From Cystobasidiomycetes sp. EMM_F5 (Eukaryota): a stretch of DNA of 64,000 bases. Numbering within the stretch: position 1 is the first letter of the stretch; each line of letters opens with the position of its first letter. Both the position numbers and the translations under genes were made by a program. Shown piece after piece: positions 1-64,000 of this stretch. The stretch spans positions 558,001 to 622,000 of the forward strand of contig JBPGPT010000004.1 of NCBI GenBank assembly GCA_051047955.1. Reading direction: 5' to 3'. The notes beneath the pieces are model-generated. The model saw only the letters and a program-made list of their open reading frames with translations, searched no databases and was not told where the DNA came from.

Positions 1-71
1 TTGTGGATACATTGGCGATGTCTTCAGTCAATAGCGTTTTACTTTCTGAGTCAAGCTACACCCTGTCTTCG

Positions 72-1191
72 TTATGGCTCGCCGGTACCCTTTCTCGTTC
101 CTTTTGCCATATCGCTCTGTGCCTCATCGCGCAGATAGCGTCCATAGATTTCTTCGTAGTACTTTTCCTCACTCAGCGTGCGGACTACACTGTCCCGTTG
201 CAAGATTGTCTTTCTCCAGTTTTTGAATCCGTCGTTTAGCAAATCGTCCTTCAAACCCCGATGTTGTTCCAGAATGTACAAGCGTGCTGCAAATGGTGCA
301 AGGATAATGTCTGCAAAAGTAAGGTCCTCGCCCGCCCTGTTGTACAAAGACCAGCGTCAAGCGCTATGCCAACTTTTGCAAACTATGCTCACCAGTATGG
401 CCCTTTCACTCCGTCACCGAAGTGGTTGAGCGCTTTCACCACATCCTTGAGGCCCTCGGCCTGTTTGTCGGCATCTTGTGCTTGGAGGCAGCGGAAGTAC
501 GCTGGGATGAATGACTTGCTGGTGTGCTAGCAGAAACTACGAATCAGTAACTGCTAATGTTGGGCGGCCACACATGCTTACATCCACAGAGATCCTAGCT
601 TGAGCGGCAGTATATGCATCATTGGACCGCAGGCGCGGAGTGTGTTCCGGATATGCTGTAATGGGAGCGACTATTTTCAGTGATGTTATCGCGACACCGC
701 GGCTGTGAGGTTATATACCATCTTCTAGATATTCAAGAATGACTTGGGACTCATGTAAAGGCTTGCCCTTGATCGAAATTGCCTGAGAAGACGCTTTCAG
801 TATGCGTTCTTGAAACGATGTAGGAGAGTGCGTACAGGGACTAGACCTTTCGGGCTGACTTTGAGAAATTGTTCATCCTTGTGATAGGGATTCTCCTCCT
901 CTGTAGTGAGTTGTGATACTCGTCAGAAACGTACACGCAATGGATCGGCTCTTGCAGAACCTACTGTACTGATACGGTATCTTCTTTTCTTCCAATGCGA
1001 TCCAGACTCGTTGAACAAAGCTAACATGGAAGGTTTGATATGCGGCGTTTTCGAACAGTATACTGAATGAAAGCTTACGGGCAAAACCAACCGCTATAGA
1101 AGATAAGATCCTGCGGGTCTTGATGCGCGTTGACAGTCGAGATGGCTTTACCGGTGGCAGTAGGGTGGATATCAGCGTCTGGCATACCCAT
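72..1191 (-). CDS. Glutathione S-transferase family protein (multi-exon)
   Basis: Spliced translation begins MGMPDADIHPTATG...LILYSGWFCP-FVQRVWIALEEKKIPYQY-EENPYHKD...VSPKGLVP. The C-terminal ORF 72..347 has LTFADIILAPFAARLYILEQHRG (GST C-domain). Confidence 0.9.
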
Positions 1192-1220
1192 GATGATGAT
1201 GATGATGAATGATGATGAAT
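1190..1220. repeat. (ATG/CAT)n microsatellite just upstream of the GST start
   Basis: atgatgatgatgatgatgaatgatgatgaat is seen directly. Confidence 0.8.
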
Positions 1221-1385
1221 TAGTGGTATTAGATCGTATTAGTTAGTTCGTAGCAGGTAAAGGTGCATTCGTTTGAAATGGCGTAATGCTGACAGATCAG
1301 CATGAATCACGTGCCTTGTCGCCACAAGCGGTACCGCTCGTTATGACGCGTCTTGCGTGCGAGTACTTGGTTTGATATCTCCACA

Positions 1386-2478
1386 TTACCCAAGGAAATG
1401 TGCGACGCGGTACATTGGCTCTTCATATGTGCCGGCATGATGGGAAAAGGTCGATGCACTCGGCAGTCCGTATGAACTAGCTGAAGGAAAGACAGGTGTC
1501 ATAGGCTCGTACATGCTGAAGGAACGAAATCTGTGGGGGGACACATCGCCATAGTCCGATCCAGTATCCGATTGTGACCATCGCCTCGTGGAGTACGAAT
1601 TTGATGAAGACAGCATATCGCCAAAGCTGCTTGATGGGTTCCCGAAAGAAGATCCGTACAGGCTTTGAAAAGGTCTCGGAGGATCCAACGCCAAGTCGCG
1701 CTTGAGTCTTGCGAAGTCGTCATCTGACAAGACCTCAACTACTTCACTTCAGCTGACAGTGCTTTCGTCGAACACTTCAACTCACGGTCACGCATGATAC
1801 TGTTTCCGAGCCAATCCCCGGCACTTCTCCGATCAGCCGACTGTCTTCGATCAGCTTCTCTGATCTCCTTCTCGAGAATCTCGAGACGATCTCGAGCGCG
1901 CCCTCTTCGTGTCCGCCACAACTCGTCCGTGACAAGCTCCTCACGCATACGCGCCCTATCAAGTTGCTTCTCCAGTTGCGCCTTCGCCCTCTTGGCGGTC
2001 AGAAGGGAAGAAAGATCGTTGGCCCGAGCCTCTAGCGATGTGGCTTCGGCTTGAAGTGAGGTCCGTCTTGCCCTTAGGCTGGACGATCCGACAAAGTAAG
2101 TCGAGGCTGGAAGGAGTATCAGCTTCAAGGAGCCTGTTGCTTCGGATCTGGCTCTTACTCGATGCTGGGCTTCGTGGACTTGCAGGCATTCCACGAGCTT
2201 GCTGGCTTTGGCGTAGGAGGCGAGCGGCGTGTCGGATGTCAAAATCGAAAGAGTCATCGGAACCGGTGTCGCTCAGTGCAGATGAATTAGTTGCGCGATG
2301 TGTAGAGGGCTTGTGTGACAGGTCAGGCTGTGAGCCGAGCGTCTTTGGGGAAATTGTAGGCGCAGAAGGGTCGTGGGAAGAAGGCTTAATTGTACTGCTG
2401 GAGGTTGGAGAATCAAGTCTGCCCGAAGGAGAAGTACGGCTCGCTGTAGGATCACTCGCTGCACGCATTTTGCTCATG
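1386..2478 (-). CDS. Hypothetical Ser-rich protein with a central coiled coil (3 exons; start uncertain)
   Basis: ORFs 1959..2606, 1739..2257 and 1386..1730 join in frame through canonical introns (gtaaga...ttccag; gtgagt...aagtag). The product reads ...SLQAEATSLEARANDLSSLL...MRDLEVLSDDDFARLKRDL. Confidence 0.6.
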
Positions 2479-3349
2479 TGTGACGAGTGCGAATCTTGAT
2501 AAGACGGAAGTCTTTCGGCGGCAGAAGGTGGGCGAGGTAGTTGTCGTGCTGGCGCGGCACTGGACGTACTTGCCGGCGACGTTACCGTGGACGGAGTGAA
2601 GCGCACACGCGAAGCCGGGTGTGCCGGTTTGTACTTTGTGTCTATGGTGGCACTTGTCGGACGAGTCTGCGATTTCTGTTGGGTTTCCAGGTTTATCCAG
2701 TATATCTTGCCGGACCTGAGCGATGAGGGTCATCAGTGGCTCGCGTCACTCATGTCAGTCCGCAACTTGCGCCTCGTCGACCTGCTCGATCCAACCGAAT
2801 GGCTGCATTGAAGCGAGTAGTCAGCAGAGTCAGCTGGATGCCCGCAGAATCAATGAGATGCACCAAGGGAGAGCCCGAGGCTTCGTCAGTGATGCGAGCC
2901 ATACTGTCCGGATGACTGGAAAGTCAAAGGTAGATGATATCGCGGGACTGGAACGAAGAGTGAACGATGCTGTCATAGCGGTATGCGCTCAACGGATCCG
3001 GATTATGGACCGTCAGCAGTCGCAAGGTGTTCCGTACAGTTTCGAAAGAGCATGTTGGCTTCCCTCGTTCTCGTTCTCGTTCTCAGGATGCTGGACTTCA
3101 GCTGTCGTTAACGCTTGCAACCTGCAGATTCTCCAGGAAAAGCGCATCGTCATCCAGCCTGCAGCTGCTCCCGCTCTTGCACATATATATGCTCGAACCA
3201 CGACATTATTGGCACAACATGCTTGCGCTGAAGTTGGGAGGAAGGCTAACTACTCATTCCAGGAACTGCCAAAACAAGGGCAGACTGCTGACTTTCCTTT
3301 CCTCCGGACTGACTAGACTCGAGCTTCTTTATACATCTCTAAGAACATC

Positions 3350-4466
3350 ATGCAGACACGTACACGCTCACGCTGCGAACATGCGAAGCCTAGCGCAGAA
3401 GTCAATGTCAATGCTAAAGGTACGACGCGTCCTGGCCTTCAACGCGTATTCAAAACAAAACTGATGAATAATACAGAAGCCTTCCCACGCGTGACCATCG
3501 ACGATCAGATAAAGAATGCGCGAAAGCCACTCATCTGGCTACACCGCGTTCCCGCTCACGCTGGAATGGATGCTACCAGAGGAAATACATACGGAGAAGT
3601 CGCAATGACCCTATTCGAAGAGAACGCTCCCATTCTCTTGAGCACATCCATGCCTGAGGCTGCCAAGAAAGTGGTCTATCGGGGTCAGTGCAGCTGCTTT
3701 GCTCGAGCCGCTAAGTGGCTGATGGCATCTGTGGCATCTGTCAGGCATGGCCGTGACTCTGTTCATCAAGCCTACCGAGGCAATTACGCACACGGAAGCT
3801 CAGGTTCAACTGATAGCTGACTCAGTGGAAGCCTACTTCGAGGAGTGTCATGATAAATTCAGAAGATTGAAGTCTGCGGTCGACGCCTCCACCGGGTGCA
3901 TGTCTGCAACTGGCAGCGGCTCCGCGACTGCCGCACGAGCAGCAGCATGTGCTGAATTTCCCTTCTTTGAGCGCTGGCTGGCTTTGGACACACTATGCGC
4001 TCGGGGTACTGCCGTCTCTGGCCCTGGTGCGGCACCTGATGCTGGAAAGCAAGGCAAACCCTTCCTGTCGACAAAGATGGCGAGAGATCGAGACACTGCC
4101 GGGAAACGAAAGCGGCATTCCTCGTTGAGCTCATCGAGTACAAGCGATACGGAAAGTGAAAACAGCGATAGCGAGTCCTCGCGTCCATTGGCGCGTAAGA
4201 GGGAGTCTGGCAGGCACTGTCGGTGCGTCAAGACGATCAAGACAAGCTCACTCTCGTCATATGATGCTTGGTATTTGGGTGTAGCGAGGGTGCTCTTGAA
4301 AACCGAGACGGTTCGGTTACGTGACGAGATGCAAGCAGATGCACGGATGGCGCAGATAGCGTCGGAGGAACGGCTAAAGAAAGCTCTGTCGCGCGACGAG
4401 ACCATTCGAGAATTCTTGAAGAGTGGAGATCACGCAGGCGTGATGCTGTACATGGGCAGGAAATAG
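3350..4466 (+). CDS. Hypothetical nuclear protein, Myb/SANT(trihelix)-like
   Basis: Two canonical introns (gtacga...atacag; gtcagt...tgtcag) give one ORF. It has the pattern LIWL...KFRRLKSAVDASTG...CAEFPFFERW, a basic GKRKRH patch and a C-terminal coiled coil. Confidence 0.55.
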
Positions 4467-4791
4467 GAAATAGTCTTCTCCGCTCAGAACTTTGAGTGAT
4501 TCAGATGACCGGAGGTTGCCACGGATGTCCGGAAGTTGTATGTAAACGAGATATGATAGAAGCGACTGCAGAATATATCGCCAGCTCGCTACGTTCGTCT
4601 GCGACTATTGCTGTTACAAGCTGCATCACTCGCCACCTGAAAGAAGGGGTTCTGGTCTGACGATGATTTTTGCATGCATGCATTTGAAGACGAAAATTGC
4701 GAATGGCTTGACTTTGGGACAAACCTTGTAAAGCAAGGATTTGAATTGGATATTCCTGAAGACTTCAGCGCAACATCCTCTATCCTCCGAG

Positions 4792-6935
4792 ATGGCTAAA
4801 GCACCAAAGGTCAAGTCCAACCCGGCTGCCGCTCAGGCGAATGCAAAACCGACGGCCGCAAAGAAGGACACCAAGCCAGCAAAAGCGGCAGAGCCAAAGG
4901 CAGCTGCTAAAGGCAAGGATAGCAAGAAGGATGTAAAGGCTGCAGCAGTACCAGCAAAGGCTGCTCCTGCTAAGCCCACCAACGGCAAATCTGCAAAACC
5001 TGCAGAATCTTCAGATTCCGACGATTCTGACGAAGACTCTTCGGACGAAGACGAGCAAGCACAGCCAGAGGAGAAGAGCAAAGCTGCCTCTGTAAAGTCC
5101 GCCGCTGCCGCTGCGCTTCCTGGCAAAAAAGCTGCAGAATCTTCATCAGAAGACGACAGCAGTGACGAGGATGATTCTGACAGCGACGATGATGCAGAGG
5201 TGAGCTCTACTGATCTACAACCCATGTCATATCGACTTTGGCTTAAACATCTCTTTCTCAGATCAAGCCAGTCGCAGCTCCTGCAGGCAAAGCCGCAAAG
5301 AATGCTGTCGACAACACCAAGACTGTCGCTGCTAGTACGACTCAAGCAGCAAAGAAAGCTGTAATCGACGCCGCTACTACCGTCAAAAAGGGCGCAGCCG
5401 GTGCCGTGAATGCTGCCGCAAAGAAAGTGGAAGCTGCAACGGAAGAGGCAGATTCTGACGACGACGACGATGACTCTTCAGAAGGAACTTCTGATGATGA
5501 CTCCGATGCTGCCCCTGCGCCTGCCGTAAAGGCTGCAGCTGCCAATGTGCAGAAGAAGGGTGCTGAGGCGAAGAAGGCCGTCACCGATGTCGCTCAGACT
5601 GCCGCTGCCAAAGGTGCAAAGGCTGTCAATGGCGCAAAGCAGCAAGTGGCTGCTGCTGCAAAGGATGCTGTTGCCGAGTCGTCGGATGACGACGACGACG
5701 ACGACTCCTCTGATGAAGATGACGAGGAGGAGGCGCCAAAGGTTGGTAAAACCCGCATTCGATCATACTTTACATTCTCTAACATCGCCGTCTTCACACA
5801 GGCGGGGACCAAGCGAACTGCTGAAGATGCAGAGAGCAGCGATGATTCGTCTGATGACGATGACGATGACGACGAGGACGAGACGTCTGCACCTGTCGCA
5901 AAGAAGGGCAAAGATGCAGCTCCTCCTGCCAAGAAGGTAAAGACCGAAGCTGCTGCAGCTGATGGTGCAGCAGACTCCGGCGCGAGCAAGACTGTTTATG
6001 TGGGCGGTCTGTCATGGGGCGTTGACGACGCAGCTCTCCAAGAGTACTTTGCAGAGTACGGCGACGTCGTGTCTGCTCGTGTCATTACTGACCGAGAGAG
6101 CGGCAAGAGCAAAGGGTTCGGCTATGTCGAGTTCGCCGAGGATGGCATTGCACAAAAGGCGGTTGACGGATCACACGGAACGGAGTGGGAGGGCCGAACA
6201 TTGAAGGTTGACATTTCACACCCGAGACCTGCGCGAGAGCCAGGATTCGGAAAGGAGGCAGACCGAAGTGGGCGAAGCACGCCAGTCAAAAAATACAACG
6301 AGGAGCTGGGTCCTCCGACGACTACGGTGTTCGTCGGCAATCTGCCGTTCGAGACGGATGAGGATGCCGTGTGGGAAGCATTCAACGAGCACGGCAAAGT
6401 GTCCAACGTTCGGCTGCCAAAACATCCCGATACCGAGCAGCTCAAGGGCTTTGGATATGTGCAATTCAACTCTGTTGAGGAAGCGCAAAAGGCTATTGAT
6501 GCTGGCCGTGGCCAGGACGGTATTTGGTTGGGCAACCGCCAAGTTCGCGTTGACTTTGGTCAAGAACGAACAGGAGGCGGAGGCGGAGGCGAAAGTCGAG
6601 GAGGCTTTGGCGGTGGCCGGGGCGGCGGTCGTGGTGGAGGCCGAGGAGGCTTCGGAGGTGACCGTGGCGGACGAGGCGGTTTCGGCGGTGATCGCGGTGG
6701 TCGAGGCGGCCGTGGAGGCGGTCGAGGCGGCTTTGGCGACCGCGGAGGCCGTGGCGGAGATCGAGGTGGTCGAGGTGGAGGACGAGGTCAGTCTTTTCAT
6801 CAGTGTATCAGCGGTATCCAGCTGTTTTTTGCTAACGTCGAAATCTTTCTAGGAGGTCGTGGTCGTGATGCTGGATGGGCTGCCCGAACCGGTGCTGCCG
6901 TACCAGGTGCTGGCAAGAAGATGACCTTTGACTGA
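4792..6935 (+). CDS. NSR1: Nucleolin-like protein (Nsr1/Gar2): acidic-Ser tracts, two RRMs, RGG tail
   Basis: RRM1 has VYVGGLSW...KSKGFGYVEF and RRM2 has VFVGNLPF...KGFGYVQF. A long RGG/GAR domain follows and the protein ends GKKMTFD. Confidence 0.93.
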
Positions 6936-7303
6936 TTGGTCTGCTGCACGGCGTCGCCTTCTGATCGCCTGAGCTGGTCCCCGTCCAAGCGGTTCTCCAC
7001 CTTCTATCCAATCACATCCAAAACATCTGCAAGTCTGCAGAGATACCTAGTACCACCATTATGGTGGACGCATCTTGGAGCTTCTCCTGTACTCGGGCAC
7101 TCTGAATCATTGCACGCTCATACACTCGCAGTCCTCGAACGGCAAAGCGAGAATGTGACATCATGACGATAAATCTGGGCTGTTTGCGGTCTTTGTAGTA
7201 GTACTGTCTCGTGTTGTCTGATGTTTTCGCAGTAGAAGTGCTTCCTATTCAACCTGGATCGGACTTGGGTTTCCATTGCCCGTTCTTGCTTTCACCCGAC
7301 GAC

Positions 7304-9364
7304 ATGGATCTGTATGGAACATGGGACGCAGGCAACGACAGCGGGCGGAGCACACCAGTCCCGGGTGACCACGATGCCCCGGCCAGCAGCGATGGCGGCC
7401 AGGCGTTGCAGCGGGAGCTGGAACAGATGGGCTCAGTCGTCAGCGGGATGGGCAAGACTCTGGGCAGCTACTGGGGCGGCTTCAGGCGGCAGGTGAGTGG
7501 TGTTGGGTGTGTTTAATGCGCTGATAATTGATACATGTCTTGAATAATGCGCTGATAATTTGATACATACCTTGAATACCATGTTTAAAGTCGGCCGCCG
7601 CACTCAAACAATCCCAGCAATACGCTTCAACGGCTACCAAGGATCTGACGCCGTATCTCGACAAGGCCAAGCAGGAGCTCGACAAGCTGAGCGAGCAGGC
7701 GCGCGCCAGTGCCCAAGCAGGCCAAGCGGCGTCGTTGGCAGGCGATACCGCCGTCACGGCAGAGGGAGCTTCTGTCGCTCCTGCCGATGACGCCGTCGTG
7801 CAGCATCCTGTTGCTGCTCCTGATGCATCCCCATCATCGCCTAAAGCCGGATCTTCGTCTGACAGGGACGGCGACCGGCGCTCCTCTTCTACATCCTCAT
7901 CATCTCCAACAATGACGGCCGCAGCCTTCTTTGGTCGACTACAGACTCAGCTCTCCAGCAATCCCAACTTTCAATCCTTCCAGCACAACCTCGTCAATAT
8001 GCAAGATCAACTCAGGTCGACTGTAGATTTCAGCCGGATAGACTTGCACGAAGCACAGAAGCGCGCGGAATCTGCAATGAATCAAGGCGAAAAGTACTTC
8101 AAGGTCGCAAGTAAGGAGCTGACAGACCTGTTTGGCGAAGCTGTTCGAATCGTTCCCCCAAGCGGTAGCGTACAGGCCGGCAAGGGTGGGAGCAGGGCAG
8201 GTGCAGATCAGCGAAAGAAGGAGGCAGCTGCTGCTGCTGCAGGGAGGAAGGAGACACTCTTGTACAAACTCAGATCGGATCCGTCTGTGCTGTCGGTCAA
8301 CCCGGCCTCGCCGCCTGCACTCGATGCGGGAGCACGGAGAGAGAGTGACATGTCAGCATCGCAGTCCCATGCCGATACGTCGGAAGCATTCGCCCACTTC
8401 AAGACATCAATTGACAATGAGGGTGGTCTCGAGGCTGGCAAGTGGAAGCTGCGAATAGAGGCAGAGTTGGCAGACGAAAACTACGGGCCAGTTCTAAGCA
8501 CGACTATAAACAAGCTGGGTGAGTAGAAAGCCTTGCGTTATTTTCACGGAGCCCTCTGGTTAAGCTCATTTGTCGCTTCTCGTCAACAGTGCCAAGTGAA
8601 ATGCCCATGAATGACTTCTGGGTGCGCTACTTCTACCGCATGCAACAGATCGAAGAGGATGAAGCTCGACGGCGGGAAATTCTCGAAGGTGCGATAGCTT
8701 GAGACTCCACAATATAATATCCTGTTCCTAATTTGACGGGTAACTGAACCTTCTTTGTCCTACAGGTGTAGCCAAGAATGAAGAAGAAGACTTCGACTGG
8801 GACATGGAAGAAGACGATGCTGACGCGACGGTACATGACGTACCTGAGGCGAAGGATAACGACGTCGCTGCAGCATCAAACCTAGACAAAGGCAAAGGGA
8901 AAGCTGCTGAAGCTTCGCATGAAGACGATGAAGTCGCTATACCGACACCGAAACTTGGCCAAATGCCCGCTTCGCCTGCTAGTAGACCACAGAACCTGGA
9001 TGTCAAGTCCAATACGCGAGCTTCAACCCCGTCTGGATCCGACGTCGAAGAGTCATGGGGCATGTCGCCAGTCGGTGGCTCGCCGGGCGCACGGACCATC
9101 TCTGAAGATGTCGTCCCGAAAGGCGTTCCGGCGCAATCGGTCGAGCCTCCTTCTGTGCTCTTGGACGAGCGAAAAACCTCTACCACGTCAACTCGCAACT
9201 CGTCGGAAGAGGGAACGACTAGCTCGTTTGACATCGTCTCTGCCACATCTGGTGATCCGCCTGGAAGTCCCGAGGCCCATCCCGCAGTTGCGCCTGCGAC
9301 TAAATCGAATGCTCAGCCGACCGCAAAGGCAGCCGACGAAGATGAGGACTCTGATTGGGAGTAG
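7304..9364 (+). CDS. BSD-domain protein (DOS2-like)
   Basis: Spliced segment LVPSEMPMNDFWVRYFYRMQQIEEDEARRREIL...EEEDFDWD. The acidic C-terminus ends EDEDSDWE. Confidence 0.85.
7514..7576. repeat. Intronic tandem duplication, two copies of about 31 bp
   Basis: taatgcgctgataattgatacatgtcttgaa / taatgcgctgataatttgatacataccttgaa in intron 1 of the BSD gene. Confidence 0.85.
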
Positions 9365-9677
9365 TGCTATACTTTGACACGTTTGCTTCATCAGTATCTC
9401 AAGCAGTCCTTCGTGCGTCAACAACCGATTATGTATCTTAATGCCCCAAGCTCGTTCCGAGCATATCCTGAATGATGTTGTCGTATGCTCGCAGTGTGCT
9501 ATTGCTTGTCTAGATGAATGAAATGGATGTCCCGACCTACGGGCGTTGCATCATTACCCATTCCTCACGCTGGCCGTCAAGGATTCACATATGCCATCAC
9601 AGTAGTCACCACACCTTCATTTCGGAAACCACGCTCACTTCTGGCATCAAAGTCAACCTATCACATTTCCAGTCAAC

Positions 9678-11273
9678 ATGTCGGCAGGCGCCATGTCCAA
9701 GATCAGATTACGATGGCACAGCCTGTGGCCGGCGTCGTGGTATCTGCGCGCATACTTGATGGTGGTGCTCGCAGAAGCCGCTGGCGATATTGCCATTGGT
9801 AGGCATGATTGTTCCATTGTCAAATACCGGTCTTGCTAAACGAAACATTTGCAGAATCAGTATTGTTGGCCAAGTTTGAGGGTGGATTTAGGATACTCTT
9901 CTTCAGCGACACGGTCAAGGATGAGAGGGCCGCCCTGCCAGTCTATCTCGGCATATTCGTTATGGCTCAGTATGTGTATGCAGTGCTAAAGCGCAGGACG
10001 CTCGCAACTGACAGATCTGTCTGCGGTGTAGCATCTTCCAGATACTCCTCGCTTGGGAGGCTGTATACAACCGTAACATGCTGCAGGTGGGGTGGATCCT
10101 TTTGATGCGTTTGCAATTCGCACTCACTTCACGCGTCGATTTCCCTAGATCTTCGGCTTGTGCATTTTCAACGCCATGTTTCTCATCTACGCCGTCATAC
10201 AGATTAGCGAAATCAAGCAAGCATTCACAGTCCTGAAAAATGGCATGGACAGGCCGAGTCTCGTCATGATCATGGTGATTCCGGTCATTATCGGAGTGGC
10301 CGAAGCAATCTACATTGGTCTCAGTTACTACATCTATCGAGTACTAGGATGGGAGGTGTACAAGAAGCTCGGCGCAGATCGTTCCATGAAACGGATGTAT
10401 CTTGCATATCAGGGTGCGTCTCGCTTCACAAACTGTTAAGAGGCAATCGAGATGAAGGCTGATTCTGCGTTCATACGATACATAGTCTACATCTGCATCC
10501 TCAAGTTTGATTTCTTTTTTTTTGTCGCTTTCTCATTGCAATTCTGGCTACTCGTGCCAGACCAGTCAGCCTCGGAGGTGTGTGCGCCTATTTAGCGACA
10601 CTAACAATCGTCACTGACACTTTGATTCGCTCCTGCAGCGGTATCTCACGCTGGGTGCTGCGCTCATTTCGCCCCTGATACTGTCAGCAGGCTACCTAGC
10701 CGTGCGAAAAGAAATCAAGCCACTCATGTATGCGATGCTAGCTGCTTGCGTCCTCGCAGCTGGATATTTCCTGTTCAAGGTAAGTCGCTTGGATCAACTA
10801 TGTCAACGTAAGGTAGCGTCCTCTAAGTCTCGATGCAGCTGTTCCGCATATACGCAGACCGGACGACTACATACAGGCTGGTCTTCAAGTCTTTGACGGT
10901 ATTTTGTGAGCCAAACTTGGTAGCTTTAGTGGTGCCTTGCACGAAGGAGGCTGAATGAGCACTTTCCCAACGCACTGTGGATGTTGACATCAGCTGCACT
11001 GTCCCTCGCCAATCTCATCGTCACGTTTGGCAGCAGCATTGTCTGCTTGCGCAATTTCGGAAAAGGCCTAAAAGAGCGGTGTGAGCATCCACAGACTCAT
11101 CTCAATATTTCAGCTCAGCCCGGCTGAATCAATTCTACTCTGTTGGGGTGAACACAACAGTAAACCGGCCGCGCGTAAACCCATCTAGTCCGTCTGGTCA
11201 GGACGATTTCAAGATGAGCGGAAAACACTTCTACCTCGACAGTGCCAATTCGAGCAGGATGTCCATCGACTGA
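9678..11273 (+). CDS. UPF0658-family multi-pass Golgi membrane protein
   Basis: Spliced motifs LPVYLGIF, GWEVYKKLGADRSMKRMY, ILKFDFFFFVAFSLQF and CLRNFGKGLK; ends RMSID. Confidence 0.85.
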
Positions 11274-11682
11274 AGTGCGTTGGCGGAGATGCAGACTGCA
11301 GCAAGACGTGCTGGTCGCGTCGTGCAGTGCCAATATGGAGGCCCCGTGTAGCAATAGTGGGTGACTACAAGTGGAAGAGGCGTGTTCGAAGAGAAGACAA
11401 GTCATGGGCGACGCCTAGCGTCTGCTGGTCGAAGGCGAGGGCGGAATGTACGTCGTTCCATCATTGTTTACGCGGTCAGTGAGAGACCGGCTTGTAACCC
11501 GCTGTGGAGAAGGCGACAGTGTAGCTTTCATACTTGATGCAATGGACATTTAGCACAAGCATAAGCTCCACAACGTTGATTGGTCGCCGGATGAGTGGCA
11601 TTATTACTGTTTTGTGTACCGCGACCTCTGGCTTGCTGGACGCCAACACGAGGGCACCCAAATCCTGCACACTTGACCCAGC

Positions 11683-13546
<1,864 letters not shown>

Positions 13547-13958
13547 GGGGGGATTCGAGAATTGTGCGATGTACTACTGTGAGTGTGTATGGAGTGCGAT
13601 ATGCTTCTGCCGTTCACTCTGACCTTGTCGTCTCCGCATCAGTCTGCTTTGCTGGGCTTTTCTGTTAATTCTGCGTGTATCAGTATCGGACCACGTCGAT
13701 GAGTACGTGTACATGAATAGTGATGCGACTGCTATGCCATGAACCCTGTTCTAGCTGTCCGGCCTTTGCTCGGTCTTTGTATTGCTCGATCGTACGATAG
13801 CGAGCCACTCGGCCGGCCGGAGAGGGGCGCGTCTTCGATGACCAAGAAAGCGGAACAAAAATTTGAAAGAGGTGCGACTTTTGAGAGTTTACATGAAGAT
13901 ACACGGACAGCAGTGACATTGGACTAGGACACACTCACTCAATAGGATATTGACAATC

Positions 13959-16003
13959 ATGGCAGCATCCCTGGTCAGCTCAACATCGGTGCAGCTGCCG
14001 GGGGCGCAGCAGTCTGGGTCGCACTCGTTTGAGAATGGATGGAACGGGCAGGCGATATGGAAGCAGCCGGCCAAGCTGCTGGGGCTGCCACGCTCGAGCA
14101 GCGGGAGCTCTGCGGGCTCGGTAGACTGGCTCGCGACTGTGCTCGTCGTCCTCGCGACCCTCCTCGTCCTCGAGCAGTCAGTCTACAGATACAAGAAGAA
14201 GCACCTCCCGGGCGCGAAATGGACAATACCCGTCATTGGAAAGTTTGCGGGTGTGTGGTATTCATTAAAATATTCATATTCCTGCGCCATGGAGCTGACG
14301 GTGTTTGAACAGACTCGCTCAAACCGACAATGCAAAAGTACAAGTCTACCTGGTCGGAACCGCTCAGCGTGGCTTCCGTCTTCAACATGTGAGTGTGCGC
14401 AGTGTATATGCGTGCGGATGGTGTGCTTCGACTGCAAAAAGGCCACACGGCCGACTACTCGCTTATGCCACTGTGTCAGACTCCGACTCAGCCACCACTG
14501 CACGCGCCTCTGCACATCAGACTTGATGTCGAGAAACCCCGCTGACTCTTCGACACGCATGTCAACAGTTTCATCGTCATGGCAGCAGACAACTCGATTG
14601 CTCGCAAGATTCTAAACTCGCCAAACCACGCCGAGCCGTGTCTGGTCGCATCTGCCAAACAGATTTTGATTCCCGAGAATTGGGTATTCTTGGGCGGAAA
14701 GGAGCATGCAGACTATCGCAAAGCTCTCAATATCCTATTTACGCGGAGATCTCTGTCCATCTACCTCAAGATGCAAGAGACCATCTACCGAGAATATTTT
14801 GCGAAATGGCTACAGCGCGACGCCAAAGCCACTGCGACCACCTCGTCAAAGCACATGATGGAGATTCGCGATTTGAATATGGAAACGTCATTACGAGTGT
14901 TTTGCGGAAACTATTTGCCGGCAGAGGCGTGCAAGGAGATTTCAGACAAGTACTGGCTCATCACTCGTGCTCTCGAGCTCGTCAACTTTCCACTGGCTGT
15001 ACCGGGGACAAAGGTGTACAAGGCCATCAAGGCGCGAAAGATTGCCATGAATTGGTTTATGCATTGCTCAGCAGAGTCAAAGAAGCGGATGAAGACGGGC
15101 GTTGAAGCAGAGTGCCTGCTGGATCAGTGGGTAAAGGAGATGCACGAGTACTCGGACTACACCGCTGCGGTTGAGAGGGGGGAACAGCCGTCGGAGAAGC
15201 CTCTGTTGGCTAGAGAGTACTCTGATCACGAAATTGGAATGGTCTTGATGAGGTGGGCGCGTATGGCGTTGATCGGGCAGAGCAAAAGTGACTGATGCGT
15301 ACATTGCCGATTTAGCTTCCTATTTGCATCGCAAGACGCAATGTCCTCTGGCCTCATTTACGCGTTTCAATTCATGGCCGATCATGCAGATGTGGCTGCC
15401 AAGATTCGACAGGAGCAGATGGACGTACGAGCTGGTGACCTTACTAGTCCGTTTACCCTGGAGATGCTCGACCAGTCGCCGTACTTGCGGGCGTTTGTCA
15501 AGGAGACGCTGAGATTGCGACGTGAGTGATTAGACGAATGGAAAGGGTGTTTTAGACTGACTGCTGTATCGAATGCAGCCCCGGTGATTATGGTCCCATA
15601 CTATGCAAAGAAGGCCTTTCCCGTCACGGACAACTATGTCGCTCCGAAAGGCAGCATTGTCATTCCATCCTTTTGGAACTCGCTCCACGACCCGTCGGTG
15701 TACTCTGATCCCGACAGCTTCCTCCCTGAAAGATGGCTGCCCGGCGGACAGGCTGAAAAGAGCGATCCCCGCAACTACCTCGTGTTTGGCAGTGGTCCGC
15801 ACAAGTGCATCGGATACGACTATGCGCTGATGCACATTGCTGCAACGATTGGCACTGCCTCGCTTCTTATGGACTGGCAGCATGACCAGACTCCGCTCTC
15901 CGACGACATTGAGATTATCTGCACCCTGTTCCCCAAGGACGGGTGCAAGTTGCGCTTTTCAAAGAGCGAGCTGGCCGTCAAGCAGGGCGTGGAGATTGCG
16001 TAG
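13959..16003 (+). CDS. ERG5: Cytochrome P450 CYP61, sterol C-22 desaturase
   Basis: LLVLEQSVYRYKKKHLPG, SFLFASQDAMSSG, KETLR and heme motif FGSGPHKCIG. Confidence 0.95.
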
Positions 16004-16711
16004 TGTGTCATTGTCGACGCTGTCGCATATTTAATGTACGTAGTCTGGCTCTTTATGCATTGCACGGTCGCCTGTTGTAGTGTCCTATAATAATCGCTTT
16101 GTGCTATTAATACGAATTAATGCTTGGCGGGTTTGATTAGTCGGTTGTTCCTAATGTCATTACAATCGATTGCAATCCATTTCTAATGCCATTACAATCC
16201 GTCTCTAATCCAATTAGCAATCCATTTCTAATCCAATTACCAATGTCCTTATTTATAACCCGCCCAAGCCTTGTGCCTGAAATCGCAAAGGCTTGGCAGC
16301 TCGCCCAGAAAAAGACATGGCAGCGACGGAAGGGGAGGGAAGGGAATGAGGGAGGGCTGATGGATTGCTTCAGACCAACTATTGAAGACTGAAAGCAACT
16401 AACATCGCCCATTCCTGCACTCTGCTCCCTCGATCAACACAGGTGAGCACCCATCCTCTCCCTCTCCCCGACCCAGTTTCCCCCAAGCAAATCCGACGAG
16501 AATTGAGCGAGCTGGCGAGAAATGGCGGGAACGATAGACTATCCACTAATCGCACGCTCTCTACTGACACTGACCGCCTCGAACTCCCTTTCCACCACTA
16601 TTCTCCCAATCACAACCCTCATTATCAGACTCGGACTAACCATTATTCCCCTATTAATAGACGCGGCAGGCGACATATATCACACGTTGACGCTAGCTGG
16701 TTACCGGCACA

Positions 16712-17627
16712 ATGTCGCAGGAGGCAGTACCGACAGCAGTCCACGCCGTCAAGGCCCAGCAGCAGAGGGGAGGAAGCGCAACCACCCCGTCTTGGCAGTC
16801 CATCGTCCAGGCGTACCACCGCGAGGGAAATGGTGACCGTGACATGCTCATTGCGCTGTTGAATGCAAAGGCAAAGGAAGATGAGAGGTGAGTATTCCCT
16901 GACTCGGTCGAATGCCCTCGCTGAATGGTTCGATCTCGTCAGACTCGCCGCCATTGACGTGCTCCGGGCAGAGCAGCTGCGGGCATACAACAACTACGTG
17001 CAAGCCTGCATCCAGATGGACCCGGCAGTGGTGCAGCAGTACCAGCAGTACCTCGAGCACTACCAGCATCCACAGCCACACGCCCACCCCTCCCACTCTA
17101 TTCCCTTCAACGCCACCTCGCCAAGCCCTTCTTCTCCCGTATCATCCTGTTCAAGGCAATCGTCATCGGAGCCTACTCCATCTTCATCGTCTGCCTCGTC
17201 TTGCACCGAGTCGAATGGCACAAAAGACACCTCTGCTTCCGTGTCGCCAAGGTCGCCCTCGTCGGCCAGAATGGGCGTAGTGGGCCAGCTCAAGCGACGA
17301 AGAGGACAGGAAGAGGATGGTTTGTTCCGTGAACAGTCTGCAACCGTACGCGCAGACAAGATGAAACGGATGCGAACGACTTCAAGCGCATCCACAAGCA
17401 GTGCACGGACGACTGTGACTGCCCCTCACGACCACTCTGTCCGCGAACCACAACCCGAACGAGAGCAGTACAAAATAGCGTCCACGACAACTTCCTCAAA
17501 GACGTCTCTGCGCTATCTCCTGAATGATCAGCTGAGCACCTTTAGTTCAGTAATGACGAGCTCCCATGAATCGGAGCCAACGAGCAGTATCAGACATGCC
17601 ACGAGCGATGTTAGGGGATCGCTGTGA
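16712..17627 (+). CDS. Uncharacterised protein with a short helical N-terminal motif, Ser-rich region and C-terminal SLRYLLN motif
   Basis: Exon 1 (MSQEAVP...SWQSIVQAYHREGNGDRDMLIALLNAKAKEDE) splices via gtgagt...cgtcag to RLAAIDVLRAEQLRAY... of ORF 16863..17627. A probable 5'UTR intron lies at about 16443-16628. Confidence 0.7.
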
Positions 17628-18225
17628 GCGTAATCGCGTACGTGCCATAAAGATGACATGCGCACTCTATGCAAGAAGTGGGGCATTCAGTCGGAAGGTG
17701 TAAAAGAGTCATAAAGGGACAGTCAAAGTAGGACAACCAAGTAGGCAATAGTATCATCGAGGCGCCAAGGTATGCCATCAGTGACTGAAGGCAAACGCGC
17801 GAGAAGTCTTGCAAGATAGTTGGAGTTCTCATCTAGTTTCTTGATTCTTGTTGATCAAACATATTGCGGTGCCATTGTACTGTTGTGTGCAGCAGGCTCT
17901 TCGTAGCTTACCCCAAATTTTGAAAGTCTTTAAGTTCCATCATGCAAAGATCTTGGAGATTTGAGGCGATCGCACATTCTGAATACGGTGGTGCTGTTGC
18001 GCTTGCAAATGAAGCCTTCTGGGATTGTAGACCATACCTTGTCCATAGATCTGCTCAAGCCTATCGCTACATTGTATTATGTTACAATCAAGGGGAGAAG
18101 CGATACTTATATCATTACCGTAGCTACTGTATGCACAACTTGGGCGGCTACACTGAGCTCCATCATGTTATTTCACTCTGCCGGCTCGTATTGAGTTGGT
18201 CCAGAGTCGATTCGTGAAAGAGATG

Positions 18226-19111
18226 TTATGGATGCCTCCTTCGCTCCTTCTCCTTCTCTGCCCGTCGTTCAGCTTCAGCAAGACTGTCTCTCGTACGCCT
18301 CAGGAAGGCTTCTAGAGATGATAATTCGCTATTGTCATTTTGCTGAGCGGTGGTTGCACTCGGTTTTTCAGTACTGCTATTTTGTGCTGATTCGCTGATC
18401 GTTTGACCCGTTTGCCCTGGAAACCTTGAAGAAGGTGAGGAAGTAGGGGAAGGTGGGGAATGTTCTGATGAAGTAGACGTGTAAGAGGATGATGCCGACG
18501 CTGATGTATCGCTCGAAGTTGACTTTTGCGATGAAGGAGAGCCTGTGATGGGGCGCGAAGCATCTACTCTATGTGACGGAAATGTCGTATCATTGATTGA
18601 AGACGAAGAAGTGTTGCTATTCAGCGGTCTAGGAGAAGCGCGTTTCTCGAAATCCCAGCCGCTCGGTCTTGACGAGTAATCTGATTGTGCCGATGCCGGA
18701 CTACGTTGCGAATATGTGGACGCAGACGCAGACGCACTCGAAGCAGTGTACGCATCTTTGGCTATAATAATAACATGCGCGTCAGCAATGCCGAAGTTTG
18801 ATTGCATATGTTTCGTTGCCGCCACTTGGCCGCGTACATTGGTTTCCTGCAGGAGGAGTCCTTGACGTGGTTGCCCTTGGAGGTGATTGATCTCGAGGCT
18901 GGGTGACTGCGCTTTGACTTTTCGCCTCGTTCAGACCTTCAATGAAGCCATCGATGGCTCCGTGCGTCGTGCGAACGAGCGAGTTGAAGACTGGCGAATC
19001 GACGAGCTGTTTCCCGCCTCGTTAACGGCAATGTTGCTCCCGAAGCAAACGATAGCTGACCTTTTGCGTAATGTTCCGAATAAGTTGTTCCCTCAGCGCT
19101 GGCGGAATCAT
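18226..19111 (-). CDS. Hypothetical protein with an Mrx7 (MIOREX component 7)-like N-terminus
   Basis: Spliced MIPPALREQLIRNITQK-LVDSPVFNSLVRTTHGAIDGFIEGL, then the Ser-rich ORF 18226..18825 ending FLRRTRDSLAEAERR. The family call is from motif resemblance only. Confidence 0.5.
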
Positions 19112-19457
19112 GAGTATCTTTGGTTTGAAGACAACCGCCACTATTGGCGATATATGCGAATCATACTGCAACATTGCGAGCAAGAATGGGCAAAAGGCTG
19201 TAGCTTCTGAAACAAGGAAGACGATGGAGTAACCCAAGCTTCCACGGTAGATGCAGAATTGCTAACAAAATGCCCATATATGTGTTACTCCTGCTCGATT
19301 GTAGTGCTATATGATGCTATGATACGTGAATATATGTGTAGACTTTGCTTGATTAGTGGCCAGACTTAACAATGGCTTTTGCTGACGATTTGTAACGTGT
19401 TCTAGACAGATAGGGAAATTTGTTCGTTCGAAAGAAGCGGACGTGGGTATATAGCCT

Positions 19458-22400
19458 TTACAGAATTATCGTGGCCGAAACGAGTACTGCCAGTAATGCA
19501 GCAGCAGTGCCGCTCATAGAAGATCGAAGTCCTGCAGAGTTGACGCCAGTGGCTTGTGCTCGAGCCGATGCAATTTGTTGCTGATTCATGGCGGGCGGAG
19601 ATTGAGTGATGGAGGATACGGTAGATGTGAAGCCATATGGCGTGCCAGCTCCATCCGTTGTGGTGCCGACAACGAGTACGGCAGCGTCCATACTTGTGGG
19701 AACGGACTGTCCTGCTGACAATGTGCTGTACATGGTGGACAAGATAGTATTGCTGATGATGGTCGCTTGAGGGATGACTGTAACTGTCATTGGGCCCGCG
19801 GGCGCTGCTCCGGTCGAAGAAGCGCCTGTACCGGACGCGGCTGCCCCTCCAGTAGTACCAGATGGAGATACTGTCGATGACGCACTCGCTGCCGATCCAG
19901 ATGAGGCACCTGAAGCGCTGCTACCGGTTCCTCCTGTTGAGCTAGGTGCACCTCCAGTAGATGAGGCACCGGATGCACCACTGGTAGCAGATCCACCAGT
20001 TCCTGTAGAGATGCCGCCGGCTCCAGCTGTTACTCCGCTGGACGAGTTTGTAGCGCTTGAAGGCGAAGAAGCTGCTAGAACAACCAAAGTAGTACCTGCG
20101 GGCGTCGCGCCAGACGAGGTAGGTCCAGTAGCAGATACAGCGAGTGTCGTAGGGCCTGTCGTGTTAACTGCCGCTGAGCCGCTGACGGAGCTCGCGCCTG
20201 GTGTAGGCACAATGGCCACTGTCATTCCTGTGATTGAGGTGGCGCCGGTTGCATTGGCAGCCCGAGTCGGTCCAACTAGAACGGTCGTTCCGTTTGAGCC
20301 GGTCAAGGTAGTAAAAGGCGCAAGGGTCACCAAGGTTGATCCGTTAGTAGGCAGTACGGCGAGAGTAGTGCGACTGACGATGGGCGCCGTCGCAGTGTTT
20401 GTTGCGTTGGTTGCTCCGGATGGGGCTACTATCAGCGTCGTTCCAGAAGCGGAGCTCGAAGCACTGGTCGCGTTTGCGCCTGAAGAAGCAGGCGCCACGA
20501 CAATCAAGGTAGTGCCCGCTGGGGCTGCACCCGATGACGTCGGTCCGGTCGCAGAGACGGCAAGTGTCGTTGGTCCTGTGCTGTTTGCAGCTCCCGTAGC
20601 CGCCGAGCCTGCGCCTGCCGTTGGAACAACAGCGACCGTCACTCCCGTAACCGAAGTTGTCGCTGTAGCATTGGCAGCTTGAGCTGACCCGAGAATGACA
20701 GTTGTCCCGTTGGCGCCAGTGGCCGTAGTCAGAGGGGCAAGAGTAACGATTGACGGGCCATTGGTCGGTAGTATCGCAATGGTGGCACGGGTAGGCGTTG
20801 CACTAGATGCACTCGACGATCCGTTGGTTGCACCAGACGGAGCGATCACAATGGTAGTGCCAGAGGCAGAGGTCGTCGCACTTGAGCCATTTGAGGATGC
20901 TGGAGCGATCACTACGAGTGTGGTACCGGCTGGAGCAGCTCCAGAAGTTGTAGACCCGGACGCTGAAACGGCAAGTGTAGTAGGCCCAGTAGCGTTTCCA
21001 GCAGCCGAACCTGTCGCAGCGCTCGCGCCAGCTGTCGGGACAATCGCTACTGTTATGCCTGTGACCGATGTCGTTGCAGTAGCATTCGCAGCTTGCACAG
21101 GTCCAACAATAACGGTCGTCCCATTCGCGCCTGTCACGGTACTCAAAGGTGCCAGTGTCACCAAAGTCGGGCCGTCTGTTGGGAGTACGGCAATTGTAGC
21201 TCGGCTAGGAGATGCGCTCACAGTCAACGTAGACGAATTGCTAGCTCCCGATGGGACTACGGCTATGGTGGTGCCAACGGCCGAACTTGTTGCGCTTAAG
21301 CTAATGGAGGAAGGTTGAGCGATGACTACGAGTGTCGTGCCCGCTGGAGCGGCTACATTGGAAGCCGAAGATGCAGAAACGGCGAGCGTAGTAGGACTAG
21401 TAGCGTTTCCAGCTGCCGAGCCCGTGCCACTGTCACCGCCAGGCGTGGGCACGATGGCAACTGTAATGCCTGTGACAGACGTCGTCGCGGTAGCATTTGC
21501 AGCTTGCACAGGTCCAACAATAACGGTCGTACCATTTGCGCCTGATACGGTGCTTATAGGCGCCAGAGTCAACACAGATGGTCCGTTTGTGGGAAGTACT
21601 GCGACAGTGGCACGGCTAGGCACTGCGCTTGAGCTTGCAAATGCGGAGGGACTGGATGCATTCGTGGCGCCCGAGGGTGCTACCACAAGGGTGGTTCCCG
21701 AAGCTGCTGCTGACGTAATTGCATTCGCTCCAGTGGACGAAGCAGGAGCGACTACTACGAGTGTAGTACCTGCTGGTGCAGCCCCAGCTGAAGTTGGACT
21801 GCTTGCAGAGACAGCAAGTGTGGTTGGCGCAGTACTGTTAGTTGTGGCTGATCCAGTCGATGCCCCCGAATTCGCGCCTGCTGTGGGCACAATCGCCACG
21901 GTGACGCCTGTGACTGATGTAGTCACACTTGCGTTCGCAGCTTGAGCAGGACCGAGAATAACAGTCGTGCCACTCCCACCAGTCACTGTGGAGATTGGAG
22001 CAAGAGTTACAAGACTCGGCCCACTCGTAGGGAGCACCGCGATCGTGGCCGGACCGCCTGCTGTACTGGACGAAGCTGTGGATGCGCCGGATGGTACAAC
22101 TAAAACAGTGGTACCCGCCGCCGAGCTGCTCGCGGATGATGATATGTTGGAAGCGCCAGAGGGGCTAACAACTACAGTAGTTCCACTAGCCGAGCTGCTC
22201 GCACCGGAGGTCGTATTGGTAGCTCCAGACGGAGCAACAACGATTGTCGTCCCAGTCGCGGAGGATGCGGAAGTGGCAGAGGACGAGCCATTCAACGTAG
22301 TGCTAGCGGCACCAGATGGAATAACGATGACGGTAGTCCCACTCGCAGATGATGTAGCACTCGCCGAGGACGACACATTGGAAGCGCCTGATGTTACACC

Positions 22401-23449
22401 GCCGGAAGGTACTACAATGACAGTTGTGCCTGCAGAGCCTGTGACGGTCGTAGATGGGATGGCAGTAACATTACCTGACGTCCCGGTAGGCAGGACAGCA
22501 ACGGTAGTGGCATTGGAACTTGTCGAAGAATTGGAGGATGCAGTGGCAGAGACGGGCACGGTTGTGAGACTACTACCGGATGGGGAAAGTACGATTGTAG
22601 TACCAATTGGCGTGACAATCCCGGCGGTAGGCGTTGATGACAGAATCGCGGTAGAAGTCTCCGCAGCGGAACCTGTGGACGAAGTGGCAGTCAAGCCGAG
22701 AGTGCTGAACGCTAACGAGCCGATAGATTGAGCGACCGAGACTGGAAGCCAATCCGTAGAAATTTCAGCGCCATGGAGCATGCCGGCGGGAAGGGCGCCG
22801 CTTACCTTGCGTGTTTGCAACGGAACTGCTGCAAAATTGCTGACCATAGATAATTGCTTGAGTATAATCATCTCCAATCTGTCATTACAAAGAAGCGTCG
22901 TGTCGGTGAGCATGATACATTCGGGTTGCGAATGTGGGTCGAACTTGCAGACTTACACAGTGGTCTATGGCACATCTGGCGAAGGAAACGTCAATATGGT
23001 ATCCAAGTGTCCTCTCAACAGTTCTGCCTCACTGATTGTACGCTGTGACAAAGTTGCGACTCGAGCACAAGCACGTTACGTAGGAAGCGTCACCAGGATC
23101 ACAATTTGGTGCCAAACCGGGTTGACCGTTCAGACTTGATACGAGAGGAGCAATACACGGTCAGCTATTTTGCTGCAGAGCGGCACATAGAGGCCGTCCA
23201 GGCTTTGCTTTATTGCGTGTAAAGAGGGTGGCGCAAAGACTGACACTTTAGCTTCTGTGATTTTGGTCTGCATACATCGCATAGCGCATCCTGGGGCTCC
23301 TGATTGCTGTAAATATTAACGACACTCAGCTAACATTACTGACTGCGTGCTCTGCGAATACTAACCAGCTGACGCTTTGCCCATGGCGCAGCATTAGAAG
23401 GCCCAATCGAGCCTGCGAGAACGAGGGCGGCAACCACAGAAGGTCGCAT
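19458..23449 (-). CDS. Large secreted CFEM-domain protein with Ser/Thr/Ala/Val repeats and a probable GPI anchor
   Basis: Exon 1 (23449-23366) encodes the signal peptide MRPSVVAALVLAGSIGPSNAAPWAKRQL. Small exons give an 8-Cys CFEM pattern: PGCAMRC...NCDPGDASYVTCLCSSRNFVTAYNQCAIDHCIGDDYTQAIIYGQQFC. The last exon ends in NSAG...AAALLAVLVSATIIL. Confidence 0.85.
20060..22050 (-). repeat. Five coding tandem repeats of about 140 aa (about 420 bp) in the CFEM protein
   Basis: The unit start ATIAVLPT(S/N/D)GP(S/T)LVTLAP recurs 5 times. Each is followed by GTTV(I/L)xGPxQAANA...PTTLAVSA...APAGTTLVV. Confidence 0.9.
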
Positions 23450-24097
23450 AGTTGGCAGCAGCAAGCACAGGAAACAGAGTAAGAGTAACACAGAGCACTT
23501 CGCGAAACCCGCGACAGTTTAGAAGATCCGCTCTCAAATTTCGCCAAATGGACGGCGATGACTCTGGGGTTGCGGGAGCTGATGATGATGTAACGAGGTG
23601 CAAATTTGGAAGGTAAGTGATAGACGATAGCGGGAAGCAGTACTGACACGCAAACAGAGCGTATCCATCGTTCCCAAGTGCTTACTACGCTTCCGCTGCT
23701 ACACGATTCATGTAATCCCCTTGCTCGAAAACTGTTTTTGCGGAGACATCTGGCACAACATCCGCTACAGCTGACGCGCTTCCTTGCTTGCTAAAGTCTT
23801 CCTTTCCAATATATACTACCTCACGCAACACAGATGACCTCGCGCAGGCTGGCACAATCTGAGCCGCACTCGTCTCCATTCCGTTCACCCCTTTCAATGG
23901 CTGAAGGCCGAAACCCGCTGTTCAGGTCAGATGACCAGACAGCCGATGGCTATTTTCCGAACTCGATGACCCCACTTGATGAGGGCAGCCTACGGTGGTC
24001 GTGAAGTTCCCGCTCACATCTGCTCTTCTGCTTTTGCCATCACGTAATCGGGACAAGACACAACACAATCCTCCACAGCGAAACAAGCCTTACAATC

Positions 24098-24391
24098 ATG
24101 CATTCCGCTCAGGTCACTATCTTGCTCTGCGCCTTGCTTGGCTCAGCCTTAAGTCCGCTCATCCGCGCCGCTCCATTGACCATGACTCTAGACAATGGAG
24201 GTCATCCGATCGTAGCAGACGTCTTCGATGTGTCAACGCTCGTCACCGAGACCATTGAGTCGGTAATCAGTCAAGCTGGCAGCGACTGTCAAGACTATTA
24301 CGCTTGCCTTCTATCGCAGGGGGCCGCCACCACCTACACTACAACCTATATGAAGGCTGTACCCACGACTGTCACTCTGAGCGTGCTTTAG
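24098..24391 (+). CDS. Small secreted protein, tandem family copy 1 (97 aa)
   Basis: Intronless ORF with a signal peptide (…LIRA|AP). The mature part is APLTMTLDNGGHPIVADV...CQDYYAC...TTYTTTYMKAVPTTVTLSVL, paralogous to the next two ORFs. Confidence 0.8.
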   Translation: MHSAQVTILLCALLGSALSPLIRAAPLTMTLDNGGHPIVADVFDVSTLVTETIESVISQAGSDCQDYYACLLSQGAATTYTTTYMKAVPTTVTLSVL

Positions 24392-24901
24392 AGCATATTA
24401 TGAAGGGTTTTTCACGAGGGGATTGCTATCACAACCCACGTCAGCTTAACCTCCCTCTCCAAGTAGCCTGGTGTGTCTGTCAGTGGTTGTACGATAGGAG
24501 CCTGGACTCGGAGTCCAGCTCCGCGTCAGTCAGTATCATCTCACATACACTTGAGACAGCGGCAAACATAGCCTCTTTCGCTGCAATTTCGACGGAAGGC
24601 TGATGTGGTTCATAATCACTTTCAAGTCGTATCTTTCTATACACAACCTCACTGAAGCTCATCCACCCCAGAATGAATAGCTTGCGGAAACCGTGCCTTA
24701 TCAGCTGTCTCCACAGTGTCCCCCCTTCGAATGGACCGCGGCCGCAGAGCTGCACCGGTCGGGTGACCGGTCCGCCAATTGGGACAGTCCGGCACCAATG
24801 GTCGGCGCCCATGGTTCCGGCTTTAGGCGGCTCTTCTTTTGTCACCACTACATCGTCTACAGCAAGACACATCGCATTGCAGCACGCGAAGCCTCGGAAG
24901 T

Positions 24902-25186
24902 ATGCGCTCCGCACATTTGAACATCGTACTCTGCGCCTTGCTTGGTCCCGTCGTGAATCTCTCCGTGCGTGCAGCTCCAGTGACAATGACACTAGAGAAC
25001 GCAGGTCAACCGATCATAGCAGACATCTCCGAGGTGTCCTCGCTCATCACCGAGACTGTTCAAGATGTCATTACTCGTAGCGTCTGCCAAGACCCAGATG
25101 CTTGCTATCCAGTGCGCGACTACACTACATACGTCACGACGCACACGAAAGCCACCCCTACCACTATCACTCTCAGCGTACTGTAG
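24902..25186 (+). CDS. Small secreted protein, tandem family copy 2 (94 aa)
   Basis: MRSAHLNIVLCALLG...AAPVTMTLENAGQPIIADI...CQDPDAC...TTYVTTHTKATPTTITLSVL aligns along its full length with copy 1. Confidence 0.8.
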   Translation: MRSAHLNIVLCALLGPVVNLSVRAAPVTMTLENAGQPIIADISEVSSLITETVQDVITRSVCQDPDACYPVRDYTTYVTTHTKATPTTITLSVL

Positions 25187-25647
25187 GACAGCACACATGA
25201 CATGAGGTCTTGACGCGTTGTTAGCATGACAACCCATATTATTGGAACCCCTTCGGCATTTCAGCCTGGTTAGCCAGTGGTTGAGGAACTCGCCTGACCT
25301 CGAGCTCTGTGTCAGGAAATACCTGTAGCTGAAGTATACACCGTCTCCACATCTCCGAACGTCTTCCGCCACATCCGTTCCTGCCGACTGCATGTATCGC
25401 CTGTCTTGCCCATTCCTGGACTCCGAGTCGATACATCCATTGCGCCTCTGGCCTCTCCGCTCCGCTGATCCCTACAGCGGCTCACAGCCTTAAACCTTTG
25501 CCGCACTGGTCGGGTGACCAGACCAGACCAGCCGACGGCTGCAACCCGGAATATCTTACTACGCCCGCTGACGTTGTATATAGGTTAGCATCTCGTTCCC
25601 GCTTACTCCCACTCTTTATCTCTCCCTCACTCAAATACCTGGCTCAA

Positions 25648-25872
25648 ATGTTTCTACTCACAATCATCCTCTCGTTCATGGTCTGCAATCTGCAAACGCA
25701 AGTTCGCGGGATGCCAATTACAAGACTCCTCACCAGCGCAGATCACGCAATCATAGTCGATATATACGATGCGCCATCGCCCGTTACTACGACATTGCGG
25801 GCATCAAACGCGGATATCACCACTACCTTCTTTGAGCAGGTGCCGACTACCCGAACTCTCCATGTATATTGA
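25648..25872 (+). CDS. Small secreted protein, diverged tandem family copy 3 (74 aa)
   Basis: MFLLTIILSFMVC...MPITRLLTSADHAIIVDIYD...TTTFFEQVPTTRTLHVY keeps the family N- and C-terminal motifs but lacks the Cys loop. Confidence 0.6.
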   Translation: MFLLTIILSFMVCNLQTQVRGMPITRLLTSADHAIIVDIYDAPSPVTTTLRASNADITTTFFEQVPTTRTLHVY

Positions 25873-26813
25873 GTGCAAATCGTAATGTCCTTCGACACGA
25901 CTCCCGCCTTGCGCACACTGATGGTCTACAGCCCTCGTCTATACCAATGATCAGTCACTTCAGTGTCAGCCACCTGATGTTCACAGCCTCCCAGTGCAAT
26001 CAGCCCAGTCCGAGGTTGTTTCAAGCACTGAAGCATTCTTCATTTTGTGTTTATGCCAGACATAAAGTCAATCCTAGGCGAATAACAACGCAATGGTGTC
26101 TTGTCTAGGAATTCTGTGAGGATTTTATGCACTTTTTTTTGGTGTCTGTCGTATAAGAATGTTGCTCCATACCAAAGAAACCAAAGAGTCGTAAGGTCCC
26201 TACCGCACAGACCCAATGTATATATCTGTAAAGACTCCAAGCGGACGTCGTATAGGGCGTCGCTAAGCATAAGAGAAGGCCCGGTGGGGGGAGTGGCGAG
26301 TGAAAGGTGAAAAAAAAGTCTACTGCAATGCTACACTAAATTTGAAAACCGCAACGGAGCGCAATGGAGCTGTGTTTGTCGCAAGCGTCTGCTCTTGAAC
26401 AAACGATGTTCGACTGAGTTCGCGGGAGAGGATTATGTATGCTACACGGGTCCAACCTGGTTCGAAGACAATTGATGTGGATAGTGAGTCGCCAGAAGAA
26501 AGGAAAGTAAAGCAGACACGCTGCCTCGTGTTCGATCCAATGGCCAAAAGAGTTGAGAGTTTTTGCGGAGAGGAGAGGGGCGCCCGAGAGAAGTAAAAGG
26601 GGAATGAATGGAGAGCAAGATCAATGGGAGACGCATTACCCAACCCCGCAGCACTTGCAAGGGTGGGAATGCGTATAAATACATGTATCATGTATGTTGA
26701 TGCCAAACAATGAAGAGCCGCCAGTAGTGCCATGTAGCGTATCAAGCGGCCAAGAAAGATTTGCCGTACGTCCAGCGCAAGCAGCAAGATGATGCACATG
26801 CTGAGCGCTTCCG

Positions 26814-28223
26814 TCAGGCCATGGTGGACCGATTGTTGTTTCCTTGCGCAGAAGACGCAAACTGTCCGCCTTCCAGAATACCGACATAGGGCGAGTCGAT
26901 ACTCTTTGCGTACTTGTCTGACCCTTCGTAAAAGACGTAGAGCCACTCGCATGCTTCTGTAATCTCTGCTCTGAGCTGCTGAACGAGAGCGTGGGCCGCT
27001 TGGAGACGAGCTGCACCCGCTTCATCCATGTTGGCGTACGTCTGCCGGCTAGAGGCTACATCTAGCGAAGTGCGATGGAGACCTGGACGAGATGGTCGTC
27101 GCGCAACGTTATTGATGGCCAATGAGGGCGATAGCTGCTGTACCGCTGGCACCTTGGGAGCTGATACAGAAGAGCCCATCGTCTGCTCAATCAGGGACGG
27201 AGACGGTGTAGACGCATCGCTGATAGGAGGAGAAACAGAGTTTGACAGAACAGCAGGTGGACTAAACAAGCTTGACGGGGTCGACGAAGACGAGGACGAC
27301 GATGACGAAGAATGTGAAGCAATGCTCGAGTCCGAGACGAAGTTTGCAAGTGCGCTGACGCTGTCCAATGCTGGCCGCTGTGGGAGACCAGTGAGCGAAG
27401 GTGTAGGCTTTGGTGCATCATAACGATGATAGTCTGGCGAAAACGAGAAGCGGTACGATGCCAGCGAGTTACTGAACTGCAGCTTGTGCAGAGCATGGCA
27501 TGTCGCTGCAACCTTGACGAGACCCAGACTGCCCGACGATCCTTTGAGGTATTGTGCCTTGTTGGCTGCAACTTCAGTGTCTCGATTACCTAGGGCAGAC
27601 TCAATCTCTGCGACCGTTACTTCGGCCTGTTCGCACCACGCCCAGACGAGTGCTTTAGAGAATTCGCGAGATGGATCGCCATCGTCCAGAGCTAGAATCT
27701 GATCGTAGGCGTCCATGTCGACGATACCCGTGGCAAATTCGGGAAGCTTGGCTTCGAAAGGCGCTGCCGCACGTCTAGTGTCTGCTCCGCTTGGAAAGTA
27801 GGGATTTACCATGGAAGGTAGGGTAAAGGACAGCGACGCCGATTTCAGTAGTGGAGCGCTTGGTGGCGCAGACGACTGAGCATTTCTGCTGACGCTACTG
27901 CTGCCAGAAAAGGCATTGGGAGTCGTCGGTGCCGAGCACGACGACGATACCACGGGGTCTGCAAAAGTTACCTTGGAAATGGTAAACTGACGTTCTTCAA
28001 AAGCCTTTGCAAGCTGGTCTTCTAGACCAGGCGAATTGCCATTACTCGATGATGAGTTACCGTTGCTTGAGGAATTGCCGCTGTTGGAAGAGTAGGACTG
28101 TGAGTACGAGCTCGACCTGCGCGAGCCACCCGCTGCTGATCCAGACCCATTCTGCCAAGCGGCGATTGAGGATTTGAGGGATGGCTGCTTTTCCGACGAG
28201 AGTTGCAAGTGTCTGAATGGCAT
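26814..28223 (-). CDS. Ypd1-like histidine phosphotransfer (HPt) domain protein lacking the canonical His (pseudo-HPt candidate)
   Basis: Single 469-aa ORF. It contains GIVDMDAYDQILALDD...EFSKALV...EQAE...AQYLKGSSGSLGL.KV...C and a terminal helix ALVQQLRAEITEACEWLYVFY. The GHFLKGSS motif is replaced by AQYLKGSS. Confidence 0.88.
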   Translation of the reverse strand: MPFRHLQLSSEKQPSLKSSIAAWQNGSGSAAGGSRRSSSYSQSYSSNSGNSSSNGNSSSSNGNSPGLEDQLAKAFEERQFTISKVTFADPVVSSSCSAPTTPNAFSGSSSVSRNAQSSAPPSAPLLKSASLSFTLPSMVNPYFPSGADTRRAAAPFEAKLPEFATGIVDMDAYDQILALDDGDPSREFSKALVWAWCEQAEVTVAEIESALGNRDTEVAANKAQYLKGSSGSLGLVKVAATCHALHKLQFSNSLASYRFSFSPDYHRYDAPKPTPSLTGLPQRPALDSVSALANFVSDSSIASHSSSSSSSSSSTPSSLFSPPAVLSNSVSPPISDASTPSPSLIEQTMGSSVSAPKVPAVQQLSPSLAINNVARRPSRPGLHRTSLDVASSRQTYANMDEAGAARLQAAHALVQQLRAEITEACEWLYVFYEGSDKYAKSIDSPYVGILEGGQFASSAQGNNNRSTMA

Positions 28224-29774
28224 AACAGGATGATACGTGTGTCACTACGGTGTAAGTATGTGTTTGTGATATTTGATAGGGCACCCCTCTCCGTATTGGC
28301 TTGAGGGATTATGTAAGCAGGGTAAAGAAGTTGCCGCGAATCTGGCTCAAAACTGTATAGTTTAGAGTGCGACGCGTCAAAGTCGGCTGTATCACGATTT
28401 GGGGGTTTCGAGACCAAAGAGGTGCAGATTTTGACGGTGAGGAAGCGATGTTTGTGTTTGGAGAGGTGTAGTATGAGATTCAAACAGGACAGTACTTCAA
28501 GATGTGAGGGTTATTTGACTCTTGGGAAGTTTCAGGGGGCGCTGTGGGCATTAGCATCGTAGGCACAGGAGGGGGTGGAAGAGTATCGGAAGAGTGGTTG
28601 GATGATTAGAAGCACTGCAATCAGCATACTCCATTCAAACACTGCTACATGTCCAATCTCGGAGACTCACTAGCCGTGTGGGACGCCAGGTAGAAACCTG
28701 CAAGAGGGAGTAACCCTGTCTGTCTTGAAGTTGGACTGTCTGTAGACTGCGAGCTGCGGTGCTTGAAGCTGCCCGCTCGCTAGTGACTAGCTAGCTGCTG
28801 CCGTTTGGATGTCGATGGTTGCTTGGATCCTGATCTATGTCCACGTTGCCCTTGGACAACGGGAAACTCGGAGCGGAAAGCGGGTGCTGCTGGCTACTCG
28901 AGCAGCGACGTCGAGTATGCGTGCGGAGTGACTGGCAGTTGATGGTGAGCCAGGTATCACAGAGTTGGTCGTATTCTCACCCTGACTACTGCCCTTGCTG
29001 CCCAACTCTGTCCTTTGGGCGGCTGCTCGATTGCCCTCTCGATTTCTCGATGGTCGTCGAGTTTGCGAATCGAGACTAGCGTGATTATAAATCTTGGGAT
29101 GGGCAGTTGTAATAGACGCAATACAAGCATTACAAGCATTGCAAGAATTGATTAGTAAGTATTGTAATGATTAGAAATGGCTACTAATGAACTGCATTCA
29201 CCCATTACAACCAACACCCAGCACATCGACACATCCATACCTCCTACACTCCCACACTCAGACACTCCCACCCTGCCAATGTCACTCGGTGCGTCCCATG
29301 AAACTCGCTGACCCCAGTCCCAGTCGTGCTTGGTCACCTGGACAATGGGCGCAGTGCTGACTAATCAGGCACGCCTGGAGGATGGACAGTTCTGCCTGAA
29401 AGACGCCGCAGTGAATGTGGGGTGTAAGAAATGATACAAGGAACGTGTGTCTTGTACAGCAGCCACGGTGTACAATACATCAAGTGAATGCCCTGTCTTC
29501 AAATAATAGTCACAACACTGTCTCACTCTGCGACGACAACCCTTCAAATTGCTTCGACTCCGCCTAAGACACGCACGCACTCACTCACTCACTATACTGC
29601 GACACTCTCGCTTGCATGACAGATGGACTGCATGATAATGCACTACTCCTCATCTCTGCGACTGACTTGACGCACACCTCACGCATTCATGGCCGGCGAG
29701 TGCGTGACCGTGTAGTTTACTCTGCAAGCCACACATCAGCACTTTTACCACTCCCATATCCACACTGCCATCAC

Positions 29775-32700
29775 TCACAACCTCCTCGACGTAACGACCT
29801 TTGGAATCATCGACAGCAGATCCGGCTTTCGCAACGGCTTGGTCAGGTACTCGTCCATCCCAATCGCAATGCACTTTTCACGGTCACCCAGCATCGCGTG
29901 CGCAGTGAGGGCAATGATGGGCACTCGCTCAAGATTGTTGTCCTCCTCGTACCGTCGGATGATGCTCGTCGCTTCGATGCCACCCATGACTGGCATTGAC
30001 AGATCCATGAGGCACTTTGATATCAAATTATACGTCAGCCTGACTGCCTTCTACCTGCGCACTCTGTCACGACCCACAAGATGATAGTGATGCTTCTTGA
30101 TAGCCTCAACAGCCAGTGCTCCATTCTCCACAACACTGACGCGATGTCCAGCAGACTCCAAGAACTTTAGCGCAACCTTTTGATTGACGACATTATCCTC
30201 CGCCAACAAGATCTTGTATGTATATTCGCCATTCAGATCCCTCGAATTGCGATTCGACGTCTCGAGTGCAGGAGTGATGGCATTCGCCACGTCCTGTGCG
30301 TCCGTGGGAACTTCGATGCAATTGGCAATCCCATAGTCGAGCGCATACTTGAGGTTGAGCTGGTCAATGTACGTGCAGATGAGTACTAGTGGGATGTATC
30401 GCAACCGCTCAATCTCGCGCAGTTGCTCGACCAGAGCCAGCTGGTCGACTACGACCGTATCAAAGATGCCCTGCTGCTCGCAAGCCTCTTCGATGGACCG
30501 GACGTGCACCACCTGCAGCCCGCACTCTTGGATAGAGCTCACCAAGCCTTTCGTATCGCTGTCTGCGTAAATCAAGAGGATTCTTCGTCCAGGGTGGGCA
30601 AACGTCATCTTTGTCCGAACTTGATCCAACGACCACGGTCCCTTTCTCGCCCGAGTTGTAAAGTAGAATTGCGATCCCTGGCCGTATTCGCTCGACACCC
30701 ACAATTCACCGCCCATCAGATTGACGAGCCGCTTCGAAATCGTCAACCCTAGACCCGTACCACCGTACTTTCGAGTCGTCGACCCATCCGCTTGCGCAAA
30801 CGTATCAAAGATAATGTCCAGCTTATCCGCCCTGATACCGATACCCGTATCGGCAACGCAAAATTCGAGGAGACGGTTGCCCTCAGAGTCGGGTTTTGAC
30901 AAGCGGCACGACAGTGCAACATGGCCAGACGTTGTAAATTTGACGGCGTTACCCACTAGATTTGTAATGACTTGGCGGAGGCGGAAGGGATCTCCGACGA
31001 CAAAGTCTGGAATCTCTGGATCGATGCGGTATAGCAAGTCTAGCTTGTTTTGCGAAGCCTTGACGGCCAGCGTCTTTAGCACGCCAAATACTGCTGATCG
31101 AACAGAGTACGGAATCTCTTCCATTGTCATTCGTCCCGCTTCAATCTTTGAAATATCCAAAATGTCATCGATAATCAAGAGGAGTGAATTGGCAAGTTGA
31201 GAGACAATCATCAAGTTTTCCCTCTGTGCTCTCGAAAGTTCCGTCTCGAGAGTGACGCCAGTCATACCAATAATGCCATTCATCGGAGTCCTGATCTCAT
31301 GAGACATGTTTGCCAAGAATTCAGATTTGCTTCGGTTTGCCAATTCGGCCGCTTCCCTTGCGGCCGTATTCTTCTGCAATCCATCCCGGAGCGACCCGAC
31401 CATCTGATTGATCTTATTCTTGAGCGTGTCCATCTCTCCAGACGCGTCGACAGTGACGAGCGAACTAAAGTCGCCCTCTGTGGCAGCGGCTGAAATCTGC
31501 GCAAAAGCTCGGACCTGGTTGGTAAGATTCAACGCCATGGTGTTTACATTCGACGTAATCTCTTGCCATGTTCCATCGATATTGTCCACTTTGGCAGTAA
31601 CGCCCAGATTGCCCTTTGTGCCGACTTCGTGTGCGACATTGGTCACTTCTGCAGCAAAGATCGACAGACGGTCAATCATATCGTTGATGGTCTTGCAGAG
31701 CGCAGCAATTTCGCCGGCGGCTTCAATGTCCACTTTTACGCTAAGATCGCCGTTTGCGACCGCAGTGGTAGCAGTAGCGATGCCGCGCACTTGAGCGGTA
31801 ATCTGGCAAATGGTACGTCAGTCGCATTCCCTTCCAGTATGAAGGAGTCGTGACCTACTCGGCGTGACATAGTGTTTACATTATCCGTCAAGTTTCTCCA
31901 CTCGCCAGAGACGGAAACGACCTGAGCCTGACCACCGAGTACGCCATCTGTGCCAACTTCTCTTGCTACACGCGTCACCTCTCCGGAAAACATGCGCAGC
32001 GAGTCCACCATGGAATTGACAGTAAGCTTGAGCTCGAGAATCTCTCCTCGTGCATCGACCTCAATCTTTCGGGTGAGATCGCCTTCGGCGACTGCCTTTG
32101 TCACATTTGCAATGGATCGTACTTGATCAGTCAGATTTTGAGCCTGTATCAAGAAAGGTAGTCAGATCTGAAGCAAGCCAACACTTAAAACGTCTCATTT
32201 ACCATTTGATTGACATTATCCGTCAGTGTCTTCCAGGTACCACGAACGCTGTTCAATCAACGCATTTCAGCACCACTTCGTCTGTATTCTACCACCTTCA
32301 GCATCACCCACTTTTCAACACGCGCCGAACCTCCCAATCTTCCTTCAGTACCGACTTCGAGTGCCACTCTTGTGACTTCGGATCCAAAGGTACGCAACTG
32401 CTTCACCATGCCATTGACTGTTCCTTTGAGCGCTAGAATCTCGCCTTTGGCATCGACATCAATCGTCCTGGATAGATCGCCCGCTGCAACTGCTTCGGTG
32501 ACTGTCGCGATAGCCCGTACTTGGTCTGTGAGATTGGAAGCCATATTGTTGACGCAGTCTGTAATCTCGCGCCATGTGCCTTCAACGTTCTCAACGCGCG
32601 CTGAACCGCCAAGTCGTCCTTCTGTACCGACTTCAGTCGACACGCGGATGACTTCCATGGCGAAATTGTTGAGTTGGTCCACCTGACGAAAGGCAACCAG

Positions 32701-34088
32701 GTCAGTATGTGCGTGCGTAATTTACAATTAGTATATGAAAGGTCAAATGAGCGCACCATGACATTTATCGTCGTCTTGAGTTCTGCCACTTCACCGTCTG
32801 CTTCGACTGCAATCTTTTTACTCAAGTCTCCTTTGGCTACTGCTTTCGTAACTTCGGCAATGGACTATTAACAAAGCGACGAAATACACTGTCAGCCACG
32901 AGTTCAAGCAAGTCAAAATGAAGGACGACCCACCCTGACTTGGGTCGTCAGATTCTCTGCGAGCTTATTGACTGTCGTCGTCAATTCCTGCCACGTCCCC
33001 TCTACGCCCTCGACTACAGCCTGTCCTCCCAATTTACCATACGTACCCACATCAAGCGACACGCGCGTAACTTCATTCGCAAACGTAATGAGCTTCTCCA
33101 CCATTCCGTTTATATCCTCTTTGAGCTCGTGCAGATCGGCTCCCTGTACCTTGACTTCTACCTTTTGCGACAAGTCACCGCGTGCTACTGCCTTGCATAC
33201 CCTTGCGAAATCTTGTACTTGGGCTTTGAGCAGCTTCAATTCCTTTTCGGCAGACAGTTGCTCCCCGTCGGCAGTCCCCATCTGGGGCGACAGAATGCCA
33301 CTGCTGCTGCTCGGCTCGCTGCTTGCGCCTACATGACTGACGTTGCTGCTACTGACTATCCTGTCTGCATTGATACTGCCGATACTGCTGTCGCTGGATT
33401 GGTTTGTGAAGGGTGGAGGAGATGTTTGGGAAGACGAAGCGAAACTAGCTGCCAATCTGGCAATGTCTTCGGATGGGAGGATGGGGGAAGAATACGAGTG
33501 CACAGCACTCGTCACTGAACGAGAATCGACAGCCCGTGTCGTCTGAAAGTGAAGAAGAGGTGAGTTTGGTGTGAGTGGCGTGGTAGACGTCTCTTCGGCA
33601 AGTGCCAGCCGCTGTGCAATTCGAGCAATACTAGCCAGTACTGCTTGGCTGTCTGTAGTGCATGACCCAGTCTTGCTCGAAATGTCAAGCCTAGATTGCT
33701 TCAAAGACTGCGTAAAGTGCGTAGGGTCCGCTTCGAGTGCCGAGAGGAGTGCGACGAGGTCCGCCGCAACGACGGGCGATGAGCTGAGGCCAGACTCCTT
33801 CGAGTGAGCCTCCTGCTGAGTGTACCGCTCAGTCGCAGTCATGGCCAGAATGCCGGGAGAGCGGGCGTCTGACACTGCCGTTCCTGGAGTGTACGGCGAC
33901 GACGACGACGAGAAGGAGGGAGTGCGGAGTGGGCCGTACTCTTCGCTGAGGCTGCTGCTGCTCACACCGCTGCCAGTACTGAAACTCCCACTGCTGATAC
34001 TGCTGTACGGTACTCTGGCAAGCAGCGGTCGCCGGAGTGTCGCTGTCGCTGATGGATTGGGGATATCGGTGTCGGATGGTGCTGCCAT
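29775..34088 (-). CDS. NIK1: Group III hybrid histidine kinase (Nik1/Os-1/Tco1 type)
   Basis: Five HAMP repeats of about 92 aa plus a final HAMP. H-box [19 protein letters not shown]-box [10 protein letters not shown]1/G2 DTGIGI / GGTGLGL, a degenerate first receiver, and a terminal receiver LLAEDN...[11 protein letters not shown]...KP. Confidence 0.95.
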
Positions 34089-34491
34089 GCGTATGTATAT
34101 GGTTACAAGGTGTTGCTGGTTGGAAGAGTATAATCCTCCAAGTCTGGCTGCCTCAGTCTTGACGCTAAACGAGTGCAGCTAGTGGCAGGGGCATGCAGTT
34201 TATAATAGCAGGGTGTCCACTTTGAAGTATCCGATTAGCAGCTCATCAATGACCATTCTAATGACTTGTAATGACTTGTAATGCGTTGTAATTCCTCCAC
34301 TAATCCCCTGCGCTTTGCACTTTCATGCTCACTCTCCCCTCCTGCTGATTGTCAGTCGCGTACAGATTGTGGCAAACGACGCGTTGAACGGCGAGGGGTT
34401 ATTATTCAAAGATAGGACTTGATGGTGACAACACAGACCAAGGGCAGTCTACAAGTACAACATGCAGCACACCGTCTGATTACTCTCACCC

Positions 34492-37400
34492 TCACTTCCG
34501 GAAATGGTACGACGGGAGGCGGGAACGGCGAGCAGAGATTGGACTGCGAGCCATAACGGGGGTGGGTGAGGGGTGGTGCTGCATTGCGGGAACAGCGTCG
34601 TCGTACGAGATGGCCAGTCCGACAGCAGCAGTGGAGAGTGGCGGTGGAGGAGCGTCCACCCTGTCCTCCTCTCGATGACCCACGTCTCCCGTGATCGTCA
34701 TCCTCGACTGCTCGTCCAGCATGTCCCGCTTGACTTTGGCGACCCTGTCCGACCAGAACTGTCGCACCTCGTCATGCATGAGTCGGTGGTCTGATAGTGA
34801 CCTCGCTCCAGATAGAGTAGCAGCAGTGACAGGTCGACCAGAACTCCTCATACTGCTACTCTTACTCTCCTCCCGCCATCTTCGCTGCTCCTCCACAATC
34901 ACAGAAGGTGATCGAGGACGTCCTATCCGAATAGGAGCGGTGCGAGTATTGGTAGCAGTGTTCAACCTCGACAACGAAGGTTTGTTGGAGAGGATGCCAT
35001 TACCACGCATCATGGGCTGTGACGTGGCAGCAGAGTAAAGGGACGGCTGCAATGTGACAGAGTGAAAGGACGGCTGCGACTTAGCAGAGTGAAAGGATGG
35101 CTGCGGCGTAGCAGAGTGAAAGGAAGGCTGCGACGTGACAGAGTGAAAGGAAGGCTGCGACGTCGCAACTGCCGTTTCCAGACTCTGCGTGCGCGCAAGC
35201 CTTGCGGCCGTCATACAGGAGGTCTGGAAGGCACTGATGATCTTCCCCCGATCCTTCTTTCGAGCGCTAGGTGTACTGCCCAATTGTGGTGAAGGACCAG
35301 CAGACGAAGATGAAGGTTCCGGAACAGTCAAAAAGATACTAGTTCGCATAGCGGCTGACCAGTTGCTCTTCTTGCGCGAATGAGCACTCCCATACTCGCT
35401 TGAAATGTGCATCATCTCGTCGTCCTCAGTGGATTTCGCCGATGTGAAATCGTGCTCGTCCGACCATATTGGCAGTAAATCAACTTGCATCAGACTAGGA
35501 TGATGCTGCGCTTTTCCTCGTAAATCATGCACGCCTGCTACTCTGGCGACGCCCCAATCTTCTTGTACTCTGTACCGCGTCCCACGATCAGGTATCGTTT
35601 GGACATCATCTCGCAGATCCGCTTTGGAAGGCCGTAAACGAAGAGAAGGACCTTCGCTGTGTCGTGTAGCAAATACGACAAGATCAGAGAAGATGAACAC
35701 AAAGATGGGCGTTTCTTTACATTTGACCGCCCGGGAAGTTTTGCCGAGATATGGAGAGCTCATCTTACCACCCTCTGACCCTGTCTGAGGCACTAATGGC
35801 GAGCCGATATGTGAAGTGGTAGTGCGCTGGCGCGTATCTGCCCATGCCGATTGCGGAGAAGCAAATTGCGATTGTGTAGGCGAAGCAAGACTCTGCCCGC
35901 TATGCGAGTAGAGTGAGTCGGGTCGTAGGTGAGAATGCTGAGATTCAGCGTACATCAGAGGTGACGCAGCTCGAGAAGGTTGAGTAGGTCTTTGAAAGTC
36001 GTAGTCTGTGAAAGCAGACATTGCCGCAGAGCTCATCTCGGACATTGTCGACGGTGGCCGAGGTGAGACTCCCCATGCACCACTGTCACCAGCTGGAGAG
36101 TGACCATCGATAAGGAAAGGTGACGGACTTCCATCTACGCCGTCCAGCGAAAAGGCTGGAGAAGCCAGTGGCACGCTCGATAGATTCGGTGGCGCCACAG
36201 AGGGTCCGTGCGACTTTAATAGCGTAAACGAGCCAGTCAGCTCGTCAATGCCAAGGTAGTGTCGTTCTTTGTCGCCTAGATGGACTCTTCGCAGCATACC
36301 GCTCGCCAACAATTGTCGATCTCGTTTAGGTAGGGTCATATTCGTTGGGAGTCCAACAATCTTGTGCGAGAATGATTTGATGTGCAGATATTCCTCCTCT
36401 CGTGCTTTTACCTCCTGCATTGTCCGAATGATGGAGTCCGTTGCTTGAAACAGCAGTACGGTAGCTTCATAGTCTAGATGAGGAGCAGGAGTGAGATCGC
36501 AAAGTTGCTGAGCAGGGGGAGCGTATCAGCGTCAGCCTCATAAATAAGATCGAACGTTACACACCTTGAAGAAGAGCGAATACTTCATGAGACGTTGAAC
36601 AGGTTTGAGAAGAAAGCTCGACAAAGTCATTGCTCCGCACTCCGGCAGCATCTGCTGCATCCGCACAAATTCTCCAAACTCATGCGTCGCATCCGCAATC
36701 ATAGCTTCTATTTCGTGGTTCACATGCTCGAAGCTGACCAGATAGGGCTGATATATCTCGAGGCGAGGGATGAATAGCAGGAACGCTTCTGCTATGCGCC
36801 AGACAATCGGGATCTGCGAGTCTCTGCACTCCTGCAAGGCAGAGGCAATGTGTGTATGAAGTACGATGATGTCGTCCAGCCAGTCCAGTAGATCAGACAC
36901 CTGTCGCGGTATGCCCGCGATCCACTGCCCGTTTGGCATTCGCAATGGGGTCGAGAATACCTTGACGACACCTCGAAGACCATTCACAAATGCTTGCTCG
37001 GTTTGAATCAACTCCCATATCACCTCTTGTCGGCGTAACTCTGCAGTGGTGTGCGTGTCCTCCAGCCGGTTAGTCAGTGAATTAGATAGAGTCGATCTCC
37101 ATGTGTGCGTGGCCAGCGCAGGCGAAGGAACGGGCGAAGCAATCCGTACAGACTTTGCATTAGGATCGCCAGTACTGATGCGCGAGCGGGGCGCCGAGTA
37201 ATGAGTAGACAGTCGGGATGGTCCAGTCATTGACCTCTGTCTCTTGATCTCCACCGGAGCCATAGATGCGTTCTGACGTTTGATGTTAGCCTGCCCTGAA
37301 TCTGAAGCAGAAGCATCTTGCTGAAGAGCGGTTTGGACAGCTTCCGGTCCGCCAAAAATGCTGGGTAAGCGAGTTCTTCGCTTCGGATTTTGGCAGCTCT

Positions 37401-39418
37401 GGCTTCCATAATACCCGAAGGAAGTAGAGATGCTGCTCGCTAGTCGACCGAGATAGTAGCTTGATCTACTGCGAGAGTGCCCAAGGTGTCCGCGATCTGT
37501 AGAGGCAGAAGTCCCCTCAACCGAGATGGCGGTTGCGACTGGCTCGCTGTGAAGTGGAGTAGATGAAGGTACAAACTTGCGATTGTGGCCTGAAGTACCG
37601 GCTGCGATAGAATGTGATTGACCATTATGCGTATCCTGATTTACTCCCGAGCTCTGGCTTCGTACAGAGGCAGGTATCGACGGCTGAACAGATTGCACAG
37701 CGGCTGCAATTACAGGCGCTATATCCTGTGAATTTAGCTTAAAGTGCTCAGGGACTGGCGGAGTCTCTGCAACAGAGTCCGGATTATTTCCAGCAGGCTT
37801 GAGATGCGCCGCCTGAGAAACAGCAGCTATCGATGCAGCATCGACAGAAATAGCGCGGCCTGCTTCGGTGACCAATCGATCTACGCGCGAGCTTCGCGAG
37901 CGTCCTGATTGTGTGCTATAGACAGATCCTATCGACTCATCGAACTTGTCCGGCGGAGAGACAGTCTCGGTCGGCCGGATCTCCGCAGACATACGAAAGG
38001 GGTCCAGCGCTAGAATGCCCGCTAAAACAGACTCTGACATGCCCAGACTTGCACGAGGATCCGATGTGCGCCTGCCTGACTGTTTTTCGGAGGTAGTCAC
38101 AGAAGCGACATCAGGTGGGGCAGGAGTCACTACCGTAGACTGCTGCCGTGAGCGGCGATTGCTTGCTGATGTACGTGAGGATGAGTGACTGGACCTTCGA
38201 GATCTGCGAGATGATTTGCTTCTCCTTCTATCGTCTTCTAACTGATTGCTGCCATTCTGAGCTGAAACGCCCGCGGAGTGAGCTTCTAATTGCGACGCAA
38301 GATCGCGTCTAGTGGTGAGCAGAGTCACCGTGCCAGATCGAACTTGATTCTCATCCTCGGTATCGGGGTATCCGATACCCCATTCGTCGATCTCGGTTTC
38401 CAGACTATGTTTGACAGCTGCTTTCGTTTCCACTGCCGGAGCCTTCTTGACGTCGTGAGGAGGCGGTTTCTGGGCATTCACTCCATGCTTGTGCAAGTGC
38501 CCAATCTCCGTCGTGCTGGATACTGGCTCTATGCCTAGTCCTTTGAGGAGACTCGTGAAACGACGGTCACGTTGATAAGCTTCGGATGCATCGTCTTCGG
38601 CTGTCTGGTAACTGCCAAGGTCTAAGTCTGGCAAGACGTACGAATATTCTTGAGTGACCGGAGATGACGCTGCGGATTTTGCTGCTTCTGACGGACGACT
38701 CGGTGAACTCGCGCTCCCTAATTTATGCGGTGAGATCCTTTTGAAGTACGATGACATCCTCGGTGACCTGGAGCCTTCTGTAAGTGAGGTGCCTGCTGTC
38801 GCGGTGAGTGTAGTTGAAGCGGAATGCGGCGCTATACAGACTTCTGTCTGCGTTTGCGATGCTGCAGCATACGATTGAACAGGTTCCAGCGGCTCGAGCA
38901 ATGTCGCCTTGCCTGTTCGCGCAAGAAAGGCTTCGAAGCGCGGATCTCTTTGCCTGCGCGGCGGCCGTACAGGGGGTACATCGGCGTTGGTAACTGGATT
39001 AGATGCATTTGTTGATCCTAGAGAAGACTTTGAGGCAGGGTGGTTCTGAGCTACGTGAAGTCCTACAGCGTGTAATACTGGTCTTGTAGCACGAGGCGGA
39101 CGTGCCGGGGGTGCAGTGACGGACTTCGAAGGAAGAGCTTGTTCTGAGCTGGCAGTGCGCTGAGTGCAGACGCCCTCGACGGAAGGCGATTTGGGCAAGT
39201 GATACTCCTTCAGCTTGTGAAGAATGGTTCAGCATGTAGACTGTGACACGGCACTGTGTATATTCTGTACTGACCTTTGCTCCATGCTTTCTGAGCCGTG
39301 AAGGAGCCGGTGAGGCATTCTGCCCGACATTGGGCGAAGTCGCGATACCATAAAGATCATCTCGAACACATCGAGTACCTTCGTAGAACTTTGTCGGCGG
39401 GCTGCGGGGTCGCTGCAT
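34492..39418 (-). CDS. Dbl-homology (RhoGEF) protein with a PH-like region and long disordered N-terminus
   Basis: DH motifs RRQEVIWELIQTEQAFVNGL and LSSFLLKPVQRLMKYSLFF; PH-like PIFVFIFSDLVVFA. The start is inferred from an upstream exon. Confidence 0.85.
35015..35166 (-). repeat. Coding 27-bp minisatellite (about 5 copies, xxSQPSFHS) in the RhoGEF C-terminus
   Basis: cagagtgaaaggaaggctgcgacgtga-like units; the protein reads ATSQPSFHSVTSQPSFHSATPQPSFHSAKSQPSFHSVTLQPSLYS. Confidence 0.9.
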
Positions 39419-39858
39419 CGTACAATCGCCTTGTCGAAACCGCACAGTCTAGAAATGTGTCTGCTGTGTATGCAGCTTCAGCGAGCGACTCGACTGTCGA
39501 TTTATCGTCAGCAGCAATCAAAACAATGTCAATGTCCGTCAGATCAGAAATGGCGCGGTCATATCCATGTTATTGTTGTTGTGGAGTGGGCGGGCAAGCA
39601 TGTTTTAAACAACCCGCCAGCTGACGAGGCGGGTGGAGACTCGCACGCAGCAACGCTGAGTACTTTGGCAACCTCGTGCTACATGATCATTGAAGTTGTA
39701 CAGACTTTGGTTCCTTGGCAGGTTGGTAGCTCTCGGAAACCGCGGCGATTTCAGTGGTCAATCTATTGAAGCGTTATATTACCTAGCGCTGCTGATGCTA
39801 GACGAAGTTTGACGTCTACATTATACTGAATGTGACTACGTATAATGAATTATCTTCA

Positions 39859-42278
39859 TTAGTTCCCCCATGCTCCCATGTCTCCCATCCCATCTCGAAA
39901 ATATCCTCGTTGAACGTCACCAAATGTCTTTCGCGGGGTAGAGGAGCAACACCAGCCATCGAGGATGCGCTGAATCTTGAATCGAAGGAAATTGACCAGT
40001 CCATCTGGGTCTACGGAAGATAATGCTTGTATCTCCGCCTTTTTGCCGAGATGGATGATTGCAGCCGCTTCTCGCCTGAGTCCATCATTAGTCATGCTTG
40101 CGAAGAAGCGTCACATCGCAGAATACTCACCTTATCTCAACCGGTAGAGTCTCACGGGCCATCAGACTATATGCCTTTCTGAAATCGCCAGCGGTGAGAT
40201 CGGATAGCTGGTCTGCATCAATTGCTGGGCTATATCAATAGGTTTAGCTTGTCCCAAGACATCAAAAGGTACCTAATCTCACTGCGACAAATCTTCAGTG
40301 CAAACTCCAATCAACTGTAGCGTGGGTATGATAAGGTCGTCATTGGCGTGTTCCATGGTTGCGGAACCGCAAGCATAGGTTTTGTAGATCTCGAGGCCAT
40401 GCGGGTCGCCATCTACGAGACACAATAATGGCACGCTGTAAAAGCTGATCAGCTTAAGTGATCATCTTCAACATGAAGAGCTGGCACGCACTTCTTTGGC
40501 AGTGATTCGGAGAGACGTCGCATAAGTTGCCGTGTTGCTACGTCTGGGTAACCTTTGCCAGTGATAACGAGTGATGAGCCCAATACCTGGTCGCGATGGA
40601 AGCCGCATCCGACGAGCGTGCTGAAGACCGCCTGCGCAATATATTCGTAAGCTAATCTCACGAATTTCAATGCTATACCTACTTCTTTTTCGACTACAAG
40701 GACGAAGCGTACATCCGGACCCACTTCGAGCGCGAGTGTCATCTCCGCTGCCGGGATAAGCTGGCCCTGTTTTTAACGAAAATCAGAAAAGGCTATGCAG
40801 TGATGTGCACGACTTTGGACGGACCTGGCCAGCAGAGCACTCTGTAGCGCTACCATCTCTATTGATCAGTCGCAACGGCCCGATGACAAGCCCTTTGGCA
40901 GCCGCGACCTGATCTTCAAGCGTTACAGAGAGCTACACCGACGAGGGACAGGCTCACGATCATCAACCTTGCCCGAGAGATATTTAGAGCCTGCGCCAAG
41001 TGATTCACGATCTGTCGGATGTGTTTATCAGTCATAGCTAGGCATTTTCTCTGTGACTTTTGACTGACAGTATTGACCGTCACTTGAGATTTGAACAATT
41101 CGGTGTCTCTATAGTAAATGTCTCGAAGCGTGACATAACGACCTGTTCGAATTGCAAAGATGATTTCTTCGATGATCTTCAGAAGGATTGCTAGGAAAGA
41201 GGTTCAACACGGTTCTGAAATCGGTTGATTATGACGTACCCATCCTTCTAGCGCAGCTTCCGCGGGCGTGCGGGAGCGCAAAGCGCCTGGTTGTGTGCTT
41301 TACGGGTTTCTCAGGCTCTTCACCATCATCGTTGGTCATGTTTGCTAGCGCACTGCAGCGAAATCAGCGCAGGCATGCGAAACGGCTTAACCTACACACC
41401 TCATTGAAGTAGTGAGGCGAAGTACAACTGGTTCGTAGGACGGTGTGGTCAACTTCTTCCGTCTTTTACTACCTGCTTTGCGAGTGGCGAAATTTCGTGA
41501 TTGCGATTGAGATTCGTCACCTGCAGAGTCATCGTCTTTGTCTGCTGCGGCTGTCGGAGGAAGAACGGAGGACGCCAACTGTAGCGCTAAGCCAATGCAC
41601 GCCCTCTGCAGAGCCAATATGATTGCATTTCTGCAGGAATGGCGGTATTAGTATCAATGTCCACCAAAAAATGTCAAACTTTAAGTTCGCTGACCCGTCT
41701 GCATTGGCTTCTACCGCATTGATGTCGCAGTTAGACAAAAAGTCATCAATATCTAGATCCATCTGCTCTTCAGACATTTCCTGATCTTCCGCTGAATGCG
41801 TTTGGTGCTGAAGTCCTTCATTTGTATTCGCTGATGAAGCTGGTTGACCGAGCTGCGAAGATTTGGTACTGAAGCCAAATTCGAACATGTCGTCGTCGTC
41901 GTCGAGGTCACTGACGTCTTCAGGCATAACGTCATCGCTTGGCGAACCAAAGGCAAAGTCGTCCATATCACAGCTCGTGTTTCCGCTATCTGACGCGTTG
42001 AAGGCGAACAAGCGATGTGCCGGCACATCGTCATACGCATCAGAGACTGTCCCTTGCATTGACCTGTCAGCGTCTTTGAGGTGGATACTCGCGAGGACAG
42101 GCGACAGATGAAGGCTATTCTTTATGGGAGAATAAAGTGAGAGGGAACGCGAAACTCTGTCCGGTGACGAAGGAGGAGTCTTGAAGAAACAGTCATCGAT
42201 ACTGATGCGCTCGGACCCTGTCATCGGCGCGACATCGTCCTGCTCATCTGAGGAGGACATCATCAGTCTATCGTCCAT
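39859..42278 (-). CDS. SPO11: Meiotic double-strand-break transesterase Spo11/Rec12
   Basis: Catalytic TLRDIYYRD, VAAAKGLV, TOPRIM VLVVEKEAVF, ITGKGYPDVATR, LVDGDPHGLEIY and KAEIQAL. Confidence 0.93.
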
Positions 42279-42485
42279 GGCAGCTCATCAGTCACATTAG
42301 TACGTTGGTCAGTAGGAAAGAAAGCGAAATTCGAGCAAAGGCAACTTCCACATTGTGCCATGATCGAGGGCCGTTAACGGTCAGCGCCACCGAGACAACC
42401 CAAGAAGAATGTACATGCAGGAGATGCTGATGCGTTGATGCTAAGTAACACGTGTGAATAGATCGAATGGAGGCTTGTGCCGGTG

Positions 42486-43765
42486 TCACAGTCTTGCCTG
42501 ATGTAATTTACCCAAGTTGCGCTCGCTGTCACGCACACCTTTCTGCCATTCTTCGAGAGAGGCTTCCGCAAATGAGGTAAACGAGAACCCTGGCTTTGCA
42601 ATGTCTGCGCCCAACCGAAGCGCATCTAGTACGGCGTAGGTCCCGCCCTCGCCAGCCACAATGGGCATGGCATGTGCTGCATCACCCAGCAATGCTATTC
42701 TTGACGGTAAAGAGTGCAGAGATGCTGAAGGCAGCGATAGCGACCGCATCAGCCATGTGTATAACTTGTCTTTACGAGCGCTGTCTGGGTTCAGGAGTTC
42801 ATCGAGCGGGGACGCCAAAGGACCGCATTCGGCAAGTTCTGCGAAGAACTCTTCCGGTATGCTCTTTGCGTCTTCCAGAGCACGACCAGGATTGTGTAAA
42901 GGATCGCCGTCTCTCGCAGGTCGGTTGTATGTCCAGCTAATTGTAGCATGTTGCGGGGTCACGTCGTTCAGAGCTATGCTAAGCCCAGCATCCTTTACGT
43001 TGGAAGACACAGATGTACTCTGCGCGAAGAACGCGCTGTGTACCGAACGATATTGGTCGAGCTTGACGCGGTGCGATCCGTTTATTGCAACGGTAGGCAG
43101 GATAGTCGGCTTGACTTCCGGCAGGTATTGTTTGCGTACTGATAGTAACCCAGAAGCTTAAATCCATGCATATTACTTCATATCGCTCATCCACTCAACT
43201 CACCCGTCGAATGTACGCCATCGGCTCCGATGAGCCAAGATCCTTTAAGTCTTTGCCCGTTTGCGAAATGAGCTATCACGCTATCCTTTCCGCTTTCAAC
43301 ACTGGTCAGCTTGTGATCCCAGCGGATATCAAGCGATTCTGCGAGCAAGCTTCGCAGTCGACGTTTGTTGAAGCGTATCAAGGGTTTCGCAGCCGGATCT
43401 TGCTTATCACTATGAAAGCTTCCGTTGCGCGAATCAAAGCGCAGGTCAGGTATGACCCGTCCAGTCCCTCCAATCTCGCAGTCGACAGCGGTATTGCGGG
43501 AGAAAGTATCGACATCCTGTCCAACGAGCTTCGCCAGAGGCTCATACGCACGAGCTTGCAAAACGAGACCGTGAGCAGGAGCTTGGGTATCCGCGCCCTT
43601 CTCTACGATGACGGCGGGTATATTGGCAGCTCGGAGGACCCTTCCGACTGAGAGAATCGGATCTCATTAGTATTCGCGGATGTACCCTACTGCGTCACAG
43701 ACGGCCTCACGCGTCAAGCCAGCAAGGCCAGCGCCAGCAATGATGACCGGCATATCTTGTGACAT
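42486..43765 (-). CDS. FAD-dependent monooxygenase (aromatic hydroxylase family)
   Basis: VIIAGAGLAGL, LIGADGVHS and IALLGDAAHAMPIVAGEGGTYAVLDA fingerprints. Confidence 0.88.
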
Positions 43766-43923
43766 ATGAACGATGTTTCGCTATTGCGAAAGCATGTATC
43801 AGTCTTGACAAGTGGTGTCGGATCAAGATGATGGAAACGGGTCGGACAGCTAACTATGACAACATGACGAGAGCCCAGATTCACTTCAAGTAGAAAGCTT
43901 CACGCTGTACGTCACTCAATAAG

Positions 43924-45899
43924 CTACCACTCCCACACTTGCGCTACCCAAGCCGCCAGGTCCGGATGCCACGTCTCCGACTTCTTCATCCAGTTGTGCT
44001 GTAAGAGTTGATGCGGGCCGGGCCGCTTCAACGGATCTTTCTCCAAGCTGAATATGGTGCAGAGTCAGTCTCTCTTAAAATACCAAGCAAGACAGCTGCT
44101 GGGGCCTACCATTGCATGACGAAGTCTTGGATCGCCCTAGTCCACTTGATACCGACTAACGGATCGTCTTGCAATTTAGGCGTGTCCATCGACACAATAT
44201 ACGTGAGGAGTTCGATCGGGCCCAAAGGCGGCTCGCCCTCTGGTGGAAAGGGAAAGCGATTCATGGCTACTTCGTGAATGGTCAAACCTAGGGACCATAT
44301 CTGTTTGCAAACGCATTCAGCTCGGTCGGTATGCGCCTGTACGATGCCATCTTACATCTGCCGTAATGTTGTATCGCGCCCCTCGTATTCTTTCCGGCTA
44401 TAAACAGGCTCATCAGCTGCGTATCCTGACAAGCCTGCTACTCCAAGACGCACAGCCATATAATAGCTCGTTCCGCAGAATGTACCCGCCATGCTATTGA
44501 TGAGCTCGCCGGAGATTCCAAAATCGCACAACTTGAAGACGCCGTTCCGTGTTACCAGAATATTTGATGGTTTGATATCTATAAATGTGGTTCAGGACAA
44601 GGCTGCACAATAGTCTGGCCGTGACCGACATACCTCGATGTATAATTTTCAAGTTGTGTAGATAGCAGAGGCCGTGTAATACCTAGAGAAGCGCAATTCA
44701 GTCTATGTCCATCAGCTTACTTGTCGAGCAGAAGCCTACAGATTCGGCCATTTTGCCCAAGACTTTTTCTCCTGTCCGCCCTTTCCGCTCCTTTATACGC
44801 TTGTATATTACATCCAGACTGCCGCCCTCACAATACTCCATGCAAATGGCAATTTCGTCCTGAAAAGCCATTCTGTAATTTTAGTGGATTCGTAGTTACC
44901 CGCTATAAAGTATGACATACGTCCTCCAAGAAGGCACCAAAGTAGCGCACTATAAAGTCTGCGCGCGTTTCACGATTGAAAGCCAGCTCTCGCAGGATCT
45001 GCTTGCGAACATCTTCATCCGATGATGCTGGAATGGTCTGCGGGTAGCCGAGACACAAGTTTATGGATTGCATTGGATATAACTGCCAATGAGGAGCGTA
45101 CCTTCTTCGCCATGATAATATTGCTTGGCTTGTGGAGTACTTTGCGCACCTCACCGCTCGCTCCCTCGCCCAATCTGCCGAGATCTTTCAGGCTGTCCGA
45201 CGACAGCTTGTACTCTTGATCGTTGACGATCGCACTACTTGTCTCTGCAATCAGTGCACCCTCATAGCTTGTCGACCGCGTCATGCTGCTTGATATTGAC
45301 GACGAGGACGATGAGGATGAGATTGCAAAGAGATCCAACTGCGGACTGGCTCGAGGTTTCTGTATGCTTAGCGAAGGCGTTTGCCTTACTTGCGGAGCGG
45401 GAGAGGCTGTCCTTGACGGAGTCGCGCTGAGTGCCAACTTTGGCCGGCCATTGCTCGCTACATGCGCGACATGCGGAATAGGCGCTGGCATAGGCGGGAC
45501 GGGCGACGGTATGAGACCAGGACGCAGTGTCTTATCGTCGAGCGAGAGGTTCTCAAAGCCAGCTGCTACGGAAAGCGAATTATGGCCATTACCAGCTTCG
45601 CTTCGGCTGGCGACATTCAGTGACGGTAGAGACAGTTTGGGCGGACGAAGCGGAGGCTGAGCTGACGAGGACGACGCTGACGACCCATTGATGGCCTGCG
45701 AGCTGGTGTCTGGCTCCTGCGATACTACCGGCAAGCTCGGGGCTGGACCACCCGGACCTGCGCTCTCTGTCGACGTAGCATCGTCTGAGCTGCTCGAAGA
45801 CTTTGGCGTTCCCGACGTGCTGCGTTGCGGTATCTCTAGCCGTGGTGATGGTATGCCTGGCTTGCGGGGCCGCTGTGCTGGCGGAATGAGCGCAGACAT
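43924..45899 (-). CDS. MKK1: MAP kinase kinase of the cell-wall-integrity pathway (Mkk1/Pek1-like)
   Basis: [58 protein letters not shown]; ends WVAQVWEW. Confidence 0.9.
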
Positions 45900-46159
45900 G
45901 TTGGTCGCAGAAAGATCATGCTATGGTGAGCTTCTTCTCTTGGCTTCACGACAACCTCGAGCGAGCGGCTTGCAAGTTCTAATCCAAGACTAATACGCTG
46001 ACACACGATTCTACTAAACGCGCTTTGAGCTGATACTGACGCGCAATGCGGAGACTGACGGGTTCGGCGAGGGAGACACGAGCCCACACAACGCCGCATT
46101 ATTCTGTGTTGATAATCGATCTCGCAACTGTAGCGAAGCAGGCAGGAGATAGCCGTATC

Positions 46160-46836
46160 TCAGAACCAGGCATGCGGATTTGCGGTGCTGTCCTTGATCT
46201 CCTGCATTCCGTCCCTGGATGCAGACAAGAACAATGAGGATATGACACTGTACTCCAACTCCAAATGCAACTCACCAATGCTCAGTGATACAGGAACCCT
46301 GTGTGCGGAAAACATCAAAGACAGTCATTTTGGGCGACCCCAGGAAAACTGCTCGAGAGTGGATCGTCGTGAACTCCGGTGCGACTATGACTTGTGCGAT
46401 CTGGTAGTAGTAGGAGAAATTTTAGCCTCAGCAGGGTCGCAGTACGTATTCTCCGCACCTCGACCTGGGTTGTGGAGTTCACAAGCAGTGCCGTCAAGCC
46501 AGTGATGGCCACGTCTCGCCCGTCTCCGAGCGTTGGATTATGCTGAATGTACTCCGCAGCGGCATACCGTTTCAATGCCTTTTCGGGATTCTTTGCAGTA
46601 TAGAGCAGGTATATAAAGTCTGACATTGCGACTTGCAGCTGGTCGAGGGTCAGGTTCTTACGCGTCGTATCTGGACAAGTGAAGGTGGTTCCGGTGACGG
46701 ATGGCTTGATCTGCGTGACATCCTGGCCTGCAGTGATGTCGAGCGGAAGATCCGTCGGATAAGGAGTAGAACCTGCCAAGATAGGTAGAGCCAGGAACCC
46801 GCTGACAAGCGTTAAAAATGACCCTACTTGCATCAT
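46160..46836 (-). CDS. Secreted SnoaL/NTF2-like fold protein, copy A
   Basis: Signal peptide; EYIQHNPTLGDGRD; spliced FDVFRTQGSCITEHWDGMQEI...NPHAWF. Confidence 0.85.
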
Positions 46837-47414
46837 TACTGTATAGAGAAAAGGTTGGCAAATTCCAAGCAGAGAGCGCGGGGGAATTGACTGGGATGGA
46901 AGTGGCTGAGCGTGCAAGTATGATTTCAGAAGCTAATGACAAGCGTTATGACTGTGTCAGTCCCATAATTTGTATCTGATGCTTCTCCTTAGTGGTCATT
47001 CAACCGGCTTCCTGACGCGGCTTCCTTTGTTTGAGGAATGATGCTGTGCTGATTAGTACTGAGACACCTTTGTCCGGGGCAACCCTACAACGTATCCCCT
47101 TCTCTGCGTGGCCTTGTCACCAGTCAGCTGCTGACACACACAGGCGGCCATTGTTTCTTCCAGGGTCATAAGCGGGTAAAAAATATGTCGGAGCGGCCTA
47201 GCGCCTCTAATGACTGAATGCGAAGCCACAACATATCGCTCAGCTGGCGCGACTGACGCTTACCCAGCAGCGCAACGTCCTCAAAGCAAGCCCTGCAGCA
47301 GGCACGTCGAAGACACCATCAGCTAGCAACAAAGTGGGGGTATCACAATGTTTGGACTGCAGCAAAACAACAAAGCCAGGCTACCCGGGCTGCAAAAATA
47401 TGCTGAAGCGACAA

Positions 47415-48167
47415 TTAAAACCATGGATGAGGGTTGGCTGTGCTTGGTTGGATTTGCTGCATTCCATCCCTGCGAGACCAGAACCGCAAGGAAGCAGGCT
47501 TCGAAATTAGCGGAAATTCTCGGCTTACTGACTTTCAAGCACTCACCAATGTTCAAGAATGCAAGATCCTTGTGTACGAAACACATCGAAGAGGGTCATT
47601 GGAGGACCCCCCGCAAAGATGGCTCGAGTATGAATGGTCGTGTACTCTGGTCCGACCATGACACGTGCAATCTTTGGAAATGTTTATTAGCTGATCTGGC
47701 TTCAAGCAAGTATTTTGTGTTGGTGCACAGCCTACCTGGAACGAGGTTGTAGGATCGTTAAACAATCCCGTCAAGCCATTGATGGCCGCTGTGCGACCGT
47801 CTCCGATCGAAGGATTATGCTGACCATACTCTAATGCTGCATAGCGCTTGAGAGCCTTGCCAGGATCCTTGAGCGTGTAGAATATGTATGCAAAATCGTT
47901 CATCGCAACTTGTAGCTGATCGATGGTGAGCGCCTGGCGGGTGTTTGAGGGGCACGAATATGTGACACCGGTGATGGAGGGAGGAATCTGTACGACGTTC
48001 TGGTTTGGACTGATGTCGAGAGGGAGACCAGGTGGATAGGGAGCGGGAGGACCTGGTGCGCAACTGACGGCATCTCCGCCAGGTTTATCGTCGTCACCTC
48101 CCTTGGCGATGACTGCAGGGATGGCTAGTAGTGCAGTGACAGCGTCCAGGATGGCCGATAGCAGCAT
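47415..48167 (-). CDS. Secreted SnoaL/NTF2-like fold protein, copy B
   Basis: Signal peptide; EYGQHNPSIGDGR; spliced FDVFRTQGSCILEHWDGMQQI...NPHPWF. Intron positions match copy A. Confidence 0.85.
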
Positions 48168-48837
48168 ATTGGGCAAAGGATCTAGGGGTGAAAGGAGTGT
48201 GGGTCAGGACGACGGTAAGAGATGGAAGTACGGGAGCAAGGCCTGTTTTCGGAATGACACGACTATGGCACTGAGCACCGGTACATAACGGCGCATCGGT
48301 CAGCCCGGTCAGCGATGAGCACAAGAAGCCAAGAAGGTGATGTCGGGAAGCAGGCGGAGGTCTTCGAATTCGCAGAGCCTCGAGTGCATGTGCCTCTTCT
48401 CGGCCATACTGTATTCACTTTCGTTAGCCGGCATTTTAACAATATCGGTCGCCTCTCGTTCTCCATTTATTGTTCAATGGCTATTCATGGCCAACGTGTG
48501 CTCGCTGTCGTGGTACAAGATTGTCCCACTCTACGCGTGTCTTAGTCAGCATACCAGCCGCGTCCATCCGGGCACAGGAACGGCGAATTATCTCCTTGTC
48601 GACGGGGGTGGCGTGGTATGAAAAGCCAGCTGGGTTGTCGGGGAATGCAGAGTCGAAAATGAGCATGTTGAATATTTGCAATTACTGCTCTGCTCTCACC
48701 AACACGCTGTACAGTCTGAGTCTTATTGCATTTCATCCCGCTCCCTCTGCATTCCTGTCGTTCTCTCTCCAGTCACGCTCAGTTCTCGCTGGCAGGATCA
48801 TCAGTCTTTTCCCAGTCGTCTTTTCAACAAATCCATC

Positions 48838-50087
48838 ATGAACCACATCTCCCTACTCGTCTCTATCCTTCTTGCGTTGTCCCACTCTGCCTCCGCTGGC
48901 CGGAGCGGTCCAAGCAGACTAGGTGACAGCCAACCAGACGACAGCTTCAAGGTACTTGCGAAAAAGCAACTGCCGTCTTCATCCCCTCTGGACGGCCTAC
49001 CAGCCGCTGTCAAGTTCATTCTTCCAGCAGGATACGTAGTACCAGAGAAGAACCGCACAAAGAGCGGAAGTGGAGTAAAGTACTATGGCCATCGCTACAA
49101 GCACAAGCATAACCAAACGCGTACCTCAACCATGTCATCGGTGCTAGGTATGTGGCTTGAAATCAGGATCCTGCTCAATCCAGCTCCCTAACGCTGCAGA
49201 CATCTTCTTCCAGCGTCAAATTCCGCGCTATACAGTCTGACACCAGAGACGGTCACCCCAGGATTGGCAGCTACATCATCCTCCCCTATGCCAGTCGCCG
49301 CTTCACCTACATCTACGCCTGTCGATCAAGTGCCAGTTTCTACCGCTTCTTCTGCAGCTAGCAGCCCCGCCTCGTCATTTAATCAGGCCGCTCCAGCAGC
49401 CAATGTGCCTGCAACATTGTCTAGCCCTTCTATGAGCCCATCCTTCTCCTCTAGCTCGCCATCAGCCTCGACTACGCCCGCATCGTCGTCCTCATCTAGT
49501 GGAGGAAATGGTGCCATCTCGGACATTCTTGCTGCACATAACACTGCACGAGCTTCTCATGGCGCCAACCCACTCGTCTGGTCTGATGAGTTGACTGCTC
49601 TTGCCAAAACTTGGGCAGAAGCGTGTGTATGGTCAGCTTGCAATCCATTCTCCTTATTGATACAAGTGCATTGCTGATATGATTACACAGGGAACACGGC
49701 GGAGCGAACGGAGCTGGCCAGAATCTGGCTGCGGCTGGAGCAAGTGGGGGAAGTGCGTCTCAGACTGGACAGCAGGTCGTGGCTGGCTGGATGTCGGAGG
49801 AGAAGGACTATTCATCCACCAATCCACAAGCATCGCATTTTACGCAGGTAGTATGGAAGGCGAGCACGCAGCTGGGATGCTATCAAGCTCGATGCAGTAC
49901 TTTTGTTGATGGTACCGGTAAACCAGTATGGTCGGCAAACCTCCTCCCAGCGGCATTCACTGTCTGTAACTACAAGACTGCCGTGAGCTGCTTGTTTGTC
50001 ATCGATGCAAGCTGGTGCTGACTGAATCGCCGCCATCAGGGTAACGTGGGAGGTCAATATGCAGCCAACGTACAGAAAGCAACATAA
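48838..50087 (+). CDS. Secreted CAP/SCP/PR-1 (Pry1-like) protein
   Basis: Signal peptide, Ser/Pro linker, then ILAAHNTARASHGA.PLVWS, GQNLA, W..E, HFTQVVWK.STQLGC and VCNY...GNV. Confidence 0.92.
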
Positions 50088-50404
50088 CGGATAGGCAGAG
50101 CATGCACGATATCGGCTGAAATGGTCTGACCAGGTGTCAACCCACATTCATTTCAAAACAAGCCTAGATGGCATCAATCTTTCACGAACTTCACACCTTG
50201 ACGGCCCACTTGATTAAAATATCATTTTCACGTACCTCCCTGTATACATCTGCTCTTCTCGTCGTGTACGTCGCGCTGTCGACCAAGTTTACAAAAGGCA
50301 TCGGTAGCGTGAGATCATCAAGGTCGTTTGCTGTACAACTCGATTATGCGTTGCAGTCGTTACACATACATTGCGCGTGCAGAACGCGCTTTTGAATTTT
50401 GACT

Positions 50405-52219
50405 TCAGATCATCTTCTTACCTCTGAATCCACTGCCATCTCTATTTCTCCACCATTTCCTGCCGGCCAGCCCAGCAATGCCAGTCAGGCCGATGCCGCC
50501 TACCAGGAGCACTATTTTGCCGGCACTGCTCGCAAACCCGCTAAATACAGACGTCGTGCTTGCAATCTTTCGTCTTTCGTCTGCTTGCGTGTTAATCAGT
50601 TGCACCAAGTCGGCCAGGCGGGTACTCAGCGAAACGAGGTGTGATGTAAGTCGAGAATTGTGGTTATCCATTCGGATAGCAAGTCCTTTAACGTCTGCAA
50701 GCGTCTGCTGCAGTGTCGTCACGAGATATGATATTGAAGCTTGTTCGAGCTCTTCGGCACTTCGGTCTGCAGCTCCTCCCGCTAGCGAACTGAGCTGTCG
50801 TTGTATGTTTTCCAGCTGAGAGTTGAAGCTAGCATCACGTGCTACATTTGATGCTTCGCTGTTGCCGCCTTGTTGGGATGAAACGTGGCTGGCACTTGAC
50901 ATAGTCTCAACGCGACGCGTCAGAGCATCGATAGCTTCGGTCATCCGATTTTGCGAAATCATCACTTCGGCGAGCATGCTCATGGGGTCGACTGGCGTGA
51001 CGATACTATCTGTACCTGCCAGAGGCTCAGTCTCGCCATGGCTCCGGAAGACGGGAGGGGGAGCTTGATTCGGAGCAGCTTTCTTGTCTGCCCTTCCAGT
51101 CACTTCCCATGCGTCGAATGCATAGACATCAATAGAGTCTGGTTCAGTGTTTCCACCAGCCAATGCTGTCAAGCCAAAGTGGTAGCCGGCCGGTAGCTGG
51201 ATATCCTTGACTGTCAAACAATGATGCGAATAATGCCTCTTTTCCTGCGAAAGTGTCGTATGGGGCTGTAGATCTAGATCTACCCTGATCTCCTTGTTGA
51301 AATTGCTTATTCTTGCCCACACTATACCCGGTGCATTACGAAACGCTGCTTCACACTCTCCAGCTGCTCGCTCGATATATTTGGCCTCTTGCGCGCTATC
51401 GCGCTTTTGACCAGTCTTGAAGTCGTCGAAGAGCGCTGAACCAGCTGATCCATCGTCCATGAGCGCCGATATGACGCCAGATGTGTGCGCTCCGAAGGGC
51501 CAACCGGCTGGCTGTGACCGTGGCAGAACCGGAGCCGTAGGCGAAGCATCGAAAATGATACCCAGTCCATCAAACTTTGTTGATTGGCCAAAGAACGAGA
51601 CTGAAGCGTCAGACACTTCGTTAAAGGCAGTTTCATGGGATCTGCCAAGCATCGGTGAACCGGCCTTGTATCCAACGTAGGTAAACGCGTCAAAATCAGC
51701 TTTTCGGAACTTGCATCACACGCGAATGAACACATACCTTTGTGTACCAGAATGCCAGCCCTCGACCGCCTTGTCCGCTGCCCGCACGACCTGCGCCGTG
51801 CATTCGCAATGCAATCTCGACAATCCATTCGTTGTTTCGGATTCCGCTCGTTGAAAAGATTGACCCGTGTGCTACGGGTTCCGGAGGTGAGAGTCGCAAG
51901 AAGTCGGGGCTTGTTGCTATCCGTGTCCTACCATCGGCCAATCCAAATGCACGTCCATCAGAAATGACGATAAATCCACAAAACTACGCGCTCACGCTTG
52001 ACCCGCGACGTCAAAGCCCGATATATGGAGGTCACTTTCGAAAGGTCCACGGAAGCTCAGTTCTGGCAGAGGTCGCAAAGGCGGGAGGATCATCGGAGGG
52101 ACGTCTTCGAACTGCTTGTCGGAAGACTGGGCGCCGCAGGAAGCTGGCAGCGATAATGCAACTGCGGCAGCCATTGCGACGAGCCTCTGAGGCGACCATG
52201 GTGGGCTACGTCGCCGCAT
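50405..52219 (-). CDS. L-type lectin cargo receptor (Emp47/ERGIC-53/VIP36-like)
   Basis: Signal peptide, GGRGLAFWYTK, FDGLGIIFD, LPAGYHFGLTA, coiled coil, TM segment and KKxx tail (GKKMI). Confidence 0.88.
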
Positions 52220-52310
52220 ATTTAGCAGAAATGTATCGGGCGGTCAGAAGGATTTCAATCAAGTTCGTTGTTGAAGTCGTGGCTTGACTGGACACTATCC
52301 AAAGTATACT

Positions 52311-53634
52311 ATGCCGCTGAATCTGCCTCCGCCCAAGGCAGCGAGCACGAACGGTGCACACAATGTCGGAGATGCCCAGTCTCAATCGCGGCAGTCCCCG
52401 TCAACTGCGTCAGTATCGAATCCAGCTCGAAACACTTCAGAATCAACAAACGAACCAGTGCTTCCAATTCCGAAGAGCAAGAGCAAGCAAGCGTCCACAC
52501 AGCCAAAGAAGTTCTTTCTAGACCTGCCAAAGCCCGCTTCATCGGGGCAAAACAGCGGAAACATTGACCAACAGCCAGAGGGTCAGCCAACGGCCAAGAA
52601 GGCAAGGCTCGGAGGCAGTGGGCTAGGCGCTTTGCTGCCAGAGCCAAAGCGTGCATCTGGACTTGCCCTACCACCGCCGTCGAGTGCGGGCACGGCGAAT
52701 GGGTCGAAAACAGCTTTGAGTGCCGCTTCTCTATCGACTCTGCTTAAGCCTCATGCGGTCAGCAACGCAAAGCAAACACGGAAGGAAGGCATCTCAGCGG
52801 AGAATGTAGAAACAGAAGGGCAGCCGAGTGAGACAGCAGCGTCGACCAATGCCGTACCTCGGGATGAGCCAAGCGAGGAAGTGTTGGACTTCTTTGGCCT
52901 ATGTACGTACTACACGCAAGCTCCAGCATGTCTGTACTGACTGTGCGGATTCAGCTTCCAACAGCGCCTCAGCAACGCCAACGGTAGACTTCTTTGGCAT
53001 TACTTCTGAAGCGACTCCGCAAGCGAGTTCAGTCGTAAAAGTTCAGAACGATCAGCCTCAGAAAACGTTAATTCAATATACTGCATCATCTCTCTCGACC
53101 TCTGCTCCTCGAATCTCGGCCGCCCCGACAACCGCAGCTCCCTCTCTAGAATCAAACTACTATGCCACGTTACCCGTTCCTACAAAGAACGATCCATATC
53201 CTGGATTTTACCAGAAACCAGACGGCTCGTGGGCAGCAAAGCGACCGGACGAGTGGGAGATCTGGTCACAAGCGCAGATGGCGGCACAGCTTCAACAACA
53301 GGCTGATGCCGAGCCAGCTCAACCCGAATTACCATCAGATTTTGAGCAAGCTGGAATGGCAAACAGTGTCGATGTACGAGCCGAACTGCTCAGAGGTAAA
53401 GGACAAGCGGGTCTCACTCGGCCTGGCAAGGTTCCTCAGGATGCAAACAAGGCCGTTGACGAGGATGATCCGGCAAAGCAGAAAGCGCAAAAGAAATTCT
53501 CGCACGTCGCAAAATCTCGCCATCAACTCAGTACACTTATTGCAGACGCTACCAACAACCGTGCAGAACTCGAGGATCGTATAGCCCAGATGAAGACTAA
53601 CAAGCGCTCCGGAGGGGCAAAGTATGGATTCTGA
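52311..53634 (+). CDS. PRCC-like (MAD2B-interacting) protein
   Basis: C-terminal KSRHQLSTLI...RAELEDRIAQMKTNKRSGGAKYGF; N-terminal LGALLPEPK. Confidence 0.85.
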
Positions 53635-54625
53635 TGGCGTGCCCAACTAGAGTTGTATACTTCAAGCGGACACAATCCCATTCTACGTTCGGCTTCGTGG
53701 CCCAGACTAAACGACTGCGACTACAGACATTATTCTGAATCCAGGGCTTACGCTCCGCTGCCGTGACTCGTTTATCGATCTCTGCAAAGCGACTTGCTCG
53801 GCTATCTGTTCTAGAAGGTGTCGGAAGTCTTCAACTTGTCGAGAATGAGCTCTGAGCATGGCTGCCGCGAAATAAACGTCAGCAGCTTGTCAAGGCTTAT
53901 TGCCGGAGGACTCATTCACATCTAACCGCCGCCTCTCGCCAACGACACCAATTGTCAGCGCCGACGTTCAGCACCTGCGCAGTAGTGCTCCAAAGTCAGC
54001 CGAATGCGCAGTAACAAGATGGGAGTCGTGCCTTACGGCCAGCGTTATACAAGTGCTTCGGCGAAGACTTCGAAAGGGGAGAGATTGCGACAAATTGGGC
54101 ATTCTTGCGAGATGAGTACAACAGTCTATTAACGGGCTCTTTGCTAGATCCCGTGGCATATCTATTCAGAGATGATGATGGGAAGAAAGGCTTCTCGGCG
54201 ACCTTCCGGACTGTAACTTCAAACGCCGTCAGCACGGCCCGTGCATGCCAGACAGCGGTCGCCCTGAAGATGCATGTGTGTAGACGCGCAATGACAAGGT
54301 GGGCGGCATTGTGTCGACTACGTGCCGTTCGGCTGGCCCTCCGGTCGCTGTTTGTTCGACGGATATCGTAAGCCTCACACTGCACGATCACTAATATTCT
54401 CGAGAAATCCGATGTAGACGACTTCGTCTTTCGACACAGATGCATATGAACCCAGATGGCTTCCTGAGCCAATTTGTACGGAAAGGCGCGACCAGAGGAA
54501 TCGAAATGAAATTCTGGAGTATACCTCATATCGACATACGACGCTCGATAGAGGACGTGCTCGCCTGCATGCGATTTGGAAAGCCGAGCGCTCGCCGGAC
54601 ACAGGGATACACTCCGACAGCGGGG

Positions 54626-55636
54626 CTAGCGCCACACAGCGACGAAGCGAAATTCGACGCTTTTCCTGGGCTTTGCGCCGGAGGGGGGCGTCGGTGTACC
54701 CATCAGTTGCGCCACTGCACAATGTGCGCCGTACAAGGCTTCTCTCTCCCCCTGCTCCTCCTGCTGTTGTAAGGAAAGAGAATCAAAGCATTTGAAGACC
54801 AAGACTTCGTCATTTGTCTGTTCGGGCACAAAGTACCACTTTTGCCCTTCATTCTCATGCACGTCATACCCGCATCCGTATGGACTAGCCCATCTCGAAA
54901 TTGATTCCTCCTTGAGAGAGGTATAATCTGCGATGGCGAGCGGCTTGTCGTATACAGTGCCGCCGACTGGGCGCCAGAGGTTAATGATCATTGTTCGGGA
55001 GTACCGTTGCGACAGGCCAGACTTTGTCGCCTCGACCGGATCCATGAGAGCATTGTCGGGAAGCAGGGAGGGAGTGCCGGCAATGGCCATGGAGCAGACT
55101 CGTCGACCTTGATACGGATCCTGGTCGATATGCGCGAAAAGCGCGGGCGGCTCTAGGGATTTATCGAACCGCGAGGAGACGCCTTGAGGGCGCGACTGGA
55201 GCTCGTACCCGTCCTGAGTAGTTTCGGATGTCGTTGCTGTCGCTTCGCGTTTTGTCGAGTTCCACAGAATGACCTCGTCGGCTCCGGTGATAATCTTGAG
55301 CAACTCGAGATTCTCCTTCACGAATGCGGTGAAGTCTGACTGCGTCTCGATTCCTCGTTCTTCCAGGACCTGGCTGTGATGCGGGACAGTCGCAAAACCT
55401 CGTCGTGCTAGATTGGTTCGGATGGCAGATAGCCGGTCAGAAGAGGAGCGGGTGCAGAGATCGTCCAGCTCGGGACGCAAAGAGTGCAACTCTTTCCAGA
55501 CGCTCTTTCGCGGTCGCTCTGCCCCGCCCTGGGTGTAGATTGCTGGATCATGGTCTAGCTCGCTGTCTTCGAGGGTAAAGTTGAGCTGCCCCAAGACACG
55601 GCCTGGCTGCTCTTCTGCGCAGAGTGAGATGGTCAT
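54626..55636 (-). CDS. AsaB/CmcJ/GA4-desaturase-like hydroxylase-desaturase (intronless)
   Basis: AHIDQ, IINLWRP, PLAIADY, KWYFVPEQTNDEVLVFKCFDS, AH.A and RKSVEFRFVAVW. Confidence 0.82.
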   Translation of the reverse strand: MTISLCAEEQPGRVLGQLNFTLEDSELDHDPAIYTQGGAERPRKSVWKELHSLRPELDDLCTRSSSDRLSAIRTNLARRGFATVPHHSQVLEERGIETQSDFTAFVKENLELLKIITGADEVILWNSTKREATATTSETTQDGYELQSRPQGVSSRFDKSLEPPALFAHIDQDPYQGRRVCSMAIAGTPSLLPDNALMDPVEATKSGLSQRYSRTMIINLWRPVGGTVYDKPLAIADYTSLKEESISRWASPYGCGYDVHENEGQKWYFVPEQTNDEVLVFKCFDSLSLQQQEEQGEREALYGAHCAVAQLMGTPTPPSGAKPRKSVEFRFVAVWR

Positions 55637-56226
55637 GTCTGCAGCAGCTTTGTATTGGAAAAGACGAAAAGGCGGCTGCCCGGCTTATCGGACCTGTCAA
55701 GGCGTGAACCGATAATCGAATCTAGGCACGATAAGCACGGGTCAACTTTTGCCGAAATACAAACGGTACAACGCATTCCTGACAGCTGTCACATTACAGC
55801 AAATCACCTTGACAGGAGAGCTCCTTTCTTCTGCTTCGAAAAAAGAGAGCAGCGAAAGCACGACAATCGAAGCGTCGTACCCGGACAATGCGAAGCTGAA
55901 GACCAAGCTACCCATGGACTCGGTGGATGTACGATAGGCCACGTTGGCTGTTACAGGTTGACTCTTAAGGCGTCTCGTGCAGGGACCTCCTCTCGCTGTC
56001 GATGGGAGCGGTGAGCTACCGAACAAGGTCGATGTGGTAGTTTCAAGCAGAGATTGGACCGGACGAAGACAGACAGCTTTCACGGCGCGTCCTCAGGATG
56101 TGCGTGATCGACTTGTGTCAGTCATCGCACAGATCACATCTTGCTAGAAGCCGTGCTAGATGCCAATCTTGTTTGTCGAGGAAGTCCGTCTTGGCAGAAG
56201 CCGGCGAATGTCGCTTGCGGAACCCG

Positions 56227-56875
56227 TCACGCCAAAGCTCTCTTTATGGTGTCTGCTAGGTCCTTGCCTAGGTTCTGTGCGCGAATACCAGCTCTAGCTT
56301 TGACTTCCTTCAGGACTTTGCCGAGGGATTGCTTGACATCGCCCGAGCCTTTTGCGACCGATAGATCTTGCATGACGGTGCTGATGAGGGTCGTCAACTC
56401 TTCCATGGTGAGCTCCTTTGCATCTTCTGGTACGTAATTCTCCAAAATTGCTATTTCGCGCTCATACTCTTCGACGATGTCGCTACGATCTTGCGTTGCA
56501 TATACTTTCAGGGCTTCCCTGCGCTTGCTGAGGGACGATAGGAGGGTTGAGATGGTCGATGGGGGCTTTTCGTGATGTTGCAGTGTTTGAATGTCGGCCA
56601 GTGCGCTCTGTCCCACACTATCAGGACCGTTGAAATCGCAGTATAACGAGCTGGCTACGCACCTTGAGCACCTTTGCTGTGAATGAATCCTTTGCGCGCA
56701 TCGCGTCTTTCAGCCCGCTTTGCAGTTTTGAAGTCAGTTCGTCCTTTCCGGCGGCCACGGCGTAGGTTCTTTTCGACAAAGCCAACACTGCGCTGCTTTG
56801 ATTCCAAGACGCCAGTCTCAGCAGAGGCGCCCTCATTACTGACGCTGAAGATGAAGCTGCCACAACTCGCTGCAT
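56227..56875 (-). CDS. AIM41: Mitochondrial GatB/YqeY-domain protein (Aim41-like)
   Basis: Basic amphipathic presequence; LQSGLKDAMRAKD...SALADI...KRREALKVY...REIAILENYVP. Confidence 0.82.
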
Positions 56876-57072
56876 TGCTGAAAGAGTTGGAGATTGTCAA
56901 AGATCTTTGCAGGTTGTTTACGCGTGGCCGGTATCCGAAAACGACCCGCCGTTGACCGTTGGCAGCCTATTGCCAGCACAGCTCCAAGTGACGCCGACTG
57001 ACACCTGCTGATGATAAAGTCTGACTCTTGTCTGGCTGATATCTGACTGAGGGCGTGCTCATCGCTGCAACC

Positions 57073-59484
57073 ATGGGCAACTCGACATGTCCGGCAATGC
57101 ATATGCCAGAAGACCCGTACGGACTCCAAAAAACGCTGATACTACCGGACTGAAGCGAGTATTATCCCAGGACACCCTTCTTCGCTGGCGGAATGGACGT
57201 CCACTTCAGTGCGCATTCGGTCGGCTGGCTCATCGCTGGCTGCTTCACACGTACGCATCACCCTTTCGCACGACGGAAAATGTTGGGAGTACTCACTACC
57301 TGCAATTCGCACCCAGTCCTGGCATCTGCAGTCAGTTTCTGGCTCATATTGAAGCACCTCGCAACGTATACAAAGCCAGCGGAGCAACGATACATAGTGC
57401 GCATCCTCTTTATGGTACCTATCTACTCTATCATATCCTGGTGCAGCTACTTCTGGTGCGTAGCTTCCTATCATACCGCTTCTTACTGATACGGTCGGTC
57501 TTCACAGGTGGCGACAAGCCCTGTACTATCAGCTGATTCGTGATTGTTACGAAGCGGTAGTCATTGCGTCCTTCTTCTACCTCCTCCTCAACTACCTCGG
57601 TGACACCGAAGAAGAACAGGCAGCCGTATTCCGAAAAGTTGAATTTCAGCACTGGATATGGCCACTGGGGCGGGTGCGATACAGGCCAACCGGCAGCTAC
57701 TTTCTCATCATTATGAAATGGTCGATAGGACAGTACTGGGTATTCCGACCCGGATGCACTTTGGCTGCCGTCATTACCGAAGCGATCGACCGATACTGCA
57801 TCCTCTCCTGGTCGCCGAGATACGCCCATGTCTACTTGACCACAATCGTCTCCATCTCCGTCACCATCGCAATGTATGCGGTTCTTCAATTCTATGTCAC
57901 TATGAAGAATCAACTCGCACACTGCCATCCGCTCCTGAAATTCTTTTGCGTCAAGGCTGTCGTATTCCTGACTTTCTGGCAGTCATCGCTTCTGGGCGTC
58001 TTGGGAGCAGTTGGCGTCATCAAGGACAGTCAATATTGGTCATCTTTGGAAATACAGGATGGTGATTGAAGGCTTTTTGAGCACCAGCGGGAGGACACAC
58101 TCACACATTCCCGTCACGCAGGCATCAGCAGCATATTGAGCTGCTTTGAAATGTCAATCTTCGCCTTCTTGTTGGTCGCAAATAGCAACCGAGTCTTGTT
58201 GAGCCTGGCTGACTTTGCGGCGCATTAATTTACTGCAGACACTGCAGGAGCTTTACATACAAGGCATACGTACAATTCGATGCGGATACAGGCAAACAAA
58301 TCAGATCATTGAGACTGTCAGCATTGAAGGATGTTCTAGATCTACGGGACGTTGGGAGGGAGCTTAAAGTTGGCTCCAAGCAGGTAGCCAAAAAGATGAT
58401 TGGACGCGATATAGAAAAGCTTCCGGAACCAGACCATCTGTCCCACATCTTTGGCAGAAGCCGCTTGGAGACCCCTGGCGAGAAGACGCGGACTAAAGAG
58501 GCAATAGCAAGTGACATGCAGGAAATAGACAGAGAGCTGGAGCGCATCAAGAAGCTGAATGGACCTGGCGATCCGACAGCAGATTTCGATGCACTCAGTT
58601 GGGCACGACCTCAGGATATCTCGTGGATGTTAAACAATACCAGCTCACAATGGCAATCTAGGTATGAGGACGTGCGTAACGAGGCATACGACCCGCCGCT
58701 TTTACCGCCATGGGCTCTTATCGGAGATGCGCGACGTCCCCCTCAAGCTTCAACGGGTGTCATAATGCCAATCGTCTCTCCATATTCTGCTGCTGGCGCA
58801 TCGGAACTGTACGAAAACACGTATCCTTTAGCAAGAGGCGACGAAGTGGGCAGATCGCACAGCTGGCTCAACAGAGTATTCGGACAACATCGAGCAAGAC
58901 ACTCGGCCCTGCCACAAGCTGAAGAAGTCTCTGAAGCTAGTGTTCAGAGAGGATGCAGAGAACATCATGATTCGGATGGCTACTCTGCGGATATTACGAC
59001 ACAGTATTTGTCTCGGCAGAGCCCTCGGCGTGGACCCCCGCTGCCGCTAGGAGGCGTAAAAACGCCACAAGCCCTTTCTCCGTCGCGGTATCCAGGCGTT
59101 GATGAACAACGTTTCGTCGACAATGCGTATGCGTTGCATGAAATAGCTCAAAGCGTCAGTAACACGCCGACGAGCATAGAGAGCGGTGTTCTGCAGAGGG
59201 ATCGGGTAAACATATCCTCGACCGCTTCTCCTATGGCTAGCAATCCGGGATCACTGCATCGGCCTATACATGCACATTTTGTGCAGCCAACAGGCGCTGT
59301 AAGCTCACAGTCGTCCGCAGGAATACCGACTTCTGGCCTACATCTATTTCGGCATGACTTACCGGCAGTGACAAACCACGGCCAATCACAACCTCAGCAC
59401 AATATTGCGTCTGGAGCTTCGCGCCCTGCATCACGAATGCACGGGTTAGGACTGCGACTAAGCCCTCAAGGCTCAGAATCATGA
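57073..59484 (+). CDS. OST-alpha/TMEM184 (DUF300) membrane protein
   Basis: HLATYTKPAEQRYIVRILFMVPIY, IRDCYEAVVIASFF and LKFFCVKAVVFLTFWQ. Confidence 0.92.
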
Positions 59485-59579
59485 TTATGTCGCACTCCAT
59501 ATCCGTGGCATACACGGTTGCATTGTAAAGTACACTTCACTTTCGGCATTGTACTGTCATAGTGCATAGATGATGACGT

Positions 59580-62197
59580 TCATATTGTTGTCGCATCGTC
59601 AACAGCTTGCTCGCGTTGCTTGCCTTTACCCTTATCTTGCATGTCCTCTGCTGTATGCCCGATTTCGTCCCCATTTGGCTGTTTATTATGCTTCAAGCCT
59701 AATTCTGCTGCGACTTCAGCTGCCGCTTGAATCTGATCCGGATCAAGCAGTGACATCGCTGTCTGTAGCTGCCTGATGGAGGTTGACAGGGTGTCCCGCG
59801 TTGACTGCAACAATTTCAAGCGAGCGCGAATGCCATCGGTGGTTGCCTGACCGATAATGGATAGCTGTTCCTCAGTGAGACTCTCTGGAAAAGACTGCTC
59901 CGCGCCATTAGCAAAGGGTACCGGCGATTCTTGCTGACTTAGCGCCGACAATGTTTCCTTGTAATCGCTTGATTGCAATAGCGTCGGAAACAAGCGGGCC
60001 ATCGAAGAAGGCTGGGTTGGGTTGACCGGGTCGAATAACGGTATAAGGCGAGGCATAGCACTTGATTGCGGACGCAACATAGGGGGCACGAAGCGTGATT
60101 GTGGATACGTGGATCCCATCACGCCTGGGCTTGTCGCCGGCTGCCACTGTAGAGTTGGAAGGGGTGTAGGCGAAGAGACGGCGATCTGTGGCACCGGTAT
60201 CGCTGTAGAGGTTGGCGGGACATGAGCTGACCTATTTGAGGACGGAGATGATGGCGCATCTATACGTATTGAGGGAGTTTGAGGTGGCGTATCAGGTTTT
60301 TGCGCCGAGACCGTCGTACTCGACGAATCTGTCGTAGTGTTCACTTTCGCTTGCGGCGATGCGGTTGCTTGCCTAGCTCGAGCTGCTGCTTCCAGAAAGG
60401 CTCTCCGTTTCGCTCTCTCGTCCGAAGGTGTGGATTCTGTCGTGCTGTTGTGCTGCGCCGACGTAGTTGTGGCTACTATTGCACTCGATGCCGCAGTCTC
60501 AGCTTTCTTGCTCGAGTCAGGCGACGATTGAAGGACGCTGCTGGTTGTTGGTGTCAATATCGGCTGTACCGTCGTGCTTGGCTTAGCAGGACTCGCGAAG
60601 GCGACCAAGGGATTCTCTGCTCCTGCTCGCCTTCGTGAAGGCGTATCGTTCGGGCGAGCTGTGGCGGTCGCAGGTGCCGCTTGTCCAGGCACGGCAAGAT
60701 GGGTCGGGCGCGGGACAGCTCCCGGTTGTGGCGGTGCAGCGGCTCCCGGTTGAGCTTGGGCGGGCGGTTGCGGTATTGGTGGTCGTCCTCTGTTGGCCGT
60801 GCTTGACGTTGAGGGCGTGAGGACAGGTCTCCGGCTGCATTGAATGCATACGTCAGGGAATAAGAAAGAGCGTAGCGAAGTACTACGTACCACGTCGGAC
60901 AGCTTTGCTGTCGTTCGAGCCAGCTCCGTAAACAGTGGAAATGGAAGATATGCCCGCATGGTAACTTCTTTGGCGTATCATTCGGACCCTGTCGTCCAGG
61001 TGCTGCCGCTACAGCTGCAGGAGCTGGTTGAGGATTTTCTGGAGCTTGTGCAGGCTGAGCCGGAGCTACTGCGGGAGTCGCCTGCCTTGCCTCCATATCC
61101 TCTCTGCAGATTATGCACGTCTTGTCGGACATGCGCTCCATCTCCTCTGCTGTAGCGTTTGGATATCTCTGATCCATATTTCTCGTAGCCTGCCTGTACC
61201 TCGCGAGGTCTCTTACTTTGATGACAAAGCTCCTGGCAGTAATGTAGACATCCCGGAGGATATTGAGTGGAAGGCCGTAAAAAGTGAGAATCAGACTAAA
61301 GAAGCCAAGGTACGTTGCGAGTTTCACAAAGTCGCAAGCCAAGTCGATGTAGAATATCCACACCGACTTGTTATCCCACGGTACCTCGCTTCGCAAGTCG
61401 TAGCAGTTTACGCCAAACTTTGCGTACGTTGCGACCAGAGTAGCGAGGAGAATCATGTACTCGCTCGCAAACATGATCATGACGCTCGGACCGTCGACGA
61501 GAATTGTCTGTGCAGCGTAGGCTACGAGGAGAAAGTCGATAGTCTGCAAGAGGCTGAGTAGGCTAAACATGCGTATGTAAAAGGAGCGGGGTATGCTGGG
61601 TGCTTGCTCCATCTAAATGGAAGGATCAGTGAGTAAACAACGTTATTGTGAAGAGGCGCAGTGTGCACACCATTTCTACCCTGTCTGCGGCCAGCCAGTG
61701 GAACACTTTGAGAAACAGCAGACTGACAAAGAGTACGACGAAAGAAGTATCGAACTCTTCGCGGAATATAGTGAGGGCCAGGAGACTCTCCGTGACTGCG
61801 TACCATGCTCGTTCATGGAGTCTCTGCGGGATCAGACCGTCAGCGCCAGGAGTGAACTTGTTCAATGAAGCCCGTGCGTACCTCGACTTCGAGCAGCCGA
61901 AGCGGCCCAAAGAAGATACTTTGCAGAGCTCTTCCGAATAGGACGGTGAGGAATACGCCCATGTTCCAGAGGATCTGCATAAGCCCGGAATGATAAAGAG
62001 ACTACGTGGTCAGCGTTCACAACAACTAACCAAACCAATAAAGCCGCCCCGTCTTCTGGACTGACCATCATGCAGGCATTGCTCTTGGAGAGGTATACCG
62101 CTGCCGCAAAGAAGTTTGAGCGCTGCCGGAAAGCGCTGAATACGACGTAGCCTGCCAGGACGCACGACACACCGCCGTAGGCAGCGAGGCGGACCAT
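59580..62197 (-). CDS. HRD1: ERAD E3 ubiquitin ligase Hrd1/synoviolin
   Basis: NFFAAAVYLSKSN, ERAWYAVTESLLALTIFR, LKVFHWLAADRVE and RING-H2 CIICRE...KKLPCGHIFHFHCLRSWLERQQSCPT. Confidence 0.95.
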
Positions 62198-63516
62198 TAT
62201 GGGCAAGTACGACTGCGACTGGCTAGATGAGTCTGTAGTGATGCGCCGTGAGGCTAGGGTGCGTGTACCATGGCTCTGGTGTCGGACAGCAAGTTGATAC
62301 ATCGTCAAGAGCGATACATGTTGGGTCATTGAAACAACGCTGGATAATTATTATGGACAACTACGCCGTACAAGTAATGCCATTGCTACCATGTATGGGC
62401 TATCTTGCAACTTGTGCGAGTTCTCTGGGCTTGCGACATTCAAATGGTCCATCGATGTTGGTGGAAGCGACCGCGCATGTTGCCCAAGGTGCCGGCCTGC
62501 GCTCTCATTGTGAGCCTCCTAGTCACCCACTTCTGCTGCATGTCCTGGAAGCGCTTTGCCTTTGTTAGGGTTTGTCTATCCTTCTTTTTAAAGCTAAGCG
62601 CTGAATTGATTGCGAAGCAGCAAAGTCGGGATGCTCATGGATCTAACGCGCATAATTACAGGCATGGCTGCATGTTGTCGGAAGGCAAAGAGTCGTGCTG
62701 CCAGGTTGTGGGCGGTCGAATTAGAGGAAAGAAGAGATGACGTCGGGTTGCTCGATCTGGTCACGAATGAATGGCCTGAAGCTTGGCGAAGTGTAACAGT
62801 GAGAACGGCGTCTGGCTTCTTCTTCTTTTCTCGCCGCTACTACCTCACGCAACTTCTGCCGCAAGCTTATCGGGACGTGTCCGGCCTTTCCGTGAACAAC
62901 AATCTTCTTGCGGCGACCTACCCGCAATAACGAACTCACATCATGCCGTTCCATATGCGACACACTAGGCGAAAGGTCAGTCGGGGATTATTACCAAAGC
63001 TCGCACTTTGCTGATGGTTTGCACATTCACCCAGATCCCCATCATCCCAAAGGTATGGGGGAGCAAGAAGGAATGGCTCAATATTTGACTTTGCGGCTGA
63101 ATATCATCCATTCACTAACGCCTGCAGGTCGTCTACCTGGTCGTGTGGGGCTTCAACCCAAAGACTTGGAGTCTCAGCTTCGGATCCCACGACAAGGTCA
63201 CATACACGCGCTGAATTCAGAAGCCTCAAAACACGCTTACTCGTCCGCATCAACTGGTCTTACCCCTCGCGACCATGACACTCTATTTCAGCCAATGTTG
63301 TCGTACTTTAACACAGCAGAGATAACACACGCTTCATTCTGAATCATACAGCCGTTCTTTTTCCCATAGACAGCTACGTTTCCAATACATTAATGGCTAC
63401 ATTCCTTGTCGTGACCCCACATTAACCTGGCCTTCGTTTTGAATTTGCTCCCTACTGCCAGCTGCGGCAAAGGCTTTTGCGGACGATTTCCCTACTACTC
63501 CAATGCACTAAATGCT

Positions 63517-64000
63517 TCATACCGTCTGAGGCCATTTGAACGTCGAAGGATGTGCCCACGGAAGGGGCTGATGTGACGGGCGATCCGAGTCGTCAGTGCG
63601 TGTTCCTAGCGCTTGACCGCTGCCATAGCGCGACCACGGGACTGTCGACGCCTGGTTCGTCTGCTGCAGCGGCGTACTGTATGTAGCATATGCAGCTGCA
63701 TTGTTGATGCCATATGTAGATGGTCCTCCAAGTTGACGACCGTCGCCGTAACCTTTCCATTGAGCTGCTGACAGTTGATTCTGTTGCTGAGGTGATAGTC
63801 TACCATTCAAGGCAGCTTGCTTGATGACGCTGTCACTGCGTGAGTTGGCTCCGTTCCCCTGGTTGAGTTGCGGGAGAGGGGCAGAGGTTTGCGCTGCTTG
63901 TGAGTGTCCAGTCGGAGAGCTTGCTGGCTTTCGCCTTGGGAAGAGATCTCGAGGCTCACCGGAACGAGCAAAAGCATCCCAGTTGAAAGCGTCCAAAATC
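63517..64000 (-). CDS. 3' end of an unknown Q/S/P-rich protein running off the window
   Basis: The frame is open from the window edge to the stop at 63517. It is low complexity with no recognisable domain. Confidence 0.5.
   Translation of the reverse strand, partial: ILDAFNWDAFARSGEPRDLFPRRKPASSPTGHSQAAQTSAPLPQLNQGNGANSRSDSVIKQAALNGRLSPQQQNQLSAAQWKGYGDGRQLGGPSTYGINNAAAYATYSTPLQQTNQASTVPWSRYGSGQALGTRTDDSDRPSHQPLPWAHPSTFKWPQTV

What the first reader, a model, noticed from the sequence alone, without database searches (positions are those of the whole stretch)
26814..28223. Fungal pseudo-HPt: Ypd1-like protein with a natural His-to-Gln change at the phospho-acceptor
Seen: the motif that is GHFLKGSSAALG in yeast Ypd1 reads AQYLKGSSGSLG here, with codon CAA at 27554-27552. 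The rest of the HPt signature is intact: K67/G68/S69/S70 equivalents, Cys82 and the terminal helix. Established: H64Q is the standard non-phosphorylatable Ypd1 mutant. Plant pseudo-HPts (AHP6 with Asn, rice PHPs with Gln) are recognised, and AHP6 inhibits phosphorelay. Fungi usually have one canonical HPt. Inference: this may be an undescribed fungal phosphorelay inhibitor or decoy that binds receiver domains without accepting phosphate.
Basis: partly seen in the sequence, partly recalled or inferred. Interest (0 to 1): 0.85.

Follow-up and report, generated by a model that had tools for sequence, protein, structure and literature searches.

The report
Yeast phosphorelay protein lacking its histidine
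A leaf-surface yeast carries a conserved relative of the phosphorelay protein Ypd1 in which glutamine replaces the phosphate-carrying histidine, so it may block the relay or carry phosphate on a different, nearby histidine.

Summary
Window 26814-28223 (-) is an uninterrupted 469-aa ORF. It is 100% identical to the NCBI 'Phosphorelay intermediate protein' of Cystobasidiomycetes sp. EMM_F5. It matches Pfam Hpt above the curated cut-off, and its model has a confident Ypd1-like helix bundle. Codon 224 (27554-27552) is CAA, Gln, aligned to the phospho-accepting His.

An assembly error is unlikely. The genome has 142x Illumina cover, an independent 2022 run covers the codon with no listed difference, and a relative with 68% core identity also has Gln.

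The protein belongs to a very divergent Ypd1 subfamily with a long Ser-rich insert. Twelve aligned members keep His. The window, P0155 (Gln) and P0015 (Lys) form one supported clade, which implies a single loss.

Two new points:
- An intact group III hybrid histidine kinase lies directly upstream.
- All three non-His members have gained a His at the Ypd1 Gln86 position, which lines the phosphotransfer channel.

My best reading is a receiver-binding pseudo-HPt (confidence 0.45). The main rival is a relocated acceptor His (0.22). I could not test whether a canonical Ypd1 exists elsewhere in the genome.

The parts
26814..28223 (-). Coding sequence of the 469-aa Ypd1-family HPt-like protein (P0001), stop codon included. 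NCBI's model (P0002, 467 aa) differs only in the first residues (MEHLQL against MPFRHLQL).
27732..28223 (-). N-terminal Ser/Asn-rich region, residues 1-164, predicted disordered. It holds the short motif KVTFADPVVS, which is shared with P0155.
27468..27731 (-). HPt core, residues 165-252: helices aA (170-180), aB (187-212), aC (216-232) and aD (236-250). pLDDT is mostly above 90.
27552..27554 (-). Codon 224, CAA = Gln, at the position of the phospho-accepting His (Ypd1 H64).
   Evidence: The X3 contig spanning 27317-27600 has no listed difference here.
27486..27488 (-). Codon 246, CAC = His, at the position of Ypd1 Gln86 on helix aD. It is His in 3 of 3 non-His family members and in 0 of 12 His-bearing members (11 Tyr, 1 Phe). 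Canonical Ypd1 proteins have Gln in 35 of 37.
27036..27467 (-). Ser-rich, low-complexity insert between aD and the last helix, residues 253-396. It is predicted disordered and poorly conserved.
26895..27035 (-). C-terminal helix, residues 397-443, the equivalent of Ypd1 aG. It carries the family motif E.(C/S)EWLY.(F/Y)Y.
29775..34088 (-). Neighbouring gene, directly upstream on the same strand: a group III (HAMP-repeat) hybrid histidine kinase with several introns. It has HAMP repeats, HisKA ([12 protein letters not shown]), HATPase_c (DTGIGI, GGTGLGL) and a receiver split by an intron (ILLAEDN ... [11 protein letters not shown] ... ALTAH ... LTKPL). The start at 34088 is putative.

Best explanation
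The ORF is a real, selectively maintained gene of the basidiomycete yeast Cystobasidiomycetes sp. EMM_F5. It encodes a divergent Ypd1-family HPt protein with four parts: a disordered N-terminus, a four-helix-bundle core, a long Ser-rich insert and a closing helix. The canonical phospho-acceptor is Gln224. That state was inherited from an ancestor shared with at least two other lineages.

Most likely the protein cannot carry phosphate on the canonical site. It would act by docking onto receiver domains, for instance that of the intact group III hybrid kinase encoded next door, or of Ssk1- and Skn7-type regulators. That makes it a pseudo-HPt that modulates or buffers the His-Asp relay.

Shown: the gene, the fold, the Gln, its inheritance, and conservation of the core and docking helix.

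Inferred: loss of phosphorylation at position 224, receiver binding, and a modulatory role.

Open: whether a canonical Ypd1 co-exists in the genome.
For: - Identity and fold: Pfam Hpt above the cut-off. PDB sequence hits to fungal HPt and Ypd1. The AF2 model has pLDDT above 90 for about 165-250 and 400-440. The best Foldseek hits are C. thermophilum HPt and Ypd1, rmsd 1.1-2.0 A over 84-89 columns.
- Gln is real: CAA in the window. The genome has 142x Illumina cover, assembled with SPAdes (whole text of PMC12697161). A contig of another run (X3, 2022) spans 27317-27600 with 2 differences, and the one that is listed is at 27423.
- Gln is inherited: P0003/P0155 (Logan, 45-50% identity overall) also read KAQYLKGSS. 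The window, P0155 (Gln) and P0015 (Lys) form a clade with support 97/91 inside a 100/100 family clade.
- Constraint: window against P0155 gives 60 of 88 identical in the core, 22 of 41 in the last helix and 33 of 105 in the insert. K227, G228, S229, S230 and C242 are kept. The docking helix aA (IVDMDAYDQILALDD) stays close to the canonical IIDMDxFxQLLEMD. 12 of 15 listed differences in environmental contigs are synonymous third positions, binomial p 2.9e-4.
- From the literature: Ypd1 docks all its receivers through aA, the start of aB and the end of aC, and G68 substitutions abolish transfer with little effect on binding (passages of PMC6341664). An H105E change in the C. thermophilum HPt abolishes phosphotransfer (passages of PMC11224324).
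Against: - No binding, phosphotransfer or expression data exist.
- I could not establish a second, His-bearing HPt in this genome, which a decoy model in the AHP6 sense needs. No genome is held. No EMM_F5 protein was among the 108 hits or the best 120 of 1577 hits of two canonical-Ypd1 searches, nor among 20 cluster look-ups. These searches could easily have missed one.
- The neighbouring group III kinase keeps every catalytic motif, so the cell still needs a working acceptor.
- K227 and G228 are retained. In Ypd1 these matter for catalysis more than for binding.
- A His is fixed at the Gln86-equivalent position in all three non-His members. This fits a relocated acceptor at least as well.
- The Lys-bearing member P0015 sits on a very long branch (1.86) and has also lost the K67 equivalent. 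Part of the clade may therefore be decaying.
Confidence: 0.45

Rival explanations
1. Relocated acceptor. The protein is still a working HPt, and the phosphorylatable His has moved from helix aC (position 224) to the facing position on helix aD (His246, the Ypd1 Gln86 equivalent). Gln224 now plays the supporting role that Gln86 plays in Ypd1. The relay from the neighbouring group III kinase would then run through His246.
For: - His246 is one of only 3 columns out of 188 examined in which the three non-His members agree on a residue that no His-bearing family member has. The other two are T422 and F431.
- The column is Gln in 35 of 37 canonical Ypd1 proteins and Tyr or Phe in 12 of 12 His-bearing family members.
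- An unrelated short HPt-like protein, P0129, has Tyr at the H64 column and His at the same aD column.
- Across all 374 HPt domain rows fetched, His at that column occurs in 2 of 6 independent non-His lineages and in 2 of 350 His-bearing rows. Fisher p is 0.0014, and the rows are not phylogenetically independent.
- Two proteins, P0026 and P0028, carry both His residues and could represent intermediates.
- In Ypd1, Q86 with K67 and G68 lines the channel to the receiver Asp (passage of PMC6341664). Q86 also contacts a sulfate bound at H64 (passage of PMC11224324).
- K227 and G228 are retained, and an intact kinase lies next door.
Against: - I know of no HPt with its acceptor on aD. This is recalled, not searched.
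- The three family members count as one evolutionary event.
- Tyr to His may be a structural compensation for His to Gln.
- The other four non-His lineages have Gln, Arg, Glu or Gln at that column.
- I could not read model coordinates, so the Gln224-His246 geometry was not measured.
- P0129 also has Asp at the G68 column, which would be expected to hinder transfer.
Confidence: 0.22
2. Sole, relay-dead Ypd1. This subfamily is the only HPt of the lineage. The His was lost, and the pathway downstream (Ssk1 to Hog1) has been rewired to tolerate an unphosphorylated state. The protein survives for a phosphorylation-independent task.
For: - Fungi often have only one HPt (passage of PMC4709007).
- No second HPt was found by any indirect search or in the 64-kb window.
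- Loss of Ypd1 function is lethal in S. cerevisiae and C. neoformans through sustained Hog1 activation, but C. albicans adapts to it (abstract of PMC5300278).
Against: - The adjacent group III kinase keeps its H-box, its ATP-binding boxes and the receiver Asp, Thr and Lys. That is hard to explain if no acceptor has existed since before the window and P0155 lineages split.
- The very long stem of the subfamily would be unusual for a protein that must serve all kinases and regulators.
Confidence: 0.15
3. Not functional. The Gln is either an assembly or sequencing error, or part of a decaying pseudogene.
For: - No run on record as RNA was available.
- P0015 looks degenerate.
Against: - The 469-codon frame is open.
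- The genome has 142x Illumina cover.
- An independent contig spans the codon.
- The same Gln occurs in a relative with 68% core identity.
- The core is far better conserved than the linkers.
- 12 of 15 listed differences are synonymous.
Confidence: 0.03

Closest known systems
Ypd1 / fungal HPt (S. cerevisiae Ypd1, PDB 1c02, 1qsp, 2r25; Chaetomium thermophilum HPt, PDB 8pbw)
   Same: - Pfam Hpt domain.
- The same helix bundle, rmsd 1.1-2.0 A.
- The docking helix aA.
- The K+3, G+4 and SS motif, the conserved Cys on aD, and a closing helix with the EWL..(F/Y)Y motif.
   Different: - Gln instead of the phospho-accepting His.
- His instead of Gln86, and Phe at the position that follows three residues after it, where Ypd1 has R90 by residue offset (not aligned by tool).
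- An insert of about 145 residues and an N-terminal extension of about 160 residues, both Ser-rich.
- The whole subfamily sits on a very long branch away from Ypd1 proteins of chytrids through Dikarya.
Plant pseudo-HPts (Arabidopsis AHP6; rice PHPs)
   Same: An HPt fold with the acceptor His naturally replaced while the flanking motif is kept. AHP6 is described as an HPt inhibitor that lacks the His (passages of PMC4709007). The rice Gln detail is recalled.
   Different: - Independent origin. This protein groups with fungal Ypd1, and plant AHP structures match far more weakly (E 0.0013-0.014).
- Co-existence with canonical HPts and inhibition of a relay are established for AHP6 and untested here.
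- The gain of a His on the facing helix was not examined in plants.
Other natural non-His Ypd1-like proteins found here
   Same: The His column is replaced in P0139 of Candolleomyces eurysporus (Gln), P0073 of Diaporthe sp. PMI_573 (Val), P0141 of Fusarium albosuccineum with P0361 of F. decemcellulare (Lys), P0256 of Apophysomyces sp. BC1015 (Tyr), and the unnamed P0129 (Tyr) and P0114 (Lys).
   Different: - These are short, canonical-type proteins. P0114 is the exception, being subfamily-like.
- They are single sequences without evidence of inheritance.
- Only P0129 shares the His on aD.

Membership tests
HPt domain / Ypd1 family (PF01627) | Sequence match to the Hpt profile above the curated threshold | tested here: met
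   29.5 bits against a cut-off of 24.6, E 9e-7. PDB phmmer gives E 1.4e-11 to fungal HPt.
HPt domain / Ypd1 family (PF01627) | Four-helix-bundle fold with the active site on helix aC | tested here: met
   AF2 model with pLDDT above 90 in the core and the last helix. Foldseek puts fungal HPt and Ypd1 on top.
HPt domain / Ypd1 family (PF01627) | Solvent-exposed phospho-accepting His on aC (Ypd1 H64) | tested here: not met
   Gln224, codon CAA at 27554-27552.
HPt domain / Ypd1 family (PF01627) | Conserved Lys at H+3 and Gly at H+4 | tested here: met
   K227 and G228. Their roles come from passages of PMC6341664.
HPt domain / Ypd1 family (PF01627) | Phosphotransfer to and from receiver domains | not testable with these tools
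   Needs an in vitro assay.
Pseudo-HPt (AHP6-like functional class) | HPt fold that lacks the acceptor His, with the change maintained in evolution | tested here: met
   Gln is shared with P0155. The non-His clade has support 97/91. The core is conserved.
Pseudo-HPt (AHP6-like functional class) | Co-exists with canonical His-bearing HPt proteins in the same genome | tested here: inconclusive
   No genome is held. There is none in the window. No EMM_F5 hit appeared, but only the best 120 of 1577 hits and 20 clusters could be inspected.
Pseudo-HPt (AHP6-like functional class) | Binds receiver domains and inhibits phosphorelay | not testable with these tools
Group III fungal hybrid histidine kinase (Nik1/Os-1/Tco1 type; the neighbouring gene) | N-terminal HAMP repeats followed by HisKA, HATPase_c and a receiver domain, with catalytic motifs present | tested here: met
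   Pfam finds HAMP or HAMP_2 in five ORF pieces (one of them below the per-stretch threshold), plus HisKA, HATPase_c and Response_reg. The H-box and ATP-binding boxes align to 7z8n. The second half of the receiver matches 8phn best (E 1.6e-22), and the Asp, Thr and Lys align.

The most novel reading that the evidence does not exclude
The phospho-accepting histidine has not been lost but has hopped to the facing helix. In this clade the canonical His64/Gln86 pair of Ypd1 is mirrored as Gln224/His246, and phosphate from the neighbouring group III hybrid kinase travels through His246. This would be the first HPt with its acceptor on helix aD, and a natural example of active-site residue migration in a phosphorelay.
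Probability: 0.2. Interest if true: 0.85.

Novelty: new variant of a known kind. Interest (0 to 1): 0.6.

Why it matters
Fungal two-component signalling is usually drawn as many hybrid kinases feeding one invariant Ypd1, which is why Ypd1 is discussed as an antifungal target. A conserved natural Ypd1 relative without the acceptor His would matter in either of two ways:
- It could be the first fungal counterpart of plant pseudo-HPts such as AHP6, a built-in brake on the relay.
- If His246 takes the phosphate, it would show that the HPt active site can move between helices.

Both readings can be tested with simple phosphotransfer assays. The session also shows that Ypd1-like proteins without the His are not very rare: 8 of the 150 best representative clusters lack it. 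I found none described as a pseudo-HPt in the searched literature.

Tried and rejected
- Whole-genome search for a second HPt: no genome is held for this window.
- Earlier notes of this scan: none for this genome or this sequence.
- Canonical-Ypd1 protein searches. A Wallemia query gave 108 hits from 174 candidates. An 11-sequence profile gave 1577 hits, of which only the best 120 were shown. Neither listed an EMM_F5 protein. Known Pucciniomycotina Ypd1 proteins (Rhodotorula, Puccinia, Mixia) were also absent from the 120, so this is no evidence of absence.
- Names for 30 clusters: no second EMM_F5 protein. No subfamily member other than the window's own carries an organism name.
- JGI metagenome scan: 5 loci, all with His, and no shared flanking genes with the window. 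A 3.6-kb stretch upstream of the His-type relative L004 has no kinase domain, so the kinase-HPt adjacency is not shown to be conserved.
- RNA: no RNA holder was listed. X2 and X3 are only guessed to be RNA, so expression is open.
- ESM Atlas: only generic Hpt clusters.
- Complex prediction: not sent. The only same-organism receiver is split by an intron and cannot be supplied unjoined. A pass would also lean on solved Ypd1-receiver complexes.
- dN/dS on the Gln lineage: not possible, because no DNA of P0155 or P0015 could be fetched.
- Model coordinates were not readable, so the distance between Gln224 and His246 was not measured.
- Assembly error and pseudogene were considered and rejected (see the rival explanations).
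- Literature. 'pseudo-HPt' with 'fungi' gave 6 papers, all on plants. 'HPt', 'fungi' and 'lacks the conserved histidine' gave 1 plant paper. 'H64Q' with 'Ypd1' gave none.

Full report
**What is there.** Window 26814-28223 on the minus strand is one uninterrupted reading frame of 469 codons. Its product is 100% identical from residue 4 onward to a 467-aa NCBI protein named 'Phosphorelay intermediate protein [Cystobasidiomycetes sp. EMM_F5]'. The two differ only at the start (MEHLQL against MPFRHLQL), which points to a small 5' exon in NCBI's model.

Pfam Hpt matches residues 193-249 above its curated cut-off: 29.5 against 24.6 bits, E 9e-7. A sequence search of the PDB finds the Chaetomium thermophilum HPt (E about 1e-11) and yeast Ypd1 (E 3.5e-7). 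It aligns 'kaqylkgssgslg' with 'ghflkgssatlg'. Codon 224 lies at 27554-27552 and reads CAA.

**Fold.** I modelled the protein with AlphaFold2 from a 52-row alignment. The model gives pLDDT above 90 for about residues 165-250 (helices at 170-180, 187-212, 216-232 and 236-250) and for about 400-440 within a long closing helix (397-443). Residues 1-160 and 255-395 have low confidence. Foldseek against the PDB puts C. thermophilum HPt and Ypd1 on top, with rmsd 1.1-2.0 A over 84-89 columns. So the protein is a Ypd1-type bundle with a disordered Ser-rich N-terminal extension and a Ser-rich insert of about 145 residues between aD and the last helix.

**Is the Gln an error?** This is unlikely, for four reasons:
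- The genome announcement (PMC12697161, whole text read) reports 2x151 Illumina reads, 142x cover and a SPAdes assembly.
- Contigs of four other public runs hold parts of the gene. One contig of run X3 (2022) spans 27317-27600 with two differences. Only one of these, at 27423, is listed, and none is listed at the Gln codon. That contig has low depth (2.7), so it is modest support.
- Of the 15 differences listed inside the coding sequence, 12 are synonymous third-position changes (binomial p 2.9e-4). The table lists only part of the differences of the more distant contigs.
- A relative with 68% core identity carries the same Gln (see below).

**The family.** Word-indexed and exhaustive protein searches show that the closest relatives form a distinct subfamily. 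Its marks are REFSKALVWAWC(D/E)QAE, KA(H/Q)YLKGSSASLGL, a Ser-rich insert, and a closing helix with SEWLY.YY..SDKYA.

Apart from the window's own protein, none of these relatives carries an organism name. They come from Logan, JGI and ENA assemblies.

I built a careful maximum-likelihood tree of 40 rows and 170 columns. It held 13 subfamily members and 27 named canonical Ypd1 proteins from chytrids to Dikarya. I left out P0003 (same 90% cluster as P0155), P0008 (a near copy of P0007), and the fragments P0016 and P0018. In this tree the subfamily is a 100/100 clade, separated from all canonical Ypd1 proteins by stems of 1.44 and 1.67 changes per column.

Within my 52-row alignment, all 15 subfamily members lack the otherwise near-invariant Gln86 equivalent. 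Canonical proteins have Gln there in 35 of 37. The subfamily has 11 Tyr, 3 His and 1 Phe. Thirteen of the 15 have Phe at window position 250, where Ypd1 has R90 by residue offset. The canonical rows are gapped at that column in the alignment.

**One loss of the His.** Twelve of the 15 aligned subfamily members keep the His. The window and P0155 have Gln. P0015 has Lys, and has also changed the K67 equivalent to Gln. These three form a clade with support 97/91, so the loss is best read as a single event that predates their divergence.

Since then the bundle has stayed conserved while the rest drifted. Window against P0155 gives 60 of 88 identical in the core, 22 of 41 in the last helix, 33 of 105 in the insert and 37 of 105 in the N-terminus. 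The receiver-docking helix aA, together with K227, G228, S229, S230 and C242, is intact in the window and in P0155. P0015 sits on a long branch (1.86) and looks more degenerate. The five JGI metagenome loci recovered all carry His.

**First new observation: the neighbour.** Directly upstream on the same strand, at about 29775-34088, lies a multi-exon group III hybrid histidine kinase. Pfam finds HAMP or HAMP_2 in five ORF pieces (in one piece below the per-stretch threshold), plus HisKA, HATPase_c and Response_reg.
- The H-box ([12 protein letters not shown]) and the ATP-binding boxes align with a solved kinase, 7z8n.
- The second exon of the receiver matches 8phn best (E 1.6e-22). From its title and the PDB table in PMC11224324, I take 8phn to be the receiver of a C. 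thermophilum hybrid kinase, probably group III.
- The phospho-Asp ([11 protein letters not shown]), Thr and Lys are all aligned.

The paper PMC11224324 reports that the group III receiver of C. thermophilum phosphorylates its HPt within a minute, and that the H105E mutant is not phosphorylated (passages). The organism therefore keeps at least one kinase that needs a working acceptor.

A 3.6-kb stretch upstream of a His-type relative (L004) holds no kinase domain, so the adjacency is not shown to be conserved.

**Second new observation: a new His beside the lost one.** I compared the three non-His members with the 12 His-bearing subfamily members over 188 columns. Only three columns are fixed differences: His246, Thr422 and Phe431. 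His246 is the Gln86 equivalent. In Ypd1, Q86 with K67 and G68 lines the channel to the receiver's Asp (passage of PMC6341664). Q86 also stabilises a sulfate bound at H64 (passage of PMC11224324).

The pairs at the two columns are:

| H64 column / Q86 column | Rows |
|---|---|
| His / Gln | 312 |
| His / Tyr | 20 |
| His / Glu | 13 |
| His / His (P0026, P0028) | 2 |

Among six independent non-His lineages with the column aligned, two have His there: this clade, and the unrelated short protein P0129 (Tyr at the H64 column, Asp at the G68 column). The other four have Gln, Arg, Glu and Gln. Fisher p is 0.0014, but the rows are not independent and the test was made after seeing the pattern.

**Interpretation.** The data establish a real, constrained Ypd1-family protein that cannot be phosphorylated at the canonical position. 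Three readings remain:

1. A pseudo-HPt that docks on receivers and modulates the relay, with or without a canonical Ypd1 elsewhere. I give this 0.45. It needs the fewest new assumptions and has a precedent in plant AHP6 (passage of PMC4709007).
2. A working HPt whose acceptor has moved to His246. I give this 0.22. It is supported by the covariation, by the retention of K227 and G228 (which in Ypd1 matter for catalysis more than for binding), and by the intact kinase next door.
3. A sole, relay-dead Ypd1 in a rewired pathway. I give this 0.15. It is conceivable because C. albicans tolerates loss of Ypd1, whereas S. cerevisiae and C. neoformans do not (abstract of PMC5300278). The intact kinase argues against it.

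Assembly error or pseudogene gets 0.03.

**What could not be settled.** The key question is whether a canonical Ypd1 exists elsewhere in the genome. No genome is held. The window has only one HPt locus. The indirect protein searches were not able to exclude a second gene. Expression is also open, because no RNA run is on record.

**Novelty.** Fungi are said to have 'often only one' HPt (passage of PMC4709007). My searches for fungal pseudo-HPts returned only plant papers. The library holds only open-access papers and preprints, so a description elsewhere cannot be excluded.

The session also turned up other natural non-His Ypd1-like proteins in named fungi: Candolleomyces, Diaporthe, Fusarium and Apophysomyces. 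The phenomenon is therefore broader than this gene. I rate the finding as a new variant of a known kind, with interest 0.6.

Noticed in passing
window 29775-34088 (-): An intact group III (HAMP-repeat) hybrid histidine kinase lies about 1.5 kb upstream of the HPt-like gene on the same strand. Two-component genes are not usually clustered in fungi. A His-type relative (L004) has no kinase domain in the 3.6 kb upstream of its gene.
   Followed up: partly
window 27486-27488 (-); proteins P0155, P0015, P0129, P0026, P0028: A His sits at the Ypd1 Gln86-equivalent column in all three non-His subfamily members and in the unrelated non-His protein P0129. P0026 and P0028 carry both His residues.
   Followed up: partly
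subfamily alignments A1 and A3 (P0003-P0016, P0018): The whole subfamily, His-bearing members included, has replaced the Gln86 equivalent (Tyr, Phe or His). Most members have Phe at window position 250 (Ypd1 R90 by offset). All carry a 100-200-residue Ser-rich insert. Its stem branch is very long. Whether it is the Ypd1 orthologue of its lineage or a paralogue is open.
   Followed up: partly
window 27939-27974 (-), residues 84-95: The short motif KVTFADPVVS in the otherwise disordered N-terminus is conserved between the window and P0155 (SPKVTFADPVVSGSS). It may be a linear motif specific to the Gln lineage.
   Followed up: no
proteins P0139, P0073, P0141/P0361, P0256, P0129, P0114: Other natural Ypd1-like proteins lack the acceptor His: Candolleomyces eurysporus (Gln), Diaporthe sp. 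PMI_573 (Val), Fusarium albosuccineum and F. decemcellulare (Lys), Apophysomyces sp. BC1015 (Tyr), and two unnamed proteins (Tyr, Lys). In all, 8 of the 150 best representatives lack it.
   Followed up: partly
window 28200-28260 (-): NCBI's gene model starts MEHLQL, whereas the continuous ORF starts MPFRHLQL. A splice acceptor (ttcag) inside codons 3-4 fits a tiny upstream exon. Which start is used is not known.
   Followed up: no
runs X1-X4 laid on window 26600-28500: Several environmental or host-associated runs from different studies hold contigs 99% or more identical to this gene, as well as contigs of relatives. One loose end in X2 reads, by my own translation, as the LAVEEMDSA stretch of the Gln-bearing relative P0003. 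One X1 contig has Tyr at codon 431, as His-type members do.
   Followed up: partly
window 5247-6935 (+), 36538-39228 (-), 50405-51715 (-), 52810-53634 (+), 60554-61612 (-): Other genes recognised by Pfam in the window: an RRM protein, a RhoGEF protein, a legume-like lectin (ERGIC-53 type), a PRCC-domain protein and a synoviolin-like RING E3 ligase. None belongs to two-component signalling.
   Followed up: no
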